Shown: positions 1 to 64,000 of the stretch, one piece after another
Layout: the number at the start of each line of letters is the position of its first letter
Numbering within the stretch: position 1 is the first letter of the stretch
Origin: an uncultured Roseobacter sp.
Lineage (GTDB): Bacteria > Pseudomonadota > Alphaproteobacteria > Rhodobacterales > Rhodobacteraceae
Direction: 5' to 3'
Assembly (NCBI RefSeq): GCF_947495025.1
Contig: NZ_CANLXG010000002.1
Coordinates: 994,124-1,058,123, forward strand
Length of the DNA: 64,000 bases
Position numbers and translations under genes: made by a program
Notes under the pieces: model-generated
What the model saw: only the letters and a program-made list of their open reading frames with translations
Told to the model about the DNA's origin: nothing
Database searches by the model: none

Positions 1-85
1 CGTGGGCTTCGGCAGCGGCGACGCCCGCTTGCCAGCCTAAGGGCAGTTTGCTTTAAACGCCCGGACAAAGATCGGAGTCTGACCC

Positions 86-1375
86 TTGGACATCGCTACA
101 CGCGTCTGGAACCATAAATGGAAAATCGACCCGATCGTCAGATCCCTGATCGATACTGATTTCTATAAACTGCTGATGTGCCAGTCGGTATTCCGCAACA
201 AGCCGGACACACGTGTCACCTTCAGCCTGATCAACAGATCGAAAGATGTACCACTTGCCGATCTGATCGACGAAGGCGAACTGCGCGAACAGCTGGATCA
301 TATCCGATCGCTGTCACTGTCTCGCGGCGAAAGCACATGGCTGCGCGGCAATACCTTTTACGGCAAACGCCAGATGTTCCGGCCGGATTTCATGGAATGG
401 TTCGAGCAGCTGCGTCTGCCGCCCTACCACCTTGAGCGCAAAGGCGATCAGTATGAACTGACATTCGAAGGCAGCTGGCCCGAGGTGATGCTTTGGGAAA
501 TTCCAGCCCTCGCGGTGCTTATGGAGCTGCGCGGTCGCGCCGTGCTGAACCGCATGGGCAAATTTGAACTGCAGGTGCTCTATGCCCGCGCGATGACGCG
601 CGTCTGGGAAAAGATCGAGGCGATGCGGGATATTCCCGACCTGTCGATTGCGGATTTCGGCACCCGCCGACGCCACAGCTATCTCTGGCAGGACTGGTGC
701 GTTCAGGCGATGCAGGAAGGACTGGGCGGCGCATTTACCGGCACTTCAAACTGCGCGATCGCCATGCGGCGCGAGCTTGAGGCCATCGGAACCAACGCGC
801 ATGAACTGCCGATGGTCTACGCCGCGCTGGCGCAGGACGATGCAGCACTGGCCCGCGCGCCCTATGATGTCCTGTCCGACTGGCACGAAGAGCATGAGGG
901 CAACCTGCGGATTATTCTGCCGGATACTTTCGGAACTGCCGGCTTTCTGGAACGCGCGCCTGACTGGCTGGCAGGCTGGACAGGTATCCGCGTAGACAGC
1001 GGTGATCCCGCGCAGGCAGCCGAACAGGCGATTGCCTGGTGGCAGTCACGTGGCGAAGACCCGGGCGAAAAGCGGATCATCTTCAGCGATGGTCTGGATG
1101 TGGCAAAAATACGTGAACTGCACCGGCAGTTTGCAGGGCGCACAAACGTCTCCTTTGGCTGGGGCACACTGCTGACAAACGATTTCCGCGGTCTGGTACC
1201 CGACGACCGGCTCGCGCCGTTCTCACTGGTCTGCAAAGCAGTCAGCGCAAACGGCCGCCCCACCGTCAAGCTGTCGGACAATCCCAACAAGGCAATGGGC
1301 CCTGCAGACCAGATCGAACGCTACAAACGTGTCTTCAACGTCGGAGATCAGGCGCTGCAGGAAGTTATCGTCTGA
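86..1375 (+). CDS. pncB: Nicotinate phosphoribosyltransferase
   Basis: 429-aa ORF with SLIDTDFYKLLM, DFGTRRRHS, GTNAHE and VKLSDNPNKA motifs typical of PncB; TTG start. Confidence 0.93.
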   Translation: MDIATRVWNHKWKIDPIVRSLIDTDFYKLLMCQSVFRNKPDTRVTFSLINRSKDVPLADLIDEGELREQLDHIRSLSLSRGESTWLRGNTFYGKRQMFRPDFMEWFEQLRLPPYHLERKGDQYELTFEGSWPEVMLWEIPALAVLMELRGRAVLNRMGKFELQVLYARAMTRVWEKIEAMRDIPDLSIADFGTRRRHSYLWQDWCVQAMQEGLGGAFTGTSNCAIAMRRELEAIGTNAHELPMVYAALAQDDAALARAPYDVLSDWHEEHEGNLRIILPDTFGTAGFLERAPDWLAGWTGIRVDSGDPAQAAEQAIAWWQSRGEDPGEKRIIFSDGLDVAKIRELHRQFAGRTNVSFGWGTLLTNDFRGLVPDDRLAPFSLVCKAVSANGRPTVKLSDNPNKAMGPADQIERYKRVFNVGDQALQEVIV

Positions 1376-1386
1376 AAGGAAACGCG

Positions 1387-2304
1387 GTGCCGTCAGATAC
1401 TCATACAACCCACGATTCAGACGAGGATATCCGTAACCGGGATATCCTGATCTACGTAAACGGCGATATTGTCCCCCGCGATCAGGCGGTGGTTTCCGTC
1501 TACGACAGTGGTTTTCTGCTGGGAGATGGCATGTGGGAAGGTATGCGTCTCTACAATGGCAGATGGGCCTTTTTTGAAGAGCACATGGACCGCTTTTTCG
1601 CATCGTGCAAAACGGTTTCCCTCGATGTCGGCATGGACCGCGCCGGCATCCTTGATGCCTTGACCCGCACCGCAGAGGCAAACGGGATGCACACGGACGT
1701 GCATTGCCGGCTGATGCTGACCCGCGGAATCAAGGTCAAACCTTTCCAGCACCCCTCGCTCAGCCGGACCGGCCCGACGCTCGTGATCATCATGGAACAC
1801 TCAAAGCCGGCAGCCAGCCTGCAGTCTCAGGGTATCCGCCTTGCAACTGTACCGCAGGTGCGGGGCCTGCCCATGTCGCAGGATCCGAAGCTGAACAGCC
1901 ATTCAAAACTTAACTGTGTAATTGCATGTCTGCAGGCCGAAGAGGCCGGCGCCGATGAGGGGCTGATGCTGGATCCGCATGGTTTCGTGAACACGACCAA
2001 CGCCTGCAACTTCTTTATCGTGCGCGGTGGCGAAGTGTGGACGTCCACAGGGGACTATTGCATGAAGGGCGTCACGCGCCAGAAGGTGATCGACCTGTGC
2101 CGCGCGAATGGTATCCCGGTCTTTGAAAAGAACTATTCGCTCTACGAGGCATATGGCGCTGAGGAGGCATTCCTGACGGGAACCTTCGGCGCACAGACAC
2201 CGGTTGCGACGATCGACGGGAAACCCATCGGTGATGGTGAGCGCCCGGTCACAAGGCGGATCCGGGCACTCTACAGCAATCTTATCACGGCCAGCGTCAC
2301 CTGA
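1387..2304 (+). CDS. Class IV PLP-dependent aminotransferase (D-amino acid/branched-chain type)
   Basis: SVYDSGFLLGDGMWEG, KLNSHSKLN (PLP Lys), EGLMLD..G, GVTRQKV and EAFLTGT motifs. Confidence 0.88.
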   Translation: MPSDTHTTHDSDEDIRNRDILIYVNGDIVPRDQAVVSVYDSGFLLGDGMWEGMRLYNGRWAFFEEHMDRFFASCKTVSLDVGMDRAGILDALTRTAEANGMHTDVHCRLMLTRGIKVKPFQHPSLSRTGPTLVIIMEHSKPAASLQSQGIRLATVPQVRGLPMSQDPKLNSHSKLNCVIACLQAEEAGADEGLMLDPHGFVNTTNACNFFIVRGGEVWTSTGDYCMKGVTRQKVIDLCRANGIPVFEKNYSLYEAYGAEEAFLTGTFGAQTPVATIDGKPIGDGERPVTRRIRALYSNLITASVT

Positions 2305-2324
2305 GGACGGATAGGCCAGCAGCG

Positions 2325-2717
2325 TCACACAGCGACGACGCGCTCGCTCTCATGCAACATCCGGATATTGCCGGCTTTGCGATCAGGATTCACCACTCTG
2401 GCTTTTGACGAACTGCGCTCGGCACCTTCGGGAAGAATAATATGCAGTTTTTCGCTCTGGCGGCGGATACCGACACCTGCCCGCTTGGCAACCTGGTAAA
2501 GGTTCACCAGCGCAGTTGAGCGGGACCAGCCCGTCTTCTCCTCGATTTCCTGACTTGTAACACCGTGGATCAGTGCGCCGATCAGCCATGCTGAAATCGT
2601 TCCTTCCTCGGGTGGATTCATTTCGCTGGCATAGCGGCGCGGCTGTACAAGCACGCGATCAGCTTTGCGTTTGCTGAGTGCTTCGAGACGGCGGTTGCGG
2701 GCAAGTTCTGCGTTCAT
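2325..2717 (-). CDS. Hypothetical protein with probable winged-helix domain (DUF3489-like)
   Basis: 130-aa ORF; GVTSQEIEEKTGWSRSTALVNL resembles the G.T..EI...TGW pattern of DUF3489-type wHTH proteins. Recognised by eye. Confidence 0.45.
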   Translation of the reverse strand: MNAELARNRRLEALSKRKADRVLVQPRRYASEMNPPEEGTISAWLIGALIHGVTSQEIEEKTGWSRSTALVNLYQVAKRAGVGIRRQSEKLHIILPEGAERSSSKARVVNPDRKAGNIRMLHESERVVAV

Positions 2718-2734
2718 TGTTAAATCCTGACTGG

Positions 2735-3100
2735 TTACTCTGATACTTTAGCGGGAATTGTTTTTGCGCCTGAAGAAGACTGGGCGGATGTATTCTGCTT
2801 GCTGTCAGACCGGGCGCGAGGCGGTTCTTCGGCGGATACGACAGGAGCGCGGGTCGTGTAGACAACGTTCTGCGGTTGTCTGAGCAGAGACATGACCGGA
2901 ACGTTGCAGTCCTGTTCCCCACCGGTCACCTGCAGTGACGGTGCAGTCCGGTCAGAACAGTCAGTTACATAACCCGCAGCTTCACCCGGACCGGCAAAGG
3001 TGCCGCGTGTCGCAGGTGTCTCGCGCTGCACCGCACAGGCGCAGAGTAATGCCGTCAATACGACGGCTGTCAGCGTATAGGTGCCGCTCCTGAGGTTCAT
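2735..3100 (-). CDS. Hypothetical lipoprotein
   Basis: ATG at 3100 preceded by AGGAG; hydrophobic leader ending in a lipobox-like LCAC. Confidence 0.5.
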   Translation of the reverse strand: MNLRSGTYTLTAVVLTALLCACAVQRETPATRGTFAGPGEAAGYVTDCSDRTAPSLQVTGGEQDCNVPVMSLLRQPQNVVYTTRAPVVSAEEPPRARSDSKQNTSAQSSSGAKTIPAKVSE

Positions 3101-3677
3101 TAAGCAAACTCCTGCAGTGTGCCCCACCCAGGTTTTTGCAGCCGGACCCCATCATCGGATGTGACGCCGGCTGTGCACAGTTATGCCATATTTTCGGCCC
3201 ATTTCAAATTTCGGGGCAGAGCGTGCGCGAAGCGGAAACAGTCTGATGGCACCGGAGAAGATTGGTCTGTGGAATGTATCCATTCGTGATTCCCGCATAT
3301 GTGGAAACGCGCCCGGAAATCGTATTTTATATATATTTAACAATGCATTATGCTTGCGATGCGAATCTGTTACGGCAGAGTTCTCCTATGCCGGGAAAAC
3401 AATCCGAATCGGCAGGCGCGAGGCCGGATTTCAGATAAGCTCTTACGAAAGAACCCTTACGCTGCATTGCCTGGATAATCTGAATTGTGACCAAAAGATG
3501 TCGCTATTTTTGCGATGATCGCGTTGGCACATTGGTACTCGTGTGCCGGGAAAAGAAAGGCAGCCGGATGTTCGGCCAATACCGGACCATCCCTTCTTTC
3601 TGTCTGCGACATGACGTGGCGGGAAAGAAGCCGCATGTGTTGCGTCTGCTGACCGGAATATCAGAATTTCGGGGATC

Positions 3678-3763
3678 TGGTGCCCAGGAGAGGACTCGAA
3701 CCTCCACGTCCATACGGACACTAGCACCTGAAGCTAGCGCGTCTACCATTCCGCCACCTGGGC
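3678..3763 (-). tRNA. tRNA-Leu (CAG anticodon)
   Basis: Reverse complement reads GCCCAGGTGGCGGAATGGTAGACGCGCTAGCTTCAGGTGCTAGTGTCCGTATGGACGTGGAGGTTCGAGTCCTCTCCTGGGCACCA: acceptor stem, D-loop, CAG anticodon, long variable arm, GTTCGA T-loop, encoded CCA. Confidence 0.96.
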
Positions 3764-3934
3764 AGGTGTCGTGGGTCGCCGTTTACGCAATCGCCCAAAG
3801 GGTGTCAAACGGATTTTGGCTGTTTTCAGGACTCTTCACTGCCATATCCCTGCCGGGCCCGCGCGGATTTGCGCCTTGTCTCAGAGCCGCGTCAAATGTA
3901 CATCCGGAGGGATCACGACACAAAGAGGCAAGCG

Positions 3935-4918
3935 ATGTCAAAACTGGTCACTATTTATGGCGGATCCGGGTTCGTAGGACGCTACATCGCGCGCCGTATG
4001 GCGAAAGCGGGCTGGCGTGTGCGCGTCGCTGTGCGGCGCCCCAACGAGGCAATCTTTGTAAAGCCGTATGGTGTCGTTGGTCAGGTGGAGCCGGTACTCT
4101 GTAATATCCGCGATGACGCGTCGGTGGCCCAGGTGATGCAGGGTGCAGATGCTGTTGTGAACTGCGTCGGCATTCTGGCCGAGGCAGGCAGGAACGGTTT
4201 TGATGCGGTTCAGTCCGAGGGAGCAGAGCGTATCGCCCGCACAGCTGCAGCGCAGGGGATCGCCAGCATGGTGCACGTTTCTGCAATCGGCGCCGATCTG
4301 GAATCAGACAGCGACTATTCACGGACGAAGGCCCTGGGGGAGGCGGGTGTACTTGAACACATGCCTGACGCGGTGATCCTGCGGCCGTCCATTGTTTTCG
4401 GTCCGGAGGATCAGTTCTTTAACAGGTTCGCATCAATGACCCGGCTGGGACCTGTGCTGCCTGTCGTCGGTGCGGAAACGCGCTTTCAGCCTGTTTACGT
4501 CGATGACATCGCCCGGGCCGCCGAACTGGCGCTGACAAAGGGCGTGCAACCGGGAGTATACGAGCTCGGTGGACCAGACGTCGCCAGCTTCCGGGAACTG
4601 ATGCAGAAGATGCTGGACGTAATCCATCGTCGCCGCATGATCGTAAGCATACCTTTCTTTGCTGCGCGCATCATGGCGTTTGGCTTTGACCTGCTTCAGA
4701 CACTGACCGGAGGTCTTGTCACCAACAGCATGATCACCCGCGACCAGGTCCGAAACCTTTCGCGGGACAATGTCGTATCGGGTAAAACGATGGGTTTTGA
4801 TGATCTGGGCGTTGCGCCGACATCGATGACATCTGTACTGCCGGAATACCTTTGGCGGTTCCGTCCTTCGGGGCAGTACGATGCCATCAAGGAATCGGCC
4901 AAAAACCTGCGCACCTAG
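3935..4918 (+). CDS. Complex I NDUFA9-family atypical SDR (NAD-dependent epimerase/dehydratase)
   Basis: MSKLVTIYGGSGFVGRY Rossmann motif, VHVSAIGAD, LRPSIVFGPED; start placed at ATG 3935 rather than the upstream ORF start. Confidence 0.88.
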   Translation: MSKLVTIYGGSGFVGRYIARRMAKAGWRVRVAVRRPNEAIFVKPYGVVGQVEPVLCNIRDDASVAQVMQGADAVVNCVGILAEAGRNGFDAVQSEGAERIARTAAAQGIASMVHVSAIGADLESDSDYSRTKALGEAGVLEHMPDAVILRPSIVFGPEDQFFNRFASMTRLGPVLPVVGAETRFQPVYVDDIARAAELALTKGVQPGVYELGGPDVASFRELMQKMLDVIHRRRMIVSIPFFAARIMAFGFDLLQTLTGGLVTNSMITRDQVRNLSRDNVVSGKTMGFDDLGVAPTSMTSVLPEYLWRFRPSGQYDAIKESAKNLRT

Positions 4919-5718
4919 GAATAGGCGTAGACCAGCAGAACGATGCCCAGCAGCACCCTGTATATAACGTACGGGGTGAAACTGACCGTTTTGAGCAGGC
5001 GCATCATGACGACCAGTGCCAGAAGTGCTGCGATGAATGCGAAGGCTGCAGCGATCGCGGCATCCCTGGCCAGGGCCCAGTCCGCCTGACCTGCGACATC
5101 AAGGCTGAGCAAGGCGCCCGAAGCGGCGATTGTCGGGATCGACATCAGCATAGACAGACGGGCAGCGCTCTCACGGTCATAGCCGAGGTGACGGGCGGCG
5201 GTAATGGTGATCCCTGACCGGGAAGTCCCCGGTATCAGTGCCAGGGCCTGTGCCAGACCCATGGTTGCCGCATCGCGCAGCGTCCACTCTTTGGCGGAGC
5301 GTTGCGAGCCACCATTCCTGTCTGCCCAGTACAGCACGAGGCCGAACCCCAGCATCGTCCAGCCGATGACCGCCACCGAACGTATCATTTCGTCGAGCCC
5401 GGCCATTTTGATGATGAATCCGATCAGGACCACCGGGACAGTCGAAATCGCAAGGCACAGCGCCAGAAAAGCGCCGGGAGTGTCAATCCGCCCGCGAAGC
5501 AGGCGCATTGTACCAGCCAGCGCTACAGCGACGTCCGATCTGAAATACAGCACTACGGCAAAAAGCGTGCCGACATGAACAGCCACGTCGATCGCCAGGC
5601 CCTGGTCTGGTGTACCCGTCAGTGCGGGCAGCAGCGCGAGGTGTCCGGAAGAGCTGACAGGCAGGAACTCGGTCAGGCCCTGGATCACCGCAACGATCAG
5701 TAGCTGGAATAAAGTCAC
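4915..5718 (-). CDS. uppP: Undecaprenyl-diphosphate phosphatase (BacA/UppP)
   Basis: QGLTEFLPVSSSGH and ALIPGTSRSG signature motifs; multi-TM. Confidence 0.95.
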   Translation of the reverse strand: MTLFQLLIVAVIQGLTEFLPVSSSGHLALLPALTGTPDQGLAIDVAVHVGTLFAVVLYFRSDVAVALAGTMRLLRGRIDTPGAFLALCLAISTVPVVLIGFIIKMAGLDEMIRSVAVIGWTMLGFGLVLYWADRNGGSQRSAKEWTLRDAATMGLAQALALIPGTSRSGITITAARHLGYDRESAARLSMLMSIPTIAASGALLSLDVAGQADWALARDAAIAAAFAFIAALLALVVMMRLLKTVSFTPYVIYRVLLGIVLLVYAYS

Positions 5719-5862
5719 GCAAGTGCCCCGTAAGCCGGTCGGTTAGCGAGTGGTATAAGGACACGGAATCAAATGGAAAGTGTCAATTTAATTCCGGATC
5801 GGACCTAAAAAAGTGACTGACCGCGCGACAAAGTCAGCAGAAAGAAGTTTTTTCCGCAATAT

Positions 5863-5881
5863 AAGTCAGTATTACTGACTT
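5863..5881. promoter_or_regulatory. Perfect inverted repeat AAGTCAGT-ATT-ACTGACTT, candidate operator
   Basis: 8-bp arms with a 3-bp spacer in the divergent uppP/gltD intergenic region; another AAGTCAG half-site at 5831. Confidence 0.4.
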
Positions 5882-5940
5882 TATTTATGCTCAGGCATCC
5901 CGTATGCGGTGTGGAAGAAAGCTGGTGGAGGATTCTGAAC

Positions 5941-7374
5941 ATGGCCGAACAGCCCATGCTGAAATTTGTGACAGTTGAGCGTGACATGCCCGAAAAGCGT
6001 GATGCTTCTGTACGCAAGGAGGACTTCCGCGAGATTTACGCAGAATATGCAGAGAAAAAGGCGCAGGAACAGTCCAGCCGCTGTTCGCAGTGCGGGGTAC
6101 CCTATTGTCAGAGCCATTGTCCGCTGCACAACAATATCCCCGACTGGCTGCGCCTGACCGCAGAAGGCCGCTTGCAGGAGGCCTATGAGGTCAGCCAGGC
6201 GACGAATACCTTTCCTGAAATCTGTGGCCGCATCTGTCCGCAGGACCGGCTTTGCGAAGGCAACTGCGTAATCGAACAATCGGGTCACGGCACCGTAACA
6301 ATCGGTGCAGTTGAGAAATACATCACAGACACAGCCTGGGAAGAAGGCTGGGTACTGCCTGTGACACCAGCGCAGGAACGTGCGGAATCGGTGGGAATCA
6401 TCGGTGCCGGACCGGGTGGTCTGGCGGCGGCAGACGTGCTGCGCCGTGCCGGCGTTCAGGTAACTGTTTATGACAGGTACGATCGTGCGGGCGGACTGCT
6501 GACCTATGGAATCCCCGGCTTCAAGCTGGAAAAAGAAGTTGTCATGCGTCGTAACGACCAGCTGGAGCAGGGTGGAGTCACCTTTGAGCTGAACACAAAC
6601 GTCGGCGAGGACATCAGCTTTAATGACATCCGTGCGAAACATGACGCGGTGATCATTGCGACCGGAGTGTACAAGTCCCGAGGTCTCGAAGCGCCGGGCG
6701 TCGGAGCCAGCGGCGTCGTCCGTGCAATAGATTTCCTGACCGCGTCGAACCGCAAAAGTTTTGGGGACGCTGTTCCGGAATTCGATTCCGGCGCGCTGAA
6801 CGCAGAGGGCAAACGCGTTGTCGTAATCGGCGGAGGCGACACGGCTATGGATTGTGTGCGTACATCGGTTCGCCAGGGCGCAACATCCGTCAAATGTCTG
6901 TACCGCCGGGACCGTGCCAATATGCCGGGATCTCAGCGCGAAGTGCAGAACGCAGAAGAAGAAGGCGTGGTCTTTGAATGGCTCTCTGCGCCCAAAGGCT
7001 TTACGGGCGATCCGGTCACCGGCGTTATGGTGCAGAAGATGCGCCTTGGCGCACCGGATGCGACCGGACGTCAGACCCCGGAAGTGATCGAGGGCGCTGA
7101 TTATATCGAAGAGGCAGATATTGTGATCATGGCACTGGGTTTTGAGCCCGAGGCGCTGCCAACGCTCTGGGATCAGCCAGAGCTGCCGGTCACCCGCTGG
7201 GGTACAGTCAAGGCCGAGTTCACCACCGGAGCAACAGACCTCGACGGTGTTTATGCCGTGGGAGATATCGTCCGGGGCGCCAGCCTGGTGGTCTGGGCGA
7301 TCCGTGACGGGCGCGATTGTGCCGAAGCAATCCTCGGAAAATTCGGCGCGACGAGCGCAATTGCAGCGGAATAA
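5941..7374 (+). CDS. gltD: Glutamate synthase (NADPH) small subunit
   Basis: RCSQCGVPYCQSHCPLHNNIPDW and GRICPQDRLCEGNC Fe-S motifs; IGAGPGG and IGGGDTAMDC dinucleotide motifs; start at MAEQPMLKF. Confidence 0.95.
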   Translation: MAEQPMLKFVTVERDMPEKRDASVRKEDFREIYAEYAEKKAQEQSSRCSQCGVPYCQSHCPLHNNIPDWLRLTAEGRLQEAYEVSQATNTFPEICGRICPQDRLCEGNCVIEQSGHGTVTIGAVEKYITDTAWEEGWVLPVTPAQERAESVGIIGAGPGGLAAADVLRRAGVQVTVYDRYDRAGGLLTYGIPGFKLEKEVVMRRNDQLEQGGVTFELNTNVGEDISFNDIRAKHDAVIIATGVYKSRGLEAPGVGASGVVRAIDFLTASNRKSFGDAVPEFDSGALNAEGKRVVVIGGGDTAMDCVRTSVRQGATSVKCLYRRDRANMPGSQREVQNAEEEGVVFEWLSAPKGFTGDPVTGVMVQKMRLGAPDATGRQTPEVIEGADYIEEADIVIMALGFEPEALPTLWDQPELPVTRWGTVKAEFTTGATDLDGVYAVGDIVRGASLVVWAIRDGRDCAEAILGKFGATSAIAAE

Positions 7375-7583
7375 CCCGCAACGGTCGCAAATCTTTACAA
7401 CATCGGTGTTGCTCAGGCGCACCGAAGAGACTTCAGGGACGGAAAAATGGCCCATTCGAGGCATGCAGGACCAAAGAATCAGGCAGCAGCTGTCATGCTG
7501 ATGCGCCGTTCTTCTGTCTGCTGTGCGCAGGGTCTGCCATCCGCGCGGTCCGGATCTGCCGGTGACAACGGCGGAGGTCAGTT

Positions 7584-8018
7584 GTGACCGGAGCAGCAAA
7601 GGTCCTCAATGGCCGGTGCCTGTGTGGTGCCGTCACTGTAACGGTACAGACAGAAAACCCGCGTCTGCGCGCCTGCCATTGCGATATGTGCCGACGTCAC
7701 ACAAGTGGAGCATTCTTTTCTGTGGATACCATGCCCGGCACGCTGGTGGTCGAAGGACCTGCAACCAGCTTTGCGTCGTCGGACTGGGCCGAGCGGGGGT
7801 TCTGCGGAACCTGTGGCTCGACGCTGTGGTACGGCACCGTGCATGACGGCATGCGTCATCTGGCTGCGGGACTGTTCGACAATGCGGCAGGTGGTGAACT
7901 GAAACTGGAGTTTTACGCTGACCGCTGCCCATCAGGCTACAGCCTGGCGGGTGATCATCGTCGTCTGAACACCGAAGAGACGATCGCGATGTTTACCGAA
8001 GTGGAGAATAATGCATGA
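7584..8018 (+). CDS. GFA family (glutathione-dependent formaldehyde-activating-like) Zn-binding protein
   Basis: GRCLCGAV...CHCDMCRR...RGFCGTCGS Cys pattern. Confidence 0.88.
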   Translation: MTGAAKVLNGRCLCGAVTVTVQTENPRLRACHCDMCRRHTSGAFFSVDTMPGTLVVEGPATSFASSDWAERGFCGTCGSTLWYGTVHDGMRHLAAGLFDNAAGGELKLEFYADRCPSGYSLAGDHRRLNTEETIAMFTEVENNA

Positions 8019-8443
8019 CGGACCGGATGGAAGGACAGTGCCTGTGTGGTGCCGTGCACATCATCGTGGACGGCGCGCATGACCCGCGTCCTGGCGCCTG
8101 TCATTGCCGGATGTGCCAGCGATGGTCGGGTGGGTTGTTTCTGTGTTTCGAGGCCGATGCCGTGGCAGTGACAGTGGTCGGCGAGGTTGGCCGCTTTGCG
8201 TCGTCGGATTTTGCAGAGCGTGCCTTCTGCCCCCGCTGCGGCTCCCATCTATGGATGCGTGATGGCGACGGAGAATACAACCTGATGCCGGGACTGTTCG
8301 ATGCAGTGCTCGCCGCGCCTTTGCGCTCAGAAGTTTACGTGGACCAGGCGATGGCGTCGGTAAAACTGTCGGGCGACCACCCGACAGCGACGCGCGCTGT
8401 CTATGAATCCAAGAACAGATTTGTCGAAGGAGAAGCCGGATGA
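8015..8443 (+). CDS. GFA family protein (second paralog)
   Basis: GQCLCGAV...CHCRMCQR...RAFCPRCGS; ATGA overlaps with both neighbours. Confidence 0.88.
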   Translation: MTDRMEGQCLCGAVHIIVDGAHDPRPGACHCRMCQRWSGGLFLCFEADAVAVTVVGEVGRFASSDFAERAFCPRCGSHLWMRDGDGEYNLMPGLFDAVLAAPLRSEVYVDQAMASVKLSGDHPTATRAVYESKNRFVEGEAG

Positions 8444-11400
8444 CCGTATATGATGACGCCTGGGTAGCGCAGGAAGAAGCCAAACGGGCTTACATGGCAG
8501 AGCACGGCCTCTATTCTGAGGAAGAGGAGCATTCCTCCTGCGGTGTCGGTCTGGTGGTGTCCCTGAACGGAACGCGCAGCCGCCGGGTAGTGGAAAACGG
8601 TATTCAGGCGCTCAAGGCGATCTGGCACCGGGGCGCCGTGGATGCAGATGGCAAAACCGGCGATGGTGCGGGTATTCATGTGCAGATCCCTGTCGAATTC
8701 TTTTACGACCAAGTACGCCGTACCGGACACACACCACGCGAAGACGAGATGATCGCCGTGGGTCAGGTGTTTCTGCCCCGTACTGATTTTGGCGCGCAGG
8801 AGACCTGCCGGACAATCGTCGAGACCGAAGTCCTGCGCATGGGCTACTATATTTATGGCTGGCGTCACGTGCCCGTCGACATCTCCTGTCTGGGCGAAAA
8901 AGCGAATGCGACCCGCCCCGAGATCGAGCAGATCCTGATCTCCAACGCCAAGGGTGTCGATGAGGACACGTTCGAACGCGAGCTCTATGTCATCCGCCGT
9001 CGCATCGAAAAGGCGGCACTGGCGGCACAGGTGCCGACCCTGTACATCGCGTCGATGTCCTGCCGGTCGATCATCTACAAGGGCATGATGCTGGCCGAGC
9101 AGGTGGCAGAGTTCTACCCCGACCTGATGGACGAACGCTTTGAAAGCGCCTTTGCGATCTATCACCAGCGGTATTCGACCAACACATTTCCGCAGTGGTG
9201 GCTGGCACAGCCGTTCCGGATGCTGGCCCATAACGGCGAAATTAACACACTGCGCGGCAACCTGAACTGGATGAAGAGCCACGAGATCCGCATGGCCTCC
9301 GGTGCTTTTGGCGAGATGGCCGAGGATATCAAGCCGATTGTCCCCGCGGGATCGTCCGACAGTGCGGCGCTTGATGCAGTGTTCGAGGTGCTGGTGCGGG
9401 CCGGGCGCAATGCGCCGATGGCCAAGACCATGCTGGTGCCGGAAAGCTGGTCAAAACAGGCTGTTGAGCTGCCCCAGGCCTGGCGGGACATGTATTCCTA
9501 TTGCAACTCGGTGATGGAACCATGGGACGGTCCGGCGGCCCTGGCCATGACGGACGGACGCTGGGTATGTGCCGGTCTTGACCGTAACGGTCTGCGCCCG
9601 ATGCGGTATGTGGTAACCAACGACGGCATGCTGATTGCCGGGTCTGAAACAGGCATGGTGCCGCTGGACGAAACGCGTGTGGTTGAAAAAGGCGCACTTG
9701 GCCCGGGCCAGCTGCTCGCTGTCGACATGAAGGATGGCGGCCTTTTCCACGACACAGATATCAAGAACAGGCTTGCCGCGAGCCAGCCCTTTGGCGAATG
9801 GGTCGGCAAAATCAACGATCTGGATGCTCAGCTGAGCGGGATCACAGAAAAGGCGATGTTCAGTGGCGATGCCCTGCGCCGCCGTCAGGTCGCCGCGGGA
9901 TACTCCATTGAAGAGCTGGAGCAGATACTGGCCCCCATGGCGGAAGACGCCAAAGAGGCGCTGGCCTCGATGGGCGATGACACGCCCTCGGCCGTTTTGT
10001 CCACCAAATACCGCCCGCTGAGCCACTTCTTTCGACAGAACTTCAGCCAGGTAACCAACCCGCCGATCGACTCCCTGCGCGAGTTCCGCGTAATGAGCCT
10101 CAAAACACGGTTCGGTAACCTCAAGAACGTACTGGATGAAGACAGCAGCCAGACTGAGATCCTGACACTGGACAGTCCGTTTGTAGGCAATGCGCAGTTT
10201 GACGCGCTGGTCGGGCACTTCAATGCTGAGCTGGTCGAGATTGATTGCAGCTTTGCGTCAGGTTCGGGGTCACTGAATGAAGGCCTGGAACGGATCCGGG
10301 CCGAGGCAGAGGATGCCGTGCGTTCCGGTGCCGGCCATCTGGTCCTGACCGATCAGCACAGCAGTGAAGACAGGGTCGCCATGCCGATGATCCTGGCCAC
10401 AAGCGCAGTGCACAGCCATCTGACCCGCAAAGGGTTGCGGACCTTTACTTCGCTGAACGTTCGGTCGGCCGAATGCGTTGATCCGCACTATTTTGCAGTT
10501 CTGGTCGGCTGCGGCGCCACAACCGTCAATGCGTACCTCGCAGAGGACAGCCTTGCTGACCGCATCGAGCGCGGCCTGCTGGACGTAAACCTGACAACCG
10601 CCGTAGCGCGGTATCGCAATGCGATCGATCAGGGCCTGCTGAAGATTATGGCCAAGATGGGCATCTCGGTGATCTCGTCATACCGCGGCGGTCTGAATTT
10701 TGAGGCAGTTGGTCTGAGCCGGGCTATGTGTGCGGAATACTTCCCGGGCATGACCAGCCGGATCTCGGGTATCGGCATCTCTGGCATTCAGCGCAAAGCC
10801 GAGGAGGTGCATGCCAGAGGCTGGGGCAGTGCGCCGTCCGTTCTGCCGATCGGTGGCTTTTACAAGGCGCGGAAATCCGGTGAGACCCACGCCTGGGAAG
10901 CGACGTCAATGCATATGATGCAGATGGCCTGCAACCGCGCGTCCTATGAGATGTGGAAGCAGTATTCTGCAAAGATGCAGAGCAATCCGCCCATTCACCT
11001 GCGTGATCTGCTGGATGTGAAACCGCTGGGCCAGCCTGTTCCGATTGAAGAAGTTGAAAGCATAACCTCCATACGCAAGCGTTTTGTCACGCCGGGTATG
11101 AGTCTCGGCGCGCTGAGCCCTGAAGCGCACAAGACGCTGAATGTCGCAATGAACCGTATCGGTGCGAAATCTGACAGTGGTGAGGGCGGCGAAGACCCGG
11201 CGCACTTTGTGCCGGAAGCAAATGGCGATAACCCGTCGGCCAAGATCAAACAGGTCGCATCGGGCCGTTTCGGGGTCACAGCCGAATACCTGAACCAGTG
11301 CGAAGAACTGGAAATCAAAGTAGCGCAGGGAGCGAAACCCGGTGAGGGCGGCCAGCTGCCCGGCATGAAGGTCACAGACCTGATCGCACGCCTGCGCCAT

Positions 11401-12972
11401 TCAACAAAAGGTGTCACGCTGATCAGCCCGCCGCCGCACCACGATATCTACTCTATCGAGGACCTGGCGCAGCTGATCTATGACCTGAAACAGATCAACC
11501 CGCGCTGCAAAGTAACAGTGAAACTGGTTGCTTCCTCCGGTGTCGGTACAATCGCTGCCGGTGTAGCCAAAGCCAAAGCGGATGTGATCCTGATCTCGGG
11601 CCACAACGGGGGCACCGGTGCTTCGCCGGCTACATCGATCAAATACGCGGGCCTGCCGTGGGAGATGGGACTGACCGAAGCGCACCAGGTTCTGTCGATG
11701 AACAACCTGCGCGAACGTGTCACCCTGCGCACAGACGGAGGATTGCGCACAGGTCGTGACATCGTCATGGCGGCAATGCTGGGGGCCGAAGAATACGGCA
11801 TCGGCACAGCGGCGCTGATCGCGATGGGCTGCATCATGGTTCGGCAGTGCCAGTCAAACACCTGCCCGGTCGGCGTCTGTACCCAGGATGAAAGCCTGCG
11901 CGAGAAATTCACCGGCAATGCGGACAAGGTGGTCAACCTGATCACGTTCTACGCGACCGAAGTCCGGGAAATACTGGCGCAGATCGGTGCGCGCAGCCTG
12001 GATGACGTGATCGGGCGTGCCGATCTGCTGACCCAGGTCAGCCGTGGCTCTGCGCATCTGGATGATCTGGACCTGAACCCGCTGCTGATCACTGTCGATG
12101 GTGCGGCGGACATCGTCTATAACCGCGACAAGGATCGCAACGCGGTGCCGGATACACTGGACAGCCAGATTGTCCGTGACGGCAGCCGGTTCCTCGAAGA
12201 CGGAGAAAAGATGCAGCTGTCCTATGCGGTGCAGAACACGCACCGGACAGTGGGCACGCGCACGTCGAGCCATATCGTCAAGCGGTTCGGGATGCGCAAC
12301 ACGCTGCAGCCCGATCACCTGACGGTAAAACTGTCAGGGTCTGCCGGGCAATCGCTGGGCGCATTTGCGGCACCCGGTCTGAAACTGGAAGTTTCCGGGG
12401 ATGCCAACGATTATGTGGGCAAGGGTCTGTCCGGAGGCATGATTGTCGTGCGCCCGCCAATGGCTTCGCCCATCGTTGCTGCTGAGAACACTATCATTGG
12501 CAATACGGTGCTGTATGGTGCGACGGACGGTTATCTTTTTGCTGCCGGTCGCGCCGGTGAGCGTTTTGCGGTCCGTAACTCGGGCGCAAAGGTCGTGATC
12601 GAAGGCTGCGGATCGAACGGATGTGAATACATGACCGGTGGTGTTGCGGTGATCCTTGGCGACATCGGTGCAAACTTTGGCGCGGGTATGACCGGGGGCA
12701 TGGCTTATCTGTATGATCCGGAGGGTAAGGCGCCTGCGCTCATGAACATGGAGACACTGGTGACCTGCCCTGTAGCGGTTGACCACTGGCTGAGCCAGCT
12801 CGAGGAGCTGCTCGAAATGCACCTGGAAGAGACCGGAAGCCGTCGGGTCGCTGATATCCTTCAGCACTGGGACAGTGAAAAGCAGCATTTCCTTCAGGTC
12901 TGTCCGAAAGAGATGCTGGTGCATCTGCCGGCACCGCTTGGTATCGAAGAGACGGCAGTTCCGGCCGAATAA
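8440..12972 (+). CDS. gltB: Glutamate synthase large subunit
   Basis: 1510 aa; N-terminal CGVG glutaminase nucleophile, HNGEINT, EIKVAQGAKPGEGGQLPG and CQSNTCPVGVC motifs. Confidence 0.97.
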   Translation: MTVYDDAWVAQEEAKRAYMAEHGLYSEEEEHSSCGVGLVVSLNGTRSRRVVENGIQALKAIWHRGAVDADGKTGDGAGIHVQIPVEFFYDQVRRTGHTPREDEMIAVGQVFLPRTDFGAQETCRTIVETEVLRMGYYIYGWRHVPVDISCLGEKANATRPEIEQILISNAKGVDEDTFERELYVIRRRIEKAALAAQVPTLYIASMSCRSIIYKGMMLAEQVAEFYPDLMDERFESAFAIYHQRYSTNTFPQWWLAQPFRMLAHNGEINTLRGNLNWMKSHEIRMASGAFGEMAEDIKPIVPAGSSDSAALDAVFEVLVRAGRNAPMAKTMLVPESWSKQAVELPQAWRDMYSYCNSVMEPWDGPAALAMTDGRWVCAGLDRNGLRPMRYVVTNDGMLIAGSETGMVPLDETRVVEKGALGPGQLLAVDMKDGGLFHDTDIKNRLAASQPFGEWVGKINDLDAQLSGITEKAMFSGDALRRRQVAAGYSIEELEQILAPMAEDAKEALASMGDDTPSAVLSTKYRPLSHFFRQNFSQVTNPPIDSLREFRVMSLKTRFGNLKNVLDEDSSQTEILTLDSPFVGNAQFDALVGHFNAELVEIDCSFASGSGSLNEGLERIRAEAEDAVRSGAGHLVLTDQHSSEDRVAMPMILATSAVHSHLTRKGLRTFTSLNVRSAECVDPHYFAVLVGCGATTVNAYLAEDSLADRIERGLLDVNLTTAVARYRNAIDQGLLKIMAKMGISVISSYRGGLNFEAVGLSRAMCAEYFPGMTSRISGIGISGIQRKAEEVHARGWGSAPSVLPIGGFYKARKSGETHAWEATSMHMMQMACNRASYEMWKQYSAKMQSNPPIHLRDLLDVKPLGQPVPIEEVESITSIRKRFVTPGMSLGALSPEAHKTLNVAMNRIGAKSDSGEGGEDPAHFVPEANGDNPSAKIKQVASGRFGVTAEYLNQCEELEIKVAQGAKPGEGGQLPGMKVTDLIARLRHSTKGVTLISPPPHHDIYSIEDLAQLIYDLKQINPRCKVTVKLVASSGVGTIAAGVAKAKADVILISGHNGGTGASPATSIKYAGLPWEMGLTEAHQVLSMNNLRERVTLRTDGGLRTGRDIVMAAMLGAEEYGIGTAALIAMGCIMVRQCQSNTCPVGVCTQDESLREKFTGNADKVVNLITFYATEVREILAQIGARSLDDVIGRADLLTQVSRGSAHLDDLDLNPLLITVDGAADIVYNRDKDRNAVPDTLDSQIVRDGSRFLEDGEKMQLSYAVQNTHRTVGTRTSSHIVKRFGMRNTLQPDHLTVKLSGSAGQSLGAFAAPGLKLEVSGDANDYVGKGLSGGMIVVRPPMASPIVAAENTIIGNTVLYGATDGYLFAAGRAGERFAVRNSGAKVVIEGCGSNGCEYMTGGVAVILGDIGANFGAGMTGGMAYLYDPEGKAPALMNMETLVTCPVAVDHWLSQLEELLEMHLEETGSRRVADILQHWDSEKQHFLQVCPKEMLVHLPAPLGIEETAVPAE

Positions 12973-13016
12973 CCTCGGCGGTTCACAAGCTGCCATGGCC
13001 CGCCTATACCCGGGCC

Positions 13017-13745
13017 ATGGCAAAACGCAAAACCACCCGAAGCCGCAGGAAGCAGCAGCCCAAGGCACCGCAGTTGTTTATGCGGGCAGTGCGGAGATGG
13101 TTTTTCAGAGCGGCTCTGGCGGTGTCGGCCGTGGTGCTGCTGCTGATCGGGCTGGGCGTTTTGATCAACCCCTGGACGACACCCTATATGTTTGCCGAAG
13201 ATCGCCGTCTGGGCGGTGTGACCTATGAATGGGTCAGTATTGACCAGGTTGCACCGGCTATGGCCCGTGCCGTTGTTGCTGCCGAAGATGCCAACTTCTG
13301 CAATCACTGGGGCTTTGATGTTCAGGCAATCCGGGATGCGATAGAAGATGGTGGCAACAGGGGTGCGTCCACGATCAGTCAGCAGACCGTCAAAAACGTT
13401 TATCTGTGGCATGGTCGTAACTATACCCGAAAAGCGCTCGAAGCGCTGATGACGCCCCTGCTGGAACTGATGTGGTCCAAACGCCGGATCGTGGAGGTAT
13501 ATCTGAACGTGGCTGAGTTCGACAAAGGTGTCTTTGGAGTGAAAGCAGCGGCAGATCACTACTTTGGTGTGGCGCCTGCACACCTGTCTGATCTGCAGGC
13601 GGCGCGGCTGGCGGCGATCCTGCCTGATCCAAAAGGCAGATCAGCTTCGCGGCCTTCGGATTTCGTGCGCAAACGCACCCGGGCGATCCTCTCCGGAGCG
13701 GCAACAATCGGCAAAGATGGCCGATCGGACTGTTTCGAGAGTTGA
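13017..13745 (+). CDS. mtgA: Monofunctional peptidoglycan transglycosylase
   Basis: AVVAAEDANFCNHWGFD, GASTISQQTVKN, RKALEA and EVYLNVAEF GT51 motifs; N-terminal TM. Confidence 0.93.
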   Translation: MAKRKTTRSRRKQQPKAPQLFMRAVRRWFFRAALAVSAVVLLLIGLGVLINPWTTPYMFAEDRRLGGVTYEWVSIDQVAPAMARAVVAAEDANFCNHWGFDVQAIRDAIEDGGNRGASTISQQTVKNVYLWHGRNYTRKALEALMTPLLELMWSKRRIVEVYLNVAEFDKGVFGVKAAADHYFGVAPAHLSDLQAARLAAILPDPKGRSASRPSDFVRKRTRAILSGAATIGKDGRSDCFES

Positions 13746-13801
13746 ATCCAGGCGATCAACCGGGCATTGAGGAAGGGACTTCTGATTTCCGGGATATCCG
13801 C

Positions 13802-14467
13802 ATGGCGCGATTGTTTCACGTCCCCCTGTCACCGTTCTGCCGCAAGGTCCGGCTCAGCCTTGCTGAGAAAAAGATCGAGGTGGAACTCGTCGAGGAAAAA
13901 TACTGGGAGCAGGATGCGGATTTTATGCGTCGCAACCCGGCCGGCAAGGTGCCCGTTCTGCGTATCGACGGGATCATGATGGCCGAGAGCGCTGCGATCT
14001 GTGAGTACATCGAGGAGACGCGGCCCGATCCTGCTCTGATGCCCAAAGACCCGGTGGCGCGGCAGGAAGTCCGCCGCATTGTCGGATGGTTTGATGACAA
14101 GTTTCACACTGAAGTAACGTCAAAGCTCCTTTACGAGCGGGTGAACAAGAAGGTGACCGGGCAGGGATATCCCGACAGCGGCAACGTGAAATCGGGCGCG
14201 AAAGCGATCAAATATCACCTCGATTACATGACCTGGCTGCTGGATCACCGCCGGTGGCTCGCGGGTGATGTGATGACGCTGGCGGATTTCGCCGCGGCGG
14301 CGCATATGAGTTCACTGGACTATATCTCGGATGTCGACTGGAACCGCTCTGATGTGGTCAAGGACTGGTATGCCAAAATCAAATCAAGACCGGCATTCCG
14401 TTCCATTCTGGCAGATCAGGTGTCCGGTTTCCCGCCGCCGCGCCACTACAATGATCTGGACTTCTGA
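13802..14467 (+). CDS. fzlA: Glutathione S-transferase family protein (FzlA-like)
   Basis: LSPFCRKVRL..AEK, NPAGKVPVL and SKPAFRSIL-like GST motifs; mtgA-GST-queG order as for alphaproteobacterial fzlA. Confidence 0.75.
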   Translation: MARLFHVPLSPFCRKVRLSLAEKKIEVELVEEKYWEQDADFMRRNPAGKVPVLRIDGIMMAESAAICEYIEETRPDPALMPKDPVARQEVRRIVGWFDDKFHTEVTSKLLYERVNKKVTGQGYPDSGNVKSGAKAIKYHLDYMTWLLDHRRWLAGDVMTLADFAAAAHMSSLDYISDVDWNRSDVVKDWYAKIKSRPAFRSILADQVSGFPPPRHYNDLDF

Positions 14468-14527
14468 GAACCGCGGGGGGGCTGCCTGCTCCCGGACCAC
14501 CGGGGACAATTCCGGCCAGAAAACGCC

Positions 14528-15562
14528 ATGTCGACGCTGAAAAACCGCATTGTCGCGCAGGCCCTTGACGAGGGCTTCGTCTCATGTGGGTTTTGCAGGC
14601 CCGATGCTTTGCCCGGGTTACCTGAACGGCTCGCCGCTTTTATCGCCGCCGGCTATCACGGTCAGATGGCATGGATGGAAGAGCGGATGCACTGGCGGTC
14701 GGACCCCGCGGCACTGTGGCCCGACGCAAAGAGCGTCGTCATGCTCGCCGAGAGCTATGCGCCGGAATACGATCCGCTGGCTGTTCTGGACCGGCCAGAC
14801 CGTGCGGCGATTTCGGCCTATGCCCAGGGACGGGACTATCACGACGTTGTAAAGAAAAGACTGAAGCGGCTGGCACGCTGGATGGTGCAGGAAACGGGAT
14901 GTGAGGTGAAGGTTTTTGTCGATACTGCGCCCGTTCCTGAAAAAGCACTTGCTGCGGTTGCTGGTCTGGGCTGGCAGGGAAAACACACCAACCTTGTCAG
15001 TCGCGACTGGGGAAACTGGGCGTTTCTGGGCGCTGTTTTCACGACGCTGGAGCTGGAACCGGATGCAGCAGAGGTGGATCACTGCGGGTCTTGCCGGGCC
15101 TGTCTGGAAATCTGTCCGACGGATGCATTTCCCGCGCCTTACCAGCTGGACGCGCGCCGGTGCATTTCTTACCTGACGATTGAACACAGGGGACCTGTCG
15201 CAGAAGATCTGCGTAAGGCGATGGGAAACCGCATCTACGGGTGCGACGATTGCCTCGCCGTTTGCCCATGGAACAAATTTGCTGTTGCGGCGCAGGACAT
15301 GCGCCTGCTTGGTGACGGTTCCCTGACGGCGCCGCGCCTGGCAGACCTCGCAGATCTGACGGATGCAGCGTTCCGGTTAAAATTTTCCGGATCACCCGTA
15401 AAACGCATCGGGCGGGATCGTTTTGTGCGGAACGTTCTTTACGCCATCGGAAACTCAGGACACACCCCGTTGCTGGTCGCGGCCCAGGCGCTCTGCGATG
15501 ACCCGGATGAGGGGGTCGCGGATGCAGCACGCTGGGCAGTGACGCAATTGCGCGCTGTCTGA
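14528..15562 (+). CDS. queG: tRNA epoxyqueuosine(34) reductase
   Basis: [32 protein letters not shown] and [14 protein letters not shown] motifs. Confidence 0.95.
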
Positions 15563-15625
15563 CGTGTTCGGGCTGGAAAATCCTTGTGCAGAGGATATGG
15601 CTTACCCGAACAGAGGAGGCCCGGA

Positions 15626-17665
15626 ATGGCTATTTTACTCGGGGTAGATACCGGTGGCACTTACACGGACGCAGTCCTGCTGGAGGATGAAGAACGTGTG
15701 CTGGCTTCCGCCAAGGCTCTGACGACACGTGAGGATCTGGCAGTCGGCATAGGTTCTGCGGTAACGTCTGTGCTGGAGGCATCAGGCACCAGGCCGGGGG
15801 ATATTTCGCTTGCTTCTCTTTCGACAACGCTTGCCACCAATGCGTTGGTCGAAGGCCAGGGGGGGCGCGCGGCGCTGGTGTTTATCGGGTTTCGGGAGCG
15901 GGATCTGGAGGCGCACGGCCTGCGCGAGGCCCTGAAGGGCGACCCGGTGCTGATCTGTGCTGGCGGGCACAATCATGCAGGCGCGCAGAACGCACCACTG
16001 GATGAGGTTTCGGTTCGTGACTTCGCCCGTCGCTGGGGGCATGAGGTGAGCGGGTTCGCAGTCGCAGCTCAGTTTGCAACGCGCAATCCAACGCATGAGG
16101 TCCGTGCAGCAGCTATCATCCGGGAAGAAACCGGACGACCGGTTTCAGCATCGCATCAGCTTTCCGCAAAACTCAACGGGCCCAAACGAGCGCTGACGGC
16201 GCTGCTGAACGCACGCCTGATCGGGATGATTGAACGCCTGATCGGCCGGGCAGAAGCCGTTCTGAGCGACATCGGTGTGAAGGCGCCTATGATGGTTGTG
16301 CGCGGCGACGGAGCGCTGATCTCGGCAGACCAGGCGCGCGAGAAACCTATCGAAACCATTCTTTCAGGCCCGGCGGCGTCGATCGTTGGCGCGCGTTGGC
16401 TGACGGGAGCGGAAAATGCGCTGGTCAGTGATATCGGAGGCACAACGACCGACGTGGCGCTGCTGCGCGACGGGCGACCATCGGTTGACCCTGCCGGTGC
16501 GCGTGTGGGCGGATACCGTACAATGGTCGAGGCAGTCGCAATGCGTACCACGGGCCTGGGCGGGGACAGTGAGGTCCATCTGCAAAGCGAAGGTCTGGCT
16601 GGTGGTGTGGTGCTGGGACCGCGACGGGTTTTGCCGGTTTCGCTTGCGGCATTTCTGGCGCCGGATGTTGTGCATGCCGCGCTGGATCAGCAGTTGCGGA
16701 GCACCGTGCCCGGAGAGTTTGACGGACGTTTCCTGCGAAGACTTGAAGGACAGAACGCCGAAGGTCTGGGCGCGCGGGAAGCCGCGCTTCTCGAACGAAT
16801 CGACACGCAGATGCAGCCACTTGGGCCAGTGCTGCGCATGCGGGTTGAGCATGAGGCGCTGCGCCGACTGGTGGACCGGGGGCTGGTGCAGATCAGCGGT
16901 GCGACACCCTCAGACGCCAGCCATGTAGTTGGCGGATTGTCTGACTGGGACGGTGCCGCGGCGGAGAAAGCGCTGACGCTTCTGGCACGCCGACGATCGG
17001 GGTCAGGATCTGTTTATGCGTCTGATGCGCCTGAAATGGCGCGGATGATTATCCGACAGATGACGTTGCAGACAACGACCGCACTTCTGGAAGCCGGCTT
17101 CGCGGAAGAGGATGGAGCGCTCGGAGAAGCGCCGGAGGCACTGGCGCGTCACCTGCTTGTGCATCATGGGCTGAGAGGGCACCGAAACATGGTGCGCCTC
17201 GAGGCAGGGCTGAACCTGCCGGTGGTCGGGCTGGGCGCATCGGCGCGGTTCTATTACCCCGAGGTCGGCAGGATGGTGGGTTCGGAGATGATACTGCCGG
17301 AACATGGCGGGGTGGCCAATGCGATTGGCGCAGTTGCGGGTCGTGTCACGATGCGTGAAACAGGCCATGTGACATCTGCCGGAGAAAACCTTTACCGTGT
17401 CCATGGCTCTGGTGAACCAGAGGATTTTTCCTGCCAGGATGAAGCGCTGAGAGTGCTTGAGGGTCGCCTGCGCGAGGATGCCGTTTCCCGGGCGCAGCGC
17501 GCTGGCGCCGGTGACATCAGCACAAATACCACGCGTGATATCCGTACAGCTGAAATCGACGGACGAAGTGTTTTCGTGGAAGCCGTTCTGACCGTCGAAG
17601 CAACCGGGCGCCCACGTGTGGCTCCGGTTTCACGGGATCAGGACGCGAGGCGGGCCGGGGTCTGA
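15626..17665 (+). CDS. Hydantoinase/oxoprolinase family protein
   Basis: [31 protein letters not shown] and SDIGGTTTD motifs. Confidence 0.85.
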
Positions 17666-19707
17666 ATGTTCCGTGCTGTTGTGTGGTCACCGGTCTGGAA
17701 GGACAGTGTCAGTTCGCTGAGTGAGGATACCTCGTCGACCAGCAACTGAGTTGCTGCGTTGGTTTCCTCGAACATTGCGGCGTTCTTCTGTGTGACACCG
17801 TCAAGGTTGCCGATCGCGGTGGAGATTTCCGACAGACCGCCCGCCTGCTCGGTTGCCGCCGACGCCATGTCACTGACCATGTCTGAAACATTGCTGACGG
17901 CCCGTTCTATTTCAGCCAGCGCATCGCCGGTTTTTGAAACAAGTTCCACACCCTGGCCGACCTGTCCGGATGATGTAGCGATCAGCGACGCGATCTGCGT
18001 CGCTGCCTCTGACGATCTCTGAGCAAGTGCACGCACTTCGGAGGCGACAACGGCAAAACCGCGGCCAGCTTCGCCTGCCCGTGCGGCTTCGACGCCTGCA
18101 TTGAGCGCCAGCAGATTGGTCTGAAAGGCAATGTCGTCAATGACTGAAGTGATTTTGGAAATCTCTGACGAGCTGTCGGAGATTGCGTCCATTGCAGAGC
18201 GGGCTTCGGACATGATCGAGCTTCCGTCTTCAGCATATGTTCTTGTTTTCCGAACTTCTGAGGCGGTGGAGCGGGCCGTTTCGGCGGTGGATTTTACAGA
18301 CGCGGACATCTCGGTGATCGCACCGGCGGTCTGTTCCAGCGCGGCGGCCTGGCTTTCTGTACGCTGGCTCAGGCTGGACGAGGCGTTTGAAATTTCAGTA
18401 ACGCCGGCGTGGATCTGGTTTGAGGAGTGAATCACGCTACGTACCAGATCCCGTAACCGCTTTTGCGTTGAATTGAAGTCAAGGCGCAGCTGCTCGTATT
18501 CCTGAGAGAAACCTTCGTTGATCTCAACATCCAGATTGCCGGTTGCAAGTTCGGCAAGACCCTCGCTCAGCCGTCCAACAGCGAAAATCCGGGGCGTGAT
18601 GTCGGTTGCGAATTTGACGACCTTGACAGGATCACCGTTTGGTCCGAACACCGGATTGTAGGTGGCCTCGATCCAGACGTCTGAGCCATCTTTGTGTTTG
18701 CGGCGGTATTCACCGGCATGGAATTTGCCCGACCGGAGCAGTTCCCAGTGATCCTTGTATTCCTTCTTTTCTGCCTCCCCGCGGGGCATGAACATGCTGT
18801 GATGCCTGCCCTTCACTTCTTCTAGCGTGTAGCCCATCGCATTCAGAAACAGATCGTTGGCCGTGCGGATACGGCCGTCCATATCGAATTCGATCACGGC
18901 CTGAACCCGGGCGATGGCCTTGACCTGATCTGCAGCTTCTTCGCGGTTGGTAACGTCATCGGCGATTTTCAGGATACCGATCTGCACACCATGAGAATCC
19001 AGCACAGGTGCATAGACGCACTGCAGCCACATCGGGCGCTGGTTCCGGCCAAACCGTTTGAAAATTCCTGATTTCAGCTCGCCGCCGTTAATCTGTTGCC
19101 AGAAGCGGGCATATTTTTCCGTTCCCTCATATTCCTCGTGAACGAACATCGTGTGATGTTTCCCGATAACATCTTCGGCCGCATAACCTGTAATTTCGAG
19201 AAACCGGTCATTCGCTTCCAGCACCGTGCCGTCCCTGCCGAAATAGACTTTTGCCTGTTCCCGCGAAATTGCCTCGAACTGACTGCGCGTGTTTCTAGCG
19301 TCATTTTCCCGCTGCGTCACGTCACGCATGATTTTTACAAGGCACGCGCCGTTGTGATCTTTTTCGGCGAGCGGCAAGTAAGTGGCTGACACCCACAGAG
19401 ACCTGCCATCGCGCGTGGCACGCGGGAGAATGTCCGTGGCCGAAGTGCCCCGTTCCAGCGCGTCTGCAAACGACGTATCGCTGCCTGCCTCTGCCTGGGT
19501 ATGGTCAATCAGTTCGTCGTGTTGCACACCCAGGGCTTCTTCCGGCGTATACCCCATAATCCGGCAGAACTGATCATTGACACGTACGATTTTGCCTGTG
19601 CGGTCAAACCAGACCAGACCGTGGTTTGTGCTCAGCGCGTCGAGCAGGGCGTCCGCAGGCGGCACAGCGTTTTTTTTGCGATCAGTCTTCTGCGCGAAAA
19701 ATGGCAT
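17638..19707 (-). CDS. Soluble methyl-accepting chemotaxis protein with three PAS domains
   Basis: Three PAS repeats (xFxxDG.I..AN..F....GY..EE..G.HH) and the MCP hairpin [34 protein letters not shown]; no obvious TM segment. Confidence 0.92.
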
Positions 19708-19794
19708 AAAAAGCTCCTGATGGTTTCCGGCCTTTTACCCATCAGGAACTTAAAATCTTCTTTATCCCAAACAGCGAATACCGCTTCAGGGATG

Positions 19795-19842
19795 AAAAAC
19801 ACCGGATGGTCCCGACCGGGTGGTGCCTGCCGGGACCGTCTG
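19795..19842 (-). terminator. Probable intrinsic terminator downstream of msrA
   Basis: On the minus strand, hairpin CAGACGGTCCCG...CGGGACCATCCG is followed closely by TTTTT, immediately after the msrA stop. Confidence 0.5.
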
Positions 19843-19843
19843 T

Positions 19844-20356
19844 TTATTCTGCGGCTTCTTTGCGCTTTGGCAGTACCCACTCCGCTCTGGGAAAGTGGCA
19901 GGTGTACCCGTTCGGAATCCGCTCCAGGTAGTCCTGGTGCTCGGGCTCGGCTTCCCAGAAAGGACCTGCCGCCTCAACTTCTGTCACCACTTTTCCAGGC
20001 CAGATTCCAGAGGCTTCCACGTCAGCAATTGTGTCCAGAGCCACCTGTTTCTGCGTTTCGTCCACGTAGTAGATTGCAGAACGGTAGCTGAGACCGACGT
20101 CGTTACCCTGCCGGTTCAGCGTGGTAGGGTCGTGAACCTGGAAAAACAGCTCCAGCAGACCCCGATAACTGATCAGCTTGGGATCAAAGATGACCTCGAT
20201 CCCTTCGGCGTGGGTGCCGTGATTACGGTAAGTCGCGTTGGCCACATCGCCACCGGTATAGCCCACCCGTGTGGAAATCACGCCCGCACGTTTGCGGATC
20301 AGATCCTGCATGCCCCAGAAGCATCCGCCTGCCAGTACGGCGCGTTCAGTGCTCAT
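19844..20356 (-). CDS. msrA: Peptide-methionine (S)-S-oxide reductase
   Basis: [25 protein letters not shown] and AEPEHQDY motifs. Confidence 0.96.
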
Positions 20357-20802
20357 GCGACGTCCTCCACCTGGTTGAGGTATTCGCCATATCCTTCGGC
20401 TTCCATATCGTCGCGGTGTACAAACCGCAGAGACGCCGAATTGATGCAGTAGCGCAGGCCGCCCCGATCCGCCGGGCCGTCCGGAAAAACATGGCCAAGA
20501 TGGCTGTCACCATGGGTCGAGCGGACTTCGGTCCGTATCATGCCTAGGGATGCGTCGCGCAGTTCCTGAACATGGGCAGGTTCGATGGGTTTGGTGAAAC
20601 TGGGCCAGCCGCAGCCGCTCTCGTATTTGTCGGCCGAGGCAAAGAGTGGCTCGCCCGAAACGATATCCACGTAAATTCCAGGGTCTTTGTTACCAAGCAG
20701 CTTGCCCGTGCCCGGGCGTTCGGTGCCGTTCTGTTGAGTGACGCGGTATTCTTCCAGCGACAGTTTCCTGATCGCCTCGTCGGTCTTTTCATATCTGGGC
20801 AT
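20353..20802 (-). CDS. msrB: Peptide-methionine (R)-S-oxide reductase
   Basis: [28 protein letters not shown] and RYCINSASL; start placed at MPRYEK. Confidence 0.95.
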
Positions 20803-20936
20803 AAAGGGCTCCCGTTTTCCTTTGTTCTTAAGATAAGAGCGCGCGGCCCGATGAAAAGAGGAAACTATTCCGGAACGGATCACGTGTCTGAGGGGAAACG
20901 CGGACTATATGACCCCCAACGGATCAGGAGGCGACG

Positions 20937-21464
20937 ATGAGACGACCTGCAACTGTACTGGCATTCATACTGTCGACGGGAACGGCGCTTGCCGGTGTCG
21001 GACCCCACAGCTTTGCGTCTATTGATGGCGGAACGCTTGAAACTGCAGACTGGGCCGGGCAGCCGGTACTGGTGGTGAATACTGCGTCACAGTGTGGTTT
21101 TACCGGCCAGTATGATGGCCTGCAGGCGCTCTATGACCGCTACCGCGACGAGGGTCTGGTCGTCATGGCGGTCCCTTCGGATGATTTCAGCCAGGAACTG
21201 GACAGCGCCGAAGAGGTCAAGGAATTCTGCGAGCTGAACTTTGCGCTGGATCTGCCGATGGCAGACATCACCCGTGTCAAAGGACGCGATGCGCATCCCT
21301 TTTACCGCGAGGTCCGCGAAGAGACCGGTTTCGTGCCGCGCTGGAATTTCAACAAGGTGCTGATTGGTCCGGATGGTGCCGTCGTTGACACGTGGGGGTC
21401 ACGCACGAAACCTCTCTCGCGTGAGATTACCGGCGCAATTGAGGCTTTGCTCGACGGGTCCTGA
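20937..21464 (+). CDS. Glutathione peroxidase family protein
   Basis: VVNTASQCGFTGQY, PSDDFSQE and PRWNFNKVL motifs; N-terminal signal peptide. Confidence 0.9.
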   Translation: MRRPATVLAFILSTGTALAGVGPHSFASIDGGTLETADWAGQPVLVVNTASQCGFTGQYDGLQALYDRYRDEGLVVMAVPSDDFSQELDSAEEVKEFCELNFALDLPMADITRVKGRDAHPFYREVREETGFVPRWNFNKVLIGPDGAVVDTWGSRTKPLSREITGAIEALLDGS

Positions 21465-21493
21465 ATGACAGACTGGCGGCGGGAGGATCCGCG

Positions 21494-22123
21494 ATGCCAG
21501 CCGACAAGCCTGATCTCGACACCGCCTACGCGCTGGAGACGCCCGAAGACAACAGGGCGCTCTATGCCGGCTGGGCAGAGACCTATGAAGAGACCTTTGC
21601 CCGGGCGATGGATTTCCGGATGCCTGGCCACGTGGCACAAAAGTTTGTGGAAACCGGTGGACAGGGCCCCGTGCTGGATGCGGGCGCAGGCACAGGGCTG
21701 CTGGGGCAGGCGCTGCATGATGCCGGCATCCCGGATATCGATGGTCTGGATCTGTCGCCCGAAATGCTGGATGTTGCACGGCGCAAGAACGTCTACCGCG
21801 ATCTTGTCGTTGGGGATATGACCAGGCCTTTGCCGCTGCCTGATGCCACCTGGTATGGCATCGTCAGTTCGGGTACTTTCACCCACGGTCATGTCGGCCC
21901 GGACGCTTTCGACGAGCTGATGCGTGTGGCCGCACCCGGTGCGCTGTTCGTTGTGACCATCAAGACAGAGCTTTTCGACAGCGCAGGTTTTGGCGCCAAA
22001 TTCGCAGGTTTCGGGGGCAAGATCAAAGGCCTGGAGAGTGTCGAACTGCCAATCTATGGCCCGGCGGCCACCGGCGATCACCGTGATGACAAGGGGCTGG
22101 TGGTCAGCTTCCGCAAGTCCTGA
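21494..22123 (+). CDS. Class I SAM-dependent methyltransferase
   Basis: VLDAGAGTGLLG, GLDLSPEML and SSGTFTHGHVGP motifs. Confidence 0.85.
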   Translation: MPADKPDLDTAYALETPEDNRALYAGWAETYEETFARAMDFRMPGHVAQKFVETGGQGPVLDAGAGTGLLGQALHDAGIPDIDGLDLSPEMLDVARRKNVYRDLVVGDMTRPLPLPDATWYGIVSSGTFTHGHVGPDAFDELMRVAAPGALFVVTIKTELFDSAGFGAKFAGFGGKIKGLESVELPIYGPAATGDHRDDKGLVVSFRKS

Positions 22124-22126
22124 GGG

Positions 22127-23110
22127 TCAGGTATCGTCGCGCCACATCAACCGGGCGCTGCCGCCCTCAAGGCCCGGGCTGATCCCATAGGCAGCGCGAT
22201 AGCTTTTGGAGAAATGCGACAGGGATCTGAACCCGCAGGTCACACAGACATCAGTGACCGAGAAATCGGTCTGTCGCAGCAGGTCCCGCGCCTTTTCCAG
22301 GCGCAGCCGCAGATAGTGCCGTTTGGGGGAATTGCCCACATACCGCGCGAAAAGTCTTTCCAGCTGCCGGGTGGACAGGCCAACAAGACCAGAGATCTCA
22401 TCAGGTGTCAGCGGGTCCTCTGTGTTGTTCTGCATGATCTGCATGGCGAGCGCCAGTTTCGCGTTGCGTACTCTGGTGCGGGGCTGCAGGGCCATGCGCT
22501 GGGCATGATCCGGCAGTCGCGGATCGGTATAAACCATCTGGTCGGCGACCCATGTTGCCAGATCATCGCCGTAGTCCCGCCGGATCCGGTCGAGCATCAT
22601 GTCCATTGATGCCGCGCCTCCGGCGGTCGTGAAGACCCGCCCATCGACGGAGAAGATGCTGTCCTCCATAATAACGTCCGGCAACACTTCGGTCAGGGCT
22701 GCGCGGTACTCCCAGTGGGTCGTGACCCGTTTGCCTGACACCAGACCGGCCAGTGCGAGCACGTAAGTGCCCGATGAAAGCGCGCCATAGTCCATGCCCT
22801 TGCGCGTCTCGCGTCGCAGCCAGTTCAGCATTTTGCGGCTGGTTGCCTGCCCTGCATCTTCGCCCGCACAGACGACAATCGTCTCATGGCGGCTCAGTTC
22901 ATCCAGGGGACCGTCCACACCCACGCAGACGCCATTATAGGCCGGTACCGGCGCGCCGGTTTCTGACAGTATCCGCCACGCGTAATACGGGCCGCCCGAA
23001 GGGTAGCGGTTGGCAAGGCTCAGCGCTTCGAGTGCGCAGGAGAAACCCAGCTGCGAAAACCCCGGGATCAGGACAAAGGCATAGGATCTGGCAGCTGGTT
23101 CGTCGCGCAT
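22127..23110 (-). CDS. GlxA-family AraC transcriptional regulator
   Basis: N-terminal DJ-1-like domain (RVTTHWEY, TTAGGAASMDM) and C-terminal AraC double HTH (LSTRQLERLF...LRLEKARDLL...CGFRSLSHFS). Confidence 0.92.
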   Translation of the reverse strand: MRDEPAARSYAFVLIPGFSQLGFSCALEALSLANRYPSGGPYYAWRILSETGAPVPAYNGVCVGVDGPLDELSRHETIVVCAGEDAGQATSRKMLNWLRRETRKGMDYGALSSGTYVLALAGLVSGKRVTTHWEYRAALTEVLPDVIMEDSIFSVDGRVFTTAGGAASMDMMLDRIRRDYGDDLATWVADQMVYTDPRLPDHAQRMALQPRTRVRNAKLALAMQIMQNNTEDPLTPDEISGLVGLSTRQLERLFARYVGNSPKRHYLRLRLEKARDLLRQTDFSVTDVCVTCGFRSLSHFSKSYRAAYGISPGLEGGSARLMWRDDT

Positions 23111-23174
23111 CGGTGTGGCGTCCCTTTTGGGTACGCACCAGAATAGCGGCTTTGAGTGGCCCCCAAAACCGCGT

Positions 23175-24044
23175 TTACGACACAGTTTGTCGCGAAATCT
23201 GCACCGCCAGAATTCCCAGCGCGATCACAACCACACCCAGCAGGTCACGCGCGCCCAGCGGTTCGGACAGCAAAAGCGCCGCAACGGCCACACCCAGAAA
23301 CGGATTGAGAAAGTGGAACGTCGCTGCGCGGGTTGCCCCGATCCGGTTGACCAGCCAGAACCACACGAGTGTCGCTGCAAGGCCCGGAACGAGGGTGGTG
23401 TAGGCAAATGCCGCCGCAAGCGTCCAGCTCGGGTTCAGCCGAGGTGTTTCGAATAGAAGCGTCGCGAGCCCGCAGGCAAGGCACCCTACCAGCATCTGCA
23501 GGCCGACAATCATCAGAAAATTCCCGCCGGACGTAGCACCCCTTACCGACAGCGTCGCGATGGTAAGGGCAACGACGGCAATCCCGCACAGAACCAGCCC
23601 GGTGATATCGACCCCGCCATCGATACGTGCGCCCATGATCATGCCGACCCCGGCCACACCGGCGATCAGGCCCGCAATGCCCAGAGGGCGCAGGCGTTCG
23701 CCCAGAAACATCCAGCCCGCAAGTGCCACCAGCAGTGGCATGGTCGAAGCGATGATTGCCGCGACCGACGCCTGGATTGTCTGCATCGCCACAAAGTTCA
23801 GTCCCAGATACACCGCATTCTGCAAAACGCCGAACACGATGGTCGCGCGCCACTGTGCCGGTGTCAGCCGCCAGGACTGACCCAGCGCCATCGCGATTCC
23901 GACACCCAGCAGGCCCGAGATGGCGTAGCGCAGGGTCAGCGCTGCCATGGGCGAGGCATCAGCAACGATAATTCGGGCGGAGGTGAAGGCAGAGGACCAC
24001 ATGACAGCAAAGGCCAGCCCCATCAGAATTGCGCGGATGTCCAT
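23175..24044 (-). CDS. DMT/EamA family transporter
   Basis: 289 aa, about ten TM segments in two EamA repeats (MWSSAF...LRY; RIGATRAATFHFLNP). Confidence 0.88.
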   Translation of the reverse strand: MDIRAILMGLAFAVMWSSAFTSARIIVADASPMAALTLRYAISGLLGVGIAMALGQSWRLTPAQWRATIVFGVLQNAVYLGLNFVAMQTIQASVAAIIASTMPLLVALAGWMFLGERLRPLGIAGLIAGVAGVGMIMGARIDGGVDITGLVLCGIAVVALTIATLSVRGATSGGNFLMIVGLQMLVGCLACGLATLLFETPRLNPSWTLAAAFAYTTLVPGLAATLVWFWLVNRIGATRAATFHFLNPFLGVAVAALLLSEPLGARDLLGVVVIALGILAVQISRQTVS

Positions 24045-24176
24045 ATGGCTGCTGTTTTACCCTGTGGTTGCCGTGCCGCGACCATCGGGGAAATCGCGCA
24101 GCGCTGCAAGCGGCATGAGCAGTTGACACGGACCCCGGTCGGGGCGTTCATCGGGGCAATCTGACGGAGAGGCACC

Positions 24177-24803
24177 ATGATCCCACCCGACGTACTGTTT
24201 GTCTTTGCAGCAGCCTCGGTTGCGCTGGCCCTGGCACCCGGACCGGACAATATTTTTGTTCTGACGCAGTCTGCGCTCAGCGGCCGGATGGCGGGCGTGC
24301 TGGTGACCCTTGGCCTGGCAACCGGCGTGATGGTGCATACAACCCTCGTAGCGCTGGGCGTTGCGGTGATCTTCCAGACCTCACAGGCAGCATTTACCGC
24401 TCTCAAGATTGCAGGGGCCGGGTATCTTCTGTGGCTTGCATGGAAGTCATTTCGCGCAGGTGCCGCGGATGTGGCGGGCAGGGGCGTGCGGCGTCTCCCC
24501 GCAAGCCAGCTCTACACTCGTGGGGTGATCATGAACCTGACTAACCCCAAAGTAGCGATCTTTTTCCTCGCATTCCTGCCGCAGTTTGCGGACCCGGCGC
24601 GGGGGTCGGTCACTGTGCAGATTTTTCTGTTCGGTGCGGTCTTTGCTCTGTGTGCGCTTGTGATCTTCAGCGCGGTTGCCTGGGCGGCCGGGTTCCTCGG
24701 CCAGTGGCTCGGGGCAAGCCCTCGCGCGCAGGTCGCACTGAACCGGATCGCAGGAATTGTCTTTGCGGGCCTCGCGCTGCGGCTGCTGACCGCTCAGCGC
24801 TGA
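24177..24803 (+). CDS. LysE/RhtB family amino-acid exporter
   Basis: LALAPGPDNIFVL and NLTNPKVAIFFLAFLPQF motifs. Confidence 0.92.
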   Translation: MIPPDVLFVFAAASVALALAPGPDNIFVLTQSALSGRMAGVLVTLGLATGVMVHTTLVALGVAVIFQTSQAAFTALKIAGAGYLLWLAWKSFRAGAADVAGRGVRRLPASQLYTRGVIMNLTNPKVAIFFLAFLPQFADPARGSVTVQIFLFGAVFALCALVIFSAVAWAAGFLGQWLGASPRAQVALNRIAGIVFAGLALRLLTAQR

Positions 24804-25005
24804 TCTGCTGACATCGTCGCTTTTTTGGCGTCAATGCCGCGATGGATAACTGCCCGGCCCGGGGTAGCCACAGATTTCAGCCCTGCCGGTCAGGCGTGAT
24901 GTGCAGATCCCGAAGGGAATATCTGTTGAGGTGCGGCCTGGCGGAACTTACCCATACAAAGCAGCCCTCCTGTCATGGGCTGATTTCCGGAAAGGACAGA
25001 ACCTT

Positions 25006-25422
25006 ATGATTGCATATGTCACCGTAGGAGCAGATGACATCGCCCGGGCGGAACAGTTCTACTCTGCTATACTGCCTGTTCTTGGTTACAGGCTGGAAAA
25101 GTACCATGGCGACCTGAGTTACATACCGTCCGTACAGCCTGACCAGATTTCAGCTTCACCGGATTTCTATGTCAAATCGCCGTTTAACGGTGGTCCCGCG
25201 AGCGCCGGAAACGGGGCAATGGTTGCTTTTGAGGTCAGCAGTCAGAAACAGGTCCGCGAGCTTCATGCAGCGGCGGTGGCAGCCGGCGGCTCAGACGACG
25301 GGCAGCCGGGCTTTCGTGCATCGTATGGACCTCAGTTTTATGTGGGCTATCTGCGCGACCCTCAGGGCAACAAAATCGCGCTGTTCTCTGACAATCCGGA
25401 TGAACCGGGGCGGGACGGTTAA
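25006..25422 (+). CDS. VOC (glyoxalase/bleomycin resistance) family protein
   Basis: MIAYVTVGADDIARAEQFY...GNGAMVAF...YVGYLRDPQGNKI. Confidence 0.88.
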   Translation: MIAYVTVGADDIARAEQFYSAILPVLGYRLEKYHGDLSYIPSVQPDQISASPDFYVKSPFNGGPASAGNGAMVAFEVSSQKQVRELHAAAVAAGGSDDGQPGFRASYGPQFYVGYLRDPQGNKIALFSDNPDEPGRDG

Positions 25423-25459
25423 CACCGCGTTCAACCACGCCCCGGATATTGTCTTCAGC

Positions 25460-25486
25460 AACAGGCGGAAGGAAAGGCCGCCTGTT
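25460..25486. terminator. Hairpin between the convergent VOC gene and the eCIS operon end
   Basis: Perfect 9-bp arms AACAGGCGG/CCGCCTGTT; no clear U-tract on either side. Confidence 0.3.
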
Positions 25487-25505
25487 CGCAGGGAAAGGAG
25501 CAGCT

Positions 25506-28500
25506 CTATGGCATCGGCCCGTTTTTTATTCTCTGGACGAAATTGTAAATCATGATGCTGCCCAGCAGGGCGATCAGGATCCACATAAGAATGCCCGGCC
25601 AGACCGCGCGCGGGTCGCAGAAACTGAGCACCAGCAGCGTGGCGACAAGCACCAGGTTGCCGATCCACACCAGCCCGATGGTCAGGAAGCGAAACGCGAT
25701 ACGATCGACGATACCGCTGTAGAAAGACCGCCAGGTCAGAAGTACAACAATTGCGAAAAGTGCCATGGCTGCCAGTGTAATCGCCGCGCGGTTGGGGCAG
25801 GAAAAGTCGCACACCCGGCTGACGGGCCCCTCGAAACTGGCCAGCAGAGGTGGCAGACGCGGTGTGTTGAAATGCCTGGCAATGATACCTGCAATGGCCG
25901 CCGTCTCGACACCCGCCGGGTCCGGCACCGGCCAGAAACCCACACCCGAGAAGTTGTCCTTGAAATAGACCACGTCATCCTCAAACTGTGAGAAGGGCGC
26001 AGGCGTGCGCGTATCGACCGCGTTTGCCTTGACCGATGTCAGGACAAATTCATGCCCCCCCGGGGGCAGCACCGGTATGATGCTGCGCAGCACGCTGGCG
26101 CGCAACTCGCCCTGAAACAAACCCTGTTCCATGCGGTAGCGCAGGCCCTTCTTGGCGTCTGTGGTGGGGCGCTCGAGAAAGAGCAGAATTTTGTCGATAA
26201 TCCTCGTGGTTTCACGGCCAAGGTCTCTGGGGCCATCCGTCTGCGAGGTGTCTGCATTCTCGTCAGCAAGTACCAGTGGGCTGGGTATCAGCAATTCATA
26301 GAGTTCATCAAAGAGCGGCTGGTCGAGACTTTCACCGACGAGCGGGAAGTCAAACGCCACATTGATGCGCAGACGGTCCCGGTTCGGCAGCGCTTCGTAC
26401 AGATCCTTGACGATGCTGATGAGGATTTTCATTTCATCCCCGCCCAGATCGTTGCCCTGATAACCGTGGAAAATGAGCGTCACACCATCGGGCTGAACCG
26501 GATCAAAGAGCGTCGGGACAGCGTCCCGGATATGTCCGAGTTCATAACTCTCGAACCGTTCGAAAGGGGCCATTTCGGTGGCAATGTCGTCGATCACATC
26601 CTCGATTGTCGCATCGTCCCACTGTGTCCAGTCCCGCAGATCAAACGCGAGGTCTGCGCGCGCCCGGAACTGGTGTGCTGAATTCACAAAGTCACGTTTC
26701 GCTGCCCGCCACTGTTCGCGGTTGCGCAGGGTCACCCGGGTACTGCCCGCATCCGAGAACTCCAGCCCGTAAAATGCGACCTGCCCTGTGAGGCTGAAAT
26801 CGATCTGCGTTCGGGCCGGTGGCGCGGGTGGTGCATCTTCTCCGTCCGCGCCCGCCGCGGGTTCTGTACCTGCACGTACGGGCGTCGGCGCAAACCAGAA
26901 CGGGTAAAAGCCGTATACCTGCAGATCTGCTTCGCGTCGTTCCGGGACACATTTACAGTCCGGCACCGCAAAATCGCCGAACACCCGGGTAATCTCGGGA
27001 TCCGTGATGTTTTTCTGCGCCTTCTGGATAATGCGTTCTGTCACGAACTGGGAAAATGGCACCTGGCCGTCGATCACCGGAATATTGGCAAGCGCTTCCT
27101 CGAACAGCCGATAGCTGGGGTAAGCAACGCCGTTCAGTGTCCGGAGCCGGTCGGGCAGATCCTGCGCGGTGGCGTCGGCAACAGCCGCTCGCACATAGGG
27201 CAAAGCCAGAATTTCGTCGCGCAGAGCAGGTGTAAGAGACCATTCCGACGATACGGCGGGTTCTATGATCGCAATCTGGGTGTCGACGGTGCGCGCCACC
27301 TGTCGGGCGGCGGTCGCCTCAAGTGCTGAGCGTACCTGGGCCCGCATCAGCTCGGGCACGGTAGCATCGGCAATCGGTGTGGATTTGATGGCGTCCGACA
27401 GTTCGGGGTTGTCGATGGCGCTTTCCACAGCGTCGTCTGTAGCCTCGGTCACCGTGATCTTTGGAGTCGGATCGGGCGCGCCCTCTTCTTCATCCTCCAG
27501 TTCGATCAGCGCCGTATCCGTGGGCGGCGGTACGGGCTCGGAGGCGGCAGCCAGGGTGTCGGCGGCGGCGGTGATCTCCTCTCCGACCAGAGCTTCCTGT
27601 GCGCTGACGAGACCTGCGCGGATGCGGTTTACCAGCTCTGCGCGTGTCGGAGTGCGGGCGGGGGCCAGCTCTGTCAGTACGGGGACTGCAGTCTCAAGCT
27701 CTGCGCGTGCCAGCAGGGCGTCAGTCGCATCCGGTTTCAGCAGGAAAGTCAGCGGCAGAGTCTCAGGCCCGGTGACCAGCTCTTCGATCTCGGCCAGTAC
27801 GCAGTCGTCAAGGTCGCTCGCCAGTGCCGGCCGCAACTGGCGCCAGAGCGCCTGTGGACTGTCAAAACCACCGTTCTCCCCGGCAAAAGCGTCCAGCTTG
27901 GGAGACAGGGAGACGAAAAATTCGAGCGATGCAATGTCTTCATCGTTGAGCGCATACCAGGTAAGCGTCTGTTCCTGCGGGCGTGGCGAGCAGGGGCCAC
28001 CTGTGTACACGGTAGAACCATCGCCGCCTTCGTTCTGTGCGTTGTAGTCATCAATCAGGGTGAGCACCGCAGGCAGCGTCCCTGCGAGACGGCGCAGGCG
28101 TTTTCTGGTGCCCTCGTCTTCCTGTGTGTCACCTGCCGCGATCCAGCCGAGGAAATCGTCACTCTGCAGCACACGCAGAGCGCCGACGCGGCTGGAACCC
28201 AGACGGCCCAGACGCTCCATGGCCTGTTGCCAGGCGTCGATACCTCCGGCGACGGGCAACATCGCACAGATGTCGGCCTCGGTTTTGTCCTTGAAGAGCC
28301 TGGTCAGGGTGGCAAGTGCCCGCGCTCCGTCGGGGTATTGTGCCAGCGCACCCCCCGGATCTTCGCAGGTGAAGGTTACAGCACTCCGTCCCAGTGCAAG
28401 GGTCTTCATTGCTGTGGTACCTGCAAGCCGCAGACCCAGTGTGCTGCGTGCCAGGGCATCGCCACCGGCCGTGAGATCAAGTTCAAAGAGCTGCTCTGAC

Positions 28501-28823
28501 CAGCCTGGGAAATTTTGCTGCAGGCGTGCATACTGCACCGCCAGTTGCAGCGTCGAGCGCACGTCATCCAGCCCCGCCGGGCGCGGTACATCCTCGCAAA
28601 GCTGTTGCAGTTTCTGACGCGTATAGGTGCCAAGCCGTCCGTCTGTCAGCAGGGCGTTATTGTCATTGTAGGCTGTTCGCAGACCCAGCTGAACTTCGCC
28701 GATACTCGCGGGAACCAGTTTGTCCTCTGTCAGGTCCATCAGGTCGCTGCAGGCGGCAGCGAGGACTGTACTCATCGAAAAATACAGGATTATTGCAGAC
28801 AGAAAACGGCTGAGACGGGTCAT
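25506..28823 (-). CDS. Large eCIS-associated envelope protein (signal peptide, PG-binding-like motif, GH18-like barrel lacking catalytic motif, C-terminal TM helices)
   Basis: 1105 aa; leader MTRLSRFLSAIILYFSMSTVLAAAC; EVQLGLRTAY...DGRLGTYTRQKL; QVYGFYPFW and PDGVTLIFHGY; about three hydrophobic segments at the C-terminus; ATGA overlap with the ATPase gene. Confidence 0.6.
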   Translation of the reverse strand: MTRLSRFLSAIILYFSMSTVLAAACSDLMDLTEDKLVPASIGEVQLGLRTAYNDNNALLTDGRLGTYTRQKLQQLCEDVPRPAGLDDVRSTLQLAVQYARLQQNFPGWSEQLFELDLTAGGDALARSTLGLRLAGTTAMKTLALGRSAVTFTCEDPGGALAQYPDGARALATLTRLFKDKTEADICAMLPVAGGIDAWQQAMERLGRLGSSRVGALRVLQSDDFLGWIAAGDTQEDEGTRKRLRRLAGTLPAVLTLIDDYNAQNEGGDGSTVYTGGPCSPRPQEQTLTWYALNDEDIASLEFFVSLSPKLDAFAGENGGFDSPQALWRQLRPALASDLDDCVLAEIEELVTGPETLPLTFLLKPDATDALLARAELETAVPVLTELAPARTPTRAELVNRIRAGLVSAQEALVGEEITAAADTLAAASEPVPPPTDTALIELEDEEEGAPDPTPKITVTEATDDAVESAIDNPELSDAIKSTPIADATVPELMRAQVRSALEATAARQVARTVDTQIAIIEPAVSSEWSLTPALRDEILALPYVRAAVADATAQDLPDRLRTLNGVAYPSYRLFEEALANIPVIDGQVPFSQFVTERIIQKAQKNITDPEITRVFGDFAVPDCKCVPERREADLQVYGFYPFWFAPTPVRAGTEPAAGADGEDAPPAPPARTQIDFSLTGQVAFYGLEFSDAGSTRVTLRNREQWRAAKRDFVNSAHQFRARADLAFDLRDWTQWDDATIEDVIDDIATEMAPFERFESYELGHIRDAVPTLFDPVQPDGVTLIFHGYQGNDLGGDEMKILISIVKDLYEALPNRDRLRINVAFDFPLVGESLDQPLFDELYELLIPSPLVLADENADTSQTDGPRDLGRETTRIIDKILLFLERPTTDAKKGLRYRMEQGLFQGELRASVLRSIIPVLPPGGHEFVLTSVKANAVDTRTPAPFSQFEDDVVYFKDNFSGVGFWPVPDPAGVETAAIAGIIARHFNTPRLPPLLASFEGPVSRVCDFSCPNRAAITLAAMALFAIVVLLTWRSFYSGIVDRIAFRFLTIGLVWIGNLVLVATLLVLSFCDPRAVWPGILMWILIALLGSIMIYNFVQRIKNGPMP

Positions 28824-30163
28824 GACGTGCGTCCTTCTTTGCGCATTTCAGCGGTAACGGCGGATTTGATATCTTCTGCGGCAACGGAAGATGCGCCGCG
28901 TCGCAGCGCGCCCACGGCCGCATGGCGCACCACATTGGTGATGGCCGCACCGGACAGATCATGGGTGCGCGCGAGTGCCCTGAGGTCGATGTCCTCCGCA
29001 ACGGGCACACCAGAAAGGGTGTTTTGCCACAGCTGAAGTCTTTCGGGTACGGTCGGCCGGGCAAACCCGATGGCACTCTGGAACCTCCGGAAGAAGGCAT
29101 CATCTATGTTGCTGCGCAGGTTACTCGCAAGGATCACAAGGCTCTGGCACTCCTCAATGCGCTGCAGCAGGTAAGAGACTTCCTGGTTTGCGTGACGGTC
29201 ATTTGATGATGCAGTTGCCGTGCGGGTGCCAAAGAGCGCGTCGGCCTCATCAAAAAACAGAATCCAGTCCCGTTCAGCGGCCATGTCGAAAATCAGACCG
29301 AGGTTCTTTTCCGTTTCGCCAATATATTTGGATACAACCATCGACAGGTCGACGCGGTAAACATCGAGACCTGTGCGCTGACCCAGCAGGGTTGCTGTCA
29401 GTGTCTTGCCTGTGCCCGGGGGGCCGTAGAAAAGCGCCTTGTAGCCTCTCCCGAACTGTCGTTCGAGCCCCCAGTCCTGCAGGATCGTATCGCGGTTTTC
29501 GAGCCATGCGAGGATGTGCTGCAACTGGTCCCGCACGCCGGCGGGCAGAATGAGGTCCTCCCAGCCGAGTTTCGTCGTCAGCCGTCTGGCGGGAAAATTC
29601 GGCGAGAAATCGGGCCGGGGTGGTTTCCCGTCACAGAGTGCGACAACGCGGTGTACCGGGATGTCGAGGCGGCTGACGTGGGAGGGCGGTGTCTGGGTGA
29701 GCGTGACGCCCGCACTGACCCGCAGCGGATTATCAGGTTCAAACAGCCGCATGGCGGCGATCCGTGCGGCAGTATCCGTGCCCGCGATCAGAAAGAGCGC
29801 CGTTTCAACCGAGGGCACAAAGGCGGTACCCGCGTCCGGGTGCCCGCCAAACTGCGAAAATGCGCGGTCAATGGCAGAGTTTTTCACATAGAACGGGTCG
29901 AGTACTGCTGAGTTGACATGCGGGGCGACGGCCAGGGCCAGCACCAGCCGCGCCGTAGCATTCATGCCAGTGCGCGCGATCAGATCACCCAGTGCAGTTC
30001 CCCGTGGCTGCTCTGGTGCAGGCGGCACAGTGAAAGGTGCCGTCGTGCCATCGAAGAAATGTCCCAGGCGGGCTTCGATCACCTGTTCAAGCCAGCGGAT
30101 CTCATGCGAGACAGCATCGGCATGTGTTGCCTGTGCTGTGCCGGGAGGGGAGGAGTCATTCAT
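28820..30163 (-). CDS. eCIS AAA+ ATPase (Afp15/Pvc15-like)
   Basis: Walker A GPPGTGKT, VDLSMVVSKYIGETEKNL, Walker B LFFDEADALFG, DRHANQEVSYLLQRIE. Confidence 0.93.
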   Translation of the reverse strand: MNDSSPPGTAQATHADAVSHEIRWLEQVIEARLGHFFDGTTAPFTVPPAPEQPRGTALGDLIARTGMNATARLVLALAVAPHVNSAVLDPFYVKNSAIDRAFSQFGGHPDAGTAFVPSVETALFLIAGTDTAARIAAMRLFEPDNPLRVSAGVTLTQTPPSHVSRLDIPVHRVVALCDGKPPRPDFSPNFPARRLTTKLGWEDLILPAGVRDQLQHILAWLENRDTILQDWGLERQFGRGYKALFYGPPGTGKTLTATLLGQRTGLDVYRVDLSMVVSKYIGETEKNLGLIFDMAAERDWILFFDEADALFGTRTATASSNDRHANQEVSYLLQRIEECQSLVILASNLRSNIDDAFFRRFQSAIGFARPTVPERLQLWQNTLSGVPVAEDIDLRALARTHDLSGAAITNVVRHAAVGALRRGASSVAAEDIKSAVTAEMRKEGRTS

Positions 30164-33100
30164 CGCTGTCCTCCCGCCAGGTCACATGACAGGGCAGAGG
30201 CATCCACGGCAGAGTTACCGGCCCCGGACTCCAGGGCAGGCTGTCGAGAAGCATGTCGAACGGGCCGGGCGTGACCCGCAGATGCGCACCGGTGGCATCG
30301 AGCCGCAGCGTACCGGCGCGGCGCAGGAATGCTTCGCGCAACCCGTCCGGAGACGTAGCCCCCAGCCGGGACCATCTTTCAATCACCGAGCGCAACAACC
30401 CATCCATCAGAGCATCGGCATCAGCATCGGGTTTGGTTGGAAGGGGCAGCGGAGCCGCCGGATCGACCCCCAGCAGGATATTGTGCAGCGGGTCGGGCGC
30501 GGGCACGGTCGTGTCCGGAGTGCCGGCAAGAGCCAGCAGAAGACCACGCGCAAGCGGCAGATCACCGGTTTCCAAGGCGCGCCCCTGTCGTTCTATGCCC
30601 GTCCGGTCAAACAGCAATGCATAGAACGGATGCAGCAGCACCAGTCCGGCCGTTTCAGAAACCAGCAGCGTTTCACCGTCCGTTTCGTTTGTCGCCTGAG
30701 CGGGTATCGCGACGGGCCGTGCACTTTCCTGGCCAGAGGGTGCGGCAGTGTCCGGGGTGCTGGTCAAAAGTGTTTCCAGCGCAGCCCGTGTCTGTCGATG
30801 CAGCCCGGTGGCGTCCGGACCCGGAGCAGTACCAAGGCGCGCGGAGACCGTGCGCAGGGCAAGAGTCCGGCGGTTCTCATCAGGCTCCAGCTGCGCAAGC
30901 AGATCGTCCAGTCGACGGCTCAGCGGCAAACCGGGCGGAGGCGCGCTTGTCGCATTGTGCAACAGGGCGCACATGACCGCAAAACGCGACTGCGGGTCGT
31001 CGTGCGCACGGCCCGGCCAGAGCTGTTCCACGAGGCGCAAGGCTGCCACCACAGTGCTGTCAGATGCGGGCAGTGTGACTCTGGCGATCTGTTCAAGCTG
31101 ACTGATGAGTTCCTCGTCGGTGCGTTCTGTGCTTTCAGGTTCGTCGGCTGTAACAGGTACTTTCCGCGTCGCGGCACGATAACCCGGCGTATCCGGAACG
31201 TGTCCGTCCCGTGTCGCAACCGGTTGGGTGATATGATCTTCTGTGCTGTTTTCGCTGGCGAGGGCCCCGGTGCCGGAACGTGACACTGCAGTCTCCGACA
31301 CTGCGCCGTGCGCTCGTACCGGGGTTTTGGCATCCGGGTTTTTACGATCAGAAAAATGCGCCTCAGCTGTTGCGATCCTGAGGTCGTCCGAACGCCCCGA
31401 AGTGGTATCCTGTTCCCCTGCCCGTGTTAAATCCTGATCTGGCGGATCAGATGCTTCGTCAGAAACATACGGATTCGTATGTTTCTTGCTCTTTTGTCCT
31501 GGCTGTTCAGCAGGTGCAGCACGCTGGATTGTTGTGTCTTCGCCGGCGTTCTGGCGTGCACCGGAAATTTCCCGATCCTCGTGGTCATGCACTGATCGGT
31601 GCGTGTGGTTATCCCAAACGTCGGATGAACCTTCCCGGGTCGACGGTATGTCGCCTGAATTTTCATGGTTGTTGCCCCGGGCCGCATCCGCCTCACGGCC
31701 GGATTCCCCGCCCACGGGCAGGGTCAGGGAACGCCCGGAAACCTGCGTTTGCGCATTGGCAGCGCCGAGAACGCGCAGTATTTCGCTCCGGGTCAGTCCA
31801 GCGATGCGCAGGACTTCGGTCAACGGGTCGATCGCCAGGGCGTCCGGTGTTTCACCGGCATCCGGATCATCTGCATCTTCCACCGCCAGACTGGCAAGGT
31901 CGTTGAAACGGGCGTTTTCAGTCGTGAAGCCTGTTTCGGGTTCGGCGCGGGCAAGTTTTTCGAAATCGAGTGTCCTGTCTGCAAGAAGCAGCAGCGTGGC
32001 TTTGCGGAGAGCTTCGGCCGGGTGATCGGCTTCTTCGGACAGGTCGCTCAGTCGGTCCCTCAGCAATCTGGCTGCCGGCGACAGAAGTCCGTGCGCAAGA
32101 ACCAGGAGTTCCGGTGTATCAAGCAGGGCCAGCGATGCCGTGAATGCATCCGGTTCTGACGCCTGAAAAGCACGCAGCGTTTCGGAATCAAGATCGTTTC
32201 CGCGCAGCATCGCCGTGTGGTCAGACGCGGGGTCAGAAAATTGTCTGTTCCGGGAAGAGAGCGCGGTCAGCGGATCCGGAGCGACACGGCCGCTTTTGCC
32301 AGCATTCCGGATTTCCGGGTTTTCTTGCAGCGGGTTTGAGACGCGTTTTGTGTCTGTGTCATTATTCGCGGAGCGCCGGCGGCTCTCATCGCCCGGAACG
32401 TCCCATGGAGAGCCATCCGCGGCCTGACTCAGCTTGCCCGAGGCTTGTCGCCCGTGCGCATCGGACAAGCTCCCTCCATTGCGCTCGGAAGGTGTGGCAG
32501 CATTTCCTGTGGCCGGGGGTGCAGTACTGACCACAGGCAGCAACGTTATCAGCCGGGCGATCAGACGCGATGCCGTTTTCTGTGCGTCTTCCCGGCTCGT
32601 TCCGCGATGAACCAGACCTTCGATGATGCGCTTTTCTGCGAACTTGAGGTCAGTCAGTTTGTCTGCACTCAGGATGTTCTGCCAGTCGATACTGTCAGAG
32701 ACAGTCCGGCCCTTTAACCGTTGACCCGGCAGAGATGTGGAAAGCGCTTTGTCCGCCAGACGGCGCAGTAACACAGACACACCAGCGGAAGTTTTAGCCA
32801 GACGGTCGATCTCGTCAGCAAACAAAGTACCTTCATCAGAGTTCCCCGGCACTCTTTCGGACCCGAAAGTTGGATCAGGCACATCTGCCCGGGTATCTGA
32901 CGGGATCACGCTTTTTCTTTCGCGATCAGCAGTGTCCAGAACACTGATCAGCTCGGACTGCAAAGCCGGGTCGGTTGCGAGCGGGGAAAGTCCGGCGATG
33001 CGCAGGGCAGCTAGTGCACCGGCCTCTTCCGGATACTCTTCCAAACGCAAGCGTATGGTTTCCTGAGAAGGCGTGGCCCCGAAGCGATTTGCCCAGTCAA

Positions 33101-33566
33101 AAAATCCCCGGGCCCGGGCGATGAGAACGTTGTGGCGTGCATCGTCCCAGCCGACCGGCGTTGACCGATTATCGCTGGGCGCAGAGACAACCGGTGAGGC
33201 CGAGGACACCGGCGATGCCAGTTTTTTCTCGGAAGGCGAAGCCTGTTCAGGATCTGCATTGAGAAACCGGCTGAGCGCGGCCTCCAGTTTATGCGCCAGA
33301 ATCCAGCGAACTTCAGACCACACAGGATCATCAGGCCAGTCGCCCAGATCAATGTCAATCTGTGGCGCATAAAGCGTCACCTCAGACCAGCGGGGGTGGT
33401 CGAGCACCTCTGACAATGCAGGCAGTATTTCCTTACGGACTGCCGCCAGAAGTTGCTCTGGCGATGAAAGCGGACCCTGTGCGGCAGTAATCTCAAAGGC
33501 TGCATCGACCGATGCAATGACCGCGTTCACCTGTTGAGGGGGTGATATGGGAGCGGCAGACGGCAT
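30156..33566 (-). CDS. Contractile injection system tape measure protein (Afp14-like)
   Basis: N-terminal IDIDLGDW segment and C-terminal AGLVLLHPF...LLRSVIERWSRLG..SPDGLREAFLRRAG...DMLLDSLPW...LPWM...VTW block typical of CIS tape measures; position between baseplate and ATPase. Confidence 0.85.
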   Translation of the reverse strand: MPSAAPISPPQQVNAVIASVDAAFEITAAQGPLSSPEQLLAAVRKEILPALSEVLDHPRWSEVTLYAPQIDIDLGDWPDDPVWSEVRWILAHKLEAALSRFLNADPEQASPSEKKLASPVSSASPVVSAPSDNRSTPVGWDDARHNVLIARARGFFDWANRFGATPSQETIRLRLEEYPEEAGALAALRIAGLSPLATDPALQSELISVLDTADRERKSVIPSDTRADVPDPTFGSERVPGNSDEGTLFADEIDRLAKTSAGVSVLLRRLADKALSTSLPGQRLKGRTVSDSIDWQNILSADKLTDLKFAEKRIIEGLVHRGTSREDAQKTASRLIARLITLLPVVSTAPPATGNAATPSERNGGSLSDAHGRQASGKLSQAADGSPWDVPGDESRRRSANNDTDTKRVSNPLQENPEIRNAGKSGRVAPDPLTALSSRNRQFSDPASDHTAMLRGNDLDSETLRAFQASEPDAFTASLALLDTPELLVLAHGLLSPAARLLRDRLSDLSEEADHPAEALRKATLLLLADRTLDFEKLARAEPETGFTTENARFNDLASLAVEDADDPDAGETPDALAIDPLTEVLRIAGLTRSEILRVLGAANAQTQVSGRSLTLPVGGESGREADAARGNNHENSGDIPSTREGSSDVWDNHTHRSVHDHEDREISGARQNAGEDTTIQRAAPAEQPGQKSKKHTNPYVSDEASDPPDQDLTRAGEQDTTSGRSDDLRIATAEAHFSDRKNPDAKTPVRAHGAVSETAVSRSGTGALASENSTEDHITQPVATRDGHVPDTPGYRAATRKVPVTADEPESTERTDEELISQLEQIARVTLPASDSTVVAALRLVEQLWPGRAHDDPQSRFAVMCALLHNATSAPPPGLPLSRRLDDLLAQLEPDENRRTLALRTVSARLGTAPGPDATGLHRQTRAALETLLTSTPDTAAPSGQESARPVAIPAQATNETDGETLLVSETAGLVLLHPFYALLFDRTGIERQGRALETGDLPLARGLLLALAGTPDTTVPAPDPLHNILLGVDPAAPLPLPTKPDADADALMDGLLRSVIERWSRLGATSPDGLREAFLRRAGTLRLDATGAHLRVTPGPFDMLLDSLPWSPGPVTLPWMPLPCHVTWREDSDE

Positions 33567-35692
33567 CAGGCGACCTGCTCTGTATCGGATGCCTGTTCCG
33601 GTTCTGCGGAATTGGGGCTGTCCCTGTCCGCATCGGTTCTTTCACTGGCGTCAAAGTCCTGCCAGTGGACGCGGACATGGATATGCGCCGGTGCGAGCTG
33701 CGCGACCAGACCTTCGACATAGTTACGAAAGCTCTGCATCGCGCAACGCGCTGTCCAGCCGGGCAGCATCAGATCAGCGGTATGCGCGCTGCCACTGCCA
33801 TCCTCTTCCAGTATAATCCGCTCCGACAGATGGGCGGCCTCGGATGCACGATGCAGGTAATTCCACGTCGCACGCAGGCGCGCCACCGTTTCCATCGCTT
33901 CGTCCTTGTCTCTGATAACCGCACAACGCTGCAGGCCCGTGCCATTGCCAGGGTCATACAGGACCTGCCAGCTGCCACCGGGATACGGGACGATGGCAAG
34001 GCTGTCTGCGTCTGCAAGCCGCCGGAAATCCGCGCTGCACAATGCCCCGTCTGTGACAAAAGGCGACAGTTCCGCAAGGCGCTCCGGTGAGAGCCGTTCC
34101 GCATGGTCCCTCAGAGGCACGAGCATATCGAAAGGGTTGAGGGCACCAACCATGATGATCCGGTCATCGTCCTGTGCAACCGGGTCAGCGGAATCATCAA
34201 GATGCAGACCAAACCGGCGCAGCACCGAAGTCTGATCGCTGTTCTCGGTCAGGTTCAGGTCGGCCAGAATGGCAAGTTCAGCAAGAAATCCACCCGGCCC
34301 TTCGGGCCCCGGACCTGTCGCCCGTGCACTGTTCAGCCAGGGCAGGGCAAAGAGATATTCCAGCCGCCATTCAATCGCAAACCGGTGCCGGGCGCGAACT
34401 GACATATAGTGATGCAGTCCACTGTGACGCGTGGCAGGCATTTCGGCACCCTGGAGCGCAATGAGGTAATCCAGCAGTTTCACGCGCATCCTGTGTGCCA
34501 CCGGATCATCTGTCTTCTGATGCGGCCGGGCCGTGAATATCCGGGGCAGGGCATCCAGATCCGCGATCATGTCGCGCAGAACACCGTCGATCGCCTCCCG
34601 ATATTCCGAAATCAGATCACCTGGGTCGTGCATTGAATAACCCTCGGCGCGGTACAGCCCGGGCAAAAGGCTGTCCACGTGTGACTGACCAAACTGCCGC
34701 CGCCTGCCGGGCCGCATGACATCCCAGTCCGGACCGTCGACATGGTGCACTGCAGCAGCAATCGTTTCTGCAGCAATGCGGTTGTACTCTTCGCGGATAC
34801 GCGCCGGGTCAAGCGCCACCGCCGCGCCGTTCAGCGTCAGTGTCAGCCCGATCTGGTCGCGTGTCCGGGGCAGGACAGAGCGGTAGAAAACGGCGTCGCC
34901 GGCTGCGGGCATTTCCCGTGTGCCGGGCTGTCGCAGGCTGAACGCGCCGATATCCCGAACGCCGGGCAGTGCACGCAGATCATTGAGGTGCTCGCTGATG
35001 TCTCCGGGCTTGCCGACATCGGACCGCGCCGGTGCGAGCAGCCTCTCCGGCGCTTCCCAGACATCCGCACGCCGGGCCGCGTGATCTGCACGGGACGCGC
35101 CGCTGAGGATATCGGACACCTGATGATAGAGAGCCGCGGCCACTGTCTCAGGCAGGGCGGCCTCTGTGATTTCGACCTCACCGTGCAAAACAACCCGCAG
35201 GGGTCGGGCAATCACCACTGACCCCAGATCGGTACAGAGTGGTCGGGCGCGTCTGAACAAAGCGCGGAAAGTGCCGACAGCGTCCACGCCGGCGTCTTCC
35301 TCGCCAGAGGGAACCAGTATGACGTCCAGTCTTCCAGGTCTCGCGGGATCATGCGGCGCGATAACGACCCGTTCGATACCGGGGCATGTCCCTATCCATG
35401 TCTGCAGATCCTCGCGGCGGACCGGCATGCTGCCCAGCACTTTGCGCGGGCGGAACAGCGCAAGATCGTGAAAACAGAAGTGCCCGCGCGGATTGGTCAG
35501 CAGATCGCGCACCGGCAGCCCGGCCTGCCACGCCACCTGGCTGAGCGCAAAACAGGTCTGTTCGAGCAGCGTTACGCCCGGATCATGCAGGTTGTAATCC
35601 GTCCAGATATCGCCGGAGGCTTCTTGTGCATATTCAACGGCCGCGCGCCGCAGATCAGCAAAGGCAGTGAGGGGATCAGGCGACCTGGTCAC
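33566..35692 (-). CDS. eCIS baseplate protein (Afp12/Pvc12-like)
   Basis: N-terminal SGDIWTDYNLHDPGVTLLEQ motif, RARPLCTD and C-terminal LAPAHIHVRVHW. Confidence 0.88.
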   Translation of the reverse strand: MTRSPDPLTAFADLRRAAVEYAQEASGDIWTDYNLHDPGVTLLEQTCFALSQVAWQAGLPVRDLLTNPRGHFCFHDLALFRPRKVLGSMPVRREDLQTWIGTCPGIERVVIAPHDPARPGRLDVILVPSGEEDAGVDAVGTFRALFRRARPLCTDLGSVVIARPLRVVLHGEVEITEAALPETVAAALYHQVSDILSGASRADHAARRADVWEAPERLLAPARSDVGKPGDISEHLNDLRALPGVRDIGAFSLRQPGTREMPAAGDAVFYRSVLPRTRDQIGLTLTLNGAAVALDPARIREEYNRIAAETIAAAVHHVDGPDWDVMRPGRRRQFGQSHVDSLLPGLYRAEGYSMHDPGDLISEYREAIDGVLRDMIADLDALPRIFTARPHQKTDDPVAHRMRVKLLDYLIALQGAEMPATRHSGLHHYMSVRARHRFAIEWRLEYLFALPWLNSARATGPGPEGPGGFLAELAILADLNLTENSDQTSVLRRFGLHLDDSADPVAQDDDRIIMVGALNPFDMLVPLRDHAERLSPERLAELSPFVTDGALCSADFRRLADADSLAIVPYPGGSWQVLYDPGNGTGLQRCAVIRDKDEAMETVARLRATWNYLHRASEAAHLSERIILEEDGSGSAHTADLMLPGWTARCAMQSFRNYVEGLVAQLAPAHIHVRVHWQDFDASERTDADRDSPNSAEPEQASDTEQVA

Positions 35693-36552
35693 AGCAGCCC
35701 CGCATCGCGATCACTGTCTTCACGTGCGCCGGTCATCATACTGTCAAACCAAAGCTGGGTCAGGTAGTAGCGCACCACTTTGCCTTCGCCGAAATTCGCA
35801 TTGGTGCGCAGCTGCAGCCGGAAGTGGTGTTGCTGTGTGTCTGCAACCCAGCGCAGGCGCAGCCGGTCCGCATAGGAGCCATACATCGCCGTCTGCGTTT
35901 TGATAGAACGACGCCGGAACAGCCAGTTCAGGATGGGGTTGCGCGGATGATAGGCATTCATGGCGATGGCGTGCATCATTGAATATCGCCCCTTGCGCGG
36001 CTCACCCCCCGTACCAGCGGTGACCTCAAAACACTGACAGCCGGTCAGCGGTTGGGTGATGTCGTGCCATTTGCCATCCGCTCTGACATGCGGAATGCGG
36101 TGGCTGGTCACCCCGATCCTGCCACGCATCCGTGCCACACCATCGACATCGAGGCGCCAGTCCGGTGCTTCGTGTGCAACCCCGACGCGCCCGTCCCGCG
36201 TGATACTGAGCCCCGCCGGGCCCGGTCCGTCGGCGGTGTTTTCTTCCTCTGCAGCGCCTGGCGCGAACTCGAGCGCTGACTTGCCCTGGTCCGGCCGGAA
36301 ATGCAGTGCGCCGGGCGCATCACCGTGTTCCAGCACCCAGGACGGTTTGGGTGTTCCCAGACCCTGATACAGGCTTAGAACACGCAGGGAGGAACCAACC
36401 GAGTTCAGCCGCAACCCGTCTGCGTCCGTTTTGGCAAAGCCGTCATCAACCTGATTAACGGTGCTGTCGATCAGGTCCCGGTATTCAGCCGCCGTGGGCA
36501 GAGCGCCGCTGCGGAAAAAGGATTTGAGAGTAGCGCGATCTTGTTTTGTCAC
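35689..36552 (-). CDS. Short eCIS tail fibre / fibre-attachment protein (Afp13-like)
   Basis: N-terminal RATLKSFFRSGALPTAAEYRDLIDST as in CIS fibre N-termini; one GRVGV..EAPDWRLDVDG fibre-type repeat; GTGA overlaps on both sides. Confidence 0.65.
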   Translation of the reverse strand: MTKQDRATLKSFFRSGALPTAAEYRDLIDSTVNQVDDGFAKTDADGLRLNSVGSSLRVLSLYQGLGTPKPSWVLEHGDAPGALHFRPDQGKSALEFAPGAAEEENTADGPGPAGLSITRDGRVGVAHEAPDWRLDVDGVARMRGRIGVTSHRIPHVRADGKWHDITQPLTGCQCFEVTAGTGGEPRKGRYSMMHAIAMNAYHPRNPILNWLFRRRSIKTQTAMYGSYADRLRLRWVADTQQHHFRLQLRTNANFGEGKVVRYYLTQLWFDSMMTGAREDSDRDAGLL

Positions 36553-39500
36553 GGGATATTCCTCTGGCCGACGATGAGCATGTCGCCGACAGTCAGGTTG
36601 CCGATGCCGGCAGCTGAGGGGGCTTCATCATCAATTTCTGGCAGGATTGTCAGGATATGGTCCGCCGTCGACAGCGGCAGGCTCCATGGAAATCTGGGGG
36701 TCAGCACAGGGCCATAGGTGCCGCCGCGCGGGTCGTTTACCTCCTGAGCCGTGTCCAGAAGCTGATAGCTCCGGGCATCATCACCCACGAGGTGCAGAAC
36801 AGAAAAATCGGTGATGTCATCGACATATGGCAGTGCTGCGATATGGGCGCGCAGCATGTGTACGTTCAGCGACCAGCCGAAGCGCGCAAGAGAATCGTCG
36901 GCAGTCCAGACAGAGAGGTACCGGGCCAGGTCGCGACGCAGCATCTGCGCCATCGCCCCGTTTTCACGATCTGCGGTGACCGAAAGCTTGGCACGTACCT
37001 GCAGCCGTTCAAAGGTTGGATTAACAACATCCAGCTGCGCCTCTTCACTCACATAGTCGCTCAGCCAGTCACGGATGCGTTCAAGGGTGGCCACGTCAAA
37101 CAGGGCGGGCGCAGGCGTATGCAGTGCAGGATCTGCTGTGGGTTTCCGGGTCACAACCAGAGTGACAGTTCCCGGAGCAGGCGCCGGAGTTTTCCGGCTG
37201 AGATGCGGCAGACATTTTGCCATCCAGACCTCAGGGAATTTTTCGAGCACCATCCGCTCCATGTCCCAGGGGCGCACACCGCGACGACGGTGACGCAGCC
37301 TTTCGCCCACGCGGGCGGTAAACGCATCGGGAGGTTCCGGCGGTCGTATTTCCGCGGGTGTCACGATTTCGGACGGCGGAGAGAGGCCCGGCTGCGCCTG
37401 AGAAAAGGACCATGTGCGTGGTGTTCCATGGTTCTTCCAGGTGTCATCACGCCTGCAGACCCAGACACCGTTGACGGAAACCCTGCTCAGCGCGGGGAAG
37501 ATTTCGAGGTGTGGGCGCGTTGCTACGGCGGCCAGCCAGACACCGCCAGCGGGCATTTCGGGCGAATGATCCGTTGCATCGTCGGGCAGGTCGATCACCA
37601 CAAGGCCGGACCGCATCAGCCCGGCGGTGGTATCAGAGGAAAGTGCCGTTTCCGGCAGGTCGGCCCATCCGTGCGCGGACAGGTATTTCCACCGTATCGG
37701 GTTTGCATCAGGCACCAGGCGCAGATGCCCCGACTGGGCCATATCGAAGGCCAGTGTTACGGGGCCGGTGGCATCAGCACCCGTCAGCTGAAAGGCCACA
37801 TGTCCATAACCCATACGTTCGGGAAACAGCCGGATGCCGCGCAACATACGCTGTGGAAAGACCCCGACACGGCCAAAAGGCCCGACCTGGTGTACTGTTT
37901 CCCCAGGACGGGCGGTGTCCGGAGCATTCAGCTCGATCGTCGCTTCTGCGGTGTATGCCAGTGAGAAACGGCTGATTTCGGGCACATAGGGCGCTGGTGG
38001 AATTTTCCGGGTGCCCAGCGGGAGAAGACGCGGGCGCATCGCGTTCACGAGGGCAACCGGATACTGCCCTGCCAGAAAACCATCGGCCGTGCCGGCAAGC
38101 CGCATCCGAATCATGCCTGCACGTACGGTCTGGCGTGACTGGTATTCGGCTGCTGTCACGACGCCCGTCGCGGGGATAGAGTGGCCGGACACCTGTCCGG
38201 TGAATTCCCACGCCGGCAGCAGCGCACCCGTGACGCCCTCGGTCTGAAACAGCGGAAGCGGTGCATCGCTGACCGGCTTCCATCCGTCCCCGCTGAGATA
38301 TTCGACGGTCAGTTCAGGCGCAGGCACCTCTATGTTACGACCATATGCTTCATAGTGGGCGTCAAAGCCACCAAGCGGATCGGGCATACCGCTCCAGCTG
38401 AGGCTGATACTGACCCGGGTGACCGGCTTACGTCCCATTTCAGCGCAACCTACCTGGAAGGTCGCGCCATCGCGGGGTCGAGGGCCAAAAGGTCTGAACG
38501 TCTGATCGGTCACGACGGGCCCGGTGTCCGAAAAAGCAGCCAGCCTCCGCAGACCGGTGACCTGCGTGCGTATCGCGACGGTTTCGATCGTGTAGCTCTC
38601 GAAGAACGAAACCGGGCAAAGCCGCGAGTCGGTGGCGTACCGCAGGGCCAGCACAGGGGCATGCTCCGGACCGGTCAGCGCCGGTGCGCTTTCGTCATAG
38701 CGCAGGCTCAGCGTGATGCCTCCAGCGGCCTGGGCATGCCGGATCGGCAGAACCTGCATGATGTCCGGTCGCAGAGGGCCATCTTCGGTGGTGACTGTGA
38801 TGTCAAAAGCGTCGCCGAGCAGGCTCTGAAACACATCTTCGGGCGGGTAGTCGATTGTACCGTCGGGTTTCTGGGAGAAAGCCGCAAAGATCATCGAGCT
38901 CTGGCCGTGGTCTGTATCGGTTTCCGTGCTGCGTCCTGTAAGCTCGGGGCGAAACCGCTGCACCAGTGCATAGATCTGGTCCCAGTAGTCACCTGCCGGA
39001 AAGTCATACTGCTCGATGAGCGACAGCGTCACAATGCGCCCCAGCAGGAGGCGCAGTTGTCCTGGTCTTTCAACCCGGTTCATCAGATAGCGATAGACAA
39101 GTGACAGGGAGGTCGTCTGGTTCGTTTCAGCAGCGAATTCTGTCACCCCGTGCGTCAGCTCTTCAGCGGCGGTTTCCGTTTTTCCTGTGCAGAACGCCCT
39201 GACCAGCGCAGTATCTGCCGCGAGCGCAAGCCGGACTTCCGGATCTGCCCATTCGGGTGTTGTGGTCAGGTTCCGCCGCAGGTCTGGTATTACGCTCGCC
39301 CGTACCGAGGCCTTTCGCCGCTCGGCGCGCTCTCTGATCTCGGCGCGTGTCAGGGGCCGGGATCCGGCGGGCAGGTTTGAGGCCCGCCTCATGTGCAGGG
39401 TGACTTCTATCCGCCGGGTCCCCTCCGCCAGCGAAAGCACAGGCGAGGCAATATCGAGGCCAGTGTCGAGTGGCAGTTCGGATCCGCTGGCAAACAACGT

Positions 39501-40550
39501 CGATCCATCGGGCCGAGGGTCAGCGCCGATGCGTGCGGCACGCAGGCCGGTGATCCCTGCCAGAGCACGATTGTAGGAGATATCCGGGTTCGTCTCGTAA
39601 CTCAGCACGCAGATGTCGCTGATCCGTGCGGTGCTGAGTGGCACAGCGGCTTCTGTACTGAACTGTTGTACAGTACCGTCCGGTAACAGCGCCTCCAGAC
39701 CTGCACCCTGCTTCAGAACGCCCGGCCGCGGGACCTTGCCGAGATCCAGGAGAACCATCTCCGGACTGGCATCTGCAGGTTTCTGCCCGATAATGTCGCG
39801 ATAGTAGTGTTGGGTGTGCCGTGCGGGCAGCTGATTGATCACCGCATCCACGTGGCCTGCTGTCCGCAATTCGGCTATCAGCAGGCCGAGGCCCGGATCT
39901 ATTCCGCCGGACACAATCCTTGCATCAAAGGCTTTGCGGGCCATGGGCTGCAGTGCGCTGACGGCGTTGCGCAGAATGGTGTGGATGGCACGCAGCCGTT
40001 CGCGCGTAGCGCGCGCAGCGGCCAGAGCGCCGGCCGACCGCTCAGCCTCGCGCACAGTCCTGTGCTCGCCCGCGCGGCGCAGCACCACGGATGGCTGCAC
40101 TCCGGCAAGTGACTGAACAAGTGTCGTCAGAGCGACTTCCTTATCCATCTGCTCAAGCTGGCGCGAGAAAACGACCGGCTTTTGCAACCTTATGCGGCGG
40201 AGCCATCCGTCTAGTCGTGCGGCGAGTGCACTGATCTGCGACAGCGCGCTGGCAGGTTCCTGCTCGAGTGCCTCGGCAAATTCAAAGCCCGCATCGTCTG
40301 CCCTGAAGGAAAGCAGCTGTGCGTAGAGCCATGCGGGTTCATTCTGAAAAAGCCGCGCCCATGGTCCCGCCCGGCGATCTTCTGACGCTACGGCAACATC
40401 TGCTGCGCCCAGACGCTCGCCCGCCGCAGCAAAAGCCTGTGCAAGGTCGTCCGGGCGCACCTCGAACCGGCGTGGCGCGAGTGGACGGGGCAGGCGCCGC
40501 GTGGCCAGTGAGCCGGGTGTCACCCTGATATCCTGCCAGCGGTGGCTCAT
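36549..40550 (-). CDS. eCIS baseplate J/gp47-like protein (Afp11/Pvc11-like)
   Basis: HTQHYYRDIIGQKP, FRPFGPRPRDGATF.VG, RVGERLRHRRRGVRPWDMERMVLEKFPEV and PTFERLQVRA motifs; start placed at MSHRWQD. Confidence 0.9.
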   Translation of the reverse strand: MSHRWQDIRVTPGSLATRRLPRPLAPRRFEVRPDDLAQAFAAAGERLGAADVAVASEDRRAGPWARLFQNEPAWLYAQLLSFRADDAGFEFAEALEQEPASALSQISALAARLDGWLRRIRLQKPVVFSRQLEQMDKEVALTTLVQSLAGVQPSVVLRRAGEHRTVREAERSAGALAAARATRERLRAIHTILRNAVSALQPMARKAFDARIVSGGIDPGLGLLIAELRTAGHVDAVINQLPARHTQHYYRDIIGQKPADASPEMVLLDLGKVPRPGVLKQGAGLEALLPDGTVQQFSTEAAVPLSTARISDICVLSYETNPDISYNRALAGITGLRAARIGADPRPDGSTLFASGSELPLDTGLDIASPVLSLAEGTRRIEVTLHMRRASNLPAGSRPLTRAEIRERAERRKASVRASVIPDLRRNLTTTPEWADPEVRLALAADTALVRAFCTGKTETAAEELTHGVTEFAAETNQTTSLSLVYRYLMNRVERPGQLRLLLGRIVTLSLIEQYDFPAGDYWDQIYALVQRFRPELTGRSTETDTDHGQSSMIFAAFSQKPDGTIDYPPEDVFQSLLGDAFDITVTTEDGPLRPDIMQVLPIRHAQAAGGITLSLRYDESAPALTGPEHAPVLALRYATDSRLCPVSFFESYTIETVAIRTQVTGLRRLAAFSDTGPVVTDQTFRPFGPRPRDGATFQVGCAEMGRKPVTRVSISLSWSGMPDPLGGFDAHYEAYGRNIEVPAPELTVEYLSGDGWKPVSDAPLPLFQTEGVTGALLPAWEFTGQVSGHSIPATGVVTAAEYQSRQTVRAGMIRMRLAGTADGFLAGQYPVALVNAMRPRLLPLGTRKIPPAPYVPEISRFSLAYTAEATIELNAPDTARPGETVHQVGPFGRVGVFPQRMLRGIRLFPERMGYGHVAFQLTGADATGPVTLAFDMAQSGHLRLVPDANPIRWKYLSAHGWADLPETALSSDTTAGLMRSGLVVIDLPDDATDHSPEMPAGGVWLAAVATRPHLEIFPALSRVSVNGVWVCRRDDTWKNHGTPRTWSFSQAQPGLSPPSEIVTPAEIRPPEPPDAFTARVGERLRHRRRGVRPWDMERMVLEKFPEVWMAKCLPHLSRKTPAPAPGTVTLVVTRKPTADPALHTPAPALFDVATLERIRDWLSDYVSEEAQLDVVNPTFERLQVRAKLSVTADRENGAMAQMLRRDLARYLSVWTADDSLARFGWSLNVHMLRAHIAALPYVDDITDFSVLHLVGDDARSYQLLDTAQEVNDPRGGTYGPVLTPRFPWSLPLSTADHILTILPEIDDEAPSAAGIGNLTVGDMLIVGQRNIP

Positions 40551-40551
40551 A

Positions 40552-41544
40552 TCATTCGGCCTCCGCATCGTCTTCGGCTGCCGGGGGCAGGTCTGACAGG
40601 AAAACACCCGTCAGGGTTCCCGCGTCGCTCTCGATCAGGAACGTCCCACCGGCAGAAACAGGCGGTGCGGGGCGTTCTTCGGGCGCGAACTGTGCGGACT
40701 CAAAAACTGCCCGGAAAGGCACGGCGTCACGCCCCGTTTTAAAGGGCGGCAGTAGCGGGCCATCGCCGTCCTGCACGGAAACCACGCCTTTGCCGCTGCT
40801 GACGAACCGTCCGCCGCACTGAAACAGGTTGGTCCACGTCAGTCTGTCAAATGGCAGATCTGCGTCAAATCCACTGGCTGCAAAAGCACCCCGGCCTGAA
40901 CCGTACCCCGCCTGAAGTGAAAAACGGCCCCTGGCCTTTGTGACAGTAACACCGCCGTCGGTATCAGGGGTGATCAGTTCCAGCGCAATTGGCCCCGAAA
41001 AGGTCACCGAGCCGGTCGATGGAATTTCCACCTCGGCCGCACCCGGCCCGATGACCATCGGCCCGCTGAAAGCCAGATCAAAAATATTGTAGGAAACATC
41101 ATAGACGTTGGGCAGCGCGCCGGTTGTGCCAAACCCGCCACGTTCGGTTGCATCCGCCTTGCGCGACCCAACACCCGGCGTGCTGTCGCCGGGCCGGTCC
41201 TCGACCTGCGCAGACCGGTCAATAAAGGAAAACCGTGGCGCAAGTCCCAGGGTCGAACTGCTCCCGATCAGCAGAACGGTATCATAGTCATAGCCTGCGG
41301 TAGCGGACCGGCGCAGAAGCGAGCCCGCCATTTCCTTGTCATCAGCGTCTTCTGCCAGGCAGGGTCCGGCAGCCGGGGCGATACCGATAATACGTGTCGT
41401 CTCGGTCGACCGCAGAAATTCGGGCAGGGCCAGTTCCGGCAGCTCAGGCAGCGGTATTTCTTCCAGCACTGAACAGCTGCCAAGGGTCAGTGCGACCCCA
41501 AGACCGGCGACCCGGCCAGCTGCTGATATGTGGAACCCTGCCAT
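40552..41544 (-). CDS. Putative lipoprotein with TbpB/fHbp-like beta-barrel, inside the baseplate genes
   Basis: Lipobox LGSC after a hydrophobic leader; IPSTGSVTFSG...AGGTFLI...GTLTGVFLS pattern; GAGGA RBS; 1-bp gap to the downstream baseplate ATG. Confidence 0.55.
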   Translation of the reverse strand: MAGFHISAAGRVAGLGVALTLGSCSVLEEIPLPELPELALPEFLRSTETTRIIGIAPAAGPCLAEDADDKEMAGSLLRRSATAGYDYDTVLLIGSSSTLGLAPRFSFIDRSAQVEDRPGDSTPGVGSRKADATERGGFGTTGALPNVYDVSYNIFDLAFSGPMVIGPGAAEVEIPSTGSVTFSGPIALELITPDTDGGVTVTKARGRFSLQAGYGSGRGAFAASGFDADLPFDRLTWTNLFQCGGRFVSSGKGVVSVQDGDGPLLPPFKTGRDAVPFRAVFESAQFAPEERPAPPVSAGGTFLIESDAGTLTGVFLSDLPPAAEDDAEAE

Positions 41545-41550
41545 GCGTCC

Positions 41551-41988
41551 TCAGATCGCCAGAACCGGCGTATCAGACACAAGCGTGCCTTCGCGGATAT
41601 AGAAGGGGTAAACCATATTCGAACGCGAGTTTGACTGATCGACGGTGTAGTCAAGCGCAACTCCGATGCGTCCTTCGAGCCAGTCCCGCATAATCACCTC
41701 AACGCGGTGCAGTGTGACGCGGGGCTCAAAAAAGAGGATGGCCTGGCGCACTGCCGTTTCGATCCCCGCCTGTGTTTCTGCGTTGTTCGGTTCAAAAACG
41801 TAGTCGTGGATGCGACATCCATAGGCAGGTTGCATGATCCGTTCGCCGGGCCTTGTGTTCATCAGAATGCGCAGACTTTCGGCCACGTCCTCTTCTGCTT
41901 CTGCCATGCGGATCTCGCCGGTTGCCGGATCAAATTCAGGCGGGAAATGCCACCCGCGGCCAAGAAATCCCGGATCACGCTCTGCCAT
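41551..41988 (-). CDS. GPW/gp25 baseplate wedge protein (Afp9-like)
   Basis: FLGRGWHFPP...ESLRILMNTRPGERIMQPAYGC...FFEPRV...NSRSNMVYPFY. Confidence 0.93.
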   Translation of the reverse strand: MAERDPGFLGRGWHFPPEFDPATGEIRMAEAEEDVAESLRILMNTRPGERIMQPAYGCRIHDYVFEPNNAETQAGIETAVRQAILFFEPRVTLHRVEVIMRDWLEGRIGVALDYTVDQSNSRSNMVYPFYIREGTLVSDTPVLAI

Positions 41989-41991
41989 GGT

Positions 41992-42282
41992 TCATCCCCC
42001 GATGATCACAGTTGGCGCGCCCGCGACGATCACACCGCCATGTGCGGTTGTGTCCCCCATCCGGGCTGCCGGGCTGCCGCCGATCATCACCGTGGCCGAA
42101 CCTTTGGTGATTGAAGCCGTTGGTCCCACACAGACACAGTTATCGCCCTGGACCGCCGCCGGAAGGCCGACAATCAGTACAGTTGCCTCGCCGGGTCCCA
42201 CGATCGGTCCGCCTACATGAGGCACTACACCGTTCACTGCGGGACAGGTGTGCATATCGGTCAGTCTTGCTGCTGGTGGCAT
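41992..42282 (-). CDS. PAAR spike-tip protein (Afp10-like)
   Basis: PPAARLTD, GLPAAVQGD and GSPAARMGD repeats. Confidence 0.95.
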   Translation of the reverse strand: MPPAARLTDMHTCPAVNGVVPHVGGPIVGPGEATVLIVGLPAAVQGDNCVCVGPTASITKGSATVMIGGSPAARMGDTTAHGGVIVAGAPTVIIGG

Positions 42283-42314
42283 CCCCCCGGACCCCCTCTT
42301 GTTGTCTTGTCGTT

Positions 42315-44081
42315 TCAGTTAATCATCACAATCGAGCCCTCGACCGTGGTCTGCCCTCCGGACGACAGTTTGGCGGTCGCGTTGCCCTCGACCGTCAGTT
42401 CGGTCTGTGCCGTGCAGGTGATGTTCATGCCTTCGATGGTTGCATCCTGCGTGGCCTCTGCGGTGATGTTCTGCGTCGCCGTAATGGAAATGTCCTTGTC
42501 GGACGTGATGGCGATACCGCTGTCATCCATGACGATGGAATTGCCGTTCATGTCCTCCATGGAAAACGTGCTGGCGTCGTCATCCAGCGTCAGCGTATGC
42601 CCGCCCGGCGTGCTGACCGTGATGATCTTTTTGTCGTCGTCAAAGGTCATCCTGAGTTCCGAGCGGGTGGTGATTGTCTTGAGGTTATTGTCCTCTTCGG
42701 CGTCAATCGGCCGTGCCGCGGTTCCGTTGTGCAGTGAGCCGACAATGACCGGCGCTTCCGGATCAGCGTTCAGAAAGGCCACAACCACCTCGTCGCCCGT
42801 TTCGGGCAGAAACTGGATACCTGCCGCTGACGAGGCATAAGGCTGTGCATAGCGCGCCCAGACCTTTGCCGGCGGATCACCGACGAGGGGCAGTTCGATC
42901 TGGATGCGCAGCCGGGTATCGGGGTCTTCGGCCACGGTAAGGACCTTGCCGATCTGCAACCCGTGTATCGGCGCATTCATCGCCTCAGCGGCAGGGCTGG
43001 CAAAGCCCGTGCTGTCTGACGTCCAGTCCGGCGGCAGGCCCAGCCTGCACACCGTCAGCCAGGTGCCCGCCTCGATCCTGTGCTCGACAGAGACAGCATA
43101 TCCTGTGCCGCTGTAGCGTTCGCCAAAACCCTTGATTTCAAGGGTTTTGCCTGGTTCGATCATGTTGTTTCCCTGATAGGTGACAGAGCCCGAAACTGCC
43201 CCCAGACCTGCCCGCGTGGTCCGCGCCTTGCTCCGCGTGGTCAGCTCGGCAGATGCAACCGTTGCGGCGGTAAAGGCGGTATGCTCGCGGTCGCTGAGAA
43301 CTTCGGCGAGATTTGCGGCCGTGACATTGTCCGGTGTCAGCCCGGTCACAGTCGCAGAGGTGCCCGACACAGTTTCCTGTGTGGTGTCGTCCCAGGATGT
43401 CGCGCTGGCCGATTTGATCATGCGCTGGGAATCGATCTCGATGTCGAGCTCCAGAACATCAGCGCCCACGGTGACCTCCAGTGACACCGCCGCCGAGGTA
43501 TCCGGTGCTTTGACAGAAACCTTGCCTGCAATGACATTGACCACCAGGCCGTTGCGGTCCGCCAGCAGGCGCAGATAATCCCAGTCGGTTGTGCCTGCGC
43601 GCAGCTTGTCTGCTGCGGTATCCGTCGTGGCCTCCACATCCGCCGTCAGACCGGCATCGCCGATGATGTCAGATATGACGTCACTGTCCTTTTTCTCCTC
43701 ATAGCGCACCGACTTGCGGATTTCGGTCATCCCGATGGCCTTGTCGCGGCAATAAAGCTCAAGGCGCAGACCTGTATTGCTGTCGATCCTGGCACGGCTC
43801 GAAATAATCAGCCCCTTGAACAGCGTCTGATCCGCCCCGTCGCCGTAGAAGGCGGCGATCTCTATTTCCTTGCCCGCCACAAAGTCCGCAGCGTCGAGCT
43901 CATCAAAGTCATCCGTCTGCAGCGAACCGGACAAAATGGTGACCTGTGCCTCGGGGATACGGTTCAGACCGCTGCGGACCCGCACGGAGGCGATGAGTAT
44001 GTCGTCAGAGATCTGCGCCCCTTCGATCTTGACGGTGACCCCGACGGATCCTGTTGAACCTGTTTCCGGACTGTCAGCCAT
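42315..44081 (-). CDS. VgrG-like central spike protein (Afp8-like)
   Basis: LNRIPEAQV, TDWDYLRLLADRNG, gp5 OB-fold region QFLPETGDEVVVAFLNADP..PVIVGSLHN and C-terminal beta-repeats ending TTVEGSIVMIN. Confidence 0.92.
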   Translation of the reverse strand: MADSPETGSTGSVGVTVKIEGAQISDDILIASVRVRSGLNRIPEAQVTILSGSLQTDDFDELDAADFVAGKEIEIAAFYGDGADQTLFKGLIISSRARIDSNTGLRLELYCRDKAIGMTEIRKSVRYEEKKDSDVISDIIGDAGLTADVEATTDTAADKLRAGTTDWDYLRLLADRNGLVVNVIAGKVSVKAPDTSAAVSLEVTVGADVLELDIEIDSQRMIKSASATSWDDTTQETVSGTSATVTGLTPDNVTAANLAEVLSDREHTAFTAATVASAELTTRSKARTTRAGLGAVSGSVTYQGNNMIEPGKTLEIKGFGERYSGTGYAVSVEHRIEAGTWLTVCRLGLPPDWTSDSTGFASPAAEAMNAPIHGLQIGKVLTVAEDPDTRLRIQIELPLVGDPPAKVWARYAQPYASSAAGIQFLPETGDEVVVAFLNADPEAPVIVGSLHNGTAARPIDAEEDNNLKTITTRSELRMTFDDDKKIITVSTPGGHTLTLDDDASTFSMEDMNGNSIVMDDSGIAITSDKDISITATQNITAEATQDATIEGMNITCTAQTELTVEGNATAKLSSGGQTTVEGSIVMIN

Positions 44082-44087
44082 GATCCC

Positions 44088-44771
44088 TCACCTCATCGGC
44101 GGGAACCGCAGGAGCGTATTCGGCTCAAGGTCCCGGAAATTATCGAGATCGTTGTGGGCGGCGATTTCGAGGTATTTGCCTGCATCCTTGTAGATGCGGT
44201 GGCACAGCAGCGGCAGCGTGTCGCCGGTCTGAACACGAACGAGGTGCGTGAGGTCGGGCGAGCGTCGCTTTGCTTCCAGGGCTTCCTGGGCGGCAGTGCG
44301 CGCTTCGATGAAGTTCAGCTTTATTTTTGCCCGCAGGGCGGTGCCATCGGGATGAAACAGTGTGTAGTCAACCGACATTTCCGTAAGCCGGCCAAAGAAT
44401 TCTTTCAGTCCGTTGCCCCAGATAATTTTGACGGCCGTCGGTTCGTGTTCATCTCCGTCATAATCATAGCAGACGGTGCGCAGTTTATCGATCTGATCCG
44501 CTACGGGCTCAGTGGAGCCGGGCACGACGCCCGTTCCGTCGATGGTCAGTGAAAAGTTGAGCTTCTCCGGATCGGCCATGGAATACTTGGGAATTGCGCC
44601 GGACTTGCCGACAGCGCTGTCACCCTTGCCCATCGTACCGGTGTACTTCAGCGAATAGTTATGGCTGTAGTTTTCAGGGTTGATCGTTGCCTCAAAGGTG
44701 TTGGCATCACCACTTTTAGGCTCGATTTTACCCGACTGGATCGCACAGCGCACAATTTTCAGCTTGGCCAC
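44088..44771 (-). CDS. Tube initiator with C-terminal LysM domain (Afp7-like)
   Basis: INPENYSHNY, YTLFHPDGTALRAKIKLNF and LysM-like VQTGDTLPLLCHRIY...YLEIAAHNDL. Confidence 0.9.
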   Translation of the reverse strand: MAKLKIVRCAIQSGKIEPKSGDANTFEATINPENYSHNYSLKYTGTMGKGDSAVGKSGAIPKYSMADPEKLNFSLTIDGTGVVPGSTEPVADQIDKLRTVCYDYDGDEHEPTAVKIIWGNGLKEFFGRLTEMSVDYTLFHPDGTALRAKIKLNFIEARTAAQEALEAKRRSPDLTHLVRVQTGDTLPLLCHRIYKDAGKYLEIAAHNDLDNFRDLEPNTLLRFPPMR

Positions 44772-44774
44772 GGC

Positions 44775-44954
44775 TCAGCGCTCCCTGCCGCGGCGAGCCG
44801 CATCCGCCAGCCGATCGTCCATTTCGCGCAGCAGATCACGACGCATCATCTCAAGCGCCGTCTCCAGGTCTTCGCGTTGCTCCGCGGGCCGTGTGTCATC
44901 CCGCGCCGGACCAAAGCGCCCTTTCAGCACAAGCGTACCGATCTCGACCGCCAT
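44775..44954 (-). CDS. Small Afp6/DUF5908-like protein, 59 aa (below the ORF-track cutoff)
   Basis: Translated by hand: MAVEIGTLVLKGRFGPARDDTRPAEQREDLETALEMMRRDLLREMDDRLADAARRGRER*; TGATG overlap with the tube gene; occupies the afp6 position between afp5 and afp7. Confidence 0.8.
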   Translation of the reverse strand: MAVEIGTLVLKGRFGPARDDTRPAEQREDLETALEMMRRDLLREMDDRLADAARRGRER

Positions 44955-45409
44955 CAGACTGACCTCACCAGTGTGGTATAGGCCAGTTCAATTGTCTCAA
45001 CCGCCAGTTCATTTTTCATTGCGTCAAATCCCCCAACCGTCCATTTGACCGGATACGCGTTTCCGACGGTCCACACGGCCACCGGAATACGCTTTTCATT
45101 CAGCAACGACACCGTGATGTCCTTGGGCACGATGGCCTCGGCAAAATCGCCCTCGATGGTCGATTTGCACCACTGCACGAGACCACTGGCCTGGGTGGTC
45201 ATTCCGCGTTTCAGCTTGAGATTCCCGCGCTTTGCAGGTTTCGGAAGCTGATGCACGAAACGGTTTTCGCCACCCTCGACCACCGGCTCGGTTTCCAGGC
45301 TGCTTTCGAGCCCGGAAACCTCCTGAAACGCCATGTCGGGCACCGGTGGGACCATTCCCACGAACATGACCGAAAAATGAAACGCAACAGGAGGGCTGAG
45401 CAGGTCCAT
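44954..45409 (-). CDS. Tail tube protein 2 (Afp5-like)
   Basis: PPVAFHFSV, FQEVSGL, EGGENRFVHQLP, LKLKRG and NAYPVKWTVGGFDAMKNELAVETIELAY. Confidence 0.93.
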   Translation of the reverse strand: MDLLSPPVAFHFSVMFVGMVPPVPDMAFQEVSGLESSLETEPVVEGGENRFVHQLPKPAKRGNLKLKRGMTTQASGLVQWCKSTIEGDFAEAIVPKDITVSLLNEKRIPVAVWTVGNAYPVKWTVGGFDAMKNELAVETIELAYTTLVRSV

Positions 45410-45413
45410 ATGG

Positions 45414-45872
45414 TTACGCGTTCTCGATCACGAAACCTTCGTGTGCGATCTCGATGCTCTCCACCGCAACCTCATTGCCTTCGGCCTTGAGATCGGTGCT
45501 GGTCACCTTGACCGGGAAGGCATTCTGCACCTTCCAGACCATCGTGGGCGCCTGGGTTTCATCGAGCAGCGAAATAGTGATCGCCTTGCGCTTGATCACG
45601 TTCATCTGGATCTCGGCGAACCAGTCCCAGATCGCGTTATCCTGAATGAACACACCCTTCTTCATGGTGATATTCCCTGATTTGAGCATCCCGGGCATTT
45701 TCACCTTGGAGAACACCGGACTGTTGCCTGCGCGGTACTCCAGTACCTCGCTTTCGATATCCAGACCGGAGACTTCCTGAAAAGCCAGTTCCGTGTCGTC
45801 CCACTTTACCTGAAAGTGGAACTTGGGAAGCGGCCAGACCGCCGTTGTCTGGGCGGAGCCATCATCTGCCAT
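45414..45872 (-). CDS. Tail tube protein 1 (Afp1-like, T4 gp19 family)
   Basis: WPLPKFHFQV, FQEVSGL, KMPGMLKSGNITMKKG and NAFPVKVTSTDLKAEGNEVAVESIEIAHEG. Confidence 0.95.
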   Translation of the reverse strand: MADDGSAQTTAVWPLPKFHFQVKWDDTELAFQEVSGLDIESEVLEYRAGNSPVFSKVKMPGMLKSGNITMKKGVFIQDNAIWDWFAEIQMNVIKRKAITISLLDETQAPTMVWKVQNAFPVKVTSTDLKAEGNEVAVESIEIAHEGFVIENA

Positions 45873-45897
45873 GTTAAATGTCCTTCCTGTTCAAAAC

Positions 45898-48240
45898 TTA
45901 TGATTTCTGCATTTGTTGCTGGAACGTGATCTCGATGAATTCCGCCGGACGTGTCACGGCCACCAGGACGGTGATCAGCAGCTTGCCCTCAAGAATATCC
46001 ACCGGCGTCATCGTCTCGCCGAGGCCGACATGCACGCTGAACGCATCGGTAGGCACGGCACCCGCCAGACCGCCCGCTTTCCAGACCGAGGTCAGGAAGT
46101 TTTCGATCATCGACCGGATCGTGACCCAGGTCTGGGCTGTGTTCGGTTCAAAGACATAGGCCTTGGCCGCGAGCCGGATCGATTCCTCGATCATGATCAT
46201 GGTGCGGCGCACGTTGATGTAACGCCAGTCCAGGCTGTTGCCATCGAGCGTACGCGCGCCCCAGACGAGGGTCCCCTCACCAACGAACGGCCTGATCGCG
46301 TTGATCGATTTGCCCGTTGTGGAAACGTTGAGGTTTTCCTGCTGGCCGTGATCGATGTTGACCATCGGCCCGGTGACGCCGGCTACCGAAACGTTTGCGG
46401 GCGCTTTCCAGACACCCCGCGTGTTGTCGACGGCCGTATAGACGCCGGCCATGGCTGCCGCGGGTGGCATGACGTTCATATAGGCGGCGATGGCATTCAT
46501 CACGTCCGTATAGAGCGGCACGGTGGCCCGCATGGTTTTATCGATCGTGCTGGTCATCGGGTCTGGCGGTGGATTTTCGTCCACGACGCCATCGACGAGG
46601 ATCTTGATCTCTTTCGCCTCGGACAGTTCGCCGCCGACAACCAGTTTGTAACGGACGGCGGTTTCAGCGCCGCGGAACTCTGCGTTGGGGGCAAGCACGA
46701 TATCGGTGCCATCAACCGTCCAGACACCCACACCCTTGCGGGTTACGGTTTTGTCTTTCACGGCAGCCACAGCAGCGGCCTCTGCCTCTGCTACGGCGGT
46801 CTGCAGCGGAGCAAGATCCGCATCGTCAGCCGCGTCATTCAGTGCAGTGCGCGCGGTCTGTACCGCGTCCGAGGCGTTCTTGACGGCCACTTCGTCAACA
46901 GCATCGGCGCCCAGCAGAACCACGTCATCAATGGTTGTGCCTTCTTCGGCGACCGAGATCTTTACCGGCTTTTCCTTGACCACATCGGGCAGGCCGATCA
47001 CGTCAGAGCCGACAGAGACAACGATTGTCCGCGCGGAGGTTTTGACACCTTCGTTGTCGGTGACCACGAGCTCAAAGAAACCGCCGGACCCGTCGCTGCC
47101 ATTATGCACGAAACGGATCTTTCCGTCGTCGATGTCTTTTTGCGTAAAGGCAAAGACCGCATCGGCACCTGCGAGCGCTTCTGCGCCGGCGTTTTTGGCG
47201 CCGGTGACGATCTTGCCTTTCATCTGTGCCAGAACATCCGCCGGATCGCCCTCGATCTTGTACTGAAGCTCGGAGGCCTCTGCGAGGTCGTCGGCTGCGT
47301 TGATATCAGTACCTTTCAGCACGGAGATGCCGCCCCTGGTCACCGAGATGGTAAAGTCCCCTGTCACCACTGCAGTGCCGACCTTGAGGATTTCAGGCAC
47401 CAGCGCCTTGTCCATATTTACCGAGCGTTTGAGCAGCGAGATAAACTTGTTGCGGCTGCCCAGCTCTATGTTTTCAAAGGTAAAGTCGCGCGACTGGTAT
47501 ACCGCGCTGTCGAGCCAGGGATAGTAAGCCGCACCGTAGTCGAGGTAATTTGCGCCAACATCCATGCGGAACCGTGCGATCGGGTCGCCACGCGGGCTGC
47601 GTTCATCGAGGTAACCGCCATGTACGTCCAGAATGGCGAAACGGTTTTTCATCGTGTAACCGCAGTGCGCGAGCATCTGTTGCTGAACCTTGGCACCGTT
47701 CTGGCGGTTCAGGCGCGTTGTCTCGGGGATCACAACCATCGTCGGCTCTGGTTCTTTTTCCAGCCGCTTGATCGCTTTGAGCATTGCATCGGCGTCAATG
47801 GGGTCGCTGTAGGACCCGATTGAAGTGACGTAGCAGGTGCCGCCACCATTGAGAAAGAATGCCCGCATCGCCGAGTAAAGCGTATAGGCGGTGTTCGTCT
47901 GGATCAGTTCGAATTTTTCAGGACCCGCAGGTCCGTTGGCTGTAAAAACTGCCTGTGGCAGCTCGGCGGCTGCGGCCATGTCTGCATCTTCGCCATAGGG
48001 CTGGCCGGTTCGCTCCTCGAAAGGCTGCATTCTGAACACCGGCTCCGGAGCGCCGCCGAAATAGCCATGATACTCCGAGACCGAAGTGATCTTCATCGGC
48101 GTCTCGTGCAGGGAAACGTTCCCGTTCACCGCTTTTTCAGTATAGCCGATAAAGGCCGGAACTGCCGTTGCGACCTGCACGACAGAGTTGGGAAAGGCGC
48201 TCTTTTCGACAATGTAGACGCCGGGGGTTTTCATGACCAT
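45898..48240 (-). CDS. Tail sheath protein (Afp2/3/4-like) with large internal insertion
   Basis: MKTPGVYIVE, TAVPAFIGYTEK, YGAAYYPWL, PPAAAMAGVY...RGVWKAPAN, WGARTLDGNS.DWRYINVRRT and PAEFIEITFQQ; about 265 extra residues in the middle. Confidence 0.95.
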   Translation of the reverse strand: MVMKTPGVYIVEKSAFPNSVVQVATAVPAFIGYTEKAVNGNVSLHETPMKITSVSEYHGYFGGAPEPVFRMQPFEERTGQPYGEDADMAAAAELPQAVFTANGPAGPEKFELIQTNTAYTLYSAMRAFFLNGGGTCYVTSIGSYSDPIDADAMLKAIKRLEKEPEPTMVVIPETTRLNRQNGAKVQQQMLAHCGYTMKNRFAILDVHGGYLDERSPRGDPIARFRMDVGANYLDYGAAYYPWLDSAVYQSRDFTFENIELGSRNKFISLLKRSVNMDKALVPEILKVGTAVVTGDFTISVTRGGISVLKGTDINAADDLAEASELQYKIEGDPADVLAQMKGKIVTGAKNAGAEALAGADAVFAFTQKDIDDGKIRFVHNGSDGSGGFFELVVTDNEGVKTSARTIVVSVGSDVIGLPDVVKEKPVKISVAEEGTTIDDVVLLGADAVDEVAVKNASDAVQTARTALNDAADDADLAPLQTAVAEAEAAAVAAVKDKTVTRKGVGVWTVDGTDIVLAPNAEFRGAETAVRYKLVVGGELSEAKEIKILVDGVVDENPPPDPMTSTIDKTMRATVPLYTDVMNAIAAYMNVMPPAAAMAGVYTAVDNTRGVWKAPANVSVAGVTGPMVNIDHGQQENLNVSTTGKSINAIRPFVGEGTLVWGARTLDGNSLDWRYINVRRTMIMIEESIRLAAKAYVFEPNTAQTWVTIRSMIENFLTSVWKAGGLAGAVPTDAFSVHVGLGETMTPVDILEGKLLITVLVAVTRPAEFIEITFQQQMQKS

Positions 48241-48255
48241 GCTTCGGGTCCTCCT

Positions 48256-48990
48256 TTAAAAGATCGATACGTAAATGTCGGATTGGATCAGCGCGCCGGC
48301 CCCGTCGGGCGCAGGCACTGAGGTGAAAAGCGGCTGCGGTGCGGGCAGCACAGGAATGAGTGTGCGGGGGCCAAACGGTCCCGGGCGCGAGAGGCTGAAA
48401 CGCTGCAGCGGCCTGGCCCGTGCTGGCAGGGCGCTGCGCGTGCGGATGACGTGGGCGGGTGTTCCATCGGGCAGATCGACCGTGCCCAGCGGGTCAAATT
48501 CCACTTCACCCTCGCTGTCTTCGATAATCACTTCGTCACTGCCGGGACCTGTCACATGATAAGCCCAGTGAGAGGCGACAGCTTCGCAACGCAGCGTCAT
48601 GCGGCGCAGACTGCCGGGCACCAGACCGATGCTGACCTGAGCAAGTTTGCGGCTTGCCGCCGGCTGCGGCACCTCAGAGGGTCCTGCGGCACTGAGCAGC
48701 GCGTGATCAAGATGCCCGGGCAGGCCGATCTGCGGTACATACGTCCAGTCCGCCCCTTCGGTCAGTGCGATTACATCCGTGTTCTGTACATCCAGATCGA
48801 GTGACACGCTTTCGGGAAGATCGGTGTTATCTTCTTCTGCAACGATCAGCACCTTCGGGCCCATTTGCCGCAGCAGCAGACCCGCTTTGTCAAAACCGGC
48901 AGCATCACTCGGGCGAACGGTAACCGGGGGCATGTTTGGTGCGTAGTAATCGTGTTCCAGTCTCAGCTGCGCAATTGCCCCCCAGGTCAT
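48256..48990 (-). CDS. eCIS hypothetical protein, possible cap adaptor (Alg16B position)
   Basis: Lies between DUF4255 and the sheath; N-terminal LRLEHDYY...GLLLRQ pattern. Function inferred from position only. Confidence 0.5.
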   Translation of the reverse strand: MTWGAIAQLRLEHDYYAPNMPPVTVRPSDAAGFDKAGLLLRQMGPKVLIVAEEDNTDLPESVSLDLDVQNTDVIALTEGADWTYVPQIGLPGHLDHALLSAAGPSEVPQPAASRKLAQVSIGLVPGSLRRMTLRCEAVASHWAYHVTGPGSDEVIIEDSEGEVEFDPLGTVDLPDGTPAHVIRTRSALPARARPLQRFSLSRPGPFGPRTLIPVLPAPQPLFTSVPAPDGAGALIQSDIYVSIF

Positions 48991-49565
48991 CAGCTCGCCT
49001 CCGATGGTCTGGCTTCGCCACCCGGCGCCCGGATCAGCGGTGTGATCGACCGCACCGCGCCTGCGTCGATCATGACCGAGCGCATCTTGAACATAACAGA
49101 TGGTACGTAACGACCCCCAAGGTTGCCCCAGAGCTGTCCGACTTCCTCGACCTTCAGGTTCGAGATTTCGACGGTCAGCTGTGCGATACCTGCGGGCATT
49201 TCTGGCACCAGCTGGGGGGTCATCACCGGATTGGCCTGGAAAAACATCAGCGCCGCGGATATGAGCTTGAGCCCCTCGCCGTAGATTTCCGGATCGTGGC
49301 CCGAAGCGAGCATAAAATAGATGTCCAGATGGACTGGCGGTGCCATACCCATCTGCACCGCTGAACGTGGCCGGCTTCCGCGCGGAACCGAATCCTGTGC
49401 AATATTGGTCAGAAAAAGCGTCAGGCGGTTGCGCGATTCTGCTGTGGGTTTGCCCTCCGCATCCGACAGCGGGCCCACGGCGACCAGATCCTCTGACACA
49501 GCGAACAACGCGGACAGATGCGCGTTCAGCCGGTCGCTCACGAGGGTTAGGGCGTGATCAATCAC
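48990..49565 (-). CDS. DUF4255 cap/tail terminator protein (Afp16/Pvc16-like)
   Basis: PPVHLDIYFML, YGEGLKLISAALMFFQANP, LWGNLGGRYVPSVMFKMR; GTG start after an AGGAGG RBS. Confidence 0.92.
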   Translation of the reverse strand: MIDHALTLVSDRLNAHLSALFAVSEDLVAVGPLSDAEGKPTAESRNRLTLFLTNIAQDSVPRGSRPRSAVQMGMAPPVHLDIYFMLASGHDPEIYGEGLKLISAALMFFQANPVMTPQLVPEMPAGIAQLTVEISNLKVEEVGQLWGNLGGRYVPSVMFKMRSVMIDAGAVRSITPLIRAPGGEARPSEAS

Positions 49566-49738
49566 AGCGTCGCTCCACCTCCTGTTTCAGACAGGTAAGA
49601 AAAGCCGGCGCAAAGGGAATCGCAGAGCGTGGCAGCAGCTTCACCTTTCTTTAACAGCTTTCCGCAGCGTAACCATGAGTTGTTCAAAAGCAATATCGTT
49701 CGCCTGATTTTTTCAATTTTTCCGGGTGGAGCGCATCA

Positions 49739-50353
49739 TTATTCTACTTTTGGTCCATACTTCAGAACGGCTTTCACGACGCCCGACACAAGCAGGCCGC
49801 TCGCAAGAAACCACAGAGAAACATAGAGATAGATACCCAGCATCAGCCGGTCGTCGCTTTGCTGTGAAATCACGGTATTGGCCCGCCCGACGATTTCGTT
49901 TGCGCCAATGACCGAGGCGGTAGCCGAAGCCATGATGATGATGAGAAAGTACTGTGTCCAGGCGATCACAAAGGTTTCGCGGGCCCCCGGACTGCCCGCC
50001 GCCCGCTGCTGGAAATACCCCAGCGACTGATCCGAACAAAAACCGATCACAGGAAAGATCAGCGCCAGCGATGCTTTTATCCAGAGCGGGACAGGATAGA
50101 TATTACCGCCCAGGTCAAGCTCGCTGGGGATCATCGAGGCCATATAGAAAAGCAGAACAAAACTCGGGACATTCCGGCAGATGTTGGTCGCGAGTCTGGA
50201 TGGCGCATCGAGCAGTGTCACCCCGCCGTGGCGGAGCCGCCCGAAGCCCATACCGATGATCGTGCCGACGCCCATTGCGATAGCGGAAATGATCAGGTTC
50301 ATCGCGAAACCTGCGGCCAGATAGCTGGTGTGTGGGAGAACCTCTGCAATCAT
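49739..50353 (-). CDS. Polar amino-acid ABC transporter permease-like protein (divergent)
   Basis: LAAGFAMNLIISAIAM..GTIIG and RNVPSFVLLF as in HisM/GlnP-type permeases; ATGA overlap with the upstream gene. Confidence 0.75.
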   Translation of the reverse strand: MIAEVLPHTSYLAAGFAMNLIISAIAMGVGTIIGMGFGRLRHGGVTLLDAPSRLATNICRNVPSFVLLFYMASMIPSELDLGGNIYPVPLWIKASLALIFPVIGFCSDQSLGYFQQRAAGSPGARETFVIAWTQYFLIIIMASATASVIGANEIVGRANTVISQQSDDRLMLGIYLYVSLWFLASGLLVSGVVKAVLKYGPKVE

Positions 50354-51996
50354 GCGCGCACCAGCCTGCGCCGCAACGCCCTGAAGACCCACAACAGGCC
50401 GAGCACCAGCAGAAAGTAAAACACCAGCAGACCATTCATCATCGTGGCGGTGTCCGCACCCTCTGAGACCAGAAGATTGATGGTCGAGATCAGCTCACCA
50501 ACCGCGATGGCACTTGCCATGCCCGCTGCCTTTACGATGTTCACGCAGGCGGCCACCAGCCCGTCAAACCCGCGGGAGATTGCGCCGGGCAGCAGAGACA
50601 GTAGCGGTGTCCCAGGTCGTTCTCCCTGTTCTGCCGTGAGGGCGTGGCTGAGGATGATCGTATTTGTTGCGCCGGCATAAAGCGACAGGATCACCGCCGC
50701 GATCCCGAAGGATCCGGGCACAAAGCCACCTGAGTTCCCGAGGATACCGCCAAGACCGAAGAAAACGATATAAAGCTGAAGGATCGGAGGGGTCATCCGG
50801 GCCACGGTGATCAGCGCCTTCTGGGGCAGGAGCAGGATCCGACCCAGCAGGCCAAACCGGGAAAGCGTGGCATTCAGCAGCGACAGGGTCACACCCACAG
50901 TCAGCGACCCGACGATTGCAAGCGCGCTGAGACCCAGTGTCAGAGCCAGACCTCTGGCCAGACGCGCGCGGTTATACGGGCTGGCGGCGGCGCGCAGATC
51001 AATGCCGGTGATGTCATAGAGCGTAACGATCCAGCCAGGCGGATCAGGGTCGGGCGAAGACTGCAGCGGCGCCTCATTCAGGCATCTGTCGCGGTGCTGG
51101 CCGGTCTGAGGGTCCCGTGCACAGACCCCTTTGCCATTCTGTGTGGCCCGCCAGAGCGCATGTTTGCCAAGCACGAAATCGCTGCGCGGTATGCTCCATT
51201 TGTCCTGCAGTTCCAGGATGCGGCCCGAAGCATGCCATTCGCCAATCATGTCGGAGACAAAACGGCCAAGGTCTTCCTGTTCGGTCCCCTTTGCGACGAG
51301 AATGGCCCAGGGGGTTACCAGAATGGCCTCGTCCATGATGCGAAGGGCCGGGTCGGGCTGGGCCAGTATCAGCTGGGCCAAGGCTGTGTCGTCAAAGGCC
51401 CAGCCAACGCAGCGCTCCTGCTGCAGCGCCAGCCGCGAGTCCCGGTTGGACGAGAAATACTCGCCATCAATCCCGTACTCCTCTTCGAGCGCCCGGTTAT
51501 AATATGCGCCGCGGTTCAGGCACAGTTTTTCGCCGCGCAGATCCGCCCATGACCTGAAATCATATTCCCTGCGGGTCAGCACGACGACCCCGCTGGAGTA
51601 GTAGTTGGGTTGCAGCAATCCCGATTGCCTGCGCCGCTCGGCTGTATCACCGGTCGTCGCAATCACCACATCCACAACGCCCTGATTCACGCGTCCCATG
51701 CGGTTGCCCGAAGTTACCGCCTGAAGCTCGAGTTCTACGCCCATACGGCGCGCCAGATCCCGTGCAAGGTCGGGTTCCAGCCCAACAATCGCGCCGTTCG
51801 CATCGCGCATACCCCAGGGAGGATAGTCGTCCTTGACCCCTGCAATCAGTGTTCCGCGCTGCAGGATATGAGCCAGCCGCCCCGTCGGGTCATCGGGCAT
51901 CCTGGCGACCATATCCGGAGAAACATTCTGAGCCAGGGCGCCCTGAACCTGCAGCGTCAGGAGCAATGCCAGAATGGGGGCCAGCACTCTCAGCAT
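50350..51996 (-). CDS. Fusion of family-3 substrate-binding domain and ABC permease domain
   Basis: Signal peptide; RGTLIAGVKDDYPPWG...GLEPDLARDLA (SBP_bac_3); C-terminal GLALTLGLS...RMTPPILQLYIVFFGL permease; ATGCTGA overlap with the methyltransferase stop. Confidence 0.8.
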   Translation of the reverse strand: MLRVLAPILALLLTLQVQGALAQNVSPDMVARMPDDPTGRLAHILQRGTLIAGVKDDYPPWGMRDANGAIVGLEPDLARDLARRMGVELELQAVTSGNRMGRVNQGVVDVVIATTGDTAERRRQSGLLQPNYYSSGVVVLTRREYDFRSWADLRGEKLCLNRGAYYNRALEEEYGIDGEYFSSNRDSRLALQQERCVGWAFDDTALAQLILAQPDPALRIMDEAILVTPWAILVAKGTEQEDLGRFVSDMIGEWHASGRILELQDKWSIPRSDFVLGKHALWRATQNGKGVCARDPQTGQHRDRCLNEAPLQSSPDPDPPGWIVTLYDITGIDLRAAASPYNRARLARGLALTLGLSALAIVGSLTVGVTLSLLNATLSRFGLLGRILLLPQKALITVARMTPPILQLYIVFFGLGGILGNSGGFVPGSFGIAAVILSLYAGATNTIILSHALTAEQGERPGTPLLSLLPGAISRGFDGLVAACVNIVKAAGMASAIAVGELISTINLLVSEGADTATMMNGLLVFYFLLVLGLLWVFRALRRRLVRA

Positions 51997-52796
51997 GAGG
52001 CCTCTGCACATATTCCGTAGCCCCAGCGCACCGGGCAGACGGGCGTCAGCAAACGATCGATCCAGCGTGCCAGTCCGTTGTGCAGTAACCAGCTTTCGGG
52101 CAATACGCTTTCACAACTCAGGCGCTCCAGCGCAAAACCGGCTGCTGTCAGCTCGCGTGTCAGTTTCTGTGGATCAAAAAGCTGGTAGTGCAACACCACG
52201 TCCTGTCCGTCGTCCGTGCGACGGCGGTAATGGACCAGCCCGTCGCGCGCGCTGTCTGTCTGTTCCGAGCGGAAACGTCGTGCGCGATTTGGAACAGAAA
52301 TGAGCAGGCGACCCGCCCCTGGTTTCAGCGCGGCCCGCATCCGGCCAAGCGCGTCAGCGCGTGCTGCCGGGTCCGTTATGTGCCCCAGAACGCCGAAAAG
52401 GCAGAGCACCAGATCGACCCGGCCAGACACCTCGATATAGTGATCAAGGTCGGTCGTTTCCGGTCCGATGACCGCCAGGTCGGTCCAGCCCGAAGCAGCG
52501 GCCCGGGCGCGTACTGTTTCCAGTGCCGCCGGGCTGACGTCAAACCCCGCCGCCCGTGAGACAAGGCCCTGGAGGCGCAGCAGATAGCGCCCGCTGCCGC
52601 AACCGAAATCCAGCACCGCCGCGTCGGGGCCGAGCAGATGCGTGATCCGGCGCCACATTGTCCTGTTCGGGCTGGGATAGCGTCTGTCATAGAATCCGGA
52701 TGTAAAATAGAGCTGATACGACGCGCGTGTGGTCGCGTCGCCCGGGGTCACCGGCGGCGTGTCCGCGTCGGGTTTTTCTGTCTCGTGGACGGTCAA
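51990..52796 (-). CDS. Class I SAM-dependent methyltransferase
   Basis: VLDFGCGSGRYL, GFDVSPAAL and DLVLCLFGVLGHI motifs. Confidence 0.85.
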   Translation of the reverse strand: MTVHETEKPDADTPPVTPGDATTRASYQLYFTSGFYDRRYPSPNRTMWRRITHLLGPDAAVLDFGCGSGRYLLRLQGLVSRAAGFDVSPAALETVRARAAASGWTDLAVIGPETTDLDHYIEVSGRVDLVLCLFGVLGHITDPAARADALGRMRAALKPGAGRLLISVPNRARRFRSEQTDSARDGLVHYRRRTDDGQDVVLHYQLFDPQKLTRELTAAGFALERLSCESVLPESWLLHNGLARWIDRLLTPVCPVRWGYGICAEASC

Positions 52797-54085
52797 TTCG
52801 GGCTGACGCTGCCGGTACCCAACACGTCCTCCAGCCGCTTGCGCCAGTCGCGGTTCCGCATCTGTCGAATGAGCGCCCGGTCAATCTGGCGTCGCAGATC
52901 TTCGGACACGGACGTATGCGAAATACCCCAGCCATAAGGCTCATTGCGATAGACATTTGGCAGGACGGCGATCTTGCCTTCGTAAGTATCCTGACGGCTC
53001 AGGTAAGTCAGGGCGATCCAGTCACCCAGCACGGCGTCCACCTCATCTTTGGCCAGAAGGTTGGCAGCCTGCCGCCAGCTGCTGACGAGGCGCACACCGC
53101 CGGCCAGTGCAGGATCATCGTCGACGGTAATGTCTTCCCGCTCGGGGTCTTCCGGATTGCAGACCAGCTGGTTGACACGACGATCCAGCGCGGACGCCAC
53201 GTCTGACCCGGGTTCAGTGTCGCTTTTGAGTTTGCCGTATTCGGTCAGCAACAACGCCTGAGCCGTCGAGCAATCCAGCGTGGCGATGGTCATATTGGTA
53301 AGTTCAGATGCGGGAACTTTTTGCTGCGCGCCGACAGAACCTACAAAGGCCGAGGTCAGAACGCCCAGCAGGGTTGCCGAGAGTGCCGTACCGACGACGG
53401 CCAGAAAGATTTCCAGCACTTTGGCGACCGCGGTCGAATATCCGTCTCCGACGCCCCGCAGCCCGATGGTCCGGATGATCGACTCCAGCAGCGATCGCAG
53501 CCACAGAGACGTGCGCCCGCCGGGATCGTTTTCCTTTGCAAACAGCAGCCAGCGGATGAGGAACGCCATGATCAGGTTAAAGGTCAGAAAGAGCAGAACC
53601 GCCTGGGCGACCGTAGGGTGCAGAATGGTTTCAGACACAATCTTCCTGGCCTGCGTAAAATCGATTGCATTCGACGGCGGCAAAGCCAGAGCCAGCCCCG
53701 ATGACAGGTACTGCTGGGAGAAATCATAGGATTCCATGCGCTGGGACGTGATTGTCAGAGGTGCTATGACGACGTCTATCCGGCCGGATACCAGCCCGAC
53801 TTCCTGACCGTCGATTGTGTTGCACGCAACAAAGGTCACTTCGGGTGCTACCGAGCGGCCTACATCGTCCAGCACAAACAGCGATCTCTCGACACGGCGC
53901 CAGAGGTCATAGGCAAAACCGGCCGGTGCGCCGGAACTGTCAAAGAAGGAAAAAGGTTCCGCGTTGTCGCGCAACGCTACCACAATATCTCCGCCCGGAC
54001 GGACCTGCGGGCATGCGTGTGCGGAAGGTGCAAAGCCGGTGACTGCGCTGACGAGCACTGAGAACAGGAGCAATGCGCGGATCAT
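52793..54085 (-). CDS. Prokaryotic ionotropic glutamate-receptor-like protein (split SBP domain + TM1-pore-TM2)
   Basis: S1: AEPFSF...GFAYDLW...DVVIAPLTITSQRMESYDFSQQY; TM1; pore-like SIIRTIGLRGVGDG; TM2 ending LTSAFV; S2: DAVLGDWIALTYL...EPYGWGI. Confidence 0.75.
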   Translation of the reverse strand: MIRALLLFSVLVSAVTGFAPSAHACPQVRPGGDIVVALRDNAEPFSFFDSSGAPAGFAYDLWRRVERSLFVLDDVGRSVAPEVTFVACNTIDGQEVGLVSGRIDVVIAPLTITSQRMESYDFSQQYLSSGLALALPPSNAIDFTQARKIVSETILHPTVAQAVLLFLTFNLIMAFLIRWLLFAKENDPGGRTSLWLRSLLESIIRTIGLRGVGDGYSTAVAKVLEIFLAVVGTALSATLLGVLTSAFVGSVGAQQKVPASELTNMTIATLDCSTAQALLLTEYGKLKSDTEPGSDVASALDRRVNQLVCNPEDPEREDITVDDDPALAGGVRLVSSWRQAANLLAKDEVDAVLGDWIALTYLSRQDTYEGKIAVLPNVYRNEPYGWGISHTSVSEDLRRQIDRALIRQMRNRDWRKRLEDVLGTGSVSPN

Positions 54086-54318
54086 CAGTCTTTGCTCTTT
54101 TCCGGAGTTTTATGGCTTCAATTCAACTATTTAAACGAGAAACGGGTAATTTTTATCAACCCTAAGGCAACAATCCGCCGATATGCAAGAAACAATTCAT
54201 GCGGGAACCTGGAATTCGGCAACAACCTATACTCTTGATATGACGTAAGGTCATCTCTACCCTTGCGGGAACGGATTATGTTCAATCCCCGTTGCGCTTT
54301 TGCAGGAGCTGGCCCCGG

Positions 54319-56826
54319 ATGAGAATACGTGAGGCTCAGAGATACCGGCAGCAGTCTGCGGGTCCCTCAGCCGCCCGACCCGCGCCGGTCCCGCAGGATG
54401 GACCAGGTCTGTCCGGTCTGCGGGCCGCGGCAGATCTCAGCCACCCCCGCCAGCAAACGTCAGCGCTTCAGGCGCGCGCGCGCGGGCACAATGCCACCGG
54501 CGCCCGGCCTGCAGTACCGGTTATGCAACGCGCCGCCGTGATCCCCTATGACACGTGGAAGTCACGCAGCACCAAGGCCGGCATGAAGCGTTCGGAACTG
54601 CTGTTGCGGATCGATGAGGCACTCATCCTGTATCAGGCCTCTGTGTTTCTTGACGTCAAAACGCAAAAGACCCGGCTGCAGGCGCTGAGCAGAAGGATCA
54701 ACGCCTGGATCGGATCGAAGAACGCGAAATATGCCAGCAAGAAGCGTAATTCGCGCCGCATGAAAGAGGTGCAGGACCTTAAAGATCAGGTGGATGCCAA
54801 ACAGATTGAGCTGAACAATGTGCCGGACGACAACCCGGATGTTGGCAAAAGAACGATTTTTACATTCGACGTTTACAACCGCATCCGCCTGCGCGTGCAG
54901 CAGATCATGTCTGTCCCGCCGAGGGATATTGAAACCGCGACGGCTGAAAAGATGGTGTCGGGCCTTGCAGAGATGCGTGAGCAGGTGCGCGATATCGACG
55001 GCTACCACGACCCTGTAACGGCGATCTGGGATGCCTGTTCTGTCATGATCGCGCTGGGGGAAACACGTCTGAATGTCGCGGTGGCGGCGAAGACGCGCAG
55101 GAGGCATCCCCGCCCCGTCCCGCTGGAGCGTTATAAGTCACGGTACCGCCGTCATTATGCCCGCGCCGAAGCGCAGATCGCTGCCCAGAACGATACGGGC
55201 CATACCGTTGCGCCGCACGTGCTGGCCTCAATGCAGAAGACGCGTGAGGATGTGGCTCTTTATTCTTCTGTCGCGGGCAAGGGTGATGGCGCAGAGGCGG
55301 ATTTTGATCTGCCCGAAGGGTTCGAGGACTCGATGGACCTCGCTGGTGAGGCCATGAACGCGCTGGGCATGCAGGGCACGGGCGGCGTCGGAAACGAGGG
55401 CCTTGAAGACTACTGGAAGACCACAATTCCAGAAGGTGAATCCGAACAGAAGACCGCAGCCAAACAGATGGCGGCTACCATCATGGGCGGGTTGCACAGT
55501 GCCATTGAGGACGACCCCGGTGCCATGGACAAGGTATCGGGCGGCGCGGATATCGGTGCGAGCGCGGTGATGAGCGTCAGGCTGGGGGCCGAACTGGGCC
55601 GGCTGTTTGCCATTGTCTCTGACTGTAACCGGCGGCTGAAAACAGACCCCGGGAACAGCAAGCTGAAGGCAAAGCGCCGAAAGGCCATCGCAGAACTGAC
55701 CTTTCTGTCGACTGTTGGCACCACCGAAATGCTGGGAAAGTACCTGGGCGGCGCCTTCACCGCGATGCGGGGGGACGGGCACAAATTCGACTCCAACATG
55801 TTCAGCAGTGACAGCACGGATGTCAGCACCGACATGAAGCTGACGGGTGATGCCGCGGGCGTGGTCCTCGGCGCCGTGAACAGCGTCAAAGACATTGTAA
55901 ACATGTGCAAGAATATCTTTGCCCGTGCGAAGCCGGTCAAAAACGACAGTAAATCGCTGGGTGAGCATGGTCAGGATCTGTTCGATTCCGTGCACGAGAT
56001 TGCCGGTGCGACCAACAGCGTGGCGAAATCCTATTCGGCCGTGCGCAAACTCTACGAGCAGATCGCGGCGGGCGGACAGATTGCCTCTGAAAATGCCGGT
56101 GCTGTGTCCGATGTAGTGCGCGGCACTGTCAATAATGTGCCTGTTATCCCCGTGCTCGGCCTGATCAAAGGCTGTATGGATTTTGTGAGCGAGGGCATCA
56201 AACTGGCCCGCACCGGTCACGCTGCGCACAAGGCCAAAGCGATGGGCAAAAAGCTCACCGCACAGTTCAGTGAACCGCTTTACCTTGCGTTTGTTGTCAC
56301 CAGAGACAAATTCGTAAAGCAGATCAACCGGGCAATCATTGATCTCATCCACGCGGCCGCCTCTATTACATCCGGTGCTCTGTCGGTCAGTGGACTGGGT
56401 GCCGGGATCGGTGCGGCCATCGGAATGGTATCTCTCGCGGCCAAACTGACACAGACCGGTATCCGCAAATTTAAACAGCATCGACGTGATAAAAAAGGCG
56501 GCGAAGAAACCAACCTGGAAAAGGCCGCAGCAACAGCGGATGGCGAAGAATTCGTCAATCACGCGCTGTTGCTCACTCAGGAAAAACTGGCCGGCAAGAA
56601 AAAGCGCGGACGCTATAACCTCGACAAGACCACCGCCAACAAAGAGTTCCGGTATAATTTTGCGGCGATGGAAATCCTCCGTGCACCGGAAGAAGAGCGC
56701 AAATGGTTCTTTGATGCACTGAACATACGTCGGGATGTTCAGCGGATCGAAAACAACGACACACCTGGCTTTAACAAAGAACAGGCCAAAATGGCGCTGA
56801 TCATCAAAAGCCTCAAGGAAAGGTAG
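54319..56826 (+). CDS. Putative eCIS cargo/toxin protein
   Basis: About 835 aa; low-complexity leader ending VMQR, then a 4-helix membrane-localisation-like segment and Gly/Ala-rich hydrophobic helices; divergent from the eCIS operon and followed by chaperone-like and DUF4157 genes. Start placed at ATG 54319. Confidence 0.6.
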   Translation: MRIREAQRYRQQSAGPSAARPAPVPQDGPGLSGLRAAADLSHPRQQTSALQARARGHNATGARPAVPVMQRAAVIPYDTWKSRSTKAGMKRSELLLRIDEALILYQASVFLDVKTQKTRLQALSRRINAWIGSKNAKYASKKRNSRRMKEVQDLKDQVDAKQIELNNVPDDNPDVGKRTIFTFDVYNRIRLRVQQIMSVPPRDIETATAEKMVSGLAEMREQVRDIDGYHDPVTAIWDACSVMIALGETRLNVAVAAKTRRRHPRPVPLERYKSRYRRHYARAEAQIAAQNDTGHTVAPHVLASMQKTREDVALYSSVAGKGDGAEADFDLPEGFEDSMDLAGEAMNALGMQGTGGVGNEGLEDYWKTTIPEGESEQKTAAKQMAATIMGGLHSAIEDDPGAMDKVSGGADIGASAVMSVRLGAELGRLFAIVSDCNRRLKTDPGNSKLKAKRRKAIAELTFLSTVGTTEMLGKYLGGAFTAMRGDGHKFDSNMFSSDSTDVSTDMKLTGDAAGVVLGAVNSVKDIVNMCKNIFARAKPVKNDSKSLGEHGQDLFDSVHEIAGATNSVAKSYSAVRKLYEQIAAGGQIASENAGAVSDVVRGTVNNVPVIPVLGLIKGCMDFVSEGIKLARTGHAAHKAKAMGKKLTAQFSEPLYLAFVVTRDKFVKQINRAIIDLIHAAASITSGALSVSGLGAGIGAAIGMVSLAAKLTQTGIRKFKQHRRDKKGGEETNLEKAAATADGEEFVNHALLLTQEKLAGKKKRGRYNLDKTTANKEFRYNFAAMEILRAPEEERKWFFDALNIRRDVQRIENNDTPGFNKEQAKMALIIKSLKER

Positions 56827-56833
56827 ACCATCA

Positions 56834-57367
56834 GTGGCAACGCCCGAAGAGATGGCAGATGCACTGGACAGGGCAGGATTGCGCCCCGTGCTGACAGACT
56901 GCGCGCCGGAGCCCTATCATATCGCGGTTCCGTTCCCCGATCAGAGTGTCGAGGAAGAGCCGGTTCTGCGGATCAACCTGCTTGCTTCCGCAGATGGGGA
57001 TCTTGAACTGTGGCAGTTTATTTCGGTCATCCCGGCGCAGGCGGTGTCCGACCGGGCGTGGGCGCTGGTGCGCAACATGCTGAACACGGTGAACCTGTCA
57101 CTGACAGTTGGCAAAGTGCTGGCGATCGAAGACGAACAGATGATCTATTTCAGCTGCAATCATCTGGCCCCGCCCGGAGACAGCGCACTGAAGAGCGGCC
57201 CGCCAGTGGCGCACTTTATTCTGGAGAATCTGGTGGTGCTTACTCCGGCGCTGGTTGACGCGCTGAGTACCGATCCGCCGCCTGATTTCGGCGCTGCAGA
57301 AAGGGTGTTGGATGAAACGCACAAGGCTTTGAGCGAACTCGCAGAGGCAATTTCAACTGAGAGGTGA
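56834..57367 (+). CDS. CesT/YbjN-like chaperone or immunity protein
   Basis: 177 aa, acidic; LNTVNLSLTVGKVLAIEDEQMIYF resembles the YbjN/CesT N-x-x-x-x-x-G-K-x-x-x-D core; 7 bp after the cargo stop. Confidence 0.5.
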   Translation: MATPEEMADALDRAGLRPVLTDCAPEPYHIAVPFPDQSVEEEPVLRINLLASADGDLELWQFISVIPAQAVSDRAWALVRNMLNTVNLSLTVGKVLAIEDEQMIYFSCNHLAPPGDSALKSGPPVAHFILENLVVLTPALVDALSTDPPPDFGAAERVLDETHKALSELAEAISTER

Positions 57368-57419
57368 AAAGCTCTCTGAAATGTGCCAGGATAGCTCGCA
57401 TACCGAAAAGGACGTAACT

Positions 57420-58151
57420 ATGGCTCAGATATTCGCATCGGAACGCAGTCAGGTCAGCACCTCTGCCGCCAAATCCGGCAGAGGAAGTGGCGACACTGCT
57501 CCCGAACTGGTGCTTGCTGATCTTCAGAGCGATGCGGACCGGAGTGCCGCAACAGGGCGTCTTGCGCAGATGCAGAGCCGCGAGCGTGGTCCGGCACAGC
57601 GTATGGAGGAGGAAGAGCTGCAGGGCAAATTTATTGGTGAGCCGGCCCAGCGAATGGAGGAAGAAGAGGCTTTGCAGGGTAAGTTTACCGGCGACACGGT
57701 CCAGCGGATGGAAGAAGAGGAACTGCAGGGCAGGTTTGCTGAAAAGCCGGCCCAGCGGATGGACGAAGAAGAAGCGCTCCAGGGTAAGTTCGCCGCAGCA
57801 CCCGTTCAGCGCACAGAGGACGGCGGCGGGATGCCTGCGGGTCTGAAGGCAGGTGTTGAAAGCCTTTCCGGGATGGCGATGGACGACGTAAAAGTACATT
57901 ATAACTCGTCAAAGCCCGCGGCGCTGCAGGCGCATGCCTATGCGCAGGGCACCGATATTCACCTCGGCCCCGGGCAGGAGAAACACCTGGGCCATGAAGC
58001 CTGGCACGTCGCTCAGCAGAAACAGGGCCGGGTCAAACCCACGATGGAAATGGGCGGCACGCCTGTGAATGATGATGCGGGTCTGGAAAGCGAGGCCGAC
58101 ACGATGGGTGCCAAAGCCGCTCAGATGGCGTCAAAGGATCCGGAGACCTGA
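57420..58151 (+). CDS. DUF4157 (eCIS core) domain protein without C-terminal toxin domain
   Basis: MPAGLKAGVESLSGMAMDDVKVHYNSSKPAALQAHAYAQGTDIHLGPGQEKHLGHEAWHVAQQKQGRVKPT, the canonical DUF4157 with HExxH; start placed at MAQIF. Confidence 0.92.
   Translation: MAQIFASERSQVSTSAAKSGRGSGDTAPELVLADLQSDADRSAATGRLAQMQSRERGPAQRMEEEELQGKFIGEPAQRMEEEEALQGKFTGDTVQRMEEEELQGRFAEKPAQRMDEEEALQGKFAAAPVQRTEDGGGMPAGLKAGVESLSGMAMDDVKVHYNSSKPAALQAHAYAQGTDIHLGPGQEKHLGHEAWHVAQQKQGRVKPTMEMGGTPVNDDAGLESEADTMGAKAAQMASKDPET
57591..57812 (+). repeat. Four in-frame tandem repeats of (P/T)(A/V)QRM(E/D)EEE(A)LQG(K/R)F
   Basis: Units of 17, 18, 17 and 18 aa, visible in DNA as repeated CAGCGxATGGAxGAxGAAGAG, followed by a partial PVQR. 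Confidence 0.9.
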
Positions 58152-58190
58152 TCTCACGCTGCCCACCCGAACACTTCGCCCCAGGCGGAC

Positions 58191-58865
58191 TCAGATCACC
58201 TTGATCACGTCTTTGTCGATGGCCAGCATGTAACCGCGCCGCGCGATATTCTTGACGAGCAGTTCAGATACGATCTGGTTGCCAAGCGTATCCCGAAGAC
58301 GTTTGATACGGGTAGCACCGGCGGCTTCTTCGCAATCTGCCGGGCTGCGGCCCGAGATCATCCCTTCGATTTCTGACCCCGACAAAACGTCATCGTCCAT
58401 CCGGGCTTCAGCCAGTACCGACATTGTCTCCATGGCTGCATCAGTCAGGCGGAAGCCAAGGTTATTCAGATAGACGGTGTTTTCCTCGCGGCTGATCAAC
58501 AGTGAACTGACCTGGATACCGGCACGTTCGATCTGAGCCATACGGCGATTAAAGCCGACAAGCAGCACCAGAAACACCAGTGCTGCGACGAGCATTGCCG
58601 TCGCAAAAACCAGCAGCACAAAAATCACCAGCCGGTAACTGGCCAGCGTATCGGAAAACGCTGTGCCTGACTGGGCCAGTATCTCAAGCAGCTTTATCTC
58701 GGCCTGTGCCGTCAGGTTGTCGTTTTCGATAAACAGCCGTTCAACACGGGCATTGAAAGCATTTGCATCGGGCAGTGCCCAGAACAGCATTGCCGCGGCA
58801 ACGGCCAGTATCAGGACAATACCCACAATACCAAAAACCGCGATCCGCCCGCCAGAGCGGCGCAT
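58191..58865 (-). CDS. Membrane-anchored protein with C-terminal winged-helix DNA-binding domain
   Basis: Two TM segments, then FRLTDAAMETMSVLA...RIKRLRDTLG...VKNIARRGYML (OmpR-type wHTH end); start uncertain (58865 or GTG 58895). Confidence 0.7.
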   Translation of the reverse strand: MRRSGGRIAVFGIVGIVLILAVAAAMLFWALPDANAFNARVERLFIENDNLTAQAEIKLLEILAQSGTAFSDTLASYRLVIFVLLVFATAMLVAALVFLVLLVGFNRRMAQIERAGIQVSSLLISREENTVYLNNLGFRLTDAAMETMSVLAEARMDDDVLSGSEIEGMISGRSPADCEEAAGATRIKRLRDTLGNQIVSELLVKNIARRGYMLAIDKDVIKVI

Positions 58866-58866
58866 G

Positions 58867-59154
58867 TCAGAAGCGGAGGTAGTTTGGTCCTGCACTCTGT
58901 TTCCTTTCAGCCAGCCCGTCGGCATTAAACACTGACACGATGTTCAGCAAGGTCCAGCCCTGCGCGGAAAGACGCGCAGAAAGCTCTGCTCTTGCGGCCT
59001 GCTTCGAACACTGTGAGATCTCGGCCACGCCATAGTGCAGCCGCAGCGGGTTATCCTGTTTGGCTTTGTAATCAGCATAGCAGTCGGCAGCCTGAACGAC
59101 GTTGCCGATGCATATCGCGATGGTCAGCACAAAGATGAGAGCGGTCTGTTTCAT
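58867..59154 (-). CDS. Conserved-looking secreted hypothetical protein
   Basis: Signal peptide MKQTALIFVLTIAICIGNVVQA, then DCYADYKAKQDNPLRLHYGV; stop 1 bp from the next start. Confidence 0.7.
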   Translation of the reverse strand: MKQTALIFVLTIAICIGNVVQAADCYADYKAKQDNPLRLHYGVAEISQCSKQAARAELSARLSAQGWTLLNIVSVFNADGLAERKQSAGPNYLRF

Positions 59155-59329
59155 ACCCCGACTTTGCGCCTGCATACCGGGATATTCAATAACAAAGGGG
59201 GTTTAGCGCCGCTGTTATCAGATAGCAGCCGGGCGATATTGCCTGTCGGCGGGGAGTGGGGCCAGTTTGATTGCACAACAGGCCGCCGGTCAGCGGATGG
59301 CCCGCAGAAAACTCGAAAGGACCAGCCTC

Positions 59330-59803
59330 ATGTACAGGAAATTCATTGCCACAGTCGCCGCCGCCGCCGTCTGCATCACCGCTGTTGGTGCCGCGCCGGC
59401 CAAAGCCGATGAGGATGTACTGAGGGCACTGGCGGCGATTGCCGGTGTTGCGATCGTCGCCAAAGTGATCAGCGACCGGAACGACCGTAAGCGCAATAAA
59501 GCTGTAACCCGTAACACGTATAAACCGGTGCAGCGCAGTCTTGATCCGGTTTACCGGCTGGAGCCACGTCCACTGCCCCGTCGCGCCCAGCGACGCCTGT
59601 TGCCGGGCGACTGCCTGCGCAGCATTCCGACGCGCGACAGAACATACCGCGTTTTCGGTAAGCGCTGCCTCGAGAAACACTACAGCTATACCAACGAACT
59701 TCCCCATTCCTGCAAGGTGAAGTTCAAAGGCCCGAACGGCAAGCGCAGAGGCTGGGATGCCCGCTGCCTGCGCCGTGAGGGGTACCAGTTGGCCCGCCGC
59801 TGA
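59330..59803 (+). CDS. Secreted Arg-rich hypothetical protein
   Basis: Signal peptide MYRKFIATVAAAAVCITAVGAAPAKA; four Cys in the C-terminal half; AAGGA RBS. Confidence 0.7.
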   Translation: MYRKFIATVAAAAVCITAVGAAPAKADEDVLRALAAIAGVAIVAKVISDRNDRKRNKAVTRNTYKPVQRSLDPVYRLEPRPLPRRAQRRLLPGDCLRSIPTRDRTYRVFGKRCLEKHYSYTNELPHSCKVKFKGPNGKRRGWDARCLRREGYQLARR

Positions 59804-59895
59804 GGACGGGTCATCGCTGGCGCCGCCCGACCCCGGCCGGTGCCACACCTGGGGAGGGGGTGTTCGGGCACTTCCTCCCAATTTAACCAGTGCGG

Positions 59896-59928
59896 CGCGC
59901 GTTCCGGGAAGGGGACGCGCGTTTTTTT
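59896..59928 (+). terminator. Intrinsic terminator
   Basis: CGCGCGTTCC-loop-GGGACGCGCG hairpin followed by T7. Confidence 0.7.
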
Positions 59929-59974
59929 GTGCCTGCGGGTTGAACTGTTGCTGTGTTCGGTCAATCACAGGGGG

Positions 59975-60602
59975 ATGAAACCGGATTTTGACATGGAACG
60001 CGCTGTCATGGCGATCGGCACCGAGCGGGTGGCCGGCGTGGATGAAGTGGGGAGGGGGCCCCTCGCCGGGCCGGTTACGGCCGCGGCCGTCATCCTTGAC
60101 CCTGACAATATCCCCGACGGCCTGAACGATTCAAAGCAGTTGTCGAAAAAGCGCCGGGAACACCTGGCGGACCTGCTGATGGCATGTGCGGAGGTCTCGG
60201 TCGGGCATGCGTCTGTTGCCGAGATCGAGCAGATGAATATCCTGCGGGCCAGTCATATTGCCATGCAGCGGGCTCTGGCCGGTCTAAGGTCAGCACCGGA
60301 TCACGTGCTGATCGACGGGTCCATGATCCCGCGGGGGCTCAATCTGCCCGCGACGCCGGTTGTAAAGGGAGACACCCGGTGCCTGTCCATTTCGGCTGCG
60401 TCGATTGTCGCGAAAATTGCCCGTGACAGGATCATGGTGGATTTGGCGCAACAGCATCCCGGCTATGGATGGGAAACCAACATGGGATATGGATCAAAAA
60501 GTCACATGGAGGCGCTTCAAAATCTTGGGCCGACCCCACACCATAGACGTACTTTCCGGCCGGTCCACAATATGTTGTATCAAGAGAAAATCGTAAGCAG
60601 TT

Positions 60603-60604
<2 letters not shown>
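59975..60604 (+). CDS. rnhB: Ribonuclease HII
   Basis: AGVDEVGRGPLAGPV, LNDSKQLS, VLIDG, VKGD and ISAASIVAKIARD motifs. Confidence 0.96.
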
Positions 60605-61792
<1,188 letters not shown>

Positions 61793-61867
61793 ACATACGA
61801 AATTCACGAACACCGCCGGTGCCTGTGGCCTTCTGAACGAGGCTGCCTGTAAAGGCACACACCTCAG

Positions 61868-61895
61868 ACCCCGCCATTTATGGCGGGGTTTTTTT
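61868..61895 (+). terminator. Intrinsic terminator after ccrM
   Basis: ACCCCGCCA-TTTA-TGGCGGGGT hairpin followed by a T-run. Confidence 0.8.
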
Positions 61896-62325
61896 ACAGC
61901 CCGTACCGGGGTTTCCTTTTCTGACGGGCCTTGAGCGCATCATGAATGAAACGGGCACCAAAGTCAGACTTGTCCACGACATGGCGAACCCCCGCAATTT
62001 GTGCCTTCTGATACATAAACGGTGTCGGAAAATCACTGACCATGATCACCGGAATATCTGCATGCGCAGGGTCCTCGGACAGTTCGACAGCGAAATTCGC
62101 ACCGATACCGTCCGGCAGACTGTTGTCCAGCAGGATCAGATCGGTGCGCATCTGCTTTACACGGTCGCGCGCTTCGGCAAGGGTCGCGGCCATAACGACC
62201 TTCATGTTGCTGAAACTGCGGGCCATGATACGGCGAAATTTTTCCTGATCGAATGCGCTGTCCTCGACGACCAGACAGGTCCCGTTGTTCCCGCCGCCGA
62301 CAGCGCTCATTGCCTGAACATACAT
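61894..62325 (-). CDS. Single-domain response regulator
   Basis: LVVEDS, LILLDNSLPDG (phospho-Asp), PVIMVS and conserved Lys in VVDKS. Confidence 0.88.
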   Translation of the reverse strand: MYVQAMSAVGGGNNGTCLVVEDSAFDQEKFRRIMARSFSNMKVVMAATLAEARDRVKQMRTDLILLDNSLPDGIGANFAVELSEDPAHADIPVIMVSDFPTPFMYQKAQIAGVRHVVDKSDFGARFIHDALKARQKRKPRYGL

Positions 62326-62411
62326 AATAAACTCTCACGCCTCTCCACCTGATCAGGCACCATGGCAGAGAACCACTAACAATTGGTTTGCGCTGTTATG
62401 ATCCGGGGTGT

Positions 62412-63533
62412 TCAGGTGCCGTTGTACGGGGTCCAGTCGTCAATATCCGGATAGTGCCGGGCGCGCCATTGCCGGACGCGCGGGTTCATGATCCGCCGCC
62501 AGAGCGGAGGAAACATCGCCGCCATTGTCATCACAGGATATCCGTAGGGCAGCTGGGGTGCTTCGGCTTCCGGATAGGTCTGCAGCACCGGAAAACGTCT
62601 GTCAGGCTTGAAATGGTGGTCAGAATGCCGTTGCAGATTGATCAGCAGCCAGTTCGACGCGCGCTGATCCGAGTTCCAGGAGTGATGCGGCTGAACAGGT
62701 TCAAACCGGTTATCGTCGAGCTGCCTGCGGGTAAGGCCGTAGTGTTCGATATAGTTCACCAGCTCCAGCTGCCACACGGCAGTACCCGCCTGAACAGCAA
62801 AGAGCCCCAGGCCCGACCAGCCACCGAGCATCAAAGCCAGCGTGATCATGCCCGACTGCAGGATCAGATACCGCAGGAACGGGTTGGCCGGCGTCTTCCA
62901 GGCCAGTCCCCGACGCGCCAGCATCCGCGTCTCTGCACGCCATGCAGACACAAACGACTGGCGCAGAACGCGCGGATAAAACCGATGGAAACCTTCGTTA
63001 TACCGCGCTGTGACTGCATCCCGCGGTGTGCCCACCCAACGATGGTGCACCAGCAGGTGTTCGGACCGGAAATGGGAATAAAGTACCATGGCCAGCAGAA
63101 TATCGGCCATCCAGCGTTCAGCCCGGCTGCGCTGATGCATCAGCTCATGGCTGTAGTTGATGCCGATCGTGCCGGTAATGACCCCAACGCCAAAGAACAG
63201 CCCGATCCGTTCCGGCGTGCTGAGATGGCCGGCCTGCGGGACGTACCACACAAGCCAGAAAAGCATCACGAACTGCAGCGGTGTCCAGATCAGAGTGATC
63301 AGCGTGTGCCATCGCAGCGCATGCGCCGGGGTCATCGGATCGGCATTATCAGTGTTGCGGCCGATCGCCAGATCCAGGCCGGAAAACAGATACCATGTCA
63401 CAAGGGGCAGAAGCGCGATCGTCCAGCCCCCCTGCAGCGCGCCCACAACGGCGAGCGGCGGCAGAGCGAGCGAGACCCAGAAAGGTGCGGCACTGGGTGG
63501 CCGGGTTTCTGGTATGGCTGTTTCAGCTGGCAT
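62412..63533 (-). CDS. alkB: Alkane 1-monooxygenase (membrane di-iron hydroxylase)
   Basis: His boxes HELMH, EHLLVHH, NYIEHYG and LQRHSDHH. Confidence 0.92.
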   Translation of the reverse strand: MPAETAIPETRPPSAAPFWVSLALPPLAVVGALQGGWTIALLPLVTWYLFSGLDLAIGRNTDNADPMTPAHALRWHTLITLIWTPLQFVMLFWLVWYVPQAGHLSTPERIGLFFGVGVITGTIGINYSHELMHQRSRAERWMADILLAMVLYSHFRSEHLLVHHRWVGTPRDAVTARYNEGFHRFYPRVLRQSFVSAWRAETRMLARRGLAWKTPANPFLRYLILQSGMITLALMLGGWSGLGLFAVQAGTAVWQLELVNYIEHYGLTRRQLDDNRFEPVQPHHSWNSDQRASNWLLINLQRHSDHHFKPDRRFPVLQTYPEAEAPQLPYGYPVMTMAAMFPPLWRRIMNPRVRQWRARHYPDIDDWTPYNGT

Positions 63534-63586
63534 GGCGCAATCCTAAGCCGCGCCGCATTGCTGCGCCAAGCATGACGCGACGACGC

Positions 63587-64000
63587 TCACCGGATAAGAT
63601 CGAAAGCTTTGCGCATGACAGTCGGCAGATCCGAAGGCCGGAAGTTTTCCGGAGCAACAAATGCCCCCCTGTCACATTGCGTTCCGGAATCGATCTGAGC
63701 CGTCCGGACCCTGAGCAGCAGATGAAAGTGGGTGAAGGTGTGACGTATCTCGGCATCAACCGGTTGCCAGTCTGCCGGGCAGGGCGGCGGCGTTTCGGGG
63801 AGTGGTTCAGAGACGTCAATCCAGTCCGATCCGGGCCAGCCGAGCATCCCGCCCAGCAGGCCTTTGTCAGGGCGGGTCTCAAGCAGCCAGGCGCCATCCC
63901 GGCGTTGCCCCACAAAGATGATCCCGTGGCGCACAGGTTTCGCCTTTTTGGGTTGTTTGCGCGGCAGGTCCGGTGCCGTGCCGAGTCGCCTGGCCTCGCA
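63587..64000 (-). CDS. mutY: A/G-specific adenine glycosylase, C-terminal part (5' end outside window)
   Basis: Frame is open to the window edge (CEARRLGTAPDLPRKQPKKAKP...); RPDKGLLGGMLGWP, IRHTFTHFHL and LPTVMRKAF match the MutY C-terminal domain. Confidence 0.9.
   Translation of the reverse strand, partial: CEARRLGTAPDLPRKQPKKAKPVRHGIIFVGQRRDGAWLLETRPDKGLLGGMLGWPGSDWIDVSEPLPETPPPCPADWQPVDAEIRHTFTHFHLLLRVRTAQIDSGTQCDRGAFVAPENFRPSDLPTVMRKAFDLIR

What the first reader, a model, noticed from the sequence alone, without database searches (positions are those of the whole stretch)
54409..57590. Shared ungapped 26-aa N-terminal motif in two cargo-cassette proteins: candidate loading signal
Seen: the toxin has LSGLRAAADLSHPRQQTSALQARARG (residues 31-56, nt 54409-54486) and the DUF4157 protein has LADLQSDADRSAATGRLAQMQSRERG (residues 32-57, nt 57513-57590). 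They align without gaps with 9 identities (LxxLxxxADxS-x9-QxRxRG), start at nearly the same residue, follow a disordered N-terminus and precede a P(x)xQR motif. The proteins are otherwise unrelated. Known: PVC cargoes are loaded through N-terminal leader regions with Pvc15 involvement. Inference: this is the packaging signal of this eCIS, usable to find more effectors and to load custom cargo. Residue numbering depends on my start-codon choices.
Basis: partly seen in the sequence, partly recalled or inferred. Interest (0 to 1): 0.82.

Follow-up and report, generated by a model that had tools for sequence, protein, structure and literature searches.

The report
Shared N-terminal tag on eCIS cargo
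Two unrelated proteins next to a phage-tail-like injection machine in a marine Roseobacter share a conserved 60-residue N-terminal tag that also marks several scattered proteins and occurs almost only in genomes that have this machine, so it is most likely the address label that loads cargo into the particle.

Summary
As a single pair it is weak: shuffle p is about 0.01 to 0.1, and BLASTP finds nothing. Profiles show it is real.

It is the core of a ~60-aa N-terminal module: a basic disordered head, a predicted helical hairpin L-x2-LQ-x2-A-[DN]-x-S-x5-L-x2-[LMV]Q, then a hydrophobic-x-QR boundary.

- **More carriers:** a profile finds three more at genome-wide significance, and one borderline, among housekeeping genes elsewhere in this genome. 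Reversed and shuffled decoys give no hits.
- **Modular:** in related genomes the module sits on at least 11 unrelated C-terminal families.
- **Tied to the eCIS:** in the genus, 22 of 23 module-positive genomes have the eCIS cap gene. Across 301 genera of the family, the four confident positives are the four with the closest eCIS ATPase.
- **Widespread:** an iterated profile reaches the "DNRPE..QRKLQEMANNSP" N-termini of DUF4157 proteins in other phyla, where DUF4157-less carriers end in EndoU, GH-E or WHH nuclease toxin domains.

The best reading is a cargo-loading sequence of the AlgoCIS Cgo type. Loading itself is inferred, not shown. One genome has the tag but no detectable eCIS.

The parts
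54319..56826 (+).
   Evidence: It has no Pfam or NCBIfam hit. Eight orthologues of 39-88% identity keep the N-terminus.
54319..54531 (+). N-terminal module of the effector (residues 1-71): basic head, hairpin motif, then ...PVMQR boundary
   Evidence: The HMM match covers the whole 61-position model, E = 3.8e-10. hhalign to the DUF4157-family N-termini gives E = 6.5e-5.
54409..54486 (+).
56834..57367 (+). 177-aa acidic protein with a type III secretion class-I chaperone / YbjN-like fold, probably an effector-specific chaperone
   Evidence: AlphaFold2 mean pLDDT is 89.4. Foldseek against the PDB hits SicP, YbjN, SpcU, CesT and VecA with probability 0.99-1.0. It always lies between the effector gene and the DUF4157 gene. 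Only 13 homologues were found.
57420..58151 (+). 243-aa stand-alone DUF4157 (Pfam 'eCIS core domain') protein: N-terminal module, acidic repeats, DUF4157 with HEAWH
   Evidence: PF13699, E = 2.7e-10. More than 4400 relatives were found across phyla.
57420..57602 (+). N-terminal module of the DUF4157 protein (residues 1-61): MAQIFASER head, hairpin, PAQR boundary
   Evidence: HMM E = 2.3e-20. In the AlphaFold2 model residues 1-23 have pLDDT below 50, and helices 28-40 and 43-55 have pLDDT 70-77.
57513..57590 (+).
57591..57812 (+). Four acidic repeats xQRMEEEE(A)LQGKF, predicted disordered. The first repeat starts at the QR boundary of the module.
   Evidence: The sequence is. pLDDT is below 50 for residues 57-116. 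The repeats are conserved in other phyla.
57831..58028 (+). DUF4157 / eCIS_core domain with the HExxH motif
   Evidence: H192, E193 and H196 are invariant in alignment A4.
28820..30163 (-). eCIS AAA+ ATPase (447 aa), candidate reader of the module
   Evidence: PF00004 and AAA_lid_3. Its four closest homologues among 301 genera are in the four module-positive genomes.
25506..49565 (-). eCIS structural operon in AlgoCIS-like order: cap, 244-aa protein, sheath, two tube genes, CIS_tube, spike, baseplate genes, tape measure, ATPase, 1105-aa protein
48990..49565 (-). Cap gene (Pvc16_N), used here as the eCIS marker
   Evidence: PF14065, E = 1.6e-28.
52793..54085 (-). SBP_bac_3 / ligand-gated-channel-like gene, a conserved neighbour of the cassette
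   Evidence: The same gene lies beside the cassette in L022 and between the cassette and the cap gene in L023.

Best explanation
The shared motif is the core of a ~60-residue N-terminal module that marks proteins as cargo of this AlgoCIS-like eCIS.

Anatomy (shown): a basic, disordered head of about 25 residues; a predicted helix-turn-helix L-x2-LQ-x2-A-[DN]-x-S-x5-L-x2-[LMV]Q, with the invariant A-D-x-S at the turn; then a hydrophobic-x-QR boundary, usually followed by acidic residues. After that comes any of many unrelated C-terminal bodies.

Mechanism (inferred by analogy with AlgoCIS and PVC): during particle assembly the module is recognised by a conserved part of the machine. The most likely reader is the lineage-specific N-terminal domain of the 447-aa AAA+ ATPase (window 28820-30163), which would engage the disordered head and feed the protein into the tube lumen.

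The 835-aa protein is a cargo with its own CesT/YbjN-like chaperone. The small DUF4157 protein carries the same tag and is therefore a co-loaded cargo or accessory. Three or four further tagged proteins elsewhere in the genome would be orphan cargo.
For: **The motif is real.**
- Profile-profile E = 6.5e-5 and 5e-7.
- Conservation is at protein level, not DNA level.
- The hairpin is an island of predicted helix in a disordered N-terminus.

**The module is attached to unrelated proteins.**
- A 61-position HMM was run against all 46,130 stop-to-stop ORFs of the genome. Besides the two window proteins it hits the N-termini of C6:23268-24431, C3:448165-448656 and C4:160548-161579, at E = 2.5e-4 to 1.3e-3.
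- The DUF4157-only HMM also finds the first two of these, at E = 6e-3.
- A sixth ORF, C2:514392-515522, is borderline (E = 0.04-0.08).
- The best reversed or shuffled decoy reaches only E = 0.12-1.5.
- The C-terminal parts of 44 carriers fall into 11 BLAST clusters.

**The module is linked to the eCIS.**
- The cassette sits between two eCIS sub-operons in a Tara scaffold.
- The tagged DUF4157 gene lies 3-6 kb from the cap gene in at least 13 genomes of the genus.
- The genus-level table is 22 (module and cap), 1 (module only), 2 (cap only), 9 (neither). Fisher p = 1e-5, though related genomes are not independent.
- Among 301 genera of the family, the four confident module-positive genomes all carry the cap gene (29/301 do). 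They are exactly the four with the highest-scoring ATPase homologue, at 56-68% identity.

**It looks like a toxin-trafficking domain.** In other phyla, homologous N-termini without DUF4157 precede EndoU, GH-E and WHH/colicin-DNase domains, directly beside a tagged DUF4157 gene.

[quoted passage not shown] DUF4157 is dispensable, and the ATPase Alg15 is needed (bioRxiv 10.64898/2026.05.27.728243, PMC8894135).
Against: - No experiment here shows loading.
- One 99%-complete genome of the genus (G310) has six tagged ORFs and two tagged DUF4157 proteins, but no detectable cap, ATPase or tube gene.
- Two genomes of the genus carry a cap gene but no module match. Their ATPases are only 43% identical or match in the AAA domain alone.
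- The DUF4157-only HMM does not retrieve the window's own effector at E < 4, and the toxin-only HMM does not retrieve the DUF4157 protein. This particular pair is linked only through profile-profile comparison and the distant orthologues.
- Effector and DUF4157 N-termini from the same genome are not more alike than pairs from different genomes (604 of 720 permutations reach the observed score).
- The association with the ATPase lineage would hold equally for any other co-inherited eCIS part, so the reader of the tag is not identified.
Confidence: 0.72

Rival explanations
1. The module is a pro-region or docking site for the DUF4157 metallopeptidase-like protein, not for the particle. DUF4157 would bind or cleave tagged proteins at the hydrophobic-x-QR boundary for maturation, release or inactivation. 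The link to the eCIS would then be indirect.
For: - The QR boundary is among the most conserved elements of the module (Q invariant in A2, 41/49 in the wider set).
- That boundary motif is repeated four times ahead of the DUF4157 domain.
- The HExxH residues are invariant in alignment A4.
- G310 keeps both tagged proteins and DUF4157 proteins without a detectable eCIS.
- Tagged toxins lie directly beside tagged DUF4157 genes in several phyla.
Against: - In AlgoCIS the N-terminal domain is required for loading, while DUF4157 is dispensable.
- Cgo1 toxicity does not depend on the metalloprotease motifs.
- The DUF4157 protein carries the tag itself, which fits a fellow passenger better than a processing enzyme.
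- No cleavage has been reported.
Confidence: 0.13
2. The module acts after delivery or inside the producer, for example in targeting within the recipient cell, self-association of cargo, or keeping cargo inactive. It would play no part in loading.
For: - It is a short predicted helical hairpin, which could bind many kinds of partner.
- Nothing here identifies what reads it.
Against: - It is always at the extreme N-terminus behind a disordered basic head. This is the layout of the experimentally defined PVC, Afp and AlgoCIS loading sequences.
- It is shared by proteins with very different bodies, including nucleases in other phyla. Those proteins would not be expected to need one common destination in a target cell.
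Confidence: 0.08
3. The match is a chance resemblance between two low-complexity, Ala/Gln/Arg-rich disordered N-termini, or a signal for some other export route.
For: - The single pair is only marginal (p about 0.01 to 0.1).
- BLASTP sees nothing.
Against: - Reversed and shuffled decoys of the whole ORF set give no hit below E = 0.12, while real hits reach 1e-4 to 1e-20.
- The iterated search gave no decoy hits in ten rounds.
- All hits are N-terminal.
- A39 is invariant in 49 distinct sequences.
- The module has no hydrophobic core or twin-arginine pattern of the kind Sec or Tat signals have (sequence).
Confidence: 0.02

Closest known systems
AlgoCIS cargo loading sequence: N-terminal domain of Cgo1 and Cgo2, Algoriphagus machipongonensis (PMC8894135; bioRxiv 10.64898/2026.05.27.728243)
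   Same: - The eCIS has the same layout, with a short cap gene first, followed by a second small gene where AlgoCIS has its cap adaptor.
- The cargo proteins of one system share a disordered N-terminal domain.
- DUF4157 follows that domain.
- A single AAA+ ATPase is encoded in the operon.
- An Algoriphagus species (L109) has a homologous 'DxRPET.VQ..F..LVNS' N-terminus on both a DUF4157 protein and the adjacent EndoU toxin.
   Different: - Here one carrier has no DUF4157 at all, and the other has DUF4157 but no C-terminal effector body.
- Further carriers are scattered among housekeeping genes.
- A defined sequence signature is visible, whereas the preprint stresses disorder and reports no conservation between systems.
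- I did not see the Cgo1 and Cgo2 sequences, so whether they belong to this module family is untested.
PVC and Afp N-terminal signal peptides (Pdp1, Pnf, Afp18; PMC9054023, PMC11495950, bioRxiv 10.1101/2023.11.13.566157)
   Same: - An N-terminal, hydrophilic, disordered leader of 20-50 residues directs otherwise unrelated payloads into the tube.
- Loading depends on the operon's AAA+ ATPase.
   Different: - No conserved sequence has been found in those leaders (PMC11297309).
- Pvc15 is a larger ATPase with two AAA domains.
[quoted passage not shown]
- Here the cassette is transcribed divergently, upstream of the cap gene.
T6SS effector marker domains (MIX, FIX, RIX) and the N-terminal trafficking domains of polymorphic toxins
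   Same: - A short conserved N-terminal module is fused to many unrelated toxin bodies.
- The genes are partly 'orphan', lying far from the machine's own genes.
- The module can be used as a search handle for new effectors.
   Different: - The machine is different, and there is no sequence relationship.
- The module here is much shorter and largely disordered.
Type III secretion effector plus class-I chaperone pairs (SptP-SicP, ExoU-SpcU, Tir-CesT)
   Same: The 177-aa gene directly behind the effector gene is predicted to have this chaperone fold.
   Different: - There is no type III system in the locus.
- The chaperone accompanies only this one effector family (13 homologues), whereas the tag occurs on many proteins with no such neighbour.
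- The chaperone is therefore not the general reader of the tag.

Membership tests
eCIS N-terminal cargo-loading sequence, AlgoCIS Cgo type | Lies at the extreme N-terminus and is predicted to be largely disordered | tested here: met
   All HMM matches begin within the first ~30 residues of the ORFs from their likely starts. In the AlphaFold2 model residues 1-23 have pLDDT below 50, and only the hairpin reaches 70-77.
eCIS N-terminal cargo-loading sequence, AlgoCIS Cgo type | Shared by different cargo proteins of one system whose C-terminal parts differ | tested here: met
   This genome has five carriers (a sixth is borderline) with unrelated bodies. Across relatives the C-terminal parts form 11 clusters.
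eCIS N-terminal cargo-loading sequence, AlgoCIS Cgo type | Encoded in or beside an eCIS gene cluster and confined to genomes that have the system | tested here: met
   Supported. There is one exception, G310.
eCIS N-terminal cargo-loading sequence, AlgoCIS Cgo type | Followed by a DUF4157 domain (optional according to the PROCIS preprint) | tested here: inconclusive
   Present in the 243-aa protein. Absent from the 835-aa protein and from the orphan carriers.
eCIS N-terminal cargo-loading sequence, AlgoCIS Cgo type | Necessary for loading into the tube lumen, sufficient for at least some foreign cargo, and dependent on the AAA+ ATPase | not testable with these tools
   This needs particle purification with mass spectrometry, and reporter fusions.
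eCIS N-terminal cargo-loading sequence, AlgoCIS Cgo type | Sequence homology to the N-terminal domains of Cgo1 and Cgo2 themselves | not tested
A different Algoriphagus species has a homologous module.
PVC-type signal peptide | [quoted passage not shown] | tested here: not met
   The ATPase is 447 aa with a single AAA domain. The cassette is divergent and upstream of the cap gene. I did not compare the leader sequences themselves.
Type III secretion class-I chaperone / YbjN fold (the 177-aa protein) | Small acidic alpha/beta protein with the chaperone fold, encoded next to its effector | tested here: met
   pLDDT 89.4. Foldseek hits SicP, SpcU, CesT, VecA and YbjN with probability 0.99-1.0, TM-score 0.4-0.7, E = 6e-4 to 1e-2. 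Binding to the effector is untested.

The most novel reading that the evidence does not exclude
The Roseobacter motif is the local form of one ancient N-terminal module with a recognisable sequence: [FL]-x-[FL]-x-D-N-R-P-E ... Q-R-K-L-Q-x-M-A-N-N-S-P ... Q-L-K-x-x-Q ... hydrophobic-x-Q-R.

On this reading the module tags cargo of AlgoCIS-like, DUF4157-associated eCIS across Bacteroidota, Proteobacteria and Acidobacteriota, whether or not the cargo carries DUF4157.

If so, eCIS cargo of this large clade does have a sequence signature, contrary to the current view that leaders share only disorder. Clade-specific profiles could then list complete effector sets, including orphan genes far from the locus.
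Probability: 0.55. Interest if true: 0.85.

Novelty: new member of a known kind. Interest (0 to 1): 0.72.

Why it matters
Finding eCIS effectors is hard. Current predictors rely on gene position, DUF4157 and bulk N-terminal properties such as hydrophilicity and disorder, and the literature states that no conserved sequence has been detected in the leaders (PMC11297309; the PROCIS preprint).

In this lineage a sequence profile of the leader picks out a short list of otherwise unannotated proteins with no decoy hits at the same threshold. Some of them lie far from the locus among housekeeping genes, where position-based methods cannot see them.

This has three consequences:
- It gives a testable list of cargo for a marine Roseobacter eCIS whose target is unknown.
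- It points to specific residues for mutagenesis: the A-D-x-S turn, the L..LQ face of the first helix, and the QR boundary.
- If the wider reading holds, it gives a general handle for effector discovery and for understanding what the ATPase recognises.

Tried and rejected
- **Pairwise tests.** BLASTP of the two proteins shows nothing. Shuffle tests of the single pair are only marginal. The claim therefore cannot rest on the pair alone.
- **Reciprocal single-family HMMs.** The DUF4157-only profile does not retrieve the window's effector at E < 4, and the toxin-only profile does not retrieve the DUF4157 protein. The link needs profile-profile comparison, the distant toxin orthologues, or a joint profile.
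- **Recent DNA duplication or an RNA-level element.** Rejected: nucleotide identity is 37/78, and codons differ at 7 of the 9 identical residues.
- **Co-variation within genomes.** For six effector and DUF4157 N-terminus pairs, same-genome pairs are no more alike than cross-genome pairs (604/720 permutations reach the observed score). This gives no support either way.
- **Function of the carriers.** Pfam and NCBIfam give nothing for the effector, the orphan carriers, or nine carriers from relatives. No library model covers the module.
- **The chaperone as general reader of the tag.** Rejected, because it has only 13 homologues and all accompany the one effector family.
- **The G310 exception.** I looked for cap, ATPase, tube and DUF4157 genes and inspected three regions. 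No eCIS genes were found, and one DUF4157 gene sits on a 4.8-kb contig. I could not decide between loss of the system and an assembly gap.
- **Borderline family-level hits.** G061, G111 and G130 (E about 0.008) are treated as noise. About three such hits are expected from 301 searches at E <= 0.01, and two of them lie in 34-43 aa frames.
- **Searches not run.** I did not send N-terminal fragments of database proteins to the 1.84-billion-protein search, because its rules admit only whole returned proteins or the window's own sequence.

Full report
**Setting**

The window comes from a Roseobacter genome; the closest database proteins are named Roseobacter sp.. An extracellular contractile injection system (eCIS) operon occupies 49565 down to 25506 on the minus strand. 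Its genes, in order, are:
- cap (Pvc16_N)
- a 244-aa gene
- sheath with a cadherin-like insert
- two gp19-type tube genes
- CIS_tube
- VgrG-like spike
- baseplate genes
- tape measure
- a 447-aa AAA+ ATPase with a single AAA domain
- a 1105-aa protein

A cap-first order, with a short cap followed by a second small gene, is the AlgoCIS arrangement (PMC8894135).

Upstream, on the same strand, lie permease, substrate-binding and methyltransferase genes (49739-54085). Diverging from these is a three-gene cassette:
- an 835-aa protein with no family hit (54319-56826)
- a 177-aa protein (56834-57367)
- a 243-aa DUF4157 protein (57420-58151; Pfam now calls the domain 'eCIS core domain')

**The observation**

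On its own the match is weak. With the two N-terminal 100 residues shuffled, 10% of shuffles reach 9 identities at any offset, and about 1% do when the offset is held to 3 or fewer. BLASTP of the two proteins reports nothing better than E = 0.77, and not this region. The pair is suggestive and no more.

**Families make it real**

The effector has eight orthologues at 39-88% identity. The DUF4157 protein has thousands of relatives. A Roseobacter-type subgroup of these begins MAQIFAS[ED]R ... APExALAGLQxxADxSxATxRLxQ[LM]Q ... xQR.

The close effector orthologues keep GLSxLxxxADLSxxRQxxxxLQARA ... V.QR. The distant ones read ...IFARRR ... ALQQKANASQHVARLNGFQKHVVQR, which resembles the DUF4157-protein N-terminus over its whole length.

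For the distant group it gives E = 5e-7 (probability 92%, 55 columns).

In 49 distinct N-termini the most conserved columns are A39 (49/49), S42 (47), L32 (45), Q36 (42), L48 (42), L35 (41), D40 (41), Q60 (41), Q52 (40), R9 (37) and R61 (36). Identical residues mostly use different codons, so selection acts on the protein.

AlphaFold2 on the DUF4157 protein, with 30 aligned homologues, gives:
- residues 1-23 disordered
- two helices, 28-40 and 43-55, at pLDDT 70-77, with A-D-x-S at the turn
- residues 57-116 (the acidic repeats) disordered
- a confident DUF4157 domain

The unit is therefore about 60 residues: a basic disordered head, a helical hairpin, and a hydrophobic-x-QR boundary that is usually followed by acidic residues.

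I built a 61-position HMM of the module and ran it, with all filters off, over all 46,130 stop-to-stop ORFs of the genome. Besides the two window proteins it hits three ORFs:
- C6:23268-24431 (382 aa)
- C3:448165-448656 (154 aa)
- C4:160548-161579 (342 aa)

These score E = 2.5e-4 to 1.3e-3. Each match lies at the N-terminus. Those in the C6 and C3 ORFs end in V.QR, and the C4 ORF reads VVQL at that point. A profile made from DUF4157 proteins alone still finds the first two, at E = 6e-3. After adding the new sequences, a sixth ORF (C2:514392-515522) reaches E = 0.04. The best hit in reversed or shuffled copies of the ORF set is E = 0.12-1.5.

The three orphan carriers have no Pfam domain. They sit beside SecY, IleRS and UvrB/RadC genes. 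So the profile hits are not random proteins.

One caveat applies. Neither single-family HMM retrieves the other window protein.

**Link to the eCIS**

*Synteny.* In a Tara Oceans scaffold the order is effector, 176-aa gene, DUF4157, SBP_bac_3, cap, sheath, tube and onward on one strand, diverging from the baseplate genes. The cassette is therefore inside the locus. Effector, 177-aa gene and DUF4157 also stay together in another genome.

*Family level (301 genera, one genome each).* Confident module matches occur in four genomes besides this one. The cap gene occurs in 29 of the 301, and all four are among them. Ranked by similarity to this window's ATPase, the same four genomes take the top four places by score (56-68% identity). 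The next five full-length homologues (44-57%) lack a match at E <= 0.01, and the remaining genomes match in the AAA domain only. The DUF4157 proteins of those next five carry degenerate versions of the motif.

*Genus level (34 genomes).*

| | cap gene present | cap gene absent |
|---|---|---|
| module present | 22 | 1 |
| module absent | 2 | 9 |

Fisher p = 1e-5, with the warning that related genomes are not independent. There are up to eight carriers per genome, some in tandem arrays. The tagged DUF4157 gene lies 3-6 kb from the cap gene in at least 13 genomes.

*The exception.* G310 has six tagged ORFs and two tagged DUF4157 proteins of 904 and 968 aa, but no detectable cap, ATPase or tube gene. 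This remains unexplained.

**Modularity**

The C-terminal parts of 44 carriers fall into 11 BLAST clusters: the DUF4157 family, one large family that includes this genome's C6 orphan, the effector family, and eight singletons. None of nine carriers tested has a Pfam domain.

**Beyond the family**

I fetched 78 loci around small DUF4157 proteins from many phyla, including Methanosarcina. I then iterated the Roseobacter profile over their 4,051 ORFs. Hits grew from 2 to 33 ORFs in ten rounds, with no decoy hit in any round.

The recruited N-termini are of the type F.F.DNRPE..QRKLQEMANNSPQ..QLKAFQ...IQR. Their LQ.MA[ND].SP ... QL..Q part aligns with the Roseobacter LQ..AD.S ... L..LQ.

Eight of the 33 ORFs lack DUF4157 by a sequence-pattern check. 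Pfam scans of seven of them also found no DUF4157 domain. Three of the eight end in known toxin domains:
- EndoU, in an Algoriphagus species
- GH-E (HNH nuclease family), in a Flavobacterium
- WHH / colicin-DNase, in a Cellvibrio

In the Algoriphagus locus the tagged DUF4157 protein and the tagged EndoU toxin are adjacent genes and share 'D.RPET.VQ..F..LVNS'. This is the same pattern as in the window. Neither Pfam nor NCBIfam has a model for the module.

**The middle gene**

The 177-aa protein is predicted with pLDDT 89.4. Its best structural matches are type III secretion class-I chaperones (SicP, SpcU, CesT, VecA, SigE) and YbjN. It has only 13 homologues, and those whose contigs could be compared lie beside effector or DUF4157 orthologues. 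It is therefore probably an effector-specific chaperone and not the general reader of the tag.

**Mechanism**

*Shown:* a conserved N-terminal module sits on unrelated proteins and is tied to one eCIS lineage.

*Inferred:* the module is the loading sequence. The inference rests on precedent:
- In AlgoCIS, Cgo1 and Cgo2 fill the tube lumen (PMC8894135).
- Their shared disordered N-terminal domain is required for loading.
- DUF4157 and the C-terminal domain are dispensable.
- The N-terminal domain together with DUF4157 loaded beta-lactamase and Cre into particles, but not sfGFP or mCherry.
- The ATPase Alg15 is needed (PROCIS preprint).
- PVC and Afp leaders behave similarly.

The most likely reader of the tag is the ATPase, whose N-terminal 190 residues are lineage-specific. 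Any other co-inherited part of the machine would fit the data equally well.

The main rival is that the QR boundary and the module serve the DUF4157 metallopeptidase-like protein, through processing or docking. The G310 case and the repeated QR motifs give this some weight. The AlgoCIS results argue against it.

**Verdict**

- It is a new member of the known class of eCIS N-terminal loading sequences, closest to the AlgoCIS type.
- Unlike published leaders, it has a clear sequence signature, and it already yields three to four further cargo candidates in this genome.
- The wider reading, that this is one ancient sequence-defined tag across DUF4157-associated eCIS, is plausible, but it rests on an iterated profile over a limited sample.

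Noticed in passing
window 52793-54085 (-); L022 480-1772; L023 13791-15020: An SBP_bac_3 / ligand-gated-channel-like protein (409-430 aa) lies next to the cargo cassette in three genomes. In the Tara scaffold it sits directly between the DUF4157 gene and the cap gene on the same strand, so it looks like a conserved part of this eCIS locus.
   Followed up: partly
window 56834-57367 (+): The 177-aa protein between the effector and DUF4157 genes has a confident type III secretion class-I chaperone / YbjN fold (pLDDT 89; matches to SicP, SpcU, CesT, VecA). An effector-chaperone pair of this kind inside an eCIS locus is unusual.
   Followed up: yes
window 57591-57812 (+): The acidic repeats xQRMEEEE(A)LQGKF between the tag and DUF4157 are predicted to be disordered. 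Even so, they are conserved almost letter for letter in Cellvibrio, Bacteroidota, Burkholderiales and Methanosarcina small DUF4157 proteins (50-70% identity over most of the protein). Such conservation of a disordered repeat is unexplained.
   Followed up: partly
G310 (same genus): C15:27707-30241, C49:299460-302363, C51:811-3522: This 99%-complete genome has six tagged ORFs, including a tandem array of three, and two tag-DUF4157-CTD proteins of 904 and 968 aa. No cap, ATPase or gp19-type tube gene was detected. Either the machine was lost and the cargo kept, or the assembly has a gap.
   Followed up: partly
G322:C9:170692-173169; G323:C1:3427774-3428939; G310:C15: Two or three tagged genes of the same C-terminal family lie head to tail, which suggests diversifying cargo islands away from the eCIS.
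   Followed up: no
window 58191-58925 (-): A 244-aa ORF directly after the cassette has a hydrophobic N-terminal region (possible membrane segments) and a weak match to the OmpR-type winged-helix DNA-binding domain at its C-terminus (Trans_reg_C, E = 0.005, below the curated cut-off). It may be a membrane-anchored regulator of the locus.
   Followed up: no
L110, L123, L137, L142 (Methanosarcina / Methanosarcinales contigs): Archaeal genomes encode small DUF4157 proteins 51-59% identical to the Roseobacter one over about 150-190 residues. This is very high conservation across domains of life.
   Followed up: no
window 48256-48990 (-): A 244-aa gene with no Pfam hit follows the short cap gene. 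This is the position of the AlgoCIS cap adaptor Alg16B, and a 254-aa gene occupies the same position in the Tara scaffold.
   Followed up: no
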